This document shows, piece after piece, positions 1-64,000 of a stretch of 64,000 nt of DNA. Position 1 is the stretch's first letter. Each line of letters begins with the position of its first letter. The notes beneath the pieces were generated by a model. That model was not told where the DNA came from. It made no database searches and worked only from the letters and a program-made list of their open reading frames with translations. The stretch covers positions 4,224,001 through 4,288,000 of the forward strand of contig CH464491.1 in the NCBI GenBank assembly GCA_000002445.1, in the 5' to 3' direction. This DNA comes from Trypanosoma brucei. Its lineage: Eukaryota. Made by a program: the position numbers and the translations under genes.

Positions 1-157
1 CAATGAACACAGCGGTACACTTCACATACTTCTGCACCATATATATTGTTACAATATGCACATGTTACAACTTCCTTTTCAATGCTATACTTGTGGTGTC
101 AATACATGCAGAAAGACATGCAATAAACTAAGATACGACAAGAAAGAAAATTAAGAT

Positions 158-826
158 ATGACTCAGCAGCAACCCCCTACATATCAGCAAGTTGTCGGAA
201 TAGTGGAAAGTTTTGGAGTAGAAGCAAATGCGACAATAGAACAATACCTCAGAAAATCACAAAGCAGCGGGTGGCAGACACTAATTCTCAACACCTGTAC
301 GACACTAACAAATATTAGGCGGATACATGAAATTACTACACTACAACAATTACAGTTGATAAATTGCCAAGGTATTACTGATATCAGTGTCCTGAGGGAT
401 TTCAGGAATTTGATAGCACTTGATATTTCCTATTGCAATAATATTCGTGTTTTTAATGTTCTGAAAGGTTGCATGAAGTTGAAGTTAGTTAATGTTTCTT
501 GTTTGGGCGTTCAAGATGCGAGCTTTTTTGGTGGCATTACTTCACTTATGGCTGTGAAGCTTCGTTATTGTGGTCATTTAGGTGATACGTCTGCACTTAG
601 GGGAATGAGTCAACTGAGGGCGTTCGACGTCACAGATTGTTATAATACTAGTGTGGATACAGATTTTTTAAAAACTCTTCCGTCATTGGATACAATCCAT
701 ATGTCTGAGAATTGTGTTGATGATGCGATTCTTTGTGAAGTTAGAGGAAGAGGGGTGAACGTAAAAGAGGTGGAGTTGCCTTTGAAGGGGATGGGGCCCA
801 AGCAACTTGGTGAAAAAATAGCTTAA
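158..826 (+). CDS. Leucine-rich repeat protein (LRRP/ESAG8-like LRR region); 222 aa, probably a truncated copy or fragment
   Basis: The translation shows ~24-residue LxxLxLxxC/N repeats (LDISYCNNIRVFNVL, LKLVNVSCLGVQD, LRAFDVTDCYN), typical of trypanosome LRRP/ESAG8-type LRRs. It is the only convincing plus-strand ORF. It is far shorter than full-length LRRPs and lacks an N-terminal RING, so fragment or pseudogene status is possible. Confidence 0.5.
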   Translation: MTQQQPPTYQQVVGIVESFGVEANATIEQYLRKSQSSGWQTLILNTCTTLTNIRRIHEITTLQQLQLINCQGITDISVLRDFRNLIALDISYCNNIRVFNVLKGCMKLKLVNVSCLGVQDASFFGGITSLMAVKLRYCGHLGDTSALRGMSQLRAFDVTDCYNTSVDTDFLKTLPSLDTIHMSENCVDDAILCEVRGRGVNVKEVELPLKGMGPKQLGEKIA

Positions 827-2703
827 TGAGTTGGCTGTGGTTGAATGTCTTCTGTTGTGAGAATTTTTGCGGCGCTGCGCCACTTCGCGGAGTTTCACTA
901 GTGTTTGTCTGGGTACCGAAGAAAGGGTTCGGGGAAGTTGAAAACTCTCACTATTTCGATAAGGGTGGTCATTGGAGGTACGGGTAGTGGACGCAGGGAA
1001 TATGGAACTAGACAAGGGCGTTGAAGTTTAACTCTTCTCTTGGGTTTGCTGTTGAGGATATGCAGTTATTAAGTCCCTCGAGAGAGCTTGAAGAATCGGC
1101 GTTAAATTTGTGGGGAGGTATCGGAAGATGCCATGGGTAATCTTCACTCGTCACAGAATTGATGTTGGGTTTAAACTAAAGACAATGCCGCGGATGGATG
1201 TTTTGCTACACTCGGCAATGTAAATGAAAATGACGATCGCAAAATTGGAACCCCTGTTGGTTGTGGAGTGTGGCAGTGCTGTGGTCGTCGGAACCTTGGG
1301 TGGTGCGGTGGTGCTCTTGGAGCTGTCGTTGGGTGGGGGTAAACAACCGCAAGTGTAAGGAGCGTCATTAGTGAGCTCCTTAGTTTTCGCAGGCTATTTT
1401 TGAACAGGGCTCCAACGACGACCGGTAGTTACGAAACCCTAGAAGCACGCGTGGACACGCTGAGATTGGGACTTCTCGTTTGTAAACCATTCACTTGCAG
1501 GTGCTCCAGGTTATGCGTGAATCACATGGCTGTTGGTGTCCTTCCACGCGAGTTGTAACGCATGATACTCCACTAGTGCGGTTTAAATGTTAAAAATTTC
1601 GGCGCACAAATTGCGGCGATGCGCCTCGAGGTTTGGGCATTGCAGGTCGTATAAACCACCATGAAGGGTAAGCGAGCCCTTACGGCGACAACATCCTTCA
1701 ACTTCCGAGGCACAACAACAGTTCTGCAGCTGCAGCCGCTTAAGTTTGTAATTAAGTCGCGATGGTGCGCGTCCCATCATTAGTAAATGCGAACGCGCTG
1801 AAGTGCTGGGGATCATCTTGGATATGTGCCGCCAAACGAGGATCCTACGATATTCCGAGGCGCCGGAGATGCGTTTCTACTAACGCGATCTACGGTATGA
1901 TGAGGCGAAGAAGTGTTGGGACGCAAAGGTCAGTGGAAGAGAGGTAAGGTTAACTAATCACCTGGGGTTAGTATTCCAGCGTGTGTGATCCAAATCTTGC
2001 CTGCAAAACATTTTAACCGATCCGCATGTGCCCATAAGTGTGTATACGGGTGCTGTTTTTGGTGGTGGGATTGGTGGCTATTTCCCACCTTCTTCTAAGA
2101 CTCTCTATATCCTTCTGCCAATCATTTAGTAGCGTTGGCGGTGAGTTAAACTAAGAAATAAACGGGCGAACACCCAGGTAGCCGGAGGTATGAGACGCGG
2201 ATAATTGTGGGGGTCTCTGCTTTCTGTGCTCATCGCAAGTTCGACAGCTTACGGAGCTGCAGTGGGGTGGCACTGGGCGAATTATTCCCTCCGCTCTTCT
2301 TCCCATGTAACGAAAAGGCCGGTTAAACCAAGGGATGGATGGATGTCGGCAGCGGGCGTATATCTGTTGCTTGTGGGTCCGAGTTGGCGGCAGCCTTTCA
2401 CGTATTTCCCACTGTTCGGTCTGGTCAGCGTGTTCTTCGGTGCTCGCATCGGGCGTTGCGAAGAAAAGATTGACGTGTTTTATTATAAGGTAGGGGTTCG
2501 GAGCCTTGGCGGATACACGCGTACGTATATGGGCCAAAAGAAGGGCCAGCGAGAAATACCCCCTTCCCGAGGAGAGCACCAGCTCGGCAAAGTTTCGATG
2601 CTCTCCCATTTCCGGAGTTATAGAGGCCGGGAAGGCCCAAGTGATGAAGCCGTAAAAGTATTTGGTGGAATAAGTGCTGTACACTTCATCGCTGAATGTT
2701 TTG

Positions 2704-2756
2704 TTTTTTTTTTGGGGGGGGGCGTCACTCCGCCATATATATATATATATATATAT
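2704..2756. repeat. Composite simple repeat T10-G9 ... (AT)11
   Basis: Read directly: tttttttttt ggggggggg gcgtcactccgcc atatatatatatatatatatat. Confidence 0.9.
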
Positions 2757-4497
2757 CTTCCCCTGTTTGCAAATACGCCAGGTGGGGCCCACCTGCCTCA
2801 GAAATACTTGGCTACACTTAAGACGCTTTCGGCCAACACTACCTTGGGCCATGGTGCCACCCCACATCCCTTTACCTTCTGCTCCGGAGTAAATGGCATG
2901 CGGCAATCACATGATGTTTCAGTTATATCGGAAGAAGTATCCCGTATCTCTCCATCTTCAGGTGCCGTACGCAACCCACACAAGCGATGTTGTGGGAAGT
3001 GACGCCCTCTCTATCGGCCAGCCGGTTGGTTAAATTTAGCAAAGCTCTCGTGAACAACTTTCAGTAACGCACTTTCATGATGGCGCTCCCCCTCCTTGGA
3101 TTCATTCCATCTCTGCTCACTCCCTGTTGAAGAAGAAATGAGAGGCGTTACACGAGCCAGCGTTGCCATGTATTGCACGACTCTCCGAATCCGTTACTTA
3201 TTTGCGCTCATGCTCTTACTATTGGCATCATTGTTTGCTCAGTGAGAGTCCCTTTTCCTATTCCATTTTGCTGCGCAAATCCCTTTCAATTATCAACACG
3301 CTTGGATACAACTTGGCACCTAAAGCAAGTTTGTAACCGGTTTGGTTTCGGTCGCTATGAGTGCCTTAGCACGTATTTGCTGATGTGGCCCCATTGCTTC
3401 TTTCCCTTTTACTTCCTGCTATCCGTGCCGTCCGGAATCATCGTTCCCTTTTCTGTGTTTACGGACTCCCTCAAAACTATACAAATGTGTAAGAATGATC
3501 ATGAGGGCGCCGTGGCAATAAGGGCGTCTGTGTGCACAAGTGGCTTCGGAGCCATATTTTATTTCCCACCTACCCGTTTCTTTTCAGCCTGCCAATGTTT
3601 TCCCCGCCGTATGCTTTACTTTCGAGTCGAATCGAGAGTGAAGCAAATTGCACTCGCAACGTACCGCTGGATCACGAGTCCTCTCTTCCTTTGATTAGTG
3701 AGGTGGAAGTGTCGTGAATCCTTCAGGAGGTGTTACTAAGTTTGGTCCACCCTTTACCGACTTCCGCTGTTGATTCTAACGGCTGTATCATCCACATTCT
3801 CGGCTCCACCCTCCGGTGTGCTTCTCCGTGAAAGCGGCTAAAGTTACTGGAAATGATTGCATAAAAACCGCACAGGGACGATTCCCTCCACCACCGTGGT
3901 GAGTTGTACCTTCTCGGGGTGCTGCGATTTTGCCTCACGGTAACCTTCATAGTAATGTTCACGATTCGAGCCGGGAATATTATGGGGCAGTCTTTTCCCA
4001 CTCTCCAGCAGCAATGATGCCGCCCTCGTTTTCATTCCGGTCCGCCGCGCAGTGGGGAAAAGCGGAATGAATTAATACGAATGCGTATGCCTCTGCTGAC
4101 TAGTTTCATAGTCAGTCAACTTCCATGTGTGGCAGGCGGTTCCCACCTTGAATTCGAGTGGAGCTTGTTTTAAAGGGCTACAAAGAATGACATGTAGTTT
4201 GTAAAATATGGCTACTTTTGTCTTACACACGGATCCGTCCTTTATTTCTTTCCGGTAACTTTCACGGTACCATCTACAGTGACACACCCTCCCTGAACAA
4301 AAGTTGTATGATAATCTTCTGGCATTTCGCTACCCATCTACTCTTTTACTCGGCGTACCGAAGGAAACAATATTTGCACTGGAGGATGTTTCTGGCCTTA
4401 CAAATACATCTGTCCACAGTGATTTGTTTGCTTTTTTTTTCCTTTGTATCTACGATTCATCACTTTGTGTATGCACTACTTCCTTTTTCATTTGATT

Positions 4498-4590
4498 GGA
4501 GGGGGGGGGGGGGAGGGACTCATCATTTAGTCCTCATAGAGGAGGAAATGTTTATGTGCATTTCGAGGCCCCTCCCCCCCCCAAAAAAAA
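4498..4590. repeat. Inverted homopolymer pair G13-A-GGG ... CCCC-T-C9 followed by A8 (potential hairpin / G-quadruplex-forming element)
   Basis: 4501..4517 is ggggggggggggg a ggg; 4569..4582 is cccc t ccccccccc. The C tract is the reverse complement of the G tract with a ~50-nt spacer. Poly-A at 4583..4590. Confidence 0.85.
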
Positions 4591-5245
4591 GAAAGCATGT
4601 GTCGCTTTTCTCCAGTGTTTTAATTGTATATATCGCATCGGCAGTCGGCCCGTAATGATTGGAGTTGCTACTGAAGCAAAATGGGGATAATACCGGGTGT
4701 GCAACAACTTGGCTGTGATATGGAAAGGTTTTTTTTTGCCCGCTCATATCTCTTTTCTTCCCGATTCTCCTTTTTTTTTATTTCTTTCCCTCCGTTGGGT
4801 CGAAGCATATCCACAAACTCGCAGTATGGAATCTAAAGCAAACCAGTTGCATTGTTAGTTAATATGCCTTTTTTTTCCGCATTTCGCAACTCCTAAAGAA
4901 GCGTGAGCGCAAAAAGAAACCCGGCGGGAGCGGAAGTAGGAATAAGTGAATGTCGGCCACATCACATCTGCGCTGGGGCAACCTCTACACTGCAATTGTA
5001 CAAACGAGAAGTAAAATGAGAACCGGAAGGGTGAGAGAATAATTAACAAGAAAAAAAAAGGAAAACGGCTCCTACGAGACGACATATTCAAAAATATGTT
5101 GCATCGGTTGAGGTGGCAACACACCAACAACCAGTGGGACGGCAGGGCTTCGCATGACGAATGGGAGGAGACGCGTTTTCTTGAAGTTTCATTCCCCCCA
5201 AAATGTTATTCATTTTTCCCCTTTTTATGATGGTTTACATTCGAA

Positions 5246-5278
<33 letters not shown>
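5246..5278. repeat. (AAT)n microsatellite
   Basis: aataataataataataataataataataataat read directly. Confidence 0.9.
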
Positions 5279-5280
<2 letters not shown>

Positions 5281-5655
5281 CATCAACAATAGTTTAAGGA
5301 ATGTCCCTTGACAAAATATAAATACATGAAGAGAAGGATAGGAAAGGGAGGGGCTCATGTTGAAATGCAGCACACATTTATCATCATTACCGCTTTGTGT
5401 TTCATTCGATTATGGGACTCACTACACCTTTTTATCCTCCTTCATTGGGAACATGAAAGTCGATGTAAAGTAAAGTGAAGGAGACATAGCGGACATAAAC
5501 GAGTAAATGTTGAAACGCAATTCACTTTTTTCTTCCCACTTGGAAAGTCCCTCTGTTGTTCATTAGGTCGTCCCATATTCCTTTTCATTTCCTTCTCCCT
5601 TTACAAATAATAATAGTAATAATATATCACGCAAAAGTGAGTGATATACAAGTGG

Positions 5656-5684
5656 AAAATAAATAAATAAATAAATAAACAAAT
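5656..5684. repeat. (AAAT)n microsatellite
   Basis: aaataaataaataaataaataaac read directly. Confidence 0.85.
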
Positions 5685-5907
5685 CCGAGACGCTCGATTT
5701 AAGGTACATTTCAAAAAAAAAAGGAAAAAAAAGGGATCATGGCGCTAACAGAAAAAGAAAAAAAGAGAAAACGCTTGTATCGTCTCTCGCACAATTTCCA
5801 AGGGGTCACTCTCACTAACATTTTCTACATTCATCCCCTCACTTCGTTTCATAACTCCCTCTTACTTTCCCCCTTTCTTTTTCCCTTCAGCATTTTAAAA
5901 GATTACA

Positions 5908-6306
5908 TCATGATGTTTGAGCGGGCCCATTCGATCCATTTTCAGGAGCTGCCGCCGTTGCACCAGCTGGCAGAAGCCCCAGTGGGGACGCGTGATCTGC
6001 AGGACCCCACTTCCGCAATGTCTCCAATTTTTCTTTTATTTCGCTCATCTGCTCTGCCAACCTGGAACGGGTTAACTTCACTTTATCCAACTTCGCCTTT
6101 ACGTCCTTTTCCGCCTTTTCAATTTCTGCTCTTTGCTTTGCAAGTTCCTTCTGTTTGTATTGCAGCTCCTTTGAGTTCTTCTCACACAAACCGTCTTCCG
6201 TCCTCATTTCCCCGAGGAGTTCGGTGAAGAGGTCCATGTTTTGCTTCCGGAACTCCGCCTCACGCCGTGAAATGACGGCTTGCATCTCAACAAGCTTGCG
6301 ATCCAT
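5908..6306 (-). CDS. Small coiled-coil protein (132 aa), hypothetical; last gene of the minus-strand unit before the strand switch
   Basis: K/E-rich heptad-like sequence (QYKQKELAKQRAEIEKAEKDVKAKLDKVKLTRSRLAEQMSEIKEKLETLRK) looks like a genuine coiled coil. The overlapping plus-strand ORF 5739..6227 is P/L/S/F low-complexity, the typical antisense shadow of a K/E-rich gene. Start ATG at 6304..6306 (cat on plus), stop at 5908..5910. Confidence 0.4.
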   Translation of the reverse strand: MDRKLVEMQAVISRREAEFRKQNMDLFTELLGEMRTEDGLCEKNSKELQYKQKELAKQRAEIEKAEKDVKAKLDKVKLTRSRLAEQMSEIKEKLETLRKWGPADHASPLGLLPAGATAAAPENGSNGPAQTS

Positions 6307-6682
6307 AATTCAGAGTGTTTTGTTTGCCCTTGTGTTCTTTTTTCTTTCCCACTTCTCGTTCTCCTGTTTTGACTATTCACCAGCCTGTTTACTCTGCTAG
6401 TAGAAACGCGTTCCAAACGAATGAGCAGAAGGTTTCGCTTGCACACTAGCTCACAATTTCGGCTACAGTATAACTACGCTGTGGGATTGGATTCGTTAAA
6501 GTGTGAGTAGTCCTTTCCTCCTTTACGTCGCTAATGTTTGGTTTGCTTTTAAATAACAGAAACTTACACAGCAAAACGAAATGGAATAACCGCAAGTATG
6601 TTGTTGTTCAGAAAATGATTCGCTGTTGAGACGGCCTCAGTCGAACCACTTTGTACAAAAATACAAAGAGACGCATGTACAT

Positions 6683-6683
6683 A

Positions 6684-6714
<31 letters not shown>

Positions 6715-6716
6715 AT
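6683..6716. repeat. (AAAT)n microsatellite
   Basis: ataaataaataaataaataaataaataaataaat read directly. Confidence 0.9.
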
Positions 6717-7561
6717 ATATGTATTGCCTTGAATAGACCATACGTGCACATGTGAATAATACATATAACATACTGCCCATACATTGCGGGGACCAAATCA
6801 GTCACCGGACATCAAAAACAAAAACACAACACTGTAACGGTTTCTTCTACACGGACCAAACCATTTCCGTTCCTCTCCTTTGTCCCCCCTCTCTCTCTTC
6901 CATTACTTCTCAGGAAAGAATATATAAGGCAACTCCCTCCAACGAAATATGAACAAAGAAAATGAACTCCACACACCGTATCAAAAAACCAAATATATTA
7001 ATAATAATAACAATACAATAAATAAATAAAATTACACAGCAATGCAGAAGAGAAAAACTAACACGCAAAAATTTAAGCACATGCATTTTTTTCTTTTTTT
7101 CTTTTGCTACATTACATAGCATGATAGGAATGTGATTTAACAAACAAACAAAAAGATCTCATAGAAGTGTGGGGTGTGAGTGAGGAGGAGTGACGAGAAG
7201 GGAAGATATGGAAGAAGGGTGGCGAGAAAGAAGAGAAAAGAGAGGAAATGAGATGAAAGGCACCGCTCAAAAAACACAAAAAACAAGTGAGAGACTATCT
7301 TGTTGATATGCAACCCGCTGCTGCGTAACGTGCGTGTTTTCTCTTCTCTTCTTTTTTCTTTTTATTATTTTGAATCGGTTGACACTTGTCCATGCGCTAA
7401 AACACTTCCTCAGGTACCGCTGATGTTCTCCTCTTAGTGTTGTATCCCTCGATGCCAGCACACATATTTCATTTTCTCCTTTTCTCTTCCTTAGCATCTT
7501 TTCTGTTCCGCCTCGCCCTGTTCCAAAGGGTGTCCGCTTCACATCTTTCAATTATTCACTG

Positions 7562-9679
7562 TTACCTTTTCGCCATGAACTCTTTGCTCTTGCGGTAGAG
7601 GTGCACAAAACTCTGGTTAACTGAATTGGTGAGATAACTCGCATTGTGCTCTGTCTGACATAAGCTAATTAACTCCTGCGATTTCTTGTTGTTGTGCATA
7701 ATTGCTTTTAATTCCGGAGGCACTGATTTTTCGAAAGCAGCCACATCCACCAGAAAGGCCTCGGTCAAGCCGTAACTCGTCACGGTGTAGGTGTAGTGCG
7801 TCTTGAGAGAGGCGTATTCGTACGCCCCCAAGATTCGACTAATAAACAACTTGTCAGCAAGGGACCTCCGCCTTGAGATGCTTTCATAAGGACTCACAAC
7901 ATCTCCCCCCGGAGACGCGTCACCGGATACGGTTATCCTCACCGTAGCATATTCCCCCTCCTCGGTAGAGATGGTCGTCTCACAAACACCGCTATGTATG
8001 ATAACAAACCGCTGAAACTTTTGTCCCTGAATCACAAGCTTCTCATCGTTGAGGAAAATGGTTGGGACGCTCATCTCCCACATACGCATCATTAGCTGGC
8101 GCGTAAGACAAAATTGGATGAAAGGGTCCTTGGAAAGGGAACGAGGGACGGCACAGGGTTTCTCCACTTCCATCGCACGATGGGATTTGGCTGCTCCGCG
8201 GCAGTATAGGAAAGCTGCCGGTTCGCTCATTCCAACATCCATAAGAGCTTCACGGCTTATCCTCCAGATGTCACAATAGTTCTGGCTTATTATGGTACAC
8301 TTTTTTCGCTCGTTAACGCTGCAAGCGCACTCAAATATCCCCACACAACTGCCGCGCGGGACAAGGCGCTGGTTGCCGCTTGCCTCCAGGAGAACAGCAA
8401 CGCCATCTTGTATGAAGTAAGCGGAGGGGTCCAGCTCCGACTTGGAGAAGAGGTGATCATTATTGTGGAGGACGATGGGCTCCGCCTTGCTAATAATATT
8501 TTCCAGGGCGGCGTTGCTGAATTGCACAAAATAAGGGAAACTACGAAGAAATTCCACACGCAGAGGGAAAAACCTCTGCAAATTGGCGCGCCTCCTCACA
8601 TCTGTTGCTTCCCGCTGTTTGCTCTTGATTTCCTGGCTCAACTGTTGGGCGACCTCCTCGAACCCCTCGGGTGGCACGCTCCATACGCCAACATCGGTTT
8701 CACAAATAATCGACGCACTTCTCGGCTCCTTACACACGAGAGCAAACTCGCCCACATAACATGGCGGCGAAAGCGTAAAACAGGCTTTGCTATTCTCCTT
8801 GATGCGCCTCTTCCCCTTCTCTCGATCGTTCATGATCACCGAAATGGTTCCAGCTGTGATCATGTACATGCAACGGTCCACATCTCCTTCATGCATCAAA
8901 TACGAGCCCTCCTTCAGATACAGCGGCCGGGCCTTGTGTCCCAGTTGCTCTAACAATTTATTTGGCCATCCATCAAAAAACGTACCCTGCATTCGGTGAA
9001 TAATGGAGGGGGTTGGGAAAGGAATTTTGTCCAAATTGTCCCGCGTTAACTCCGCGGCTAGCATCCGTTTCCTCTGCACGGCCAACCGTCGTTTGATAAT
9101 CGGCAGTAGGCGGAACTTAATCTTCTCCATTGCTTCGTAGTCGCGCCGTTCTTTGATAAGAACAGTGAGGAAAACATGTGATGTAATAATTGTGTACCAC
9201 CTCGCCGCCCGGTGTTGGCGAACCTCCTCAATTAACACGTTCTTCAGATTTAAATGCCGCCTAAAAATGTACTCCCTTCTTGGGCGCTCATGTTCGTAGG
9301 CCGCGCGAAGCTCATTCTGTGCTCTAGCCTTAAGCTCGGCGCCACGCATTCTAACGTTTTCAAGGTATTCAACCTCGTTTCTTGCTTTTACATTACTGAG
9401 CCGTCGCAGGAAGTTCTCCTCGTTCAGCGGTTCGCACCTGCGCAGCCTAGAAACAATAGCTCTCTTTTCCCAGTCCGTGAAGACGCTGTTCATATTTATG
9501 TTCTCCACTATTTGGGCATACCGTCGCGAGCCTTGTCGCTGGGGCGGCAACGGGGGAACCGTGAAGGGTTGGACAGGCTCAGTGCCCTGAAGAATGTCAT
9601 CGCACGACGGCACGTCCGTTCGTGTGAGAAGCCAGTCATGATCACCCATAGCGTAGTCTGGGTATTCATAACTACCCAT
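7562..9679 (-). CDS. CARP1: Cyclic-nucleotide-binding-domain protein, 705 aa, two CNB domains, no kinase domain (cAMP response protein CARP1-like)
   Basis: Two cNMP-binding beta-barrel signatures are present. One is GSYLMHEGDVDRCMYMITAGTISV ... GEFAL. The second is KLVIQGQKFQRFVIIHSGVCETT ... GEYATV. No protein-kinase motifs. The length (705 aa), two-CNB architecture and position upstream of the XPB-R/ATG4/Myo21 neighbourhood match my recollection of T. brucei CARP1. I recall this from the literature; I did not check it against a database. Confidence 0.6.
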   Translation of the reverse strand: MGSYEYPDYAMGDHDWLLTRTDVPSCDDILQGTEPVQPFTVPPLPPQRQGSRRYAQIVENINMNSVFTDWEKRAIVSRLRRCEPLNEENFLRRLSNVKARNEVEYLENVRMRGAELKARAQNELRAAYEHERPRREYIFRRHLNLKNVLIEEVRQHRAARWYTIITSHVFLTVLIKERRDYEAMEKIKFRLLPIIKRRLAVQRKRMLAAELTRDNLDKIPFPTPSIIHRMQGTFFDGWPNKLLEQLGHKARPLYLKEGSYLMHEGDVDRCMYMITAGTISVIMNDREKGKRRIKENSKACFTLSPPCYVGEFALVCKEPRSASIICETDVGVWSVPPEGFEEVAQQLSQEIKSKQREATDVRRRANLQRFFPLRVEFLRSFPYFVQFSNAALENIISKAEPIVLHNNDHLFSKSELDPSAYFIQDGVAVLLEASGNQRLVPRGSCVGIFECACSVNERKKCTIISQNYCDIWRISREALMDVGMSEPAAFLYCRGAAKSHRAMEVEKPCAVPRSLSKDPFIQFCLTRQLMMRMWEMSVPTIFLNDEKLVIQGQKFQRFVIIHSGVCETTISTEEGEYATVRITVSGDASPGGDVVSPYESISRRRSLADKLFISRILGAYEYASLKTHYTYTVTSYGLTEAFLVDVAAFEKSVPPELKAIMHNNKKSQELISLCQTEHNASYLTNSVNQSFVHLYRKSKEFMAKR

Positions 9680-10171
9680 CTCTCCCCTCCCTTTTCTGAA
9701 TTACTAAAAATTTATCCAGCCAACCACCAGTTGTGGTTTTATCAATATTACGTACCGCTGTAGTTAGCCGCGCGTGCGCGCCTACCCGACGCTGAGGGCA
9801 GGGGAAAGAAAGAGAAGTGAAGAAGGTAGGATGAACGCAAATGCTAAGGAAGTATACGAGCAAGAAAGTGAGTTCCGATGGACGAAATGGGTAACCCCCG
9901 GTTACATGAATGGTATGGTGGCGATGCACAAAGCCAGTCGTGCACGTGAGTAACAAATAACGCACCGAATATTACAAATTCAATGTGCAGGAATCCAGTT
10001 ATACTGATTAAGACGATAATGTTTGCCTTTTGTCTTGGAGGTGGTGAACCTCTCTCACTGGCATCAAACTCTCCCTTTGCAGCAACTGCCAATCAAATGT
10101 CCGCACACGAACCCTCCATTGGATATGGTGTAACACAAGCAGCAGGAGGGACGAGCGAGTGTGAGTAAAAT

Positions 10172-10735
10172 TTATGCTCCATCATTGTCCGTGCACTTAG
10201 TTTTTCGCTTCACCTTATGCTTTACACGGTGCAAATCACTATCACTGAGTTCGTTAGGCCCGTTCCAGCGGCCCAACTTTTTCAGCGTCGCCTTCACCTC
10301 CTCCACATCCTCGGGCCGAATCCTGTCGTGGTAACGACGGATGAACTCCTCAAGACTCACCGGGTCAATATGATTGTGAGAAGCCCTGAGCGTGTCGGTG
10401 TCGTACTTGAAGAACATCTCATTGGACTTGCCTTTGCTGTACACAGGAATCAGCCCAGCGCGTATACCTTCATATATTTGCTGGCCGCGGATATTTTGCA
10501 GCTCTGCTTCCTCGGGGGAATCATTACGATGACACCAAAATTCAAACTTGGTTTGCTTCCATGCCGCCACTATAGTCTTGTGGTCCGTGTCAAACTTGCG
10601 TATATACAGTTTGAGAAGCTGGCGGTATAATAAAGCCGGTGAGATACACTTGAACTCTTTTGATGCAATCGGCCCCTCGGGTTTTGGAGAAATAAATTCT
10701 ACTTTACTCCGAAAAAGGGACGGATTACGGCGCAT
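10172..10735 (-). CDS. LYR-motif protein, NDUFB9 (complex I B22)-like; likely start at MRRNPSLF, 14 codons inside the 201-aa ORF (10172..10777)
   Basis: N-terminal LYR signature ALLYRQLLKLYIRKFD. Downstream, KFEFWCHRNDSPEE resembles the NDUFB9 motif EEFWYRQHPQP. The first 14 residues of the long ORF (MLYFLGDSCSIFFF) look like a non-coding read-through. Confidence 0.4.
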   Translation of the reverse strand: MRRNPSLFRSKVEFISPKPEGPIASKEFKCISPALLYRQLLKLYIRKFDTDHKTIVAAWKQTKFEFWCHRNDSPEEAELQNIRGQQIYEGIRAGLIPVYSKGKSNEMFFKYDTDTLRASHNHIDPVSLEEFIRRYHDRIRPEDVEEVKATLKKLGRWNGPNELSDSDLHRVKHKVKRKTKCTDNDGA

Positions 10736-11020
10736 GAAGAAAAAAATTGAACAAGAATCTCCTAAGAAGTACAACAACTAAAAAGAAACCAAACACTCTT
10801 ACAGTTTCCTAAATAAACAATAAAAGGGAGAACGGGTGACATAAAGAGCTCACAGAATGCACATAACAACAACCTACGAAACTCGCCGGTATTATTAAGA
10901 ATCAACAGTGGAAATGCGCCGTACCATACTCTTACAAAGTAAACCCTCCGATTCCCACCACCCCACCCTCAAGGCGGAAGTAAGCACATCCTTATCGCTG
11001 CTTCTGTGGGGTTTTGCTCA

Positions 11021-13942
11021 TTAACACAGTGCGGGGATATTCTCAAATAACCTCAACAGCCACTCAGTATCCACCGCCTTGTCCTTAAATAATGGGTCCG
11101 TTTCATACGTGGTGGGCAAGTTCTCCTTGACCATATCCTCGATCTTCTTCACATTAGGAACTCCGGTGACAGTCGACGATCCTCCAACGCCTCGAAGTGC
11201 GAGCGTAAGGTCTTTCAAGAGTACACTCCGCGTGACGAGCCCCCGCCTATTCGGGGGGCGGCTAACCTTCTTCGATCGCATGTCCAAATTTGTATGGGCT
11301 CCCTGCTTGCCATCCGCCTTTTCACCACTCAGACGAGATGTACGATCATTCATTCTACACGGCATCCATGACGTGTCATCGGGCATGGCTTCAACTACAC
11401 CCTGAAGCGGAAAGTTTACAAATTTCTTTTCGGTGCCACCACCCGGAGTGGTGGGTCCGTGAAAAGCACTACTTTCCTCTAAACCCGCCCACTCAGAGGT
11501 AAATAAGCAGTTGTCGTAGGTTTGGAGCGGCACCGTTGCTCCGTGAATTCGTGTGCTGACCAGATCCAGTGGCAGCTTGAAGTACGATGCAAGACTATTA
11601 GCCTCCTCATCCACAACGAAGAAGGTATTGCGGATGCTTTCTATCTGTGTGAGTAGTGTATCCATGGCCTGTGACGAAACCGAGACGAAATCGCCAGATG
11701 CGGGCGAAGAATAAACGGCAGCAAGTGCAAGTCTCAAATCTTCCAAAATGCCCAAAACTTGTGAGACCACAGAAGCGTCGCTATGGCAGATATCTGTGCA
11801 GCTAGAAGTGAAGTATTCATCCACACCACAATCGGCCAAATCCCAACCTTTATCTTTAGCTGAGCTCACGAACATCTTAAGGTGATCTTTCCACCTTTCA
11901 AGGATCACAAGCGCCTGTACGAGGGCGCCATTTCGGATGAGCTCCAGTCTAATCCAGTGGTGGCAAAACGTATTAAACGCCCGTTGGCAACGACGTGGGG
12001 TGAAGTCCTTGCTTTCCCTTACAGCGCGACGCACAACCCCCATAATGAGAGAAAGAAAATCCACACGATGCATTGTGAACCGCGCGACAAGTCGTATGAA
12101 CTGTGTATTAGTTACTTCTCGGTTTATACTACCCCACCGCATCCAGTTTACGGAGAGAAGTGTTACTTTTTCGAGAGCCGACACAACAGCATCAGTGCCC
12201 GCAAGCGACTCACCTTTCACATAATCCACGACCATGTTTCGTTGTTGCATCAGAAGCTCTTTCATTTTGCGGTGGGCACACTCCGGGTCACCAAGGTTGT
12301 TCAGCATATAATCACAGTACGCCACGCGCATGTAGAAGTTCCCGGGTAGTAGGTAAGAGACCCTCTCCAGAGCATCTCGCACCATCACTCGCCGTTCTCT
12401 CTCGGATAGAAGCGGTTGCTTCTCCAGGCAGAAATCCGCGTAATTACACCAGCATAACGGCTCATGAGGGAATATACTAGTCCGCATCAATAGAAAAAAG
12501 CGAACCCGTTCGTAGCCGAAAAGTTCGATGCCTGCGTAAGCAGAAGTGCTGCTCTCACGCTCGATGATGGTAGACCATACTAACCACGCCTCCACCTCGG
12601 ATCGATGCATGTGTTCCTCCTTTTCATCCCTCACGTCGAAAGCGCCGTCCACATGCAGCCGAACGGGTCGTGGGAGGTACAATGCCTTTGGCAAGAGATT
12701 ACGAGTCGAGCTGCTTTGAGACGAAAAACCACCAACCGATCCCATCAACTTGTTGAGCTCCGCCACGGCAGCTCTCGCCCTCACAAACCTCTCTTCCACT
12801 CGTCCTTCAGGTGGAGGTCTGCCCCGGTATTCCGTCTTCACGAAGTAGTCATAGTCTTCCTTAACCTCCTGAAGTTCCTGCAGGGGCGTGCGAAGCATCC
12901 TGATGTACAGCTTCCTCACCCACTCACGCCGTTGGTACATGTCAAGTATCTTGTCGCCTTTCCAGCGCAGAAATTTCTTCCATATATCTGTACTCGCTGG
13001 ACAATGCCCAACGTCCCGTTGCAACGCGGTGGTGAACACATTTTCCATCCCTGAGTCGTCCGGTTTTATGTAAACCTCCAGGAAATCAACAAACAGACGG
13101 TACAGCTCAACACTAAAGCAAAGTGGAAGGTGACGGAAGAAACAGTTCAACACTCGACAGTACGAACGATAGGTTTCCTTTGCGTCGTCTTCGTGCCGCT
13201 CATCCCACAAGTACCGGCCCTTTGCAACCTCATTGATTTCCTTACGTAAATAATACGTGACGAGGGGTCCACTCGTCGGAAAGAAAAAGGTGGCTGCATG
13301 CCAAACGTGCCGGACCGCGTTGATAGGATACTCATCCAAGGAATTTAGCAGTGATATCCAGGATGAAACACTGTAAACATTTTTATTTACCTCAATGAGG
13401 TCCGTTATCATCGATGGCGTGGGGTTTGGAAGTTGCACCTCCGCCCGCTTGTATTTTGATTCATCCAGAGTTAGCAGCGGTCCCGTCACAAGGGGAAACA
13501 ACACATTCCACGGTGAGAGGTCTCCAACACTATACTGCGAAAATTCCGGTAATGCTTCGATTCCTAAATCATCCAGCATCCGCTGGCGGGCCTCGCCAAA
13601 CGCTTGTTCCACGTCACTGTACACCGCAGAGAGCCGTTCCATCTCCAGTGTCTCTGACGTCTCATTCATCCATACCAACATTCGACCCACATCGTCCGCC
13701 ACCGTGTTCTCCACCTGAAGAGTGTGTTGCAGCTGATCCATCAGCTGCCTCTTCAACTCATCGCGCGTTTTATGGATGGCAACTAAGGCGGGGTGGCGAC
13801 AAAGAACCTGGCGGATGACAAGTAAGCACTTCTCATCTATGCGGGTGGAAGTCACCTCCTGCACGGGGGCCGCTGCCACCTTCCCTGTGGCGAACCGCAA
13901 GCGGTCCATCATGTCCCGAAGGCTACTCTGCTCATCCTCCAT
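11021..13942 (-). CDS. Conserved hypothetical protein, 973 aa, alpha-helical repeat (TPR/HAT-like) architecture
   Basis: A 2.9-kb uninterrupted ORF in line with neighbouring genes. Sequence is helix-rich with W/Y/F-punctuated repeats (e.g. CWCNYADFCLEKQ ... FYMRVAYCDYMLNNLGD). No catalytic motif recognised. Confidence 0.5.
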   Translation of the reverse strand: MEDEQSSLRDMMDRLRFATGKVAAAPVQEVTSTRIDEKCLLVIRQVLCRHPALVAIHKTRDELKRQLMDQLQHTLQVENTVADDVGRMLVWMNETSETLEMERLSAVYSDVEQAFGEARQRMLDDLGIEALPEFSQYSVGDLSPWNVLFPLVTGPLLTLDESKYKRAEVQLPNPTPSMITDLIEVNKNVYSVSSWISLLNSLDEYPINAVRHVWHAATFFFPTSGPLVTYYLRKEINEVAKGRYLWDERHEDDAKETYRSYCRVLNCFFRHLPLCFSVELYRLFVDFLEVYIKPDDSGMENVFTTALQRDVGHCPASTDIWKKFLRWKGDKILDMYQRREWVRKLYIRMLRTPLQELQEVKEDYDYFVKTEYRGRPPPEGRVEERFVRARAAVAELNKLMGSVGGFSSQSSSTRNLLPKALYLPRPVRLHVDGAFDVRDEKEEHMHRSEVEAWLVWSTIIERESSTSAYAGIELFGYERVRFFLLMRTSIFPHEPLCWCNYADFCLEKQPLLSERERRVMVRDALERVSYLLPGNFYMRVAYCDYMLNNLGDPECAHRKMKELLMQQRNMVVDYVKGESLAGTDAVVSALEKVTLLSVNWMRWGSINREVTNTQFIRLVARFTMHRVDFLSLIMGVVRRAVRESKDFTPRRCQRAFNTFCHHWIRLELIRNGALVQALVILERWKDHLKMFVSSAKDKGWDLADCGVDEYFTSSCTDICHSDASVVSQVLGILEDLRLALAAVYSSPASGDFVSVSSQAMDTLLTQIESIRNTFFVVDEEANSLASYFKLPLDLVSTRIHGATVPLQTYDNCLFTSEWAGLEESSAFHGPTTPGGGTEKKFVNFPLQGVVEAMPDDTSWMPCRMNDRTSRLSGEKADGKQGAHTNLDMRSKKVSRPPNRRGLVTRSVLLKDLTLALRGVGGSSTVTGVPNVKKIEDMVKENLPTTYETDPLFKDKAVDTEWLLRLFENIPALC

Positions 13943-14160
13943 ATTGATTCCCTGTTATGGATGCTCCGTGAGAAGGTCACGCGACAGGAAATACCAATTA
14001 TGTTATGTACCACAGCTCTAGTATAATCCAATTATCACACACGAACGCCAATGCAATGGGGAGTGGCCAACCATGAGTACGGACCACAGGGCGGTTCCCA
14101 GTTGACAAGCGGCATGGTGAAAAGAAGCGTGGAAAAGAGTTAAGGGGGGATGAATGTTGG

Positions 14161-14184
14161 TGTGTGTGTGTGTGTGTGGGGGGT
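14161..14184. repeat. (TG)9 followed by G6
   Basis: tgtgtgtgtgtgtgtgtg gggggt read directly in the spacer upstream of the 973-aa gene. Confidence 0.9.
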
Positions 14185-14529
14185 GGCACCATCCAACAAA
14201 AAAGGATGTACATGAAGGCACGAAGAACCATAAGAGTTTACACGGAACCATGTGCGCCTCCGTACCAGTAACAACAACGTACGGTAACTAACATGATAAG
14301 TCCCATCATCCCATTGAGACAAGTGACACAAAAGGGCGGGGAAAAAACAGAAACGATGGGGCAAGAGTAACATCACCCTACTCCCCCCGCGAAAGAAAAG
14401 GGTCAGATGAAGCAATAAAAACAGGGATAGAAGAGAATGTGAAGGAGCAAAGAAAAGTTATCTTTTTTTTTTGCGTTGGTTAGTTGTCTCTGTGCGTCCC
14501 ACTTCCGGCAGGTAGCTCAACCCAAACAA

Positions 14530-17500
14530 CTACGTGGGTCTGTCGATGAATGCAACACCTACAATGCTTTCGCTTTCCGCAGTTTCAACCAGGCGACGCA
14601 GGATGTGGTTTCTCACATAGCACAGTTTTGCACAGCACTCGAAACCCACATCGACACAGCCCTTCCACATATTAGCAGTTGCTTCACGCACCATTAAAAC
14701 TGCACTGGCCCCCGGTTTCGCTGCAGCGGGAGCAGCCACTTCTTGAGGTGCTGATACCACTCTGCTGTTCTCACCGTCGTTACGTACGCGCACTTGCTGT
14801 ACTCTCCCAAAAAAAGCGAACACGGCGGGTGATAGTCTTGTCCAGCATCTCAACAGCAGCCTAAAGATTAAACACAACGTGGCAATATCGAAGCGCATGA
14901 AGAAAGCACCAAAAGAGTCGACTTGCCGTACGTGCGGCCAAGCCATTACCGCCAGCGCAAATGGGAAAACTATAAATGTTGTTGTCGTCATAAAAATAGG
15001 CATCACTGCGAAAGCTAACGCTTCAAATAGTGGCATGTGGTGACAACCACAGGAAAAGTAAAGCCTCACAGGCCCCAGGTCACTTTTCAGCTTATCAGTG
15101 AGGATTATGAGTGTACCTGTTGCCACCACGCCCACAACCCATAGAAAACCACACACAAAACCCGACGCGACAACACAGGACGGGGAAAGAAAAAGCGCCA
15201 AAACGGAGGAGACGACACAAGCACCAACCATGAAGGGAAGAGCCAGCAGCAACAACGCAGCAACCAATAGTAAAGTAAGAAGGCGCCCCATGCCAGGAAA
15301 TTTTAGGCACCTAAAGAGTATCATCATCTGCTCTTCCGTCAGTGTACATGCTTGTTCTTCCCGTCGGATGAGTGGTGTAATTTCTATTGCTACTCGTTGG
15401 ATGACCTCAGCGTCGTCGGCTGTGGCGTTCCGCTGCAATTCGTCGAGAGCAACCATGATTCTGCTACAACACAAATGGGTGTACCAAGTAGGCATACCCG
15501 TAATGAGAGTTAATTCTCGCTGAGCAACATTTACCCCATCCACGTACTGTGGGCCTGCCCAAATACCGAAAGATGAACTAAATAGCCAACGACACTTCCA
15601 CTCAGTAAACTGACGAACCCCCTTAAAGGGAAGCTCCACAATGCTCAGCATCCGACTCCATGCCTCGTTGTCATTTATCATGTAAACGGTTATTATACAC
15701 CGACACCCATAAAAGAAGGTATCGACAAAGCATGAGCTGCGGACCACCAGGCAGTCAAATAGAGCAAGGCATATCCCTATCCAAATGCAAGAACATATGG
15801 AACTGCATGCAACAAAAGCCGTGCAGCGCAGAGCCTTTGAGAGAAATCCTGTGATCGAGATACCATCCCCCAACGCCAGGCCCCTGACATCGAATAGCTC
15901 CCCCATCTTGTCACCCAAACGACTATCCACGTACCACGCGATATTAAGCGAAACGTCTACCAGCATAAACACACCTTTTGCCCACCTAAATGATGATAAC
16001 AAGTTGCGGGTTACCAGCAACACCAGCGGCTTGTCGTTCCGGGAGAAGAATTGATATGCACCGAAAGCGTATGGAAGAAACCCTCCGCAAATAACCGCCA
16101 CAATGAAATTTATTTCTGCACACACTCGAAGAAGGGCCCACAAATCAAGAAGTGCACAAAGCTGACGCAACCCAGTGACAGATGCAACCTTATGTAGCAT
16201 AGTCCAACGAAACCACCTTCCTGGAAGACGCGTAGCAAACCCTACGATAAAGAAAAACTGAGAAATTACGACAGCCAAGATGACATCACTTGCCGGCCAC
16301 ATCGAAGGCATATCCACCACGGAAACAATAACCGAAAGTGCGAAGAGAAAAAATAATACTGGGTCCTCAGCTTCCTCTCCATCCAGTGTCACACCTTGAT
16401 CGACCGTTGCATTGATTCCACTTCGAAGCACCCGCGCTGCCCCGAAATCAAAACACACTTCCCTCCGCTCTGATCCCAACACAGTCTTCAACGACTTCAG
16501 TACAAGGAGGGTTGTTGGGCGCTCATCCTCATGCCTAACAGATACGGGAGTCGTTATTACCTGCCACGCCCTCTTTTTATCCTCCGCAATACCAACGTTC
16601 CGGTCGTCATCAAAGAAGTCCATAGACAAAAAAAGAACCAAAAGCGTTGTTGTTCGAATGAAGAAGGTGGGTAGCACCAGAGCAGCCATGATGCACCGAA
16701 GCAGCGACAATGCTTCAAGTACGAAAGTTCGGAGAGGCACACAGCGAACCCCCTTCATGACAAAGACAACTATCCAAATAACAAATGTCAGTCTGGCAAA
16801 GTATAAAGGGGCATGCAGTAGGTCTGAAGAACCCAGTGCTTCAATGAGTGGCTTGACCATCGCACCCCGCATACGGGCCACATTCTCCGATGGGGACAAC
16901 GTTGCCAATAAGGTATCCGCAACTTCCCAAGCACGGGAATTACCGTCAACGGCTACCCAAAGCTCCCACATCTTAATGCGCACCACCTCTGGTGCTAGTA
17001 CGCACAATACGGTACAGAAAACGTTAAGAAAGAAGAAGGGGAGAACGAGGTGTAGCAACTCCTCCTTCAATTTTCCTCGGAGCGTTTTCGACTTGCCAGC
17101 ATCACTATGTGCAGCTTCAATAGCCTGTAAAACAACCCCATCGTCCCTGGGATGCACGGCCACCTCCACAATGAGACCCGATGTTGCACTAACCATCGGC
17201 TCCCCTTCGACATCACCTCCCTCTCCAGACGCATCATATTCGCCCTCTTTCCCCTCTTCGACGGCGTCGGTGCGCCAGTTTTGCAATTGATTTACCGCAC
17301 GGCCTTCGAGGACAGGCCTCCCCTGCTCGTCCGCGTTGGGTGCTTCCCTAACAAAGGGTTCGATACCGGGCCAGTGTTCCCGTACAAGTTTAAGTAACAT
17401 TGAAGCTGCAGTAAGTTTTGTAAGGACCCACACTGTATATGACAGAGCTTCTGTAGGTCCCCATTCACTCAACGTGTGGGTGTGTGTTAACGTTACTTTG

Positions 17501-17880
17501 ACAGGTGAATATATACTTCCAGCACCCTTTAGGGACCCCTCCAACACGAAAGTTAGCCACGAAAAGATGGGCACCAACAAAGAAATGGAAAGTATTCTAG
17601 CGTTTTCTCGAATCCAAACTCTTGAGAAAATCCATATAAGCGTTACCCAGCGATAATTAGTCGCACTGATGGAGTAACTTGAGAGCTTTGCGACCCTACA
17701 CGGTGTTCCGCACACTTCACAGATCAGCGACTTGCGGTGGCGCACCCATCGTGCAAGACACTTCGAATGCACATATTTGATGGACCCATCGCAGCAACAC
17801 GGACTAACACATTTCCCGGCGCTGCTGTGGCACATCCGGCAGCTGCGTTCTTCTCGTGATGACATGTGCTTAATGAGCAA
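14530..17880 (-). CDS. Doa10/TEB4/MARCH6-type ER membrane E3 ubiquitin ligase (N-terminal RING-CH finger plus ~14 TM segments), 1116 aa
   Basis: N-terminus carries a C4HC3 RING-CH: CRMC ... CCC ... YVHSKC ... CEVC. It is followed by many hydrophobic helices across a ~1100-aa protein. This is the characteristic Doa10/MARCH6 size and topology. Confidence 0.6.
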   Translation of the reverse strand: MLIKHMSSREERSCRMCHSSAGKCVSPCCCDGSIKYVHSKCLARWVRHRKSLICEVCGTPCRVAKLSSYSISATNYRWVTLIWIFSRVWIRENARILSISLLVPIFSWLTFVLEGSLKGAGSIYSPVKVTLTHTHTLSEWGPTEALSYTVWVLTKLTAASMLLKLVREHWPGIEPFVREAPNADEQGRPVLEGRAVNQLQNWRTDAVEEGKEGEYDASGEGGDVEGEPMVSATSGLIVEVAVHPRDDGVVLQAIEAAHSDAGKSKTLRGKLKEELLHLVLPFFFLNVFCTVLCVLAPEVVRIKMWELWVAVDGNSRAWEVADTLLATLSPSENVARMRGAMVKPLIEALGSSDLLHAPLYFARLTFVIWIVVFVMKGVRCVPLRTFVLEALSLLRCIMAALVLPTFFIRTTTLLVLFLSMDFFDDDRNVGIAEDKKRAWQVITTPVSVRHEDERPTTLLVLKSLKTVLGSERREVCFDFGAARVLRSGINATVDQGVTLDGEEAEDPVLFFLFALSVIVSVVDMPSMWPASDVILAVVISQFFFIVGFATRLPGRWFRWTMLHKVASVTGLRQLCALLDLWALLRVCAEINFIVAVICGGFLPYAFGAYQFFSRNDKPLVLLVTRNLLSSFRWAKGVFMLVDVSLNIAWYVDSRLGDKMGELFDVRGLALGDGISITGFLSKALRCTAFVACSSICSCIWIGICLALFDCLVVRSSCFVDTFFYGCRCIITVYMINDNEAWSRMLSIVELPFKGVRQFTEWKCRWLFSSSFGIWAGPQYVDGVNVAQRELTLITGMPTWYTHLCCSRIMVALDELQRNATADDAEVIQRVAIEITPLIRREEQACTLTEEQMMILFRCLKFPGMGRLLTLLLVAALLLLALPFMVGACVVSSVLALFLSPSCVVASGFVCGFLWVVGVVATGTLIILTDKLKSDLGPVRLYFSCGCHHMPLFEALAFAVMPIFMTTTTFIVFPFALAVMAWPHVRQVDSFGAFFMRFDIATLCLIFRLLLRCWTRLSPAVFAFFGRVQQVRVRNDGENSRVVSAPQEVAAPAAAKPGASAVLMVREATANMWKGCVDVGFECCAKLCYVRNHILRRLVETAESESIVGVAFIDRPT

Positions 17881-18154
17881 GAATTAGGCGTGTGACCCCT
17901 GCCTTTCGTTTTGTTGTTCTTAACTGCCTTCTCAACCCTTCTGCGTGGCAAGAAAAAAAGGGAGAGAAAAGGATGGACCATAAGGAACAAACAACGGAAC
18001 GACCCCGTAATGATTGCCAAAGGGAGAGAAGGATGGATCCACACACACAAAAAAACCTTCTCGTTTAGCAAGCACCTAGTCGTCTGTGCAGTAGCGCTGG
18101 TGCTGCGTGCGGTATAGCGATGGAAAACGATGGCGCAGAAGCAGCCATTAGAAG

Positions 18155-19975
18155 CTAATTTTCCTCCGATTTGACAGCGGCTTCTTCCAGTCCTTGGAAG
18201 CGCGGGAAGGTCTGAATGCCCAGCTCATCAGCAGCTAATGAAAGACGCTTATCCATCGTGCAAAGCAGCAACTGATCACATGCGATCCCGCGCACGTCGC
18301 GGTGATGGCGGCGCACATGGTACTTAATGAAAGCGAAGAGCATCGTTCCGTCGGATATCTGCTCTATACCCTGAAGTAACGCAGCGCTACGCTGTCGAAA
18401 GGCGTACTGAAGCGCAACACAAGTATTGAGAATGCGTAAGTCGGGATCATTCTCACTTGCCATCTCATTGAGACGTGAATATGCCATACATGAGATGACG
18501 GAAAGCGAAATGCAGGGGAATTCTGATGACAGAGCCAAGACTTCCACCGAAGGGTCCCTGAGAATAGCAGTCACACGACTCCACAGCAGCGTGCGCATTG
18601 CCCGCTTCAGCGGCGCAGCGGAGTTCCATACTAGTTGGTGGGCCTCACGTACAGTTGTAAAAGGAATGATAACGCGACGCAGAGACTTGCCTTCGAGGTG
18701 AGGATATTGCTTTCTTATGTGGACGTAAAAGTGGCTGAGCGCCAGGTTCTTGGACGCGCAGTGAATGAGAAAATTGGTGTCGAACACCAGCAGCACATCA
18801 CCTCGCTTAAATGCCTCATCCGCAAGCTCAGACACGGGACGCCCGTGGAGGTCATTCAATGACATTACCTTCGCGCAGATGTTGCTAAGTGAGTTCAGGA
18901 GTGGACGGTACTTCCGGTGTACCTCACTAGTTGATAGCAACCGAAATGTCTTGTCGCTTCTGGGAGGTGGACCAAAAGAATCATCTCGGGGGTGCATTCG
19001 ATACGTGATGTCATTAATAACATCGTGAAGAGTAAAGTTGTGGTATGGGTCGGAAGAGTAAAGACAGTCCACTAGACTTGTGTAAGTTGCCGTGATCCTT
19101 TGGTCGGGCTCTCTAGAAGAGGAAAATAACCCCAAATCCGCAGCTGCGTCCAACGCCGCTATCCACTGACCGGATTTTTGCAAGGGCTTCACTAGGGAGC
19201 CGAAAAGGGAAACATTTACCTGATGCCCCTCCGCCAAAGAGGAGGCTACAAGTCGCAGCATTTTGTCATATTTCCCCGCTACACCCAGAGCTCGAACAAT
19301 CGGTTTAATGTTTGAGGGAGCCATCGACATCAACGGCTGTTGGTGCAACACTTTAATGGCTTCACCCCAGCGGCCGTTAGACGACAATATGTTTATGAGA
19401 CTGCGCGTGTCGGTTATGCTCTGGCGCATCCCCGGATGTTTCTTGTAAAGATGTATGGCATGCTCCCACATGCCTGTGAAGGAAGCATACACCAAAGCTG
19501 ACCTGGTTCCCTGATAAGTTGTGGCGTCTACATCCTCCTCCATTATCCGCTTGATGGCGTAGAAATTACTATAGCGTTTAAATCTTTCCAGTGCTGTACC
19601 GACAAGGCGCGTGTGCGGACGTACCTGCCCACATATTCCCTTTATTATTCCGTAGTAAAACAATGATGCACTCCAAGAATTCTCCATTTTCAAAAGCCCT
19701 TGGTTTAGCTCCTCAGTTGTAGGCTGGTACACCCCCGAAAGCAGTTCTGTAACACTTTTATACACAGAGAGCACATCCACCCAAGTCCCGCAACCTGAAG
19801 AAGCCACGAGAAGCGGAAGGGCTCTCGTCGGCGGCGGAACCCGCTGCATAAACAAAAGGCCACACCCTGTCCCACCTTGCACTATTTCTACTTCCTCACT
19901 TTTCCCTCTATGTGAGGGGGATTTAATACGTTGAGGGTGGGGCGAGGTGGCTGCAGTAAACGATGGCAGTCGCAT
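18155..19975 (-). CDS. PPR-like helical repeat protein with C-terminal PIN/NYN-like nuclease domain (PRORP-like architecture), 606 aa
   Basis: The middle region has ~35-aa degenerate helical-hairpin repeats (e.g. LINILSSNGRWGEAIKVLHQQPLM, PIVRALGVAGKYDKMLRLV). The C-terminal region starts VLLVFDTNFLIHCASK, a PIN/NYN-like acidic entry strand, followed by further conserved acidic positions and Cys/His residues. I infer the architecture from motifs; it is not verified. Confidence 0.4.
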   Translation of the reverse strand: MRLPSFTAATSPHPQRIKSPSHRGKSEEVEIVQGGTGCGLLFMQRVPPPTRALPLLVASSGCGTWVDVLSVYKSVTELLSGVYQPTTEELNQGLLKMENSWSASLFYYGIIKGICGQVRPHTRLVGTALERFKRYSNFYAIKRIMEEDVDATTYQGTRSALVYASFTGMWEHAIHLYKKHPGMRQSITDTRSLINILSSNGRWGEAIKVLHQQPLMSMAPSNIKPIVRALGVAGKYDKMLRLVASSLAEGHQVNVSLFGSLVKPLQKSGQWIAALDAAADLGLFSSSREPDQRITATYTSLVDCLYSSDPYHNFTLHDVINDITYRMHPRDDSFGPPPRSDKTFRLLSTSEVHRKYRPLLNSLSNICAKVMSLNDLHGRPVSELADEAFKRGDVLLVFDTNFLIHCASKNLALSHFYVHIRKQYPHLEGKSLRRVIIPFTTVREAHQLVWNSAAPLKRAMRTLLWSRVTAILRDPSVEVLALSSEFPCISLSVISCMAYSRLNEMASENDPDLRILNTCVALQYAFRQRSAALLQGIEQISDGTMLFAFIKYHVRRHHRDVRGIACDQLLLCTMDKRLSLAADELGIQTFPRFQGLEEAAVKSEEN

Positions 19976-20681
19976 TCATAATTGCAGGTTCGCCGCGGGG
20001 GCAGGAAAGAGGAAGAGCAATAATGATAAGAACAGCGTAGAATACAATGTAGGCAAAGAAAGGTATCATATAAACCAATCAAGTCGAACAAAGCGACGGA
20101 TTATTAGGAACATGCGGTTCTTAACAACTAACATACACCAATAGCTCCCCTATATCTGTATTACCTCTTTAATGAAGTTACTTGACATCGTACACTGCGA
20201 CGGGGTTTCCCCCAATTTACAAGTTACAGTGAGGAATTAAGAGCAAAAAAAATAATTAAAAAAATCGGGTTAGTTTCTCCCCTTCTTTCCATAAATCAGT
20301 TCAAGATATAAAACAAATATACCCACTCCACATTACAGCATATAAAGGGAATAAAGGCAAAACAAAGCAAAGGATTTAATTACACACCCTTTCCCCCCTC
20401 TCGTAAGGGTTGCTGTACATTTGGATAGGCGCAAAAGTCCCTTGCACAAAGGCAAAAAGAGCATCACCAAAACACAGAAAGAAGGAAACAAATAGGAAAA
20501 CACAAAAGTAAGAAAAGTAGCTATAAAGAAGGAAGTAACAGCGGGAGTGATGTGGATAATGAAGTTTAAGTCTGTACAGTCAAAGACAACGATGCTTGAA
20601 AAGGTGAGGAGGTGGGAAATAGTCATAGAAATTTTAAAATATTTTTTAAAAATAGTAATTTTTACTTCCCCTTGTAGGGAG

Positions 20682-23600
20682 TCACGCAAGTTCCATTTCC
20701 ATTGCATGGTTAATTGCTATCATGAGCTTTTCTTTAAATAGCTTGTACGTATCATACGGAGGAATTGTCACAAGTGATGTGCACGATTGAGCCCGTGGTA
20801 GATGATCAATGCTCTCCGTTCCTTGTAGAACTCTGATTTTAGCAGCGAGGGGAGGCCGCTTTTGACCGCAGCCAAAACAAAGGAAAGAGGAGCGCTGACA
20901 AGGACTAAAATCGTCCATGACGCGCCAAAAAATTCTTTTGCTGCGCGGCGGAAGTTGTACTTCGAGCCACTGCCTCATCACTTCAGGCGTTATGTCGGGC
21001 TCACCGCACACCATTCGCTCCAGCTCCCTCCACGAAACACAGCGAACGACTCGCCTCGGTAAAACTGCCCAAAGGCCTGTGCGAATAGCGCTTAACTGAG
21101 CGTCTAGTGAGTGAAGCAGACAACTCTCCGCGACCCGACGGTAGTGAGCCACTTGGGATTCTCCGGTCATTGTTGCGTTGCTAAAAGCAGCGGAAAGGCC
21201 CTTGGAAAAGTTTGGTATGATTTCCTCGGCCGCTGTGCTGAGGAGAAAATCTCCATCCCCCACGATCTTCTCCGCCGCATTATCGACGTAAAGATAATAA
21301 TCCCTCACCATAAGTACATCTCCGACCATATACTTCCACAGAAAGGGTGAAAAATCCAAGGAAACTGGTGATTTGGCTACAATGCAGTGAGCCATTATTT
21401 TTCCGAGTAAATTGAAAAGTGCAAGGCTGTGTGCTGAGTTGGCGGAGCTGTTGGGTACTAACCCGACCCTTTGAGAATGTTCCGGGTAGTGGAAAAGTGG
21501 ACTCCGGTTGAAGGAGGTGTTCGGATAACACATGTCTGGATGGGTCATGATCTCCTCACTAAGGAAAGTCCACAACTGTCTATACGGGCCTCCAAGATCT
21601 TGAGGTGAGTGTCCACTGTGAGTGATGTGCAGCTGCACTTTGAAGAGTGGGTGCTGCCTAAACATCCTGGGCTTGAATGAGCCAATCTGTTTATATATTT
21701 GAGACAGTATGGAGCAGTGGAGAACCGCCTCGGCCGTTCGTGGGAGATCGCAGTACAGCTCTGTTACGTGCACTGTTATGCCCTGGGGCATGTCATTTAT
21801 CTCCACCTGTGGAATGGCCACTAAATACCGCCTCGTGAACGGGCGCCGAACAATACATTTCAGCATAAGAAAGGCCTCAGGCAAACACCCAACGACAACG
21901 TCATCGTCCAAGTTAATGAAACGACGAGCGGTTGCCATGCAGCTCTCAGCAACACGAATAACCTTTGTGTGAAGCATCCTTTCCGTGTCAGTAAGCGCCA
22001 TGATCATCGGGTAGCGCAGGAGAGGCCCCCTTTCATGCACACCAGGCTCGCAGTGGAACGGAGAGACACCGCTCGCACTAATCTCAGTTACCCTTGATGG
22101 CTTGGCCTCCTCCAAATCTGAGAGATATGATGCCAGTTGTTCATAGAACGAAATGGGCATGTACGGCAGGACGCTTTTTCCTTGGGAAGCGGCATCACCC
22201 CAACCTCGTACCCTGACGCAGGCAAAACGCCCAGCCAAGTCCGAGTAGTCACCGGGTAGGTAATGAAACTCATTGACATTCAAAGAGATCCGCATGCCGT
22301 CGTTCGTGCCAGCAGACACGAAGGCATATAATGGCCCATCTCCGCGTCCAACAGGGATAGGTACAAACGGTCCACGAATTCCGTCAACGGACCATGCCAC
22401 CACCCCCTTGTCATTGTCCAGAAGGCAACCAATCGTACACTTTGGCGACACTTCCTTTTCTGGTTTGTACTCTTCCTTTCTGTCATGGCACAAGAGTTCA
22501 TTCCCCGTAAATCCAAAACTGTATGCGTCACTTCCAATGGGTTGGTCAGGAATATGACTGTGTTGTTTCGCCCCCCAACCGACGACAAATGGCACCGAGA
22601 GTTTCTCTGGCAATGTAACTTCATAATAGTACTTTCCCCGAGAGGCCACAGCGCATCGGCTCACGACCTTTCCCACAACGAGAGAGCCACCTTCAAACTC
22701 CCCGAATAAACAGACCGCCTCAACAACCGCCGCATGAAGCATGCCATCGTGCTCATCGCTAATGTCTACAGCCTTTGGCAGCTGGCACCCCTCACGAAAC
22801 GCCTGGGCCAAATCCAGTAGGCACCGCAGTGGTGCCAAAGGAATATGGCGGACAGTGCTAGCGAGGAGTGACTCCGGGAGAAACATCACAAGCTCCACTC
22901 CCGCGGCAACATCCTCCGGAATCTCCGAGTAATCCGAGCCGTCCAAGGCATATTGGTCAACCCACCTCACCAGCATGGATAACAACTGAAGAAGAACGCC
23001 ATCGTGTCCCTCGCCGTAGCACCTAACAAGGCTGATAATGCATCCCAGAAGGTGTTGCCGGTACCTTCGGCAGCAGCGATGTGTTGCCGACACGATGGCG
23101 TGAAACGAATCCCAAAGAAGCGATGGGAAAGGTACCACGATTTCAGGGCGCAGTAAAACATATTTAGTGACGAGATGCGATAAAGTGACACAATCCCATG
23201 GCTTTGTTGAGGGTTCTGAAATGGTCCGCAACGCTCCACACAAAAACCTTTGCAACAGCGCTCCATCTGCACAAGTAGCAAACAGTTTCTCCGCCATAGG
23301 ACTGGAGTGGTAAAGCACCACTGCTTGAACGTCGTCCCCACCAGCGCCGAGAAAGGAAAGATAGATGTGACGGGAAAGCAGCACCACAAGCCGGTGTAGC
23401 GCCGACCCAACACCGCGTTTATACGACTTTTCCACCCCCGCTAGCGTATTTGTCGGGGGTTCAGTGGGGTCCCTCAAACCAGGAAGAGGTTCAACGTGAG
23501 CCAAGTCAGACAATGGAGGTATTCGCACCGTGTCGCAGCGGAAGGAACGCAACACAAATGCACTAGCACTTCCTTCTCTTGGCTTCCACTGCCCCGAAAC

Positions 23601-26600
23601 CCTCAGACCACTGGCGTCTACGGTACCCTCCGCAATTACAATTCCAACGGAACGCTTTCCACTTGCAAGGACGGACCCGACTTCTTCCGCAACTTCCTCA
23701 AATGAGGAGTGACACCCTCTCATTAGAAGGCGAGTGACACAATAAACAGTTTGAAGAGGAGCAGTAAACAGTAGAAGGAATAAAGATCGGCTGCTGCGCC
23801 TAAACTTTCCCAACGCGGTGTATTTCATAGTACCGGTAGGAAGGTTAACGTAAGCTTCGCCCATGCAGTTTGCCTTCAACTGCAAAGAAATTGTGCCGCG
23901 GACTCCACCAGCAGCGCTAATTTCTCCTTCCCACACACCTTCTATTGTCATTCTCTTCATGGGATTGTTGAGACACGTCACCCGCAGCCCATGCTCAAAA
24001 AGGCTGCAAGGCAATCCACTGCTTGATGTCCACCACACATTCCCGGCACATTGTTTCACTGGAATGCAATCCAGCGTACTGAGTGAAACTCTTGAATGCG
24101 GTGCGTGAATCTTCACGCCCTCAAATACATCTGCAGTATTCTGTTTAACGACGCGAAAGATTTCCCCTCTGTGCACTCCACCAATTGCACAAACCAACAT
24201 GTTGTACTTCACTGCGCAAAACCATGAATTACACAGAGATGAAGGTACAAAACCATCGAGGCGCTTATCGCCCAACTCAGCCAGGTATGTGCAACTTTCT
24301 GTGGCCATCACAGCATCCTGTAGGTCAGAAAAGAATTTCGCCTGAACATCGTTGCTTATTTCCACTGCTGCCAAGTGTCTCAGAATATCCACAAGTGCCG
24401 TACGGTGTGGGAGAACAACGGAGGAAAGGTCCTTGTTGTCGCACAACCCCTTTAGAATCAGCAAAAATCGGGATATCGCAAAGCCCTCTGCCACTGTTGG
24501 GCCACACTTTTCCAGGTTGCAGTTAAGCTCCCGTTCCTCAGATACCACACCATACGGATCAACCAACAGCTGTGAAAAAGGGACATGCCGAACTGCACCC
24601 CCTGCCGGAACATACAAAACCGCTTCATCACGATCAACAGCCACAACCCTGCCCTGAAGAAGCTCTCCGTTATCAAAGGTATATACAAGCACACCCACCA
24701 TTGGGGAGTCTGTACATGGTACAAGCGGGACGCGGCAGTGCTCTGGCCTAAGCAACTTTACCCCACCGCTACACGACACACTCACAACGCCATCAGTAAC
24801 GTCATCCACAACTCCTTGAATTGTTCCACCACATTCTGGCAAGACGGAGGCTGTAATGTCCTTCTGTCCGAAGAGTACGAACCCTACAAGGTTAGGCTTT
24901 GATGAGCTCACATCAAGTGAGGCAATATCGCAAGACCCAAGCGTCGACCAATCACGTGCTATCACCACTTCACCACACTGGAAATCTGCTTCAACAGTGA
25001 TTGTCGAACTGTTTTGGAAGCCCCCTACAGAACGAGCAGAAAATCTTACTGCCTGATTCAGCGTCGAGTCGTTGCAGAGAGCCACAATTCCTGGTGTCCC
25101 CGAAACCAACTTCCCTCGAAGCGACACTGGGGAGACACCGAGTACTTCCGAGGCCTCACCAATACCAATGAACGTAGGTACAACGGGGTCCAGCGGCTCT
25201 CCATCGGTTGTATTAATCGTGACGGTGAAAACCGCCCGATGCTTATACGCAATCCCCCATACTGTCAGAGCGTTGATTCCAGACGAAACCGCAACGCAAT
25301 GCATCCGTCTTTCATCGACACAGCATCCCTCACTTTTAAGGTAAAAGGCGCATACAGCAGGAATGGCTACACTCATTCCCACATCTAGTTTGCTTGGAGG
25401 GGTATTGTTGCTTACCAGCAAGTTGGATCCCATCTCGGTAAAAGGATGGTGCGAGTGGGCGCAGAGCATAAAGCAGGACCTGCAAAGTTGATAGTCGACG
25501 CATTCATTGCACTTGTACCATTTCAACTGATTCATGTCAGTTGTCAGCTTCATCACAGGGCAGGAGTCACATCTTTTCTTGAATTTTGCCAGAGACAGCG
25601 AAAAATGTGGCAGCTGCGTGGTTGTGCGCGCTACCTCCTCATTGTTCCGTGAAGGTAAAATAACGGCCACAGCGTCTGTATTGTAGAGATGAACGAAAGG
25701 GAATAACTCCTCGCCCGCAGGGACCTCGTCGTAGATCAATCCCAAAGGAGTTTCCTCCTGATTCACACCTTTGCGGTACGCATGAATGGTCCCTTCGTCC
25801 CGGTTAACATCAAGACGAACGATATCACCGCTGACAATGATGCAGTTAGGCTCCGCTATAGTACGAAATTTTGCATTGGTGCAGAGGTGAGGTAAACGCC
25901 ACGGTGCAACATCCATATCGTGCAGCGCCCACGCCTCCGGGCTTCCCAATGTGAGGTCACGCCGTCTCCAACCAAAGGAAGCGTTGCAAACACCAACGTA
26001 ATATCCTCCACCCAATATTTGTCCTACCTTTCCTCGGAGAAGTTGAAAGCGCAAGCTGAACTGACCTTTAAGTGGGACTGACGGCTCTGCGATTGCAATG
26101 AAGGGGGCTGACGAACCCTTCGTGTCGTTCAAAACTGTCGCCAAACTACCGCAGAAGTACGGCGGGAAACGGAAGCAAGGATTAGATAGGGCCGACGAAA
26201 AAGTATGACCGCAAGGAATACGTGACGGCTCTAGTAAAGTAGTATCTCGTACAAGTCGTTGAATACGATAGAAATGCATCGCGCGGACACTGAAAAGCGA
26301 CCGATTCCATAGCTCTTTCTCCTCCTCAAGGATGCGCTCCCGCTGCCGCACTTCGGTTAAAGAAAGCGCCTGTGTCGTAACCAATGGTGTAACAAGGCGC
26401 CTGAGAGCACCAACCAGGGCGTTAACACATTGACGCAATCCCCCTAGTGAGTGACCAGGCTGCTCCCAACGCAGCGCGGTGTGCATGAAACGGCTATTGT
26501 GTGGACGAAGATTGCCGAGGTGCTCGCAGAACGTGACACCTTCACAAGAAACGCTGGCAAAATGGCTCATAAGCCGGCGGCACGACACAACCGCCACCTC

Positions 26601-29600
26601 ACCATCGTGCCCACAAATCTCGAAGAGACGCGGATCTGCCACACCCCCAAACAATGCCAACGTGACAAAAGGAGTGACGCAATCATTGAGCTCACCGCAT
26701 ACGGCATCAACAACGCATTGCTCAAAGGGCTTCAGCGTTATCATACTCCGCAGCACATCGGTGGCTGCAGCCCTGAGAAGAGTGACGGGGGATATAGGTG
26801 ACATCATCTCGCCTGACCCAATAAACGCGGAGGCATCGTCGTTGTAAAGCTGCACGAAGGGAACCAAATCGATATCCGATGGAACATTGACGAAGAGTGT
26901 CTGGACGAAAGCATTCTCGCGGTAAAATTCCAGTTCCCGTTTCTCCCGCCGGACACGCACACGAATCGACTCCACACTCCCAAAGGACCGCTGAAAAGTA
27001 TTGGGCGCCACGTGCGGGTTCGTTGCGTGCTGCAGCTGCGGTGACATATCGTGGAGGGCCCATACAAGAGGCGGGTTTAAAGATTTCCATCCTTGTGCGG
27101 TGCTCGTGGAAATCGGAAACGGGAGATGCGCAGCAGCAACACCAACATAGTACCCCCCTTTCAGTGAACTACCAAGTGGATATCCTCTCCGGCAAATACG
27201 TACGGTAAACGAGGTGTCGCCGACCCTCGGCAGAACATTTCCCAGCACAACGCTCCGCTGCGCGCCCGAGCGCATCTGTGCCAGCTGTGCATGCGCAATC
27301 GTGACACATCGAGTATCGCACTTCAACCAGCGCAAAGAGAGGGGAATATGTTTGCGCTTACGGTCTCGAGCATTTGCATGCACGAAGAGCATATTTACAA
27401 GTTGATGCACGACACCAGTATCGTGGACATGGCTGATATGGGGAACAAGCTCCGCCAACAGTCCAACGGTTGCGAGCTGAACTGAATGCAAGGATGGTGA
27501 CATCAGAACGCGTACTGTGCTTAACAGCATTTCCTCCAGTGCTTCCGGAAGGGGACGGACCCTCACGATCCGCACAACGAAACGTAAAGTAGCAATATGC
27601 CGAAGAACTGACCACTCCGCAAATGGAGGAAGGCCGTCAGCAGCAAAGTAAGACCCAGAACTGTCTCGTATCTTGGCACCATCCTGTGTCACGAAAGACA
27701 TTACATTACCCAGGTGCCGACAAACAGCGTCACAGCATTGAACCCAAAACGGCGTCATGCATGGATTAAAGTTGCATTGCAACGTAGAAGAGTGAGTGGT
27801 GATGTAGTGTAGAGCAACCTCCGAAGCGAAGGCGATGCTGTAGTGCGTTGGGACGTCAGCGAAACCGGGAGAGGCCCAAAGTCGGTTTAGGTCATAACGG
27901 AATGGTCGAAGCCCAAAGTTAACGGTAAACCCCACACGCTTCTTGTCGCCCATACGAATGGTTGGATAGAGGGAATCCTCTCCACCCTTGATACCACCGG
28001 CAAAAGACATAAAGGTACCGTTGAGAGTAAAGAAAACACGACGGGTGAATCGGACAATACCGCAGCCGACCGTGTCGCCATAACCGAAGGGTGGAAGCTT
28101 AATAATGTGTGTCAAGCCAGAATCCTTGTAGAAATACACGGATTCATCAGGTCGGTCCACACAACTGTGACAGTTGCTGATGCAGACCATGAAACTGCAG
28201 CACGAAGTTGAAAGTTCCACCTCGTAGTACAGCACCGGTGGGACATCGGTTAAATGGGGAGTGAGAGGTGGGATGCTCCACGCCTCATCCGCTCGCAGTA
28301 CGAGTGGGGGCGAGCCGGCAGCTTTCTCGACCAGCACGCCCCTATCACACAAAGAAACACTAAGGTTAGGTATGACAACAGAGAATCCGTTTGAAGCAAG
28401 ACGCCTGTCGTACACTTGATCAGCCGGGGCTAACACCCCGCCTAATACCGGGTGGCAGCTCCTCAAACTGGCAGTAGAGTTACGCTTCCATCGCGTCTGC
28501 GCTCGCCATGTCGCTGGTAGCCTACAAACTGGCATGTGTATCGACTCCGCGAGGCGAATGAGAATGTTAAGCACCTCAGGCGCTGATGCTCTACTAAACA
28601 ATTCGCAGTCCGTGGGGTCCCACGGGTGACACATGATGCTCAGTAGCTGAATGGTCAAGGACCCTTGAAGGGCCAGCGTCGTTGTTGCGACTTCTGAAGA
28701 CATGTACACAGGGAGACTGTTGATGAGAATGCATCGGCACTTCCTCAACACGTCATAGAATGCCACACGCACACGAGACTCCAAATCCACTCCAGAGCCA
28801 GTGAAATTTTCTAGAATATGCTTCCCTTTGGCTCCTTCATATACGGAAAAGACAACGTCAAGGATCTTTCGGACTGTGCGCGGCTCATATTCTACCGCCG
28901 GCTGTGATAGTAGCGTAGAAAGTATATGAAACCCCCGAGCAACGTTTAATGCGGCAACCGTTTGCTCCACCAAAATGTCTTCAAGTTCGTCATGCGTACC
29001 GCCCTGCTCAACGAAATCGCGTAACTGGCTCAGAAGCTTCCGGGCGCCCTTCATCTCCTCTGGTTCTTTTTGATCTGGTGTCATGCTGTCACTATGAGCA
29101 ACCTCGTCGCACGGCGGTACCGCAGCCTCGCCTTCTCGTTCCTGTGGCGGATACGGCACAAACCTTGCTTGAAGTGGCAACACGTCGCTTTGGCACGCAA
29201 TACAGCGAACTGCCCAGTCGGCAAAATCCACAATCGACCGACGTGTTGCGTCCTTCTCAACTCCCTGAAGCAGATTCCCCCATTCCAAGGAGAACCCGCG
29301 CGACTCTAACTCTGCCTCTGCTTCATGTGGTTCCATGCCGCAATGTATAAGAAGCGCCAGAAGTGCCGAAACAACAGGCCGCATCGACAGGTTGACCTTA
29401 CCTTGCACACTTTGCCAGACCTTATCTGATAGTGTTTTTCCAGCACCCCTAGCGCCAAGGATATCCGACGCGATACCCAAACCCCCTTTTCGGCCAGGAA
29501 CATACAACTGATGCTTTGATAGAGCTTCGCTGTTGAGCCCGTGATGGAACAGCGGCGCGAGAGGAAATGCACGTGGCCTAGGAAAAACCACCAAGTGCTT

Positions 29601-32600
29601 TGCGACCGCTGTGAAGAGATTGAAGACACACTCACGGAATATGGCTCCCCAACTGCAGCCCACGGGTAAATCGTAGTTGCTAGCGATAGTAAATGAGGCT
29701 TCACCCGTTCCGAAAAACACCAAAGGCAGTCCGGAAATTTCAAAGAAGGGGTATTCATTGCTTAACACAAACGATATTGGGTCCGCGACACTGGTATCAG
29801 TTGCAACGACATGCACATCAGATGTGGACGCCCACCAGGAGATTACCACGGACTTTGCCCTCTTGTAGTCCAGTGCGAGCACAAACGGTGCGTCATCCGA
29901 TCTGGGTACCACATCATATTCCTGCCGCGCCTCAAATCTGACAGTATTCACATCTGCCCCACCCACAACTGGGGCCGACTCCACCAAAGCCAGCAGAGTC
30001 TTCTCGATATCTGGAGTAACCGCTGCAGGGCACAGCACAGACACACTGATCAGCAGAGGAAAGAGACCCGTGTGAACCTCGGTTTCTTGTAGGCTGTCAC
30101 GCCACCCACGGCTTTGGAGGAGCTTCCCCGCGTGCCTCACGTAGAGCTCCAAGAGCTGCGAAACGATTTTACCTTGCCCGTGGCTGTGCAGTAGCTGCAC
30201 TGAAATTATTGAAAACCACCACATGAGATGAGTGACTTTGCGACCACACGGTACATCATGTCTTTCCAATTCACATCGCCGGAGAAGGGAAGCAGTCATC
30301 GATATTATTTGTGAGGGAGCATCATTAACCACAGAAGAAAGAACAAATAAAAGGGAATCCTTTTGCATACAGGTGTAAAGTACATCAGCCGATTGAATGT
30401 CATCAGCGTTAAGCAAAACGCCGACTCGGTCCGAAACCGTCAGCAACGGGCCTCCGTCTGCGTTGAAGAGAGATGAAGCCACATCCTGAATCAAGTTCTT
30501 AGGAAGCCATCCCATCACTTTTTTGCAACAGCATTGCAGAGAAATAACAACAGATGAAAGGGGTGATTTTGCTCCTTCAACGGCAAACCGCTCCAAATAT
30601 ACGGTTCCCATCGTCGCAAGAGCGAGTAGCTTTACGCTCTTTGTCGTTGGCGTGGCGTTGCGTAGTCTGGTGACAATGTATTGAAGGTCGCCTGATCGAG
30701 CAGCATTTATTTCCTCAGGGATTCGAATAATACCCACCCCGTTGATGTAAACCCTTTTAAGAATTTCGTTGCAAACCCATGCTACGGAACCCCTATGCGC
30801 ACCAGTTAGAGCAATGCAACTTACGTTTAACTGGTGCTCTCGCCTTGCGGCAGTGGAGATTGGTGTCATCGAAAATGTGGAGAGCCGCCGCTTGAAGGTA
30901 TAGAGCGAAGACTCATCGCGCGAAAGGAAGTAGCGCGTCTCCGCGTGGCTCGCAGAGCAACGGTACACACGGGTAATGGTGTTGCAACCTTTCAGGACCT
31001 GAGCTACGACCTCGTCGCCGCCTCTGCATGATGAGGGGAAGACGAGGAGGGACTGGTAGTCGCTCACAATAACTCTAGCACTCAGAAATTGTTCTTGGGG
31101 CAGAAAAATATCGTGCTCATACGGTTCTGTGGGTGAACAAGGACAGCAAACGACACTGTCCCATATAAAGTTCTCTTCCAGCAACGTGAACCCTCGTGCG
31201 GTGACTAGCTCCTTCACCCATATCCCCTCACCTTCATCAAGGGGAAAGCAAAACAGCATTCCAGCGGTCGATTCCACTGCTCGCGTGGTTGAAAACCTGT
31301 TGATTGAGTGCTGGCAGCACTCGTCACCACCCCACACCGCGAGCGAAGATACGTGTCCTACACCGTCAAGCACAGTGACGGTGGCGATTTTGACTACCGC
31401 GAGGCTTGCTGCACGTACACCATGCAGCTCCACCGAAGTGTCATCCACGCACAAGGCCCATAACCCCCTCTCCCACTTGCAGCTCACAAAGTGCCAAGGA
31501 ACGTCGCTGGGAATCGCACCGAAGCAAGTGCATGTTCCCTGGGCCATCCTTATAACCCCATCCGCCAAACTTACGGTGAAAATCATCTCGTGTGCTCTTA
31601 TTTCAACGAGAACCCCGGAGAAGTCGCTGTGCACGTGACTGCATATGACAAGGAAGTCTACTTCAGAAGAAGCACCGTTTTCCAGCACATCCAACACGAT
31701 TTTACTTTTTTCCAAGAGAAAAAGTGAGCTGCTCCTACCACTAGGTAGTTTGGGGGCAAATAGAAACTCCAGTTTGTCATCAGCTACATATGTCGGGATT
31801 GCCGGGCGATCCGTTTCGCTCTCGTCCACGTACTCCAGCGAGGCATTTAGTACCACGTGGCGACGGCCAGCCCGCGTTGTGAGTATGAGAGATGAAAAGG
31901 TAGATGAGAACTGCATAAACCAAAGTGTCTCCACCAATTCGGCATTTTGTGACCGTGCAACTAACCTTCCACCGTCGACTTTCAGTAACATTATATCAAA
32001 CAACGTGGCAACAGCTATAAATTGACCGCATGGCGAGACACAGAATGTGCGAATGCCACTCCTCTCTGGCACCGCAATAGATAATTCAATCTCTTGGCCA
32101 TGGCGTCCGTCAACAGGGGACATCAATGCACTCTTCACAGATAATGAGGGAGAAAAAACACGTAGTAGCTCCTCGTAATGCGGCACCGTCACAGGCACTA
32201 CGCTCGATGCAGGACCAGCGCAACACTCCTCAAGAACCTCGACGTACTCCAGTATCTCCTTCATTTCGCCTCGGAGGAGGACGACAAACCCAAAAAAGCC
32301 GTAGAGAGCCTCCTCCTTCCCTTGGGAATAGTCGTCCTTCTTGACAATCTCTTTTAAGGTGTCAAGAGCTGCCGACACAACAGAATGATTCACGAGGCGT
32401 ACTGCAAGTCGGTTCTTCTTGACAGTTGCCATCGCACAATCAGGAGTTGTCAGATTCCTGATGTCTAGTAACCATGCGGATATGGTGTGGACCATCACCA
32501 TTGTTCCAGAAGTAATGGCATGAAAGAGTGGAAGCGGCGCAACCGAAGACGCAGCTTCATCGTACAAGCTCGACAGAGAAAGTTGATAGTTGAGTGAATT

Positions 32601-33143
32601 GTCCTTGTTACTACCATCCTTGCTGGGTTTCATTACTGGTTCATGGCTCTCAAAGAAGCTCGTGACTAAGCTCTCATAGAGCTGGTATGGGGTAGGATCC
32701 TCAAGTGGACTGCGATACATATTGGCAAGGTCCTCCAAGTATCGCCGAGCTTCCTCCGGACTAACTGGATCCTCATCATCAAAGTCCGGTGGGGTTGGTG
32801 GGAGTGAAGAGCCGCATGCCAACTTTTGTTGCTGCTTTTGCATATAAGGAAGGTACGCAATACGATACAGTTGCGGTAGTGTGAGGCAGTCCACGTGAAG
32901 TTCGTTGCGATTGGGCAGAAACTCACCCCGCCCATGGGTATGACATGAAGTCTTCTGGGGCGACACCAGTTTAGCAGCCCCTGAGTTGCATGCCTCCATC
33001 ATAGGCAACATGGCGGCATTAATATTTACATAGTTTCCGCTTAACGACGATGGTGGTATCGCCGTCATGGTGGCCCTGTAGAAACAAACAGCGAACAACC
33101 ACACACTACTGCAGTCAGGATAATTATATCTTTTTTGTTTCAA
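20682..33143 (-). CDS. Giant HECT-domain E3 ubiquitin ligase (4153 aa) with three SPRY/B30.2 domains and a ZZ-type zinc finger
   Basis: C-terminus is ...LPRAQSCTSLVTIPPYDTYKLFKEKLMIAINHAMEMELA, the HECT C-lobe with catalytic Cys (compare canonical LPxAHTCFNxLDLPPYxSxExLxxKL). SPRY cores are present at GGGYYVGVCNASFGW..WALHD, KGGYYVGVAAAHLPFP..WALHD and KYYYEVTLPE..VVGWGAK. ZZ finger: CDSCPVMKL..WYKCNECVDYQLCRSCFMLCAHSHHPF. A single 12.46-kb uninterrupted ORF. Confidence 0.85.
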   Translation of the reverse strand: MKQKRYNYPDCSSVWLFAVCFYRATMTAIPPSSLSGNYVNINAAMLPMMEACNSGAAKLVSPQKTSCHTHGRGEFLPNRNELHVDCLTLPQLYRIAYLPYMQKQQQKLACGSSLPPTPPDFDDEDPVSPEEARRYLEDLANMYRSPLEDPTPYQLYESLVTSFFESHEPVMKPSKDGSNKDNSLNYQLSLSSLYDEAASSVAPLPLFHAITSGTMVMVHTISAWLLDIRNLTTPDCAMATVKKNRLAVRLVNHSVVSAALDTLKEIVKKDDYSQGKEEALYGFFGFVVLLRGEMKEILEYVEVLEECCAGPASSVVPVTVPHYEELLRVFSPSLSVKSALMSPVDGRHGQEIELSIAVPERSGIRTFCVSPCGQFIAVATLFDIMLLKVDGGRLVARSQNAELVETLWFMQFSSTFSSLILTTRAGRRHVVLNASLEYVDESETDRPAIPTYVADDKLEFLFAPKLPSGRSSSLFLLEKSKIVLDVLENGASSEVDFLVICSHVHSDFSGVLVEIRAHEMIFTVSLADGVIRMAQGTCTCFGAIPSDVPWHFVSCKWERGLWALCVDDTSVELHGVRAASLAVVKIATVTVLDGVGHVSSLAVWGGDECCQHSINRFSTTRAVESTAGMLFCFPLDEGEGIWVKELVTARGFTLLEENFIWDSVVCCPCSPTEPYEHDIFLPQEQFLSARVIVSDYQSLLVFPSSCRGGDEVVAQVLKGCNTITRVYRCSASHAETRYFLSRDESSLYTFKRRLSTFSMTPISTAARREHQLNVSCIALTGAHRGSVAWVCNEILKRVYINGVGIIRIPEEINAARSGDLQYIVTRLRNATPTTKSVKLLALATMGTVYLERFAVEGAKSPLSSVVISLQCCCKKVMGWLPKNLIQDVASSLFNADGGPLLTVSDRVGVLLNADDIQSADVLYTCMQKDSLLFVLSSVVNDAPSQIISMTASLLRRCELERHDVPCGRKVTHLMWWFSIISVQLLHSHGQGKIVSQLLELYVRHAGKLLQSRGWRDSLQETEVHTGLFPLLISVSVLCPAAVTPDIEKTLLALVESAPVVGGADVNTVRFEARQEYDVVPRSDDAPFVLALDYKRAKSVVISWWASTSDVHVVATDTSVADPISFVLSNEYPFFEISGLPLVFFGTGEASFTIASNYDLPVGCSWGAIFRECVFNLFTAVAKHLVVFPRPRAFPLAPLFHHGLNSEALSKHQLYVPGRKGGLGIASDILGARGAGKTLSDKVWQSVQGKVNLSMRPVVSALLALLIHCGMEPHEAEAELESRGFSLEWGNLLQGVEKDATRRSIVDFADWAVRCIACQSDVLPLQARFVPYPPQEREGEAAVPPCDEVAHSDSMTPDQKEPEEMKGARKLLSQLRDFVEQGGTHDELEDILVEQTVAALNVARGFHILSTLLSQPAVEYEPRTVRKILDVVFSVYEGAKGKHILENFTGSGVDLESRVRVAFYDVLRKCRCILINSLPVYMSSEVATTTLALQGSLTIQLLSIMCHPWDPTDCELFSRASAPEVLNILIRLAESIHMPVCRLPATWRAQTRWKRNSTASLRSCHPVLGGVLAPADQVYDRRLASNGFSVVIPNLSVSLCDRGVLVEKAAGSPPLVLRADEAWSIPPLTPHLTDVPPVLYYEVELSTSCCSFMVCISNCHSCVDRPDESVYFYKDSGLTHIIKLPPFGYGDTVGCGIVRFTRRVFFTLNGTFMSFAGGIKGGEDSLYPTIRMGDKKRVGFTVNFGLRPFRYDLNRLWASPGFADVPTHYSIAFASEVALHYITTHSSTLQCNFNPCMTPFWVQCCDAVCRHLGNVMSFVTQDGAKIRDSSGSYFAADGLPPFAEWSVLRHIATLRFVVRIVRVRPLPEALEEMLLSTVRVLMSPSLHSVQLATVGLLAELVPHISHVHDTGVVHQLVNMLFVHANARDRKRKHIPLSLRWLKCDTRCVTIAHAQLAQMRSGAQRSVVLGNVLPRVGDTSFTVRICRRGYPLGSSLKGGYYVGVAAAHLPFPISTSTAQGWKSLNPPLVWALHDMSPQLQHATNPHVAPNTFQRSFGSVESIRVRVRREKRELEFYRENAFVQTLFVNVPSDIDLVPFVQLYNDDASAFIGSGEMMSPISPVTLLRAAATDVLRSMITLKPFEQCVVDAVCGELNDCVTPFVTLALFGGVADPRLFEICGHDGEVAVVSCRRLMSHFASVSCEGVTFCEHLGNLRPHNSRFMHTALRWEQPGHSLGGLRQCVNALVGALRRLVTPLVTTQALSLTEVRQRERILEEEKELWNRSLFSVRAMHFYRIQRLVRDTTLLEPSRIPCGHTFSSALSNPCFRFPPYFCGSLATVLNDTKGSSAPFIAIAEPSVPLKGQFSLRFQLLRGKVGQILGGGYYVGVCNASFGWRRRDLTLGSPEAWALHDMDVAPWRLPHLCTNAKFRTIAEPNCIIVSGDIVRLDVNRDEGTIHAYRKGVNQEETPLGLIYDEVPAGEELFPFVHLYNTDAVAVILPSRNNEEVARTTTQLPHFSLSLAKFKKRCDSCPVMKLTTDMNQLKWYKCNECVDYQLCRSCFMLCAHSHHPFTEMGSNLLVSNNTPPSKLDVGMSVAIPAVCAFYLKSEGCCVDERRMHCVAVSSGINALTVWGIAYKHRAVFTVTINTTDGEPLDPVVPTFIGIGEASEVLGVSPVSLRGKLVSGTPGIVALCNDSTLNQAVRFSARSVGGFQNSSTITVEADFQCGEVVIARDWSTLGSCDIASLDVSSSKPNLVGFVLFGQKDITASVLPECGGTIQGVVDDVTDGVVSVSCSGGVKLLRPEHCRVPLVPCTDSPMVGVLVYTFDNGELLQGRVVAVDRDEAVLYVPAGGAVRHVPFSQLLVDPYGVVSEERELNCNLEKCGPTVAEGFAISRFLLILKGLCDNKDLSSVVLPHRTALVDILRHLAAVEISNDVQAKFFSDLQDAVMATESCTYLAELGDKRLDGFVPSSLCNSWFCAVKYNMLVCAIGGVHRGEIFRVVKQNTADVFEGVKIHAPHSRVSLSTLDCIPVKQCAGNVWWTSSSGLPCSLFEHGLRVTCLNNPMKRMTIEGVWEGEISAAGGVRGTISLQLKANCMGEAYVNLPTGTMKYTALGKFRRSSRSLFLLLFTAPLQTVYCVTRLLMRGCHSSFEEVAEEVGSVLASGKRSVGIVIAEGTVDASGLRVSGQWKPREGSASAFVLRSFRCDTVRIPPLSDLAHVEPLPGLRDPTEPPTNTLAGVEKSYKRGVGSALHRLVVLLSRHIYLSFLGAGGDDVQAVVLYHSSPMAEKLFATCADGALLQRFLCGALRTISEPSTKPWDCVTLSHLVTKYVLLRPEIVVPFPSLLWDSFHAIVSATHRCCRRYRQHLLGCIISLVRCYGEGHDGVLLQLLSMLVRWVDQYALDGSDYSEIPEDVAAGVELVMFLPESLLASTVRHIPLAPLRCLLDLAQAFREGCQLPKAVDISDEHDGMLHAAVVEAVCLFGEFEGGSLVVGKVVSRCAVASRGKYYYEVTLPEKLSVPFVVGWGAKQHSHIPDQPIGSDAYSFGFTGNELLCHDRKEEYKPEKEVSPKCTIGCLLDNDKGVVAWSVDGIRGPFVPIPVGRGDGPLYAFVSAGTNDGMRISLNVNEFHYLPGDYSDLAGRFACVRVRGWGDAASQGKSVLPYMPISFYEQLASYLSDLEEAKPSRVTEISASGVSPFHCEPGVHERGPLLRYPMIMALTDTERMLHTKVIRVAESCMATARRFINLDDDVVVGCLPEAFLMLKCIVRRPFTRRYLVAIPQVEINDMPQGITVHVTELYCDLPRTAEAVLHCSILSQIYKQIGSFKPRMFRQHPLFKVQLHITHSGHSPQDLGGPYRQLWTFLSEEIMTHPDMCYPNTSFNRSPLFHYPEHSQRVGLVPNSSANSAHSLALFNLLGKIMAHCIVAKSPVSLDFSPFLWKYMVGDVLMVRDYYLYVDNAAEKIVGDGDFLLSTAAEEIIPNFSKGLSAAFSNATMTGESQVAHYRRVAESCLLHSLDAQLSAIRTGLWAVLPRRVVRCVSWRELERMVCGEPDITPEVMRQWLEVQLPPRSKRIFWRVMDDFSPCQRSSFLCFGCGQKRPPLAAKIRVLQGTESIDHLPRAQSCTSLVTIPPYDTYKLFKEKLMIAINHAMEMELA

Positions 33144-34246
33144 AAAAAAAAAAGCGGCTTATGTGTCTATCGTCACGCAACACGGTGGACAACGAAGGAA
33201 GAACGCGTGAAGGAGAAAAGATGAGACCCGAAGCGAGTCACAATGGCATCAGTAAAATAAGGCGCGGAGGTAAACCACAGAGATTGCAAATAAGATGCCT
33301 CAAAAAGAAAAAAGGAAGTAAAACGTTCCTACTTCCCTACATAAGAAAAAAAATTGCTCCATAAACATCTAAGATGCTTTCTTTTTGCGACCAGAAAGCA
33401 TCGGAAACGCATGTGAGGGTTCCTATCGGGACGCTCGTTTGTGTAGATGCCTCTGCAATAGTCAGCATTGTCTCAAAAAAGAGGCACGAAAATAAACAGG
33501 AGAAAAGGGTAAAAAGAATGGGTGAAGGTAAAAGAACGAGATCCATATTTTTTCTGCGGCACGGATAATAGAATCAAGCTGGCAAATCCTGCGGTTCCAA
33601 TGACAGCCATCATATAATTGCCCACGGACGGGCACGCGCACGCATACATAAGTATGGGTGCACTAGTAACATTCCCGTGCACACGTGCCGCAGCAGTAAC
33701 GGTATTGCAGCCTCTCATCTGATCCCTTCGACTAATCGTCCTTGGTGCCAGCAGCCTGACCTCCAGCGCCTTCCCCACCAGGACGACGACGCGGCCCTCA
33801 GGTACCATCAGGACAGTTGTCTGTTGAGTTCACTTCTTGTACTGCCCCATTTACCCTTGGAACTGCTGGGTCGCCGCGGAAAAAGCTCCAAATCCACCTG
33901 AATACGGCGACGACAACGTACACAACGACCCAACACGCTACTCAGACCATTGTGTCTTGCTACCTTTTGTACACAAGGGAATGATGGATTAAGCAAACGG
34001 AGGAAATGGGAATACAAAGAGCGGAATGGTGACAAGGAGATAGATAGGTGAATTTACGCAAGCTAAGAGAATTCTCGGCACAGTGTAGGAGTGTGCATGG
34101 AGAGAACTTTCCAAATTCGAACTTTTCACGGAGGTCATCGGGTCAACTCAACAGATACGGACCCACCGCCACATGACACGCCACTTCTCCCTCACCCTTT
34201 TCTGTAACAACTCACTCACCCAACACACGCTTCCAGAGACCACAAA

Positions 34247-36643
34247 CTAACTCTCATGATAGACAACGTCATCGTTAGCGCCTACTAACCTTTGCAGCGG
34301 CAAGCGACAAAAGTCCCCACGTGGTTGCGTCGTCTGAGCGCCCGAGTTCCACTCGCGCTTGATATCCTCAGCGGTTTCGTCTCTCGCCCTCTTCATTTTC
34401 TTGTCTATCAAACCAGTTGCTGTGTCATTTGCCACACCTGGCTCATTCTGCTGTGACGTTGCATTTTGGTAATCCAACTCCCAACTCGCAACCACACGGC
34501 AAAGAAGCTTCTCCTGGTAGTCCAGACTACGTGGATTGACAGATCCCTGTGCAGTGGGTGAAGCAACACTGCATTTTAGTTCTTGTTTCTTGAAGGTGCC
34601 ACGGAGTTTCGCCTGACGAATACTAACAACATCACCCGGTGCCGTGTCATCTACCCCCTCCACAGCAGCCTCCGGAGCGCCGTCAGGGTTAAACTCCGTG
34701 ACACTACACGTGTAGCCCTGATCCACGAGGAATGCAGTTCGGTGTGCTGCGTACGACATCTCAACGGTGTCTGTGCTGATCACAGTGTAAAACCAAGCGT
34801 CGGTGGGTTTGCCATTGCTCGCTTTTTCTTTGGGGCGCAGAATCCTCCCGAGGCGCTGTGCCTCTTGCCGTCTGCTTCCACCGTGACTGGATACCTGCAC
34901 CACAACATTCGCGCTTGGAAGGTTTACACTAACATCTCCTACACGCGACAGGCAAACAACGTTTACCTTCGAGGTACTCTGAAAGTCAGAGAATATCATC
35001 AGGCGCTCCCGATGAGGCGTATCCCCGCAAACCACAGGTGCACCGAGAAGCTTGCTGTATTCCTTCAGTAGCATGATGTGGTCACAGAAAACGAGAATCT
35101 TCGAGGACTCGGCGACATGTCTCTTGACGATCTCCATAACGCACAGCATCTTGTTGGGGTTAGCAGCCGCAAGCATCACGAGAAGCGGTGTACCGTGTTG
35201 TGGCGATGTAAGCTCGCTGCTGCGCTCAAGGTACTCAAGACTGAAGCGGCGCGCCAGCGGCGTCAGCACCTCGATGCAGGTCACGTGAGCTAAATAACCA
35301 CTACTCGCCAGTCTTTCCCACGAAATGTCAAACAACTTTGGTCCTACCAAATGAAAAAGGTCACGTATTTTGGAATCCTCCCGCACATACGTTGCCGTCA
35401 GCCCCACAACGCCTTTAGCGTTGATGAAACCCAAGCTATCCTTGTACGCATCCGCAGGCATCATGTGCACTTCATCCATGATAAGAAGACCGTACGGTTG
35501 GAACAGCCGCTCCTTAGGATTGGCCCTCCGGGGGTTTCTTCCCCGTCCATCAGCGTTCATTTCGAAGCCCTCCACTTGGCAGCGCGCCTGGGCCTTATGC
35601 GCAGTCACCAGCATACTGTACGTCGTCAGCACAATATCCGTCTCATCCGTGATCTCATCCTTCTGCTTTCCGGTCAGACATGAGATGCGTGCAGCCCCAA
35701 CTGCTGCTGTCCGCACCTTCTCGCCAGTGGTACTATTCGACGGATCGCCCTCTTCATTGTTTGCGGGGGCACAAACGCTTGCGAACTCTAAAATCTGGTT
35801 TCTCCACTGCTCAACACTCACGCCCCCTGCGCAAAGTATGAGTGTTGGTTTCTTTACCTTACAAAGGAGCATGATACCGACAAGTGTCTTACCAGATCCA
35901 CAGGGAAGAACTATACAACCACTGCGCAAAGCACCATCGCTCGCCGCGGCGTCAACAGCAGCGATCTGGTATGGGCGAGGCCTAGTTTGAGACTTCAACG
36001 CAATGTTAACGTTACGAATGCTTGTATCCTTCTCATACTCGTATTGTTGTTGTAGCGGGTAGCCAAGCAGAACGCAGCGCTCGGCCACCACCCTCGCCGC
36101 GGCGCGACTCTTAAGAAGGAAATGGGGGCACGCATCCTCACCAACGGTTTCCTTGGGTTGGCAACAGAGGGATCGCACGACTCGGTCCTTTAACAATGTT
36201 TTTGCCGTTACAATATCCTTACATTCCAGCAACGTTCGCGACTCATCTATGACTACACGTGCCAAGTTACACCGACTCATATACATCTCAGCAAAGGCAC
36301 AAACACTCTCTCGGTAGGAAGCAAAACATTTATCGCGAAAAAAGTAAACGTGGTCGTCCAAGAACTGAATTACTTCTGACACCGATATGCTGGCGGAGGC
36401 AGCCGCGCCCAGTGAAAAGTATGTCATACGGTATTCGTGCATCAGAGAAAGTCGTGAAACGGGCTCTGCGATAGTTGTGAGAAACCCCTGAATGTTAGCG
36501 AACGAAGGTCGGAATGCCTCGGCAAACAACACAACACAACCTTCCTTCTTGATTCTCTCCTCCAAGAACAGGCACTGCATAACCCACAATTTAACCCAAA
36601 TCCAAACGCGTTGTAGGCCGCACTTCACAGAAAAGCGACCCAA
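34247..36643 (-). CDS. XPB-R: XPB/ERCC3-family SF2 DNA helicase, short paralogue (798 aa; consistent with kinetoplastid XPB-R, the repair-dedicated paralogue)
   Basis: Walker A VLPCGSGKTLVGI, DEVH box LIMDEVHMMPA, XPB motif GLTATYVREDSKIRDLFHLVGPKLF, and C-terminal QVSSHGGSRRQEAQRLGRILR. The N-terminal region aligns to human XPB (FAEAFRPSFANIQGFLTTIAEPVSRLSLMHEYRMTYFSLGAA). The short length favours the XPB-R paralogue over TFIIH XPB (~940 aa in T. brucei, as I recall). Confidence 0.8.
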   Translation of the reverse strand: MGRFSVKCGLQRVWIWVKLWVMQCLFLEERIKKEGCVVLFAEAFRPSFANIQGFLTTIAEPVSRLSLMHEYRMTYFSLGAAASASISVSEVIQFLDDHVYFFRDKCFASYRESVCAFAEMYMSRCNLARVVIDESRTLLECKDIVTAKTLLKDRVVRSLCCQPKETVGEDACPHFLLKSRAAARVVAERCVLLGYPLQQQYEYEKDTSIRNVNIALKSQTRPRPYQIAAVDAAASDGALRSGCIVLPCGSGKTLVGIMLLCKVKKPTLILCAGGVSVEQWRNQILEFASVCAPANNEEGDPSNSTTGEKVRTAAVGAARISCLTGKQKDEITDETDIVLTTYSMLVTAHKAQARCQVEGFEMNADGRGRNPRRANPKERLFQPYGLLIMDEVHMMPADAYKDSLGFINAKGVVGLTATYVREDSKIRDLFHLVGPKLFDISWERLASSGYLAHVTCIEVLTPLARRFSLEYLERSSELTSPQHGTPLLVMLAAANPNKMLCVMEIVKRHVAESSKILVFCDHIMLLKEYSKLLGAPVVCGDTPHRERLMIFSDFQSTSKVNVVCLSRVGDVSVNLPSANVVVQVSSHGGSRRQEAQRLGRILRPKEKASNGKPTDAWFYTVISTDTVEMSYAAHRTAFLVDQGYTCSVTEFNPDGAPEAAVEGVDDTAPGDVVSIRQAKLRGTFKKQELKCSVASPTAQGSVNPRSLDYQEKLLCRVVASWELDYQNATSQQNEPGVANDTATGLIDKKMKRARDETAEDIKREWNSGAQTTQPRGDFCRLPLQRLVGANDDVVYHES

Positions 36644-37069
36644 AAGGGGGTCTTGGTTGAAAAGGGAGGAAGTTTGGATTGAAGTACAACTATGTTATCG
36701 CTTGGGACGCCGGTTCACACCAACTTTATTTAGTCAATGTGCGTATCGCCCCTCCATACGGTTGGGCCCTACTGGCACTACTGGCCTCGCAGTTCCACTC
36801 CTTAAAATTATCTACAGGCAAAACAGCACGATACAAAAACATAAAAAGGAAGATGACGAAAAAAGATGCATTAAAAAGAAAACTATATATGGTACCTAAA
36901 TACTTTGGATGCAATGCTTGTTAGCTTTGCCCCATACGCTGTAAGACACGGACAGTGCGGCAATGGAATATTTTCCCTCCTCATAATTGAGCAGTAAAAA
37001 AAAAAAATTTAAACAAGACGAAAAATAAGAGAGAAAAATAAAAGAATGTGCTGATCCACATGCTTGCCT

Positions 37070-37852
37070 CTACTCCTCCGGATGCCACGCGCCCCTGACA
37101 GCTCTGCTACCGCGAATACGACCCGTGCGACGGGCGGCAATTAAACCAACCTTCTGTCCGGGTGGGGCGTGGCGCGAGACGGTGGAGGGGTGGCCAATGT
37201 GTTGATGGTTACCACCACCGTGAGGGTGCTCCACGGGGTTACGAGCCACACCACGTACCTTGGGCCAGCAGTTGCGTTTGCCACGGAAGCGGTAGAAGGA
37301 ATTACCGGCTTTAAGCACCGGCTTTTCAATACGGCCACCACCGGCGACGATGCCAATCATGGCACGGCAGCTGCTGGGGACCGTTTTCTTCTGGCCGCTT
37401 GGAAGCTTGAGGCGGGTGCGACCCGTTTCAGTGTTGTGCGAAATAATAATGCAATAGTCGCCAGAAGCACGGGCGAGGGTACCGCGGTCGCCAACCTTTG
37501 CCTCCACGTTGCAAACGATGCAACCCTCCGTGATTTGACCGAGTGGCAGGACATTCCCAATAGCAAGCGGTGCCTTAACACCACAGAGCATCGACTGTCC
37601 GGTGAACATGCCTTCCGGAGCGACCATCAATTCCTTCACGCGGCGGTATTTGTACGGGTGGCGGAACTCCACGCGCGCCAGCGGAGCACCGCGGCCGGGC
37701 TCGTGTTCGATGGCCTTCACAACACCGCGCATGAAACCGTGACGCTCGGCGTAGTCGAGAATGCGCAGCTTCGCGGGGCCGAGCCGCTTGTGGCCGTGCA
37801 CCTGGTACACAGAGCCGTTGCCCTTACGGCAGGTAAGCACTGTCTTCCCCAT
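37070..37852 (-). CDS. RPL2: 60S ribosomal protein uL2 (RPL2/RPL8), 260 aa; start at MGKTVL, 7 codons inside the longer ORF (37070..37873)
   Basis: Near-universal uL2 sequence: [55 protein letters not shown]. Eukaryotic uL2 begins MGK/MGR, so the upstream MLLCVQT is probably 5' UTR. Confidence 0.9.
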
Positions 37853-37873
37853 TGTTTGCACGCAGAGTAGCAC

Positions 37874-37975
37874 ACTTAGGGTTCAGAAAAACAATGGGAG
37901 TGAGAGAACGCAAAGAAAACGGAAAGGAGAACAGGAGATTAAGGAACAAGCCTAAGGATTGGAAGCGCAGCACAT
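37874..37975 (-). promoter_or_regulatory. Polypyrimidine tract / probable trans-splice acceptor region of the uL2 mRNA (purine-rich on plus strand)
   Basis: Plus strand is A/G-rich here (agaaaaacaatgggagtgagagaacgcaaagaaaacggaaaggagaacaggagattaaggaacaag), so the coding minus strand carries a long C/T tract upstream of the ATG. This is typical of kinetoplastid splice-leader acceptor sites. Confidence 0.4.
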
Positions 37976-38296
37976 CATCTCGCCAACAAAGATAGCGAGT
38001 TGGCAGGGAATTAGCAAAAGGGTTCGAGTACGACAAGTGTGAACAAAAACGACAGGAAAGCAAAGATAAGTAGAGAATGAGGCAACACGTAAACGCCGAG
38101 GCATCGACTTTGCAAACTTGGGCGCTCACATTCGGTATCAACGTCACCATCAAACAGTAATATCGACTCATTTGTATTGGAGTGAACAAAAATAGCGCAG
38201 GCCCAGCAGCAGCTGCTTCTATCGAAGTGATTATGCACATATTTGATGAATTAGGCTACTTAGAGAAATATCAATTTACCGCGCATTTCATTACCG

Positions 38297-39361
38297 CTAG
38301 GTAACCGGTTGGGATGCTCCAGAAGACTCCTCGTCTCCAAACGACACGAGCGAACAAACGTCGGGGTCATCCTCATTAAAGATGTGACCCACGCAATCAC
38401 TCGTAGTGACTTCAATAAGGGGGAATATTAATGACGAGTTTGCGTCTTTGATATCGCCCGTGAATTGGCTAAAACTGTCGGGAGAATGAATATAAAACCC
38501 AAGCAGCACTGATGTGCTACAGCTGGTCAGCGGCAACGTGTACCATTCACCTGAGATCTTCCCTTGAGTATCGGAACACGTAAAAGCGCTTTGCGCATAA
38601 TGAGGATCTAAGACAATGAGATTTCCCCCCTGATAGCCCATGAAAAAGAAAGCAGAGCCTTCTTTCCCTCCAACTGCACCCACAGTGCTTTCCATTCGAA
38701 GGCAACGCTTCAGCAACTTGGCGTACCCCTCAGAAATATGATGAGGTCCCAGCATCACGGGTATAAGCAACAGCACGTGTTTGGAAAGGAGGAGTATCTT
38801 CCTCACCTCATCTTCCATCACTTGTCGGTCACGAAGAACAAGCACGTCCGGGCCTTGGCCACCATTTCTAAGATAATCCTCCATTAGGGCCCCCATAACT
38901 ACCGCCACGTGGGTGGGACCAAACCAGCTACCACAAGGGGCGCCGTGCTGTACTCCCTTATTTGTTATGGCATGTATACCAAAGGGTGCCGAAGGATCAT
39001 CATGGAAAAGGTGCTGAGTTGCTTGCTTTAGGGAAGGAACAATACTATCCTCAAATGAAGCACCGCCACCGTTCTTGTAACGCATTAAAGCGTGGGCGAG
39101 CATCATTTGACCCGCACGAATCGTGCACCCCCACCCGATATCGGTTGTTGAACCGTTCCTCAGTGGTTCAAACTGGCAACGATAAGAAAAATACAGTAGC
39201 TTGCAGGCCGCTAACTTTACCATTTCCGCGGTTCCACCTCCACAGTACGTACCTGAACCAACGACGTATGCATCTTCTTCCTCTACCACATCTCGACTTC
39301 TACAACGAATCATACACACTATATTGTACACGAAACCAATCATCTCACCAAGGGCCGGCAC
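38297..39361 (-). CDS. ATG4: Autophagy-related cysteine peptidase ATG4 (peptidase C54), 354 aa
   Basis: Catalytic-Cys motif DIGWGCTIRAGQMMLAHAL matches ATG4 DxGWGCMxRxGQM. Downstream LDPHY carries the Asp/His of the catalytic triad. Position two genes upstream of Myo21 fits my recollection of ATG4.2. Confidence 0.75.
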   Translation of the reverse strand: MPALGEMIGFVYNIVCMIRCRSRDVVEEEDAYVVGSGTYCGGGTAEMVKLAACKLLYFSYRCQFEPLRNGSTTDIGWGCTIRAGQMMLAHALMRYKNGGGASFEDSIVPSLKQATQHLFHDDPSAPFGIHAITNKGVQHGAPCGSWFGPTHVAVVMGALMEDYLRNGGQGPDVLVLRDRQVMEDEVRKILLLSKHVLLLIPVMLGPHHISEGYAKLLKRCLRMESTVGAVGGKEGSAFFFMGYQGGNLIVLDPHYAQSAFTCSDTQGKISGEWYTLPLTSCSTSVLLGFYIHSPDSFSQFTGDIKDANSSLIFPLIEVTTSDCVGHIFNEDDPDVCSLVSFGDEESSGASQPVT

Positions 39362-39791
39362 CAGCTCTTAGCTTTGCGACGCAGTACTTCCATTAAACCC
39401 CCCCCACGCTGCTTGCGCGTCAGAACAGTACAGCTAGATGTGAAATGTCAAAGGAATGATGAAGAATGAAATGTACGTGACAAGGTTGCAAACAACTACC
39501 CCAAGAGGTAAAAATACGAGGGTTGTGTGACGCCGCTTCAAAATAACCTAGAGGCACACCATGATCAAGTTGGGTTCACAACGCTTGAGATTAAGCAGAT
39601 GAAAAATTTATTTAGGGGAGTGTGAACCGAGAGAAAAGAGTAACCGATAAAAACAGAGTTGTCGCAGAGAGTAGAAGCAAGCGGAGTGACTGCTGCACCG
39701 CCTTCCTCAAAAAAAAAAAATAATGGAATGGAATGGAAGGATAATTTTTGCCGCGTCAGAACAGACACAGGCGATTTTATTTTTTTCCGAC

Positions 39792-40868
39792 TTATGCAAC
39801 ATTGCACGTCGTCACAAATCCCATAGTGTCGCCAACAACGAGTCGGCTGCCACCAATAACAACACCGCAGTTCACGGAGGCCATTTGGCCCGTCGCCTCC
39901 CGCACACTTCCACTCGTATCCAGAGGGGGCGGATCGCCCTCTTCAACATCACCCACACTCTCTTCCATCTCCAGCTCTAAGAGTGGAAGTACATCCCAAG
40001 CGGATACCTCACCACAAACTGAGCACGTCACCAAACGAGGTCGTGGGGTTCCCGTCCAACCGATCACCGACAAATTATTGTGAGCGTGTCCGGGAGAGGC
40101 GAAAATTTCCATTATGGAGTCACCGTCCTCAGTGGCCGTGGCAATGGAATACATCCCGTTTGCCCGACCAATCGCCACGTAGCTTTCCATAAAAGAACAG
40201 GTCGTCAGAAGCGGTGGGTTTATCACCTCTCCACTCGACGGAACCAGCCAGTCGTCACCCAATAAGTTAAATTCTCCCTCCTGACGATTCGGTGAGGAAA
40301 AAATAGCACCCCCACCATCCATTCCAATGGCACAGAGCAACGGCGCAACGTCCTGCTGCTGTCTCTTAACAAACCCAAGACCACAACACCAGTTCGAGAG
40401 CGAACCAAACGAAGGCGCATCAATAGTTTGTCCTCCACCCGAAAAACATGCCGGAAGGTGCGCAGTCGGGGAGCACTCGAGCAGACTAAATGGCGTTATG
40501 GCACCATCCTCGTCAACCACAAGTGTCGTGGTCTCACGTTGTGGGTGGGTGCCCCCCAAAAATGTGGCGAGCTCACACGTGTGCCTATACGAACAAAGTT
40601 TTGCGTGCCGGCGTAAGTCGTAGCTGGTAATCCACTCACCCGCCAGAACAAGTGCCATGTGCACATCTGCCGCCAGAAGTAACTCTGTCGCATCCCCCTC
40701 AGCTGCTACCGTGGGTCCGGCCTCAACACGAGCGTAATCTTTCTGCTTCAAACGCGTGTCCCAGAGAGTCACGGCGCCTACGGTGTCGAGCGACCCAAAA
40801 GTAGTTGGGCATGTTGAGGAGGCGGCAATTGACATCACGGCGTGTCTGCCACGCCCAACCACCTCCAT
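39792..40868 (-). CDS. Conserved hypothetical protein, 358 aa (possible beta-propeller/WD-like)
   Basis: Uninterrupted ORF in line with neighbours. Beta-strand-rich sequence with W-D-like segments (AVTLWDTRLKQ, VSAWDV). No clear catalytic motif. Confidence 0.4.
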   Translation of the reverse strand: MEVVGRGRHAVMSIAASSTCPTTFGSLDTVGAVTLWDTRLKQKDYARVEAGPTVAAEGDATELLLAADVHMALVLAGEWITSYDLRRHAKLCSYRHTCELATFLGGTHPQRETTTLVVDEDGAITPFSLLECSPTAHLPACFSGGGQTIDAPSFGSLSNWCCGLGFVKRQQQDVAPLLCAIGMDGGGAIFSSPNRQEGEFNLLGDDWLVPSSGEVINPPLLTTCSFMESYVAIGRANGMYSIATATEDGDSIMEIFASPGHAHNNLSVIGWTGTPRPRLVTCSVCGEVSAWDVLPLLELEMEESVGDVEEGDPPPLDTSGSVREATGQMASVNCGVVIGGSRLVVGDTMGFVTTCNVA

Positions 40869-41934
40869 CAGCTCTGCCTCCGGTGACGTACTGCGTGGAC
40901 AAAGAGTTCACAAAAGAAGTTGATGGTTAAGACAAGCACAAGCGATGACAAAGTTGGAAATATAGATAGATCAAAAACGGTAACAGCAATAGTAAAGGGT
41001 ATTTCAAAGAAATCGCAAGTGATCCCGAGTCTGGGTGCGAAAGGAAAAAAAAATGCTAAGCCACTTGGAGAATGAGGAAGAGCAGATTTTGTACACGATG
41101 TGTTGTGCCGACAATTTGCAAAGTAAATGGTAACCACCCACCAGATAATGGAGTTTAAAAGAGAGAAAACAAACGAAGAATATCACTACAAAAAAAAAAA
41201 AAACAGTGCAGTTGTCAAGGCGTGTTCCGCGAAAAGGTAGAGGTAAACTGCGCGGTGTGGGGAAGTGTAGGAACAATGCCCGGTAGCATGAACCGTTAGG
41301 TTGTAACTTCCCCTCTCATACTGTTTCAGTTGTATGACCCACAGTTCCCCTCGTGTTTGTCGCTCATTGTGTGACAGTTTTCTTTTTTTCCCCCTTCTCC
41401 TTTCCCCCGTGACATCGGCGAACGCTCAAGGAATGTGGTCAGTCAAACAAAAAAGTTATAAACATTGATACTAAATGATAGAGTGAATGGGCTCGCGTTT
41501 CGGTATACGATGAGATTAGAAAGAATATAAGGAGAAAACAAATAAACAGTAAAAACCAGGAAAAAGTACTCTGTACGCCACAAACCCCCGATACCGCAAA
41601 AAAAAAATATTGGTTATCGTTATAATTATTTTCACTTCTGGGAATGGTAAGGAACAAAACAAAAAATCAAAACAAGGATGAACGACATTAAAAAGGAAAA
41701 AAAAATAACCTGTCAAAAGCAAGCCAACTATGGAAAGTCCCCCACTATTATCATAAGTACAAACATCCACAAAAAAGAGAGAGGTGAAGAATGGACCGCA
41801 ATTCACAAGACGTAACGGTTACCTCACACCCAAATTTCAAAAAGCTCACAACAACGGAAATAGAAGCAGGCAATTTAGAAGTGAGAAGCCACTGCTCACC
41901 TCAACCCAGTCCAATAGCGAAGAGTTGGAATTGC

Positions 41935-41971
<37 letters not shown>
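41935..41971. repeat. (CA)8(TA)10 compound microsatellite
   Basis: cacacacacacacaca tatatatatatatatatatat read directly, just downstream of the myosin stop. Confidence 0.9.
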
Positions 41972-41995
41972 TTCCCTTCCCCTCTTTTTTGGTTC

Positions 41996-44900
41996 CTACG
42001 TAACGTTGTTAAAAAGGCTACGCGCGGCCTCATCTACACTTCCATTCGTGCTTCGAAGAGCATTCTTCGCCTTCTCCTTTGAGACGCCAAGTTTCACTAA
42101 CTGCTGCACTTCCGCATCGAAGGACGTCCAACGACCCTTCTCCCCCTTTGGTGGTTTCTCCCTGAGCCGCTCACCCACGTCCTCGCGAAGCAACCGCGCA
42201 GCCGCCTTTTCCACGTCACCACTGTAATGCGTGAGTACAGGCACGACATGACTCCGGGGAAACCCCAAGTCCATCAGATCTCGTATTTTTGTCGTGTAGT
42301 CCGCCGCGGCATGTGCACTATGTTTCGCCTCTAACAGGATAGCACTCAATTGAGTGACGCCAATGCTATCTCGCAATCGATCCAACCTTACACGGGCGGA
42401 TTCTTCCTTCAACAAATGTCGTCTCACAGAGGCAAGTTCTGTTTCCGTCACCCCGTAGCCCCGCAAGACCATCTCGTCACAGCCCGCTAGTCTGTAAAGG
42501 GTGTTAATGCCATTGCGCAGAAACTTCTCAATGATCTGCTGCCGCATGCCGGCCTCATCCATCACACGCGTGAAGGAGAGCGGCAGAGATCCATCAAACC
42601 GCTGCCGTTGCATTTCAAGCAACGCCTTTAGTGATTCCTCACGCTTCGGTAGGAACAGCACGACGTCTCGTATTGTCACTACGCCAATAGACGGAAACAG
42701 AGCAGACAACTCCTCTATCCAATCCATCAGTTCCCTGTTCGTAGCATTTACAGACATCTGCGCCACGCGCCGCGCCTGCTCCTTTCGTTCCAGCTTCAGC
42801 TCCGCTTGACGGCGCTCTTCCACCCGACGTTTCGACTCACGATAAACATAAACCCACCGTCGAAGGAGAGGGACGCACCGACGTAAAAGACAACCCTTTC
42901 GGCGCAGCAGCAACCTCTCAAGTGAAGCCCACACTTCCGCACGGAGAAAGACTTTGGTACGGCCCACAGCGAAATTGGGGGTTGCCCAGTCGTAGAGCTT
43001 TTGATAGACCGCGAGCATAGTCTTCGCCGCTTCTTCAATGCAATGACGCTTGTACAACTCTGCTGGTGACCGCGGCATAATGAGAAAGAAGTACCTGCAA
43101 AAGTCGTGAATGGAGCGGCGCACTGGGTATCCCTGCCGTTTTAGTTTAATGGTCTGCAACAAAGACGTCGATTCCAGTTGATTCGAAACGAGAACGTTTT
43201 CAAACAGGTGTGGACTTGCAGACATGTTGGGTTTAATGCAACGAACGAATTGGGTTTCCGTCAACTCCAACTCCTCTCTCAGTGCAGTTAGTTGATTTTG
43301 AAAACGCAGCCCCACCGTATGTTTTCGATCATTGAGCACTGGGCCGTCAGAAAACAGGGAGCGAATGAACGCATCCGCAGAGTTGCTTACAGTCTGGTAT
43401 ACCTCATGCTTGATGCCATCTGTATTCTTCTCCAGCCAATCCCCTGTGGTGTAGTTCACGAAAGAGGCATAGTGCCTAACACCAAATTGGTTCGGAACGG
43501 TGCTTTTGGGAAGCACAAAGAACGTGTTTAAGGTGCGCCAATGGTCCCATACATTTTGAGTGAAACGCTCCGAGGTTCCAGCTTTGTAGTTGCACTCATT
43601 GTCAAGCAAGGCGAATATACCAAACCTCTTTTGTTCAAACATACCGATGCACTCCGTGTTGTCAGGAAAAGCCACTTCCGGGATACTCACGCCTTCGCTC
43701 TTACACTCTGCCTCGTCATTGAGGAAGGTATATTTGTTATAGTGGTTCTGTAACACATCGTTGGCGTAATTGATGCACAACTGTTCGAAACCATTGGTGG
43801 AAAAATTCTCAAAACCGAAGATGTCAAGAAGCCCAATGTACTTACACTCATTTGTGCTCTCCTGTGGCGCAATTGATGCGTTTACAAGCTTCACGAGGAG
43901 ATCAAACAGCCCAACGTAAATAGCCTTACAAAAGGCTCCACAAAAACCTTCAGCCTCCCTCTTGTTGGCATGAATTGTCACGATGCTCGTACTACTTTTC
44001 ACGAGAAAACACTCACGCAAGAGCTTGGGGTCCACCTGGAGAAGTCCACAGGCTGCTAGAAACGGGCCCTCATCCACTATGCATGCCTTATCATTTTGGT
44101 CTGACGTAAACTCCAATTCCAACAGATGCAAAATGGCCGCAAGTATCTTAAACATGCTTCTCGAAGTATTGTTAGCAATGCCAAGATTAGTGAGCGCCTT
44201 CCGTACTTTACTGAACTCCTCGGCGTCATTCAATGTTTCACCGTCCACACCACGGCGGTCAAATGTGTTGCCAACTCTGAGACATTTGTAGTCAGCCGAT
44301 GTTTTCAAACCACCAAGCTCTGCCTTTTCCTCCGGAGAAAGTCCGGCGAGCATTTCGTAGAAAATGTGGTAATTCCGCTCACCACTAGCCTGTCGAACAA
44401 TGCGGCTCTTTTCCAATAGGTACGTGGACACCTTACCACCCACCATGACTCCGGAGACACTGTCGAAGTAGAGTTTGATGTACTTGCCGAAACGTGATGA
44501 GTTGTGGTTGCGCAAAGTGCGAGCATTGCCAAATGATTCCAGCACGGGATTGCTCCACTCAAGGCTGTCGGAAACTTTATCCGCAACCCGACGTTGCATA
44601 GGGTTACCACTACGCTGATGACTCATCTGGCCGAGGTAGCCGACCAACATTTTGGTCGTCTCCGTCTTGCCACTGCCGGATTCACCGGAGATAACAACAG
44701 ATTGGTTTCTGAGACCTCGTACAATTATTTGAACGTACGCTCTGTGCGCCACTTGCCACACGTGAGGAGGAAGTAGACGCTGGTTCGGTGAAGTGAGGTA
44801 TTTTTCACGGTTTTTGTCAGTGTTAAATGGCATAGGTTGAAATGGATTAACACTAAGCACAACCTCACCCAACAACGAATACTGCAAGTGCAGCTCCTCG

Positions 44901-45175
44901 AAACGCTGTTTGATGCAATGCAGCGCAGGTGCTACGTGGAGGTCGTTCAGATGAAACAAATCGGGATTCTCCGCGTCAAAGGCTTGTGGAATATAGCCGT
45001 GCACCCTCGTGAGTGGGATGGTCTCAACATTCCCACTCGCGGCATCTTCCACTTGCACCTTTCCACTCCCCTCCGGAACCGCCTTTACGACACCGCGGAT
45101 CCACCCCTTCTGTTGCTGCTGGAAATACACCTGCTGCCCCACAACTACGCGTTCGACTTTTTGCTCCGTGGTCAT
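41996..45175 (-). CDS. Myo21: Myosin heavy chain, kinetoplastid Myo21-type: N-terminal SH3-like segment, motor domain, C-terminal tandem UBA-like domains (1059 aa)
   Basis: P-loop GESGSGKTETTK, switch I NSSRFGKYIKL, switch II LDIFGFENF, LLEKSRIV. The tail contains two UBA-like helices (LMDLGFPRSHVVPVLTHYSGDVEKAAARLL and LVKLGVSKEKAKNALRSTNGSVDEAARSLF). Length and tail match kinetoplastid class XXI myosin. Confidence 0.85.
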   Translation of the reverse strand: MTTEQKVERVVVGQQVYFQQQQKGWIRGVVKAVPEGSGKVQVEDAASGNVETIPLTRVHGYIPQAFDAENPDLFHLNDLHVAPALHCIKQRFEELHLQYSLLGEVVLSVNPFQPMPFNTDKNREKYLTSPNQRLLPPHVWQVAHRAYVQIIVRGLRNQSVVISGESGSGKTETTKMLVGYLGQMSHQRSGNPMQRRVADKVSDSLEWSNPVLESFGNARTLRNHNSSRFGKYIKLYFDSVSGVMVGGKVSTYLLEKSRIVRQASGERNYHIFYEMLAGLSPEEKAELGGLKTSADYKCLRVGNTFDRRGVDGETLNDAEEFSKVRKALTNLGIANNTSRSMFKILAAILHLLELEFTSDQNDKACIVDEGPFLAACGLLQVDPKLLRECFLVKSSTSIVTIHANKREAEGFCGAFCKAIYVGLFDLLVKLVNASIAPQESTNECKYIGLLDIFGFENFSTNGFEQLCINYANDVLQNHYNKYTFLNDEAECKSEGVSIPEVAFPDNTECIGMFEQKRFGIFALLDNECNYKAGTSERFTQNVWDHWRTLNTFFVLPKSTVPNQFGVRHYASFVNYTTGDWLEKNTDGIKHEVYQTVSNSADAFIRSLFSDGPVLNDRKHTVGLRFQNQLTALREELELTETQFVRCIKPNMSASPHLFENVLVSNQLESTSLLQTIKLKRQGYPVRRSIHDFCRYFFLIMPRSPAELYKRHCIEEAAKTMLAVYQKLYDWATPNFAVGRTKVFLRAEVWASLERLLLRRKGCLLRRCVPLLRRWVYVYRESKRRVEERRQAELKLERKEQARRVAQMSVNATNRELMDWIEELSALFPSIGVVTIRDVVLFLPKREESLKALLEMQRQRFDGSLPLSFTRVMDEAGMRQQIIEKFLRNGINTLYRLAGCDEMVLRGYGVTETELASVRRHLLKEESARVRLDRLRDSIGVTQLSAILLEAKHSAHAAADYTTKIRDLMDLGFPRSHVVPVLTHYSGDVEKAAARLLREDVGERLREKPPKGEKGRWTSFDAEVQQLVKLGVSKEKAKNALRSTNGSVDEAARSLFNNVT

Positions 45176-46038
45176 ATCAAAACAAGTGGATAAGTTGTCC
45201 CCAATTAAACTATATTTTCCCTTCCCCGCTCTGACTCCACTTGAAATATGACGAACTACAGCAATGAACAGGCACTATAAGCCTCGTCGATCACAACCCC
45301 CTTTTGTACCTTCAGCTCTTCCGACAGCACTGTCTTCGGTAGTTCAGCGCACTATTTGTTAGCACACTCTTTCTTTTCCGACCTAATTCTTTCACAGTTC
45401 GCTCTGTGCAAATTCAGTTCGACGCTACTTGCGTGCTGTTGTTTTTGCTCGTGTCAGGAGAACAATATCAACCTTTCTTTCTTATTTGTGCCTTCCCTGT
45501 CGTATAACCATGTAATGGCGCCAGCAAGAAGAAAGCGTGAAAACAGCAAACAGTAATGCATTTTATTTATTTTATTTTTTTTTGCCCCCCATTCCAAAGG
45601 CATAAAACAATCACACGGATACAGCACGAATGGTAGAAAGTGAGGAACAGAAAAAAAAAGAAAGAAGGGTGTAGTAGCAGGTGAATGAAAAAAAAAACAT
45701 TTGTAGCAATCACGATAAAAGTAACTATAAAGGTGAACAACTAAAGCGCATAGACCATAGATGACTAATCAGCCAACAAACAAAACACCTAAATATATCT
45801 CATCCACACCCTCACAGCATGCAAAAAACAACGTCGGAAGAGGAAATATGTGCTAAGCCAGAAGGACTGACGCTCCTTTAGGGAGAAAAAAAAAGGTGAG
45901 CGGATTATCGACAGCTCAAACCTTTTTGCATGTGGTACCGCTCAATTTTCATAACGACAAGCACTGTTGCTGTGACCACTATTGCGCTTGTGTAAATGCG
46001 CGCGTGGATGCTGCGGAGGGAGTGGACAATACTGCAGA

Positions 46039-46554
46039 TCAGGTGTTTTTATAAATCTTCCCCTTGAAGAAGAGAGCAACGAGCGAGCCAATTGCAACAA
46101 TTGTTAAGAAAATGGGGAAGAAACAGAAAAGCTTCCTCGAGCTTGCATTGCGCTCAGAGGCTTCGGCAATCTGTTCCCTACCCGCAGCGACGCTGTCCAA
46201 CGCAGCAGTTACGTTAACCCTTACGGCGTCAAGGGGCTCCTGCTGCTGTTCCACTAGTAATGCAAAGTCCTCCGCCACCGCCCGCAAATCTTCTACGCCC
46301 TCTTTGATGGCCACAGCCTCCACTAGTTTCTCGCGCTGGATTTGTTCCTCCACACGCATTCCGCCCAAATCTACGTAGCGAAGCAGAGATTGTTTCACAT
46401 CATCCGTTTCTTCTGGGGGGGCGGACCTCCGGGGAATTGGTGGACGCCGGCCCCCTTCGCCGCCACCTGCCAATGAGCGATACTCCGACCGCTGTGAATT
46501 CATTACTGCTTGGCGTACTAATTTAACGCTGCCGCCACACAGTCGAATAGACAC
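46039..46554 (-). CDS. Syntaxin-like Qa-SNARE, tail-anchored, 171 aa (no Habc domain in this ORF)
   Basis: The SNARE motif FALLVEQQQEPLDAVRVNVTAALDSVAAGREQIAE aligns to the syntaxin H3 pattern ([27 protein letters not shown]) with the zero-layer Gln. The C-terminal TM anchor is KLFCFFPIFLTIVAIGSLVALFF. Confidence 0.6.
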   Translation of the reverse strand: MSIRLCGGSVKLVRQAVMNSQRSEYRSLAGGGEGGRRPPIPRRSAPPEETDDVKQSLLRYVDLGGMRVEEQIQREKLVEAVAIKEGVEDLRAVAEDFALLVEQQQEPLDAVRVNVTAALDSVAAGREQIAEASERNASSRKLFCFFPIFLTIVAIGSLVALFFKGKIYKNT

Positions 46555-47150
46555 AAAAGACGATGAGGGAAGAACTCGGTACGAACTTTACACTAAGTAC
46601 TATGATGTCTACCGTTTTGTTTTCTTTCTCCTTTGATTGACAGGCACGTTATATACCTAGTGGGGCTTTCCACAGAGCGACAGCGTGCTGGTACCAAGCA
46701 CAACAAGTGCAATAGGCAGGGAAGCCATAAAAGTGGTAGACCACCAAAAGAGAGGAAAAAAATAAAGTAAATTACTGGAAGAGAGCATAAGCGGAAGGTG
46801 GGGCAACAGAAGGGAGTGAATACGCGATCCTACGCTTATTCAACTCAGCGAGAACTAAATCAAGGGAAGAAGGACGTAAAAACGTATGGCAGAAACTAAT
46901 CCGTAGCAATGCCGAAGGCAATGGAGCGCCGTCGACTGCAGATTCCACCTGTAAAGATACGGTGACTCATAGGTCACCAATAATCAGTGGCTAACAATAG
47001 CCGGCAATGAGTGAGAGAATTTGGCCACATTCTTACAACGTGATAACCTCCCTCCCGCGGGTGCGCATCGTTCCAATTAATTCCCCGCCTCACTCAAGAT
47101 TTGTATCCCTTGGCGTGTAGTATTAGAGACATCCAGAGAGACATGGTACG

Positions 47151-49985
47151 TTACTGTGCTGTTTCTTTCTGCTGCAGGGCCCTGAAGTATGCAGCGTCTG
47201 CTTCCGTGTCTTGCTCATGCCGCTGCCTTACTGCTTCGAGCCACTTGGTGAGGCCCAGCTGTTGCTGCTTAACTGCCATAGCATCTTTCTGCTTACTTAG
47301 CCGAAGCGAAGTTGCTGATGCGCACAGAAGCCGCGCATGCCTCACACGCACAGAGGCAAGAAGTTCCGCTGTTGGTAGCGGGATAGGGATGCTGTAAGCC
47401 ACACGATCGCGACTTAGCTCCTCCTCCATTACCTCTGGCATTTGCCGCTGCCGGTGAAAGGCTTCCTCATCATTGCGGATGGCCAGCTCATCGCTTTTTA
47501 CCGCAATGGTATCACGCACTCGCTGTTCCAGTTGCTGCAACGCAGCGGCATCCAGCGAGTTCTCTGCCTCCAGCAGTTCGTCAGCTGCGGTGAATACAAA
47601 CGGAATGATTACCACCACATCCCCGTCGTCGCCATTCCGTGCTGAATGGGCGTATGCGGTGTTGATACCGCTGGGGGTCGGCGCACTGCCTGGACTACGT
47701 TTCCCTGACCTCAAATGTGGTCTGGCTCGCACAGTGACCAGCTGTTTCCGCTGACGGAGCACTGCACAGGGGCCGTATCGATCTGCAAAACTCACAGGTG
47801 GATTGACAACACCCAGTAGTGTGAAGGGAGTGTCTTTGGCCACCGGCACCGATGATATAACAGCGCTCCGAAGGTCCGTATCGAGCACATGCTGAAGGAT
47901 GGCACCAAAAGCCTGCACGTCATATGGATGTACCACTTGACGTGAAGGATCCAGTACCAAAACTTCTTTACCCTTCGAATAACCTTCCATTGACTCAAGC
48001 GCAGTGACAGGTACGGTGAGGCTCACAACCTCGATGGACGCACGCAGATGACCTGGATGAGATGATGAATGCTCCAAACGGAGCCTTTTGGGGGGTGAAG
48101 GGTTGTCGTTTATTGTATCATTCACCTGGGTTTCGTCGGTTTGGCTGCTAATGGAGGGGATTCGACACTCCACAATGACAGTTTCCGGTGACGCCGGGTT
48201 AACTGCAGTCACCTGCACAATTTTGTCGGAGATGAGAGTGTCTCCAAACGGAACGGGAACGGCGAGATAAAACTGGCTCCCCACCATTTTGAAGGCCGTT
48301 TCAAAAGCTTCGCCAGAGGCCGTTGAACCCGCATCCCCTCTCTCTTTTCCGTGGCCATTGTAGGTGAGGAGAAGTGTGGCGGCCTGCTGCGTTATAGCAC
48401 TCGTAAGAGCGCGGAGAAGCTGTACACCACCGTCCGCCACCAAAACATGCTTGCCGTCCCGCAAGCGAATGAGGTTACGCACCTCACTGAGATCGTCTAT
48501 ATCCACGTGACGACTAATAAACGTACCGTACGCCCCGTCCATTGATGAGTAAAAGTCCGTCGCTTCGTAGTCAACGAACTCAACTCCAGGAAAGTCCGTT
48601 TCCGCGCAAAGTGGCTTGATTACTTTTGTCACATCACAGATGGTCACGCGGCTACCCACAAGGAATAACCCCTGTGACGAAGCCTTCCGCTGCTGATGTG
48701 CACTGCGCTGCACCTCCCTCTTCATACGCTGTTTTGCCTCCTCCGTCTGAATCAAAAGATCACCGAGTACCTTCGCTCGTACCTCACGCTCCAGCCTAAT
48801 ACACGCGGCGCACAGCAACGTTTTATTCTCTAAGCTATGGCCGCAACGCGTTGCCTCAGAGCAGGTGGTGCTGAGCGGGCCGAGACACCGGCAGCACTCC
48901 GTAGGGTACTCAACAGCGCAGGGGAGAAAAGCATCTGCACAACTGCCTTTAAAAACGTGTCGGACCGTAGCGTAAATAGGTTGCAGCGTTGCCTGGTCAA
49001 GACCAATAATAACAGCATGTGAGCATGTAAGTGGCTTCTCGATAACCTCAAAGCAGTTGCACAACTCGCTACAGCTGTGTAAGCATTCATGGCCGCATGG
49101 CATGGCCGTCTGACAAGCATAGGGGCAATTGCTGTGGGATACGCGTGGATGGCACTGTTCCATGCACACATGTTCTTCTCTTTGACACACGAACGGCTTC
49201 AGGCAGAGCCGTCGGCAACCGCGAACAATCGGCACGATACCGTACTCCAGTTGCCGCTGGTCTGCATGACGGGAGCAACAGAGTGGAATACGAGGTCCCA
49301 TCAAGGATGGGAGCTGGGCATCTGCCGGTAGTTTGTCACCTTCATTGAAAGAAATGGATACCAACTCACCCTTTAGCTTCATCACAAGTGCTTTCCACTG
49401 CGGCCACTGAGTCGTAAAACGTGGCGTAGTCCAGCCTACATCGGTGACGAGTATAAAAGCCCCTCCTGCACCAGCAACTGCATCGGCGATGAACTGATCC
49501 TGCTGCATAGCCGCCTGCAAATGCTTTTTAGTGGGTGGCAGTGTTAAGAGGTATATGACTACTTCGTATTGATGTACCATCTTGTCCCTTTTATTCATTG
49601 CTGTGAGTTCATGTGGGGCCAGTAGTGTTGGGAGTGAAACATCATCGGATATACCAGATTGTGCATCATGCGCCCTACCTTGCAGTGCGTGCTTTAGCTG
49701 CGCTCCCAACTTTGTCTTCACGTCGCCTGGGACGATAATAGCCACTTGGGTCAAGTTAGCACCATTGTCATTGAACCAACAGACGAGGTTAACCGTTTTC
49801 TGGAGCTCTCGAGTGCTTCGCTCGCTCTCAACAGTCACTTGATGTGTCCAAAGCCACAAAGGCACCTGCAATCCCATAGACAGCGCTCGCGACCGCCCGG
49901 CATGGCCATTGTAAAAGAAAGCTGTAATGACCTTTTCCAGCGTGGAACTGAACGTGTTGGTTCTCTTTTCCATACCTGCGCCCAA
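47151..49985 (-). CDS. Conserved hypothetical Cys-rich protein, 944 aa, with an NF-X1-like Cys/His cluster
   Basis: A dense array of Cys/His around CCSRHADQ..GCRRLCLKPFVCQREEHVCMEQCHPRVSHSNCPYACQTAMPCGHECLHSCSELCNCF..CCRCLGPLSTTCSEATRCGHSL..CAACIRLE. No P-loop found. Confidence 0.45.
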   Translation of the reverse strand: MGAGMEKRTNTFSSTLEKVITAFFYNGHAGRSRALSMGLQVPLWLWTHQVTVESERSTRELQKTVNLVCWFNDNGANLTQVAIIVPGDVKTKLGAQLKHALQGRAHDAQSGISDDVSLPTLLAPHELTAMNKRDKMVHQYEVVIYLLTLPPTKKHLQAAMQQDQFIADAVAGAGGAFILVTDVGWTTPRFTTQWPQWKALVMKLKGELVSISFNEGDKLPADAQLPSLMGPRIPLCCSRHADQRQLEYGIVPIVRGCRRLCLKPFVCQREEHVCMEQCHPRVSHSNCPYACQTAMPCGHECLHSCSELCNCFEVIEKPLTCSHAVIIGLDQATLQPIYATVRHVFKGSCADAFLPCAVEYPTECCRCLGPLSTTCSEATRCGHSLENKTLLCAACIRLEREVRAKVLGDLLIQTEEAKQRMKREVQRSAHQQRKASSQGLFLVGSRVTICDVTKVIKPLCAETDFPGVEFVDYEATDFYSSMDGAYGTFISRHVDIDDLSEVRNLIRLRDGKHVLVADGGVQLLRALTSAITQQAATLLLTYNGHGKERGDAGSTASGEAFETAFKMVGSQFYLAVPVPFGDTLISDKIVQVTAVNPASPETVIVECRIPSISSQTDETQVNDTINDNPSPPKRLRLEHSSSHPGHLRASIEVVSLTVPVTALESMEGYSKGKEVLVLDPSRQVVHPYDVQAFGAILQHVLDTDLRSAVISSVPVAKDTPFTLLGVVNPPVSFADRYGPCAVLRQRKQLVTVRARPHLRSGKRSPGSAPTPSGINTAYAHSARNGDDGDVVVIIPFVFTAADELLEAENSLDAAALQQLEQRVRDTIAVKSDELAIRNDEEAFHRQRQMPEVMEEELSRDRVAYSIPIPLPTAELLASVRVRHARLLCASATSLRLSKQKDAMAVKQQQLGLTKWLEAVRQRHEQDTEADAAYFRALQQKETAQ

Positions 49986-50384
49986 CCCACTACAACGCCT
50001 CTGCCTCTAGTCGAAAAGAACAAAATGTGTGCGTACATATATGTGTAGAAGACAGATAAGGGAAGATAACAGATGTTTCAGGGTAATAGAAACGGTAAAG
50101 AAGCGGTTTTTAAGTTGTTTCTTCAGCAAAAAAAAGAAGTTCAGAAAGTGAACAAAATAATAGCAATAGTGCGACATTCATTGACAGCGGTGGGAGCACC
50201 CAAGCACTTTTCCATTCATGCGATCCATGACGGTTTTTTATCCCTGAAGCACGCCTGAGTTTACGATCTTTGAGTGATGGGGCTTGGAGTAAGAAATTAT
50301 TACCTTTTATATTCGACATTACTGTACTACAGAAAAAAAACCTCTATGCATGCGCTGCTCACGCAACCACGTAATAGAAGAGAA

Positions 50385-50401
50385 ACACACACACACACAC
50401 A
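50385..50401. repeat. (AC)8 microsatellite
   Basis: acacacacacacacaca read directly. Confidence 0.9.
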
Positions 50402-51152
50402 AAACTGATGATAACCTACCCCAAACGTGAAAACAGTGCGCCCGTATTCCATCACATACCCAGTCAGTTATAACATCTGTTGTGGTTCACCTGCTAACTA
50501 CATCATATTTTTCCGCTCCCGGTTGGTGAGCCCAGACACACGTAACAGCGGTGGCAATGTTTACAACAGCCTTCACGGCATTTCTTCCTAATGCGCTCCC
50601 ATTTTACTTCCTACAATCTCCTATGGATTTGAGAAGAAAAGCTAATTTATTTTTAAACGTTGGCATACGCTTACCCGTTCGGCACCGTTGTCTGACAAGC
50701 CACTACGTTTCAACCGTTCCGGGACGAAACGCAAAACAACACCAGCTTCATTATTACCATTATTATTCGTCGCGATTTCCCTAATGACCACAGGAAGCAA
50801 GGGAAATTGTAAATATGAAAGTCGTACTTACGTGTTTTTAACTGCTCAACAGAGCTGCTGGCACCACCACCCCTCCCCCTCCTTCTCATCCACAACACAC
50901 AATTGGCATCCTCGTAGGTATTTAGCCAACTGAAGGAATTATGTCAATGACACACGCGCATAGGTCTCCTAGCGAGTTTGCCATTCCTTTTCTGAGCCCT
51001 CTTTATTTTATCCCTAAGAGGGTGATGGGCTACGGGAATAAAGAAGGGAAAGAGGGTAGAGGCCCACATTCTGAAAAAAAAGCCTACTACAGAGCGAATG
51101 ATCCCTTGAGCCCTGACTTATTATTTGCTCCTTGCTTCACTTCATATGGTTA

Positions 51153-54100
51153 TTAGCAGCAACCGTATCGTTCAAGGGAAGAGAGCAACTCCGCTGACAA
51201 AAACTGCGGACACGTCTCCCTCCACTTCTGACCGTGGCTTTGCAACATTTTTTTTATGCCTTCGTTAACTAACAGATGCTTCTGCTTCTCCTCAACGGTA
51301 GGAGAGGCCAGCACCTTAGCGATGCACTGTGCCATCTCTACCCAGCACTGAGTCACTACAAATTCCCTCTGCTCGTCTAAAATGTGAACCAGCGTGCGGA
51401 TGGCATTGGCATTCTCTGAACGGTCCACACGCATTGGCAATCCTCCAAGAATGGATGGCACAACAGTCGCGAGAGGCACAACTCCCGGTGAAAGGCATCG
51501 CACCATCGAACAAATCGCTGAGATGGCATTGTCAACAGCGGCAGGTATCTCCTCACATCCGCCAACGACAAGCCAAAGCGCTTGCAGAAGCGGCGTCGCT
51601 GCAGCTTCAGTGTTGAAGCGCCCGGAACAGCTCTCCACCAACACACGAATCATGTATGCACAGTTGGCGCGTGCAGTCGACTCGTCTGTAGAAGATATTA
51701 ACTCCAGTGCGAGGGTAACGGCATGGTCCACAAATGGAGCCGCCTCCGGACCGAGGGACTCAAGAATTGATGCAATGGAACCCGTTGCCATCACAACGTC
51801 CTCCGACGGGCGATCCAAGGAAGCGTAGGGAAGTAGTAGCGGCAAAATCACCTCGGCTAACATTCTAAACCCTGGACCATACGCCTTCGCAAACGCCTCA
51901 ACCATTTCGCATACGGCATCCATCAGCACTCCATCATGGTCCTCTCCCAAAAGCAACTGGTCTCCATCAGAGCCGGCAGCCCCGGTGGCTTCTCCATCAG
52001 AGCTATCGGAAGCATCATCATCTTCATCTTCCCGCTGGTACGGCATCCGCTGTTGCAGGAGGCGTGTTACAATTTGGAGGAACTCGCTAGTGTCTGCGAG
52101 GAACAACTGTGGCCCAAAGAACTTAAACAGTAACTCAAAGGCGTCGCATGCTGCTGCTACAACCTCCTTGTCCTCTTCCCCTTCCCCCCGAATACAGGGG
52201 AGAAGGGTTTCGTTAACGAGTGTGTTAAGTCGCTCACGCGCGGCCGGGGCCAACGTGTCTAGTGCGGTGTCCTTTATGACGCACTCAGATCCATGAACAG
52301 CCTGAGTCAACTTCGCTAATGCAAGAAGGGTGCTGCAGCGGATGTTGCTGTGGAAATGCACATCAAGATCTGCAAGTGCGGCCCAGCAGGCGTCTATACG
52401 CTGGGTGCCTAGACTCGACATCAACACCTCCGCACAGACTCCAACAAAGTAAACGGCGCTGCTCTTCTCTTCCAGGTCAGCTGTACGAACACGCCCGTGG
52501 ATCTCTTCCGCGTCACTTCCATCGCTGCCGCAGCACTTGTCATCATCATTATCATCGTCACCAACCTCATCTCCCCCAATCACGGCTTTCATGGTGTTGC
52601 ACTCATCGTCCATCTTAAAATGGGGCATGGCACCACCTGCGAGGAGATGTTTGTTTTCGTAGTGCGCTCGATCCTCTGCTATCGTCTGCAACGCACAGTT
52701 AATGGTGTCATCGAGGTATGGGATAAAATCTCCCCGCAACAATTCACAGATGTTGGAAAGAAAACCAAAACTTTCCTCGCGTAATTGAGGCTGCCGGGTA
52801 CGCAAATTTTCCGCTACCTGCTCCATGAAAAATGAAAGGTGTGGCATGAACGTCTCTCTTCCCATCGCTGCTGCCACGACACCAGCCGTTTCCGTCGCTC
52901 TCGCACGCAACAGGATCGTCTCCGGTGAGGTCATGGTTAGCGGTGGCTTCAGCAACTCGAGACAGTGTCCCGCATGTTGTTTAAATGAAGCGCACTGGGT
53001 TGTCGCTAACGACGCGATGACACCGCACAGCTCGCTTTGCGTCTGTAGCGAACTGCACCCGATTGCCTCCAACACCGCGGGGAGTAAAACTGAAACGTGT
53101 GGCTCTACATCTCCTGCCAGGTTTTCGCACAACGTGTCAAGCGCACAGGCAGCTCGGCGCCGGACCGCATCCACCTCATCCCTTAATAACGGCACGAGCA
53201 TGGGGAACAGTTGCTCATGGTGAGTTAAAATCTCCGGTTGTAAATGTAGGCAAAAGTAGATGAGAGCAAAGGCAGCAGCTTCACGCGGCACAGGCTCGCT
53301 ATCGCTGAGAAGTTGCTGCGTAAACTCCAAAACGTACCGTACACGGCGCCTCAAATACCCTGGATTACCCTCTGCCAAACAAGCAAGAGCGAGGATCGAA
53401 GCTTTTCGCTCCTTGGGACCCACCGCCTGTGGGCTCTGTGCAACCGGTGAAATCAACGGTAAAAGCGCTCCTGTGAAAGACTTCGCGGCAACTTTTGTTG
53501 CTATCGTACTAAGCAGGCGACCAGCAAACAAACAAGGTGGATCCACGTGCAGCATATCCGCAGCATCATTCTCATCGCTTTGAGAGTCATCACAGTTTTC
53601 CATGCCCTCCGTATGCGCAACCTCTGGCAGGGAAATTGCGTTGTCCTCACTCATTACTTGCACACAGGCGGAAACAAGGGGCTCCAGCACGGTGGTGGAG
53701 ACGAATTTTGGCTTCTGATTAACCAAACTTGCAAGCACCTCAGCACAGCTCTGCCGCACACGAGGTTGAATTGCTCCATTGGTCATAACAGAAAGCACCT
53801 CCAAAGCCACACTGCGGAGGAGAGCCCCGTGTTTCTTCACACTGAGGTCCTCCACCAGCTGCTCAAGAAGGTCCAACACATCCACGCAAAGATTAGTTTT
53901 GGTTTCTTCGGTCCCGCACTTAGTCAACAGCGCCAAGCACTGAGGCACAAGCTGCTGCAGCAACTGTTCCCACACTTTTGTCTGCCCCCGGATAAAGACA
54001 AAGAGCGTACCGACAGCCTTCACCGCCGATCGCTGAACAGCATCTTCCGAATCCAACATGCCTTGAAGCACCGCCTCCACGACGGGCAAGCAATGGGTAT

Positions 54101-54602
54101 CAGCTTCACTCATCACTTCAGCCACACTATAAGCAAGAACCATCGCCAACTCACGCATCTCCGCACGCGGATCGATTACTGCGGCACGAATGGCGTAGTT
54201 AAGCTCCGGCCAGCCACCGTCCTCGTCCATTGCATCTGCTTTTGCCACCCGCGTGACAAGATGCGCAAGAGCCAGGCGAACAGCCTTCACCGGCTCACAG
54301 CCGAGCTGCTCGAGAAGCGCCCCCTTAAAATCCCCACGTGACTCGGAAGGAATGGTACGCCACAATGACAAAACTTTCTTTCGAAGCAGCACTGCTGCCA
54401 GTTGCCGAACTCCCGGTGAAGATCCCTGCACATCTCGAAGCATCACCATCAGTAATGTCAGAGTCGACGGGGTGGTGAGCAACTGCACAACAGACTTTTC
54501 CACATTGCGGCGCTCATTGTTGTCAGTTGAGTGTAGGATAACGTGAAGCATCATCTGCAGCTGCTCCCTGCTCACAATACCTTCGGAAGCTGCGGTGGTC
54601 AT
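51153..54602 (-). CDS. Importin-beta family nuclear transport receptor (importin-4/Kap123-like), 1149 aa, HEAT repeats with an internal acidic loop
   Basis: N-terminal importin-N-like region with VRQLAAVLLRKKVLSLW (compare importin-4/Kap123 RQLAAVLLRRR). The protein is alpha-helical HEAT-like throughout, with an acidic D/E/S insertion (EDEDDDASDSSDGE) common in karyopherins. Confidence 0.55.
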   Translation of the reverse strand: MTTAASEGIVSREQLQMMLHVILHSTDNNERRNVEKSVVQLLTTPSTLTLLMVMLRDVQGSSPGVRQLAAVLLRKKVLSLWRTIPSESRGDFKGALLEQLGCEPVKAVRLALAHLVTRVAKADAMDEDGGWPELNYAIRAAVIDPRAEMRELAMVLAYSVAEVMSEADTHCLPVVEAVLQGMLDSEDAVQRSAVKAVGTLFVFIRGQTKVWEQLLQQLVPQCLALLTKCGTEETKTNLCVDVLDLLEQLVEDLSVKKHGALLRSVALEVLSVMTNGAIQPRVRQSCAEVLASLVNQKPKFVSTTVLEPLVSACVQVMSEDNAISLPEVAHTEGMENCDDSQSDENDAADMLHVDPPCLFAGRLLSTIATKVAAKSFTGALLPLISPVAQSPQAVGPKERKASILALACLAEGNPGYLRRRVRYVLEFTQQLLSDSEPVPREAAAFALIYFCLHLQPEILTHHEQLFPMLVPLLRDEVDAVRRRAACALDTLCENLAGDVEPHVSVLLPAVLEAIGCSSLQTQSELCGVIASLATTQCASFKQHAGHCLELLKPPLTMTSPETILLRARATETAGVVAAAMGRETFMPHLSFFMEQVAENLRTRQPQLREESFGFLSNICELLRGDFIPYLDDTINCALQTIAEDRAHYENKHLLAGGAMPHFKMDDECNTMKAVIGGDEVGDDDNDDDKCCGSDGSDAEEIHGRVRTADLEEKSSAVYFVGVCAEVLMSSLGTQRIDACWAALADLDVHFHSNIRCSTLLALAKLTQAVHGSECVIKDTALDTLAPAARERLNTLVNETLLPCIRGEGEEDKEVVAAACDAFELLFKFFGPQLFLADTSEFLQIVTRLLQQRMPYQREDEDDDASDSSDGEATGAAGSDGDQLLLGEDHDGVLMDAVCEMVEAFAKAYGPGFRMLAEVILPLLLPYASLDRPSEDVVMATGSIASILESLGPEAAPFVDHAVTLALELISSTDESTARANCAYMIRVLVESCSGRFNTEAAATPLLQALWLVVGGCEEIPAAVDNAISAICSMVRCLSPGVVPLATVVPSILGGLPMRVDRSENANAIRTLVHILDEQREFVVTQCWVEMAQCIAKVLASPTVEEKQKHLLVNEGIKKMLQSHGQKWRETCPQFLSAELLSSLERYGCC

Positions 54603-55380
54603 ATCTTTAAATACACTAACGCGCTCCTGCTTTCTCCTTTATGTTTGTCCTACCCGCCGCGTGCACCTCTACTCGGGACGTTGTGACTACTATGATCGTG
54701 AATAATAAAAGAGGGAATATAAAGAATCTGATGTAAACGAAGGGACTCCTCGAGGAATATCTCTTCAGACGCTAATAGATGGGGAGGAGCACATGTAGAG
54801 CGGTATGGTAAACAGAACTCACCGGAGCGGATTAATAACAACGTTAAGTCGACAAAATAATTATATATATATATATCCTTCAACTTTGTTTTTAACCGAG
54901 CATATTTCAGTCCGTTTGTTTCTTGGTTTAACAGCAGTTAGTTACCGATTTTTCTTTTTAATTTTGCTTTGTTTCTGTCTCTCGCTAGAGTCCGTGCCCG
55001 TTTCAGGCAGAACAATCGATGACAAATAAAAGGGAGCTAAGCACACGCACACGCACACGCACGCATGCACAAGAAAGAAAAGCTGAACAAGAATTGGCCA
55101 TCAGCCACACTATAAACAAGTAAAACTTGCTTCTAACTACCACAACACCTTTGCATCCCCACAATAACTAAATAACAATGTCATGAGGGAATAAAATGAT
55201 CCTTAACTCCCACACCATCGCCACAAGCGCACGCAGCGCATTAATTCTCTCTTCCTTCATTCCTTTACTGGCCCAACTCCTTCAACTACGGTCCTGCACA
55301 TGTACCTCTTTTCAACACTCCCATTCCCGCGTTGCTACTCTTCCTATTGAATTTTTTTTCTTTCAACCTCCTCTTTTTCA

Positions 55381-55399
55381 TATATATATATATATATAT
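55381..55399. repeat. (TA)9 microsatellite
   Basis: tatatatatatatatatat read directly. Confidence 0.9.
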
Positions 55400-56053
55400 T
55401 CTTTCGGTTTGTTTTTCAAGGCCTCTACTCCACCTCATTTTCCTCTCGGCAGTCTTTTTTTGTTTTCTATCTCTTCAGATTTCGTTGTAATTGTAAATAC
55501 GCTTGGCTGACGTCTACGTACCGACCTTCAGTAGCACATGCTCAAACACAAACACAAACAAAGCAAAAATAGGGTAAGTAAAGAACCACAACCGCCAACA
55601 ACCATCGTCATGAGGGAGCTTCAACGTGGAATCAGAAGTATTAAAAGAATTTAGAAACGAAAAAAAATTAGAAGGGAGTGAGCAACAACAACAAAAAGAT
55701 AGTAACAAACAGTTTAGAGAATACAAAATATCTCTTCTGTCCTTCACTTCAGTTTCCACACGTCACCATAAGCACTCATATCTCTCACCCTTTCTTTCTC
55801 CTTGTGTCTCTTCCCCTCCCTTCTTCCATTCTATCGCTTATTCCACCTCTGATGTTACTGTCACATTCTAGTGTGATCACACTTCTAAATGTTTCTTAAT
55901 ATTTACCCCCTTATATACACCTTTCTCTCCCTAAATCTCTCTCACTCTCTATCACTCACAAACACACACAAGCTTTTATTCATCATCAAGTGTGATCGCT
56001 GGCCTCAAGCACACTGGCGTAATATGTGATGAAAATGCAACCCCTCAATGACA

Positions 56054-56605
56054 TTACGAGTACTTATCCACCATGGCGAAGACAATAGCAATGAGATAAA
56101 TAACAATCAATGCAATTTCAATGCAAATATGAATGTAAGAGTCCCGTTCAAGGCGACCCACCTCTCGCCACAAGCTGGTCGCATCAACAAAATAAGTACC
56201 ACACCACATGCGCCATAATGAGTAAAGTAATGCCACCAAAATGCTAACGCCCATTGGGATATTAGTCAAAAGAAATGTGGCATGTAAAAACTGAATGAAA
56301 CGCAGTCCAATATACACTTCCATAACGGGATTGATCGCTCGCTCACATTCTAATACGTTAAGGCATTTGTCACGGCAGTCAGCAATGTTTAATGCAAATA
56401 GCATCGCAAATATCAACATGATAACCTGCAGAAGTCCACAAGCAATCCAAGCCCCGATAAAATGCATGACACTTGCGAATAAAGCAATTGCAGCCAAGCA
56501 ATAGGCAAAAACAAAAAGATACGCCCGCTTACGCTCTCCCCAGGAATGCTTGGAAGGGTAACGAAGCGCATGCCATACATCCGCCTGGTGCTGAAGTATA
56601 CCCAT
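56054..56605 (-). CDS. Small multi-pass membrane protein, 183 aa, tentatively cornichon/Erv14-like ER cargo receptor
   Basis: Three to four hydrophobic helices. The short loop ADCRDKCLNVLECERAINPVME resembles the cornichon DELKTDYKNPIDQCNTLNP loop. The later ALLYSLWRMW and C-terminal IALIVIYLIAIVFAMV resemble cornichon YHIWRYM and the final TM. A weak, by-eye similarity only. Confidence 0.35.
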   Translation of the reverse strand: MGILQHQADVWHALRYPSKHSWGERKRAYLFVFAYCLAAIALFASVMHFIGAWIACGLLQVIMLIFAMLFALNIADCRDKCLNVLECERAINPVMEVYIGLRFIQFLHATFLLTNIPMGVSILVALLYSLWRMWCGTYFVDATSLWREVGRLERDSYIHICIEIALIVIYLIAIVFAMVDKYS

Positions 56606-57038
56606 CAGACGACTACGCTATGGAAAGGAACAATGGCAAACCGAAGGGAGGGGGGAAACAAAAATAGTTATGGTGAAAAGTGAATTTAACACTGCCAATT
56701 TAAAAAAAAAAAGCCACAACAACAGCAACAACAAAGGAAAGGGGGGAAAATAAAGAAAAGAAAAGGGAGGAGGGAATAAGGAAGAAACCAAATAGGATGA
56801 GAGGGGAGGGGACACACACAAAAAAGAAAAAGCAACAAGAAACAACAGGAAAAAAAAAGGCAAAAAGGGATAAACATTAATGGAAGTTAAGCAGTTGAGC
56901 GACAACCAACACCAACACAGTCACTACTTCCTCCCCTGGTCCCACACCTGCCTGAACAAAAGAGAAGTTTAAGACGCAGGAGATGCATATTTGTATTTGT
57001 ATATATGTATGTGTGTTTTATAAAATAATTAGATAAAA

Positions 57039-57066
57039 CACACACACACACATATATATATATATA
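57039..57066. repeat. (CA)7(TA)8 compound microsatellite
   Basis: acacacacacacaca tatatatatatatata read directly. Confidence 0.9.
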
Positions 57067-58226
57067 CAAATACAAACATAGGACCTATCAGTTAAGGAGT
57101 AGGAACGTTACTTGAACAGGCCCCCCAAAAAAAAGCAGAGAAAAGAAAAAGAACCAGATTAACGCACAAACAGTTTCTTGTTATGATCGCTCTTTCACCT
57201 TCTTCTTTCATTTTTTCTTTTCGCATTGGTTTTAAATGACCTTCGCGCAAGCCTAATGAATCGTAATTACCATAACCACAAGGATACCTCATAATTTTTG
57301 TTTTCCTTCAATATTCAGTTCTTTTTCTATATTTATTATCTTCTTGGCCTTTGTTCTTGTTCTTGTTTTTTTTTTTGCTTTTTCTTTCCGCATTCACATA
57401 TGAGCATCATTTCCCCCCTTTCCTCGTCATTTTTTTTTCCTTTTTACCTTCCCCTCCTTTACATCATGGAAAAACAGCAGCATTAACCTTCAAAGAAGGA
57501 AACACCAAAAACGACAGCAAAGACGAAAAAAAAAAGAAAAAAATGACAAACACAATTGATGACAATAAAAATGAATGATTTTGTGAATTTACGCATCCGC
57601 TTCATCTTCTTGATCTGTTGTTCGTTTCTTTGTTTATTTGCTTCTTTTTTTTTCTTTTCTTTTCGTTCCTTCACGGCTCCTCACCACATTTCTCTCCAAT
57701 ATCAATGATTTCATGGGTTGCGAAGTTGGGCTTTTCCCCCCCTCTTTCTTTCGTTCTTTTGTGAGTGTATGTCCATGTTTTGTGTGTTGCCTTGTATTCG
57801 GTCACAGCAACGATATAGCGGTAATGATCATAACAATAAAAATGAAGAACATGATAATAATAATCATGATAATAATACACGTGTGAGTATATAAAAGTAT
57901 AAATATAAATAAGCATATAAACTTAAATATATTTATATATACATGTACAGTGCAACAATAATAATAATAATAGTATTAATACTGTTTGTGGGAAAATCCA
58001 CCAAGTGATCAATGAGACGATGAAGGGAAGAATTTACAGCAGACAAAGAGGAAGAAGAAGAAAAAAAAAACAAAAGAGAAACCCCCTCCACTTTTGCACG
58101 TATTTTGCATTTGCAGAAAAACGAAGGCCTCTATTTCATCCCTTTCTTTTTTCAATTTCTTTCTTGTTGCTTTTTCTATTTATATCTCTGCATCCTACTC
58201 TGTTTCACGCATTGAAATAAGTTACT

Positions 58227-58292
58227 ATAATAATAATAATAGTAATAGTAATAATAGTAATAATAATAATTGTTGTGATTATTATTATTATT
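58227..58292. repeat. (TAA/TAG)n array ending in a perfect 12-bp inverted repeat aataataataat-tgttgtg-attattattatt
   Basis: Read directly: 58259..58270 aataataataat, 7-nt spacer, 58278..58292 attattattattatt. Confidence 0.85.
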
Positions 58293-59065
58293 GTTTCTGG
58301 TGACGCTAATTCATATCCACTTTAATTTGCTAATATTTCCCTCCTCTCCCCACTCACTTCTCTTCCTTCTCTATATTCCCTGTTCCTTTTTATTACGTTT
58401 CATTTCACTTCCTTATCTTCATTTTTGTCAGACCCTATTCCGCTATGTTTATTCACCTATTTAATTCAATTCAGTTTCCCTCTATTGAGGAGGGGTTTAA
58501 TACTCGCCTTACTGTTGTTGTTTTCTTGGCCTCTTTTTTTTTTTCAAATCTCTTTTTCCATTTCATTTTTTCATTAATTTAAATGAATTTTTTTGCTTTC
58601 TTTCTTTCATTTTTCAAAGAAAAAAGGGCTATTCTTTAAATTGAGGTTTGTTTGTTTGTTTGATGTTGTTGTTGTTGTTTTTTCCACTCCCCTTCAAATC
58701 CCTCTTCTTTTCCTTCTTTCTTATCCCACCCTACATTTTCTTTTGATATTCATGAATATTTAACACCCAACCTCAATTATATTCCTTCCCATTTTTCATG
58801 CATCGGAGGGTATTTGATTCACACAACGAAAAAAGAAAAAAAACAAAAAAATTAATTTGGTAGAAAAATAAACAAATAAACAAATAACGTGAAGAGAAGA
58901 AAAGAAAGGAAAGGAAGGAAAGAGAACGGAAATAACTGAAATACAGACAAAATTAATGCACAAATACTTTAAAATATATCAATAAAATTAAAAACACGAA
59001 AAACAAAAAAAACAAACGAAAAAATTACAAAAAAACTTAATAGGTAACAAGGTGAAGGATTAAAA

Positions 59066-59084
59066 ACACACACACACACACACA
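59066..59084. repeat. (CA)9 microsatellite
   Basis: acacacacacacacacaca read directly. Confidence 0.9.
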
Positions 59085-60548
59085 AATTTAAACAACAGTC
59101 CGCCTGGCCACATTCTCCAGAAAATTATACACTTACGCATATGAAGAGATGAAATGAAATTTAATGAATGAATGAGTGAATGAACAAAAGAAGAAAAAAA
59201 ATTAAATCAAATTTAAAAGGCAGCAAAAATATCGGGATTATTATTATTGTTATTATTATTATTTCCTTGTGTCCTGTGAGCTAGCAGAAGCCGACAAGCG
59301 TGTGTTAGTGAAGGCAGTTGTCACGCACCAAAAACACGTGCACACGTGAAAACAAAGCGAAAAGAAAAAAAAACAAAAAAACCGAAATGGAGAGGTGTGA
59401 AGAGAAAAGGGAAATACATTTTTCTACAGAAGCCATCAAATATATAAATGTACGAAAAGGAGGAACAACAGAAGAGAAAGAGTAGAATAGAAAGAGTAGG
59501 AAAGGGGGAAAAAAGAAGACTTTGTTATTTCGGAGTTTGTTTGAGTTCCGTTTGTTGTTGTAACCCTAAAGATGGTGTTGGAGGGAATATCATAATAATA
59601 ATAATAATAACAACAATAAGGATAAGAAACGCGAGAGAGACGAAAAGCGTGAAAAACGAACAAAAAAGTGAGGCGCTTTTCAGTGATATAAATTTAATAT
59701 GCCAAAAGGCGGTAGCATGGCTTTAATTACAAACAAACATGAACAAAGGAACAAAAATAAAGCAAACGTTAAGGAAAACATTGACGGTAGAACAAAACAA
59801 AACAAAACATTCACTGCTACCAATGGGCATGCACATTTCCAAACACAAACGCATACATACACAAGTGAAATCAAATACAAATATATTTCATCACACAAAT
59901 AAATTAAGAAATATACACGTATATGCTTGGAAGCGCGCATGCCCACTTATTGTTCTGAATGTTTTTATACGTTCTCTTCTGCATGTAGATTTTTTTTGTA
60001 AAAAACTTTAATTTTTTTTTCTTATCGTACGTGTGAAAAGGGAAGGCATCTGCATTTGGGCGTTCTGTTTTGATTTTTGTTGTATACCGAAAGGAAAGAA
60101 AGAAAAAAACCATGGATGTGCCAACGCGTGGCCCAACGAATATGAGGAAGATAGAAAAGTTATGATTAATAAATGTAGTTCAGTTTCTTTTTAAAAAAAA
60201 AAAGCACAAAGAAAGAAGAAATGAAGTAACTTCCTTACACTTTTTGTTCATCTCATTTTCCCTCGCATTTTTCCTTTTTCACCCATCCTACTGACACATT
60301 TGTTTCTCCGCAAATTCCCTAAAAGTAAACAAAAACCCCTCCGAAATAAAAAAACCTTCACCGCTTGCCAAACGTTGAGAAGTACTCATTTTGTTTTTTT
60401 TTCGTTTAAAAGAAAACAACAACACATACACATACACACACACTAGCACATGGGAAAAAGAAAAAGAAAAAATCCATCCTCCCCCTTTTTTTTTCCATTC
60501 TTCTTCATGGTTTCAAAAACAAAACAAAGCAGAAAACCAAACAGCGAT

Positions 60549-61604
60549 TTACCGTGGAGGAAAAGACCACCACGTAACTCCTCCTGCTGCCGTTGCCACC
60601 ATCGAATATTGAGGATTGACACTCATGGCAATGGGATCCCCATCAGCTACGCATAGAATTTCATAACGTAATGACCCCCATCGCGATTTTGCCCGAGAAC
60701 CATGATATACGAGTAACCTTGTATCTTTCCCTGATGTGGAATCCAACTGAACCACGGGCGAGTGGCCTAAATATGGGTGAACATATCTCGCACCAACGGA
60801 ACAACTTGAATTGATCCCGTCAATGGTTCCCTTAATACCAAAATTTGCACCTCGTACGGCATTTTGCCTCAGGTCATACAAGAGAACTCCACCACACTCG
60901 TAAGTTAGGAGCAATTCTTCGCCCCCGCTCCCAATATCCATCCCGATACAACGACGTTCCCCGCAGGAGTCGCAGTGGGGTAACATTTTGTTGTGCTGCA
61001 ATGTAAGCAGCGGCCCAGAGAAGAGTTTACGATAGTCGTACACGCGAACACATGAATCATCGCTCACTAACAACTGCGTTCCTTCAGGACTAAAAGAAAT
61101 AGCGCCACCACCACCAATGAATGTGTTTTCTGCTGAAGCCGCTACCGCTCCCGAAATGAGGGGATGGAAAAGAAGCAGTCGACCCTGAGCGGAAAACACG
61201 GCGGCGATCGTATCGTTGCATGGAGACTGCGCTATAGCGGTGTATGCCGGACGATTGGGGATTGCAGGCACAACTGGCACAGTATCACTTACAAATGACA
61301 TGGAAGCAAAAAGCTGCGCAGTGTTGAGATTGAGAAGATATAAATGGCCATCACATGGGCGATGTGAAGCTAAGCACACAACGCCACTCGACTGCGTGAA
61401 ACGGGCGCGCCACAAACCCACAGTGTTGAGGGCGATCGTCTCCTTGTGTTTAATTTCGGTAACGTCTACAAGCCTCATCGCATCATCCGTATGGGTAGAC
61501 AGAAAATACTTTCCGTCAAGGGAGAAGTCTATTGAGGTGGATCGTGGGTCACCATAGGCCGAAAAGAAACTCGCTGCGATTTCTACCGGTGTATAATTTT
61601 TCAT
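60549..61604 (-). CDS. WD40 repeat protein, 351 aa (WDR82/Swd2-like layout, tentative)
   Basis: Repeated beta-propeller blades (DGKYFLSTHTDDAMRLVDV, GHLYLLNLNT, QLLVSDDSCVRVYDYR, LLLTYECGGVLLYDLR). Overall length and N-terminal blade spacing resemble WDR82. Confidence 0.55.
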   Translation of the reverse strand: MKNYTPVEIAASFFSAYGDPRSTSIDFSLDGKYFLSTHTDDAMRLVDVTEIKHKETIALNTVGLWRARFTQSSGVVCLASHRPCDGHLYLLNLNTAQLFASMSFVSDTVPVVPAIPNRPAYTAIAQSPCNDTIAAVFSAQGRLLLFHPLISGAVAASAENTFIGGGGAISFSPEGTQLLVSDDSCVRVYDYRKLFSGPLLTLQHNKMLPHCDSCGERRCIGMDIGSGGEELLLTYECGGVLLYDLRQNAVRGANFGIKGTIDGINSSCSVGARYVHPYLGHSPVVQLDSTSGKDTRLLVYHGSRAKSRWGSLRYEILCVADGDPIAMSVNPQYSMVATAAGGVTWWSFPPR

Positions 61605-62091
61605 GCTTTCCTTCCGTTAGACACTCACCGGTGTGCGGCAGTTGCCACCACCACACCCAATCGCGGGAGACGCCAACTCTTTTCGCCTTTTCAGTCGGTT
61701 ATTGAAGGAAGAGAAAGACAAAAGGTAATGCGCATGAACTAGGCGTGACATCCAAGCAGACACAAAGGAGAAGCTGCCCACAGCGCGCGAAATAAAATTA
61801 ATACGCAACACCACAAGTACAAAGAGAAGGAAGATTTACACGTTCAGTTGGTCGGATAAAACGACAAAAAAGGGGAATGTGAAGTGATGTACACAGAAGG
61901 AAACGGCAGATCAACAACAACAACAACAACAAGCTCTGCTTCTCTCTTCCGCCCGCTACATATACACACAAGCAGAAACAGGTGCCATACCCCGTAAGGA
62001 GTTATCCAAAGTTTTCAACATCGGCTTCGCTTCACCTTTATCCTCACGGTTTGTGTGCAAAACGGTTAAAAAGTACTGAAACCTCCATGCA

Positions 62092-63789
62092 TCACGAAAT
62101 TGGGAGGCCTAAGTTGAGAACGTGCAAAGGAAACATTTGACGCCTCTGCTGCAGAAGAAGTGCCGTATGAGGTGTTGGAGGGACTGTTTCCCACTCGGGT
62201 GCGGTGCGAGTGACATGTCCATGCATTTCGAGTGCCAGCTGCGCTAGTCGCTTGTCAACATCTTGAACATTCATCCAATACCCAATAAGCGGGGACATGA
62301 ACAGTGTCACGAGAACATGGCGGTGCTCGGCGTGGGCGAGAATGTCACGTACACGCAAAAGCGCTTTGATGACATAAGACTTCCCTAAGAGCAAACGGAT
62401 GCCAACCAATGAAAATGCACGCTGCACAAGTGCGAAATTACGGTGCAGCGGGTAAACAAGGACGCGACGGGCGAAGGCTAGACAGGCATCGTAGACGGTA
62501 TTGGGGGAGTCAAGCCAAGAAAGAGCTGGACTTAACTTGCACACATTCCATAGTGATTCGCTACAGCCCGCTCCCTCTGTTACAATATCGTCGTACGCTT
62601 CAGCCAAGAGAATGTCCAAAGTTAACGCGTTAACTGCACTACCAACGGGGGGAAACAGCAACCGTGGCGCGGTTATTCGCAGGAGCACAGCTTGCTCTTC
62701 CGTTGTAAAGTTTGCGCACGGGCGCCGCTGCGGAACTGCGAGGCACTTGGAACTCATGGTGGAATTCTCTCCACTCGTGTCTGGGACGCTGGAAGCAGCT
62801 GCATGGGCAGCTTCGTGATCTTCCGTGCTCGGCTCCGTCGGTTGCACCTCTTCAATGAGTGGCCGCTTAAAGTCCGCGATGTTACCGGTCCATATATTTA
62901 CCAAACCACTGCCGTCCGGAAGCACAACATCCTCCTCCTCCAGCGTATCGGAACGGTTAACACAGACGCTACCATTGTCGCCGCTGTTATCACTAGTCAC
63001 GGGGCAACAAACTGTTTCCATCGCCGTTGCTGGTCGGACGTAACGAATGCCTTCTGCATCAAGGGCATTCATGTAGTCCCTCTGGTGCTGGGGCACATAA
63101 CGCAGCAGGCACTCAACATCACCTTCAGCGTCCTCAAAACTTAGAAGAACCGCATCCTCGTCAAAATCCTCCTGTTCCCGCTGGGTGCGGAGCTGCCGCC
63201 GCTGCTCCCCTGTCGTTTCATCCGGGTTGCACGGCAGATCAAGAATGTCAGCCACTACATCGGCATCAAGCGCAGCGAACGTGCCGTGGAAACTGGCCGC
63301 GAAGCCGTAATCGCCGAAGCCCTCCTTCAAATCAATGGTGTGCCCACGCGGTGCTTGAAGTCTCTGTCGGAACTCAGTGTCTTCTCCCTCATCATCTCCA
63401 CACTCTCTTTCTTCTTCATTAGCCGCTTCATTCTCAGCTCGCACGGCGGAGCAAACGCCTCCCACAAGCTGCACGAGCCGCCTCCGCTCCATATCCGTTG
63501 CAATAAGATACGCAGGATTGTCAAGGTTTGTAAAAACCTCACCACGGTTTTCCTTCGGTATGTACACGGTTAAAAGGGATGAGGCAATGTCAAATGTTGC
63601 CCGTTCCCCGCGTCCTTCTGCAATGGGTTGGTCAAACTTCAACCGTAGGTAATATGGTGCGCAATGAAACGTAAACTGGAGTCTGGTGATATCAAATGCT
63701 GCTCCCATCACTTTGCACATAGCGGAGAGAGTGATCGCTACAATGACGAAGGAGTCATCTTGCGTGCAAACGAACACGGGCGTTAACAT
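62092..63789 (-). CDS. SHQ1: SHQ1, H/ACA snoRNP assembly factor (N-terminal CS domain plus SHQ1-specific domain), 565 aa
   Basis: N-terminus MLTPVFVCTQDDSFVIVAITLS ... FTFHCAPYYLRLKFDQPIAEGRGERATFDIASSLLTVYIPKE aligns closely to human SHQ1 ([22 protein letters not shown] ... [42 protein letters not shown]). The SHQ1-specific domain is also conserved (WNVCKLSPALSWLD ... RRVLVYPLHRNFALVQRAF vs WNIRKLSPTLCWFE ... RRVLCYPLYRHFKLVMKAY). Confidence 0.8.
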   Translation of the reverse strand: MLTPVFVCTQDDSFVIVAITLSAMCKVMGAAFDITRLQFTFHCAPYYLRLKFDQPIAEGRGERATFDIASSLLTVYIPKENRGEVFTNLDNPAYLIATDMERRRLVQLVGGVCSAVRAENEAANEEERECGDDEGEDTEFRQRLQAPRGHTIDLKEGFGDYGFAASFHGTFAALDADVVADILDLPCNPDETTGEQRRQLRTQREQEDFDEDAVLLSFEDAEGDVECLLRYVPQHQRDYMNALDAEGIRYVRPATAMETVCCPVTSDNSGDNGSVCVNRSDTLEEEDVVLPDGSGLVNIWTGNIADFKRPLIEEVQPTEPSTEDHEAAHAAASSVPDTSGENSTMSSKCLAVPQRRPCANFTTEEQAVLLRITAPRLLFPPVGSAVNALTLDILLAEAYDDIVTEGAGCSESLWNVCKLSPALSWLDSPNTVYDACLAFARRVLVYPLHRNFALVQRAFSLVGIRLLLGKSYVIKALLRVRDILAHAEHRHVLVTLFMSPLIGYWMNVQDVDKRLAQLALEMHGHVTRTAPEWETVPPTPHTALLLQQRRQMFPLHVLNLGLPIS

Positions 63790-64000
63790 TTGCTCCTACG
63801 CTCGAGAAAAAGACGCGTGATATCCCACTACCGGTGGTGATGACGTTAACCTCACGCCAAGATTTTTCAGAGCAACAAAGAGGCGTCGTTACCTCAAGCG
63901 ATAAACCAGCGCTGGGTAAAATGTTTATCAACCGGCCTGTCGCGCACACAACCGAAAGTTATCGCGACCCGAGTATAGGGGCGATTTGGATGGTGATCAG

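What the first reader, a model, noticed from the sequence alone, without database searches (positions are those of the whole stretch)
18155..19975. PPR-like repeats fused to a PIN/NYN-like nuclease domain: candidate protein-only RNase P (PRORP) or related organellar RNA nuclease
The 606-aa protein combines degenerate ~35-aa helical-hairpin repeats with a C-terminal domain opening with the VLLVFDTNFLIH strand typical of PIN/NYN metallonucleases. PPR plus NYN is the PRORP architecture. Kinetoplastids are known to use protein-only RNase P. The motifs could equally denote a different PPR-nuclease involved in mitochondrial RNA processing. I cannot place it confidently by eye.
Basis: inference. Interest (0 to 1): 0.5.

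Follow-up and report, generated by a model that had tools for sequence, protein, structure and literature searches.

The report
Known trypanosome PPR–PIN protein, not PRORP
This gene is an already studied Trypanosoma brucei mitochondrial protein (TbPPR9, Tb927.11.16250) that joins RNA-binding PPR repeats to a classical PIN nuclease domain and keeps the COX1 and COX2 mRNAs stable; it is not a protein-only RNase P.

Summary
A 606-aa ORF lies at 18155..19975 (-). It has PPR repeats (E 1e-18 to 1e-23 against designer PPR structures) and a C-terminal PIN domain (Pfam PIN_4, above the curated cut-off, in 22 of 23 family members).

The PRORP reading fails four tests:
- No family member hits the PRORP or NYN Pfam models.
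- None has the CxxC zinc module.
- The two T. brucei PRORPs map to other loci.

The protein is 100% identical to T. brucei TREU927 XP_829682.1. Gene order (CARP1 = Tb927.11.16210 ... TbXPBz = Tb927.11.16270) and published domain coordinates identify it as Tb927.11.16250. That is almost certainly TbPPR9, which is reported to stabilise the mitochondrial COX1 and COX2 mRNAs and to interact with TbMba1. The PIN domain was already noted in a 2022 preprint.

New here:
- The D-E-D-D catalytic tetrad (D399, E444, D512, D575) is invariant down to about 22% identity, so the nuclease is probably active.
- The PIN is the VapC/SMG6 type.
- The real start is probably Met43, giving 564 aa.

Interest is low to moderate.

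The parts
18155..19975 (-). Longest ORF, 606 aa including the stop codon. This is the form deposited as XP_829682.1 / EAN80570.1 / UniProt Q381G1.
18155..19849 (-). Probable real coding sequence, 564 aa, starting at Met43 of the long ORF.
   Evidence: Met43 is invariant and all Trypanosoma orthologs start there. With this start, Pfam places PPR at 150-169 and PIN_4 at 354-547. That matches the published '150-210' and '355-550' for Tb927.11.16250.
20003..20017 (-). Polypyrimidine tract (CTCTTCCTCTTTCCT) upstream of the ORF, a likely trans-splicing signal.
   Evidence: The function is inferred from established knowledge of trypanosome trans-splicing.
19951..19952 (-). First AG downstream of the polypyrimidine tract, a candidate spliced-leader acceptor. 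It lies 23 nt downstream of ATG1, so ATG1 would be absent from the mature mRNA.
   Evidence: inference
19778..19849 (-). N-terminal 24 residues counted from Met43 (MQRVPPPTRALPLLVASSGCGTWV), with 2 basic and 0 acidic residues. Presumed mitochondrial presequence.
   Evidence: for composition. The protein is treated as mitochondrial in the TbMba1 pulldown paper. The targeting role is inferred.
18995..19831 (-). Alpha-helical repeat solenoid, about 17 helices or roughly 8 hairpins. This is the PPR-type RNA-binding domain.
19058..19489 (-). The part of the solenoid recognisable as PPR by sequence, about four 35-aa motifs, residues 163-306 of the long ORF.
18209..18790 (-). PIN domain (Pfam PIN_4), residues 396-589. 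It has a helical insertion of roughly 60-70 aa relative to minimal VapC domains.
18779..18781 (-). Asp399, at the end of strand 1 in the DTN motif. First catalytic acidic residue. It aligns with the Asp of the N-terminal DTN motif (Asp7) of Shigella VapC.
   Evidence: Invariant in 23 of 23. hhalign. Codon checked.
18644..18646 (-). Glu444, in the helix after strand 2 (PFTTVRE). Second catalytic acidic residue.
   Evidence: Invariant in 23 of 23. Position relative to the strands comes from the model.
18440..18442 (-). Asp512, in the NPD motif at the N-terminus of a long helix. Third catalytic acidic residue.
   Evidence: Invariant in 23 of 23
18251..18253 (-). Asp575, in the T-x-D-K/R motif just after strand 4. 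Fourth catalytic acidic residue.
   Evidence: Invariant in 23 of 23
18308..18319 (-). His553 to Arg556 (HVRR) in the helical insertion of the PIN domain. His553 and Arg556 are invariant. Candidate RNA-contacting residues.
   Evidence: The role is inferred.

Best explanation
The gene is Tb927.11.16250 of Trypanosoma brucei, almost certainly the protein published as TbPPR9. It is a nuclear-encoded mitochondrial protein of 564 aa, counted from Met43. Its N-terminal half is a PPR-type helical solenoid that binds RNA. Its C-terminal third is a classical PIN domain of the VapC/SMG6 (PIN_4) type. Published work reports that its depletion selectively destabilises the mitochondrially encoded COX1 and COX2 mRNAs, and that it interacts transiently with the ribosome receptor TbMba1 at the inner membrane. 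My proposed mechanism is as follows. The PPR tract selects these transcripts, and the protein holds them at the membrane-bound translation and insertion machinery. The PIN domain keeps an invariant D-E-D-D metal-binding tetrad, so it is most likely an active Mg2+/Mn2+ endoribonuclease that makes a specific cut in or near these transcripts, for example trimming a UTR or removing an interfering RNA. It is probably not a dead scaffold. What is shown here: identity, domain architecture, fold class and residue conservation. What is taken from the literature: the mRNA stabilisation and the Mba1 interaction. What is inferred: nuclease activity and its substrate. My sub-probabilities are about 0.95 for identity with Tb927.11.16250/TbPPR9, about 0.95 for not being a PRORP, and about 0.55 for a catalytically active PIN.
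For: Identity:
- The protein is 100% identical to T. brucei TREU927 XP_829682.1 on a 5.26-Mb contig.
- The 705-aa cNMP-binding ORF at 7562..9679 matches CARP1 = Tb927.11.16210, and the XPB helicase at 34247..36643 matches TbXPBz = Tb927.11.16270. Five ORFs lie between them and this is the fourth.
- Domain coordinates counted from Met43 (PPR 150-169, PIN_4 354-547) match those published for Tb927.11.16250.

Function from the literature:
- Tb927.11.16250 stabilises the CoxI and CoxII mRNAs and is enriched about ten-fold with TbMba1.
- TbPPR9 has the same reported role.

Architecture:
- PPR hits at E 1e-18 to 1e-23.
- PIN_4 above the curated cut-off in 22 of 23 members.
- AF2 model with pLDDT 87.8 and pTM 0.78.

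Active site:
- D399, E444, D512 and D575 are invariant in 23 sequences down to 22-25% identity, and E485 is acidic in all.
- The same D-E-D-D pattern is the SMG6 active site in the PIN_4 cluster.
- D399 aligns with the Asp of the N-terminal DTN motif (Asp7) of Shigella VapC.
Against: - No tool here gives a direct table linking gene ID to sequence. The primary TbPPR9 paper (PMC3255935) could not be read, so the TbPPR9 link rests on secondary citations and on position.
- A factor that stabilises mRNA is not an obvious endonuclease.
- The current model of kinetoplast mRNA biogenesis uses monocistronic transcription without endonucleolytic processing (review text), which leaves no assigned role for a cut.
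- Only the first catalytic residue could be aligned to a solved PIN by sequence. PIN-only profiles find nothing in the PDB. The other three assignments rest on their positions in a predicted model.
- The residues at PPR position 5 are R, K and G, which are non-canonical (alignment), so the RNA target cannot be predicted.
Confidence: 0.55

Rival explanations
1. It is a protein-only RNase P (a PRORP, or a third PRORP paralogue) that removes 5' leaders from pre-tRNAs.
For: [quoted passage not shown] Foldseek lists human PRORP (7onu_E, E 7.5e-4) and AtPRORP2 (5diz_B, E 5.6e-3) as weak hits.
Against: - 0 of 23 family members hit Pfam PRORP PF16953 or any NYN model, even at E <= 1, while 22 of 23 hit PIN_4.
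- Sequence and profile searches of the PDB return no PRORP chain at E <= 10.
- No member has a CxxC motif and the family has no invariant Cys, so the zinc module is absent.
- The Foldseek PRORP hits have TM 0.23-0.29 and rank below pure PPR proteins.
- T. brucei RNase P activity is attributed to PRORP1 (Tb09.211.0870) and PRORP2 (Tb11.02.0510), which are different loci.
- The reported knockdown phenotype is loss of specific mRNAs, not a tRNA defect.
Confidence: 0.03
2. The PIN domain does not cut RNA. The protein acts purely as a PPR-type RNA-binding stabiliser or translational activator for COX1 and COX2, comparable to yeast Pet309 for COX1. The PIN fold serves as an RNA-binding or protein-docking surface, as the PIN domains of SMG5 and Nmd4 do.
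Against: All four canonical acidic residues, plus the Thr of the DTN motif, are invariant across the whole family down to about 22% identity. Inactive PIN_4 members such as SMG5 have lost some of these residues; the cluster is listed as 3-4 conserved active-site residues with SMG5 as the degenerate example. Conservation this strict is hard to explain without metal binding.
Confidence: 0.35
3. It is a structural PPR protein of the mitoribosome (a KRIPP) or a ribosome assembly factor, and the mRNA loss is secondary to a translation defect.
Against: Those matches are generic PPR-fold similarities at 7-13% identity. No chain of the solved T. brucei or Leishmania mitoribosomes or their assembly intermediates matches this protein by sequence; the best is mL52 at E 0.33. 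A stable component would have matched at near identity. The reported effect is selective for two mRNAs, and the Mba1 interaction is described as transient.
Confidence: 0.05

Closest known systems
TbPPR9 / Tb927.11.16250 (Pusnik & Schneider 2012; Wenger et al. 2022 preprint)
   Same: It is the same gene by every test available: 100% identity to the TREU927 protein, the right position between CARP1 and TbXPBz, and matching PPR and PIN domain coordinates.
   Different: Nothing differs except the annotated start. The GenBank protein has 606 aa, while the published domain coordinates fit a 564-aa protein starting at Met43.
PRORP (protein-only RNase P; AtPRORP1-3, human PRORP/MRPP3, T. brucei PRORP1/2)
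   Same: Both have an N-terminal PPR RNA-binding domain followed by a metallonuclease of the PIN-like superfamily, and both work in organellar RNA metabolism.
   Different: The nuclease belongs to a different structural group: VapC-like PIN_4 here, against the PRORP group (PF16953). There is no zinc-binding module. The active site is a D-E-D-D tetrad rather than five Asp. The locus is different. The reported role concerns mRNAs, not tRNAs. This looks like an independent fusion of PPR repeats to a nuclease.
Eukaryotic PIN_4 endonucleases (SMG6, Swt1) and the PIN modules of SMG5 and Nmd4
   Different: Those proteins are cytosolic or nuclear mRNA-surveillance factors with other partner domains and no PPR repeats. 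Sequence similarity is too low for any pairwise or profile hit in the PDB.
Bacterial VapC toxins
   Different: VapCs are stand-alone proteins of about 130 aa, neutralised by antitoxins. Here the domain is about 195 aa with a helical insertion, and it is fused to a PPR solenoid in a mitochondrial protein.
Gene-specific mitochondrial PPR factors such as yeast Pet309 (COX1), and plant PPR-SMR proteins
   Same: Pet309 is a PPR protein dedicated to the COX1 mRNA. PPR-SMR proteins are another case of PPR repeats fused to a nuclease-type domain (from my own knowledge).
   Different: Pet309 has no nuclease domain. The SMR domain is unrelated to PIN. No homology beyond the PPR repeats was seen: hits below the family level cover only the PPR region.

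Membership tests
PRORP (protein-only RNase P) | C-terminal PRORP-type (NYN-like) metallonuclease domain, Pfam PF16953 | tested here: not met
PRORP (protein-only RNase P) | Zinc-binding module (CxxC plus His/Cys) bridging the PPR and nuclease domains | tested here: not met
   No CxxC motif in any of 23 members, and no invariant Cys in the family. The feature is described.
PRORP (protein-only RNase P) | Active site of five aspartates (AtPRORP1 D399, D474, D475, D493, D497) | tested here: not met
   The invariant acidic residues are D399, E444, D512 and D575 (plus E485), spaced as in canonical PIN domains. There is no adjacent Asp-Asp pair. No direct alignment to a PRORP sequence was made.
PRORP (protein-only RNase P) | N-terminal PPR domain | tested here: met
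PRORP (protein-only RNase P) | Endonucleolytic removal of pre-tRNA 5' leaders | not testable with these tools
   This needs an enzyme assay or genetic complementation. T. brucei RNase P activity is attributed to two other genes.
PIN_4 / VapC-like PIN domain | Match to Pfam PF13638 above the gathering score | tested here: met
   28.7 bits against a 21.9-bit cut-off, covering 1-128 of 132 profile positions. 22 of 23 family members match, best E 6.4e-9.
PIN_4 / VapC-like PIN domain | Canonical PIN fold (parallel sheet with alternating helices) | tested here: met
PIN_4 / VapC-like PIN domain | Four conserved acidic active-site residues (D-E-D-D, as in SMG6) | tested here: met
   D399, E444, D512 and D575 are invariant in 23 of 23. 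The pattern is as. D399 aligns with the Asp of the N-terminal DTN motif (Asp7) of VapC. The other three are placed by their position next to strands 2 to 4 of the model.
PIN_4 / VapC-like PIN domain | Metal-dependent ribonuclease activity | not testable with these tools
   This needs biochemistry.
PPR proteins | Tandem helix-hairpin motifs of about 35 aa that match PPR models | tested here: met
PPR proteins | Canonical base-specifying residues at motif positions 5 and 35 | tested here: inconclusive
   In the alignment to dPPR10, the position-5 residues of three motifs read R, K and G rather than N, T or S. The plant PPR code therefore cannot be applied.
TbPPR9 / Tb927.11.16250 | Same sequence and locus in T. 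brucei TREU927 chromosome 11 | tested here: met
   100% identity to XP_829682.1. It is the fourth of five ORFs between CARP1 (16210) and TbXPBz (16270). Domain coordinates match.
TbPPR9 / Tb927.11.16250 | The name TbPPR9 refers to gene Tb927.11.16250 | tested here: inconclusive
   The same laboratory reports the same function (COX1/COX2 mRNA stabilisation). The primary paper and the preprint's reference list were not readable.

The most novel reading that the evidence does not exclude
TbPPR9 is a PPR-guided, sequence-specific PIN endoribonuclease. Its cut in or next to the COX1 and COX2 transcripts, or in an interfering antisense or read-through RNA, is what makes these mRNAs stable and translatable. 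That would be an endonucleolytic step in kinetoplast mRNA biogenesis, which is currently described as working without endonucleolytic processing. It would also be a second, independent invention of a 'PPR plus PIN-like nuclease' enzyme alongside PRORP.
Probability: 0.3. Interest if true: 0.6.

Novelty: already known. Interest (0 to 1): 0.25.

Why it matters
The gene, its PPR repeats, its PIN domain and its knockdown phenotype are already published, so the finding itself is not new.

The useful outcome is a correction. This is not a third trypanosome RNase P. It is a separate kinetoplastid-restricted fusion of PPR repeats to a classical VapC/SMG6-type PIN domain.

The one point that deserves an experiment is that the catalytic tetrad is invariant across the whole family, although the protein is known only as an mRNA stabiliser. 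If the PIN domain cuts RNA, it would give trypanosome mitochondria a gene-specific endonuclease that current models do not include. It would also offer a natural PPR-targeted nuclease.

Tried and rejected
- **PRORP membership.** Rejected on Pfam, PDB sequence and profile searches, the zinc-motif scan, fold neighbours and locus identity.
- **Stable mitoribosomal or assembly-factor PPR.** Rejected because no chain of the solved trypanosomatid mitoribosome structures matches the sequence.
- **PDB searches with the PIN region.** Neither the PIN region alone nor a 15-sequence PIN-only profile gave any hit, so a residue-level alignment to a solved PIN was not obtained this way.
- **hhalign of the PIN profile against Shigella VapC.** The VapC sequence was recalled from memory and then verified as identical to 3tnd_A. 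Only the first strand and the DTN motif aligned.
- **Profile search with the search for homologous proteins.** It returned only the same ten Trypanosoma proteins. The exhaustive representative search was needed to reach the distant relatives.
- **First structure prediction.** With ten sequences and the long ORF it was poor (pLDDT 61) and was not used. The second prediction, with 23 sequences and the Met43 start, was good.
- **Single-motif PPR scan with a designer consensus.** It found only two weak motifs and was uninformative.
- **Reading a PPR code.** Not possible, because the position-5 residues are non-canonical.
- **The afdb50 fold library.** It was not available, so the architecture could not be looked for by structure outside kinetoplastids.
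- **The primary TbPPR9 papers.** They are not held. Direct literature searches for Q381G1, XP_829682 and neighbouring gene IDs found nothing.
- **Rfam and tRNA scans of the window.** Both found nothing.

Full report
**Observation**

- PPR repeats:
  - phmmer against PDB chains returns designer and natural PPR proteins (dPPR10 E 1.7e-18, maize PPR10 E 1e-6) over residues about 163-306.
  - A family profile raises this to 7.7e-23.
  - NCBIfam PPR TIGR00756 is above its cut-off.
  - The single-motif Pfam PPR model is just below its cut-off.
- PIN domain: the C-terminal domain that opens with VLLVFDTNFLIH matches Pfam PIN_4 (PF13638) over residues 396-589, covering 128 of 132 profile positions, at 28.7 bits against a 21.9-bit cut-off.

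**Which gene it is**

The protein is 100% identical to T. brucei brucei TREU927 XP_829682.1 / EAN80570.1 / UniProt Q381G1. It is annotated "hypothetical protein, conserved" or "PIN domain-containing protein", on a 5.26-Mb contig.

The neighbours anchor the locus.
- The 705-aa ORF at 7562..9679 has cNMP-binding domains. It matches CARP1 = Tb927.11.16210, "a 705-amino-acid protein" with cyclic AMP binding-like domains.
- The 798-aa ORF at 34247..36643 is an XPB/ERCC3 helicase. It matches TbXPBz = Tb927.11.16270.
- Exactly five ORFs lie between them, and the finding is the fourth, which gives Tb927.11.16250.

[quoted passage not shown] The preprint reports that it selectively stabilises the CoxI and CoxII mRNAs and is enriched about ten-fold in a TbMba1 pulldown. 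Counted from Met43 of this ORF, Pfam places PPR at 150-169 and PIN_4 at 354-547, which matches those numbers.

Reviews give the same function to TbPPR9 (Pusnik & Schneider 2012). I therefore take TbPPR9 and Tb927.11.16250 to be the same gene. I could not read the primary paper or the preprint's reference list.

**Start codon**
- Ten Trypanosoma orthologs align from an invariant Met that corresponds to Met43. The T. brucei N-terminal extension and the one in the longer T. vivax entry are unrelated to each other.
- The only polypyrimidine tract within about 500 nt upstream of ATG1 (20003..20017) is followed by its first AG at 19951..19952. That AG is 23 nt downstream of ATG1, and there is no ATG between it and Met43.
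- By the usual rule for trypanosome trans-splicing (established knowledge), ATG1 would be absent from the mature mRNA. The real product is then 564 aa (18155..19849).
- Its first 24 residues have two Arg and no acidic residue, which fits a mitochondrial presequence. This is an inference.

**Is it a PRORP?**

I tested the defining features.
1. Nuclease type:
   - The query gave no PRORP (PF16953) or NYN hit at E <= 10.
   - No family member gave one at E <= 1, while 22 of 23 hit PIN_4.
   - Sequence and profile searches of the PDB returned PPR proteins only and no PRORP chain.
2. Zinc module: no CxxC motif exists in any of the 23 members, and no Cys is invariant.
3. Fold:
   - With a 23-sequence alignment and the Met43 start, AlphaFold2 gave a confident model (pLDDT 87.8, pTM 0.78).
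   - The only PRORP entry in the top 60 was the isolated PPR domain 6lvr_A.
   - Foldseek listed full-length PRORPs only weakly (E 7.5e-4 to 9.5e-3, TM 0.23-0.29), below pure PPR proteins.
4. Locus: T. brucei PRORP1 and PRORP2 are Tb09.211.0870 and Tb11.02.0510. RNase P activity in this organism is attributed entirely to them.

In the published classification of the PIN-like superfamily, PIN_4 (SMG5, SMG6, Swt1, PhoH2) sits in the VapC-like group. PRORP forms a separate group that is fused to zinc-binding motifs and has a five-Asp site.

The protein is therefore not a PRORP. It is an independent fusion of PPR repeats to a classical PIN domain.

**Family and conservation**

An exhaustive HMM search of 1.84 billion representatives found only about 18 clusters of full-length relatives (17 with E < 1e-30). 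Everything below them matched only the PPR region.

The named members are Trypanosoma species and Strigomonas. The most distant relatives (21-26% identity) come from unnamed assemblies and a metagenome. Their contigs show dense same-strand gene arrays typical of kinetoplastids, and the homolog is followed by a Leo1 gene each time. I infer that they are free-living kinetoplastids, but this is not shown.

Across 23 sequences the invariant positions in the PIN domain are D399, T400, P438, E444, P511, D512, H553, R556, T573 and D575. E485 is acidic in all. In the model the four acidic residues sit as follows:
- D399 at the end of strand 1.
- E444 in the helix after strand 2.
- D512 at the N-terminus of a long helix after strand 3.
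- D575 directly after strand 4.

These are the canonical PIN positions, and they follow the D-E-D-D pattern of SMG6. By profile comparison, D399 aligns with the Asp of the N-terminal DTN motif (Asp7) of Shigella VapC (the VapC sequence was verified). The other three could not be aligned by sequence, because the domain is too divergent.

**Mechanism**

Shown here: the protein has a PPR solenoid of about eight hairpins, a classical PIN domain, and an intact, strongly conserved metal-binding tetrad.

From the literature: depletion destabilises the COX1 and COX2 mRNAs, and the protein interacts transiently with TbMba1 at the inner membrane.

Inferred: the PPR tract selects these transcripts, and the PIN domain is an active Mg2+/Mn2+ endoribonuclease acting on or near them. 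I put this at about 0.55.

The main rival, at about 0.35, is that the PIN is a non-catalytic binding module, as in SMG5 and Nmd4. In favour of the rival, a stabiliser is not an obvious nuclease, and current models of kinetoplast mRNA biogenesis need no endonuclease. Against it, inactive PIN_4 members lose catalytic residues, whereas here all are invariant.

The RNA target could not be predicted, because the position-5 residues of the motifs are non-canonical.

**Verdict**

The gene is already known, and its PIN domain has already been noted in print. This analysis adds the fold-class assignment, the conserved catalytic tetrad, the probable Met43 start and the narrow kinetoplastid range. Interest is low to moderate. 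The open and testable question is whether the PIN domain cuts RNA.

Noticed in passing
window 19850..19975 (-): The first 42 codons of the deposited 606-aa protein (XP_829682.1) are probably not translated. Orthologs start at Met43, and the likely spliced-leader acceptor AG (19951..19952) lies downstream of ATG1.
   Followed up: partly
L001 5212..6996; L002 6006..7742; GCA_041442895.1 contig: In three distant homolog contigs, the PPR-PIN gene is followed directly on the same strand by a Leo1 (PF04004) gene. In T. brucei the next gene downstream is instead a RING-variant membrane protein (14530..17880), so synteny differs between the groups.
   Followed up: no
window 20682..33143 (-): The upstream neighbour is a giant 4153-aa protein with a SPRY domain and a C-terminal HECT ubiquitin-ligase domain.
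   Followed up: partly
window 14530..17880 (-): A 1116-aa ORF with an N-terminal RING-variant (RINGv, MARCH-type) domain and a long hydrophobic, apparently multi-pass membrane body.
   Followed up: no
window 41996..45175 (-): A myosin motor protein with a C-terminal UBA domain, which is an unusual tail. From memory this is probably TbMyo21 (Tb927.11.16310), which would fit the gene numbering.
   Followed up: no
window 54603..60548: A stretch of about 6 kb with no ORF of 200 aa or more and the lowest G+C in the window (0.32-0.37 at 56-60 kb, against about 0.50 elsewhere). No tRNA or Rfam family was found.
   Followed up: partly
window 7562..63789: Every gene-like ORF in this span is on the minus strand, and cumulative GC skew falls steadily. 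This fits a single polycistronic transcription unit.
   Followed up: no
window 47151..49985 (-), 39792..40868 (-), 10172..10777 (-): Three ORFs of 944, 358 and 201 aa have no Pfam match at E <= 1e-3 or 1e-4. They were not studied further.
   Followed up: no
window 18308..18319 (-), residues 551-556 of the long ORF: A K-Y-H-V-R-R motif in the helical insertion of the PIN domain. His553 and Arg556 are invariant across the whole family. It is not part of the canonical PIN active site and may be a family-specific RNA-contact element.
   Followed up: no
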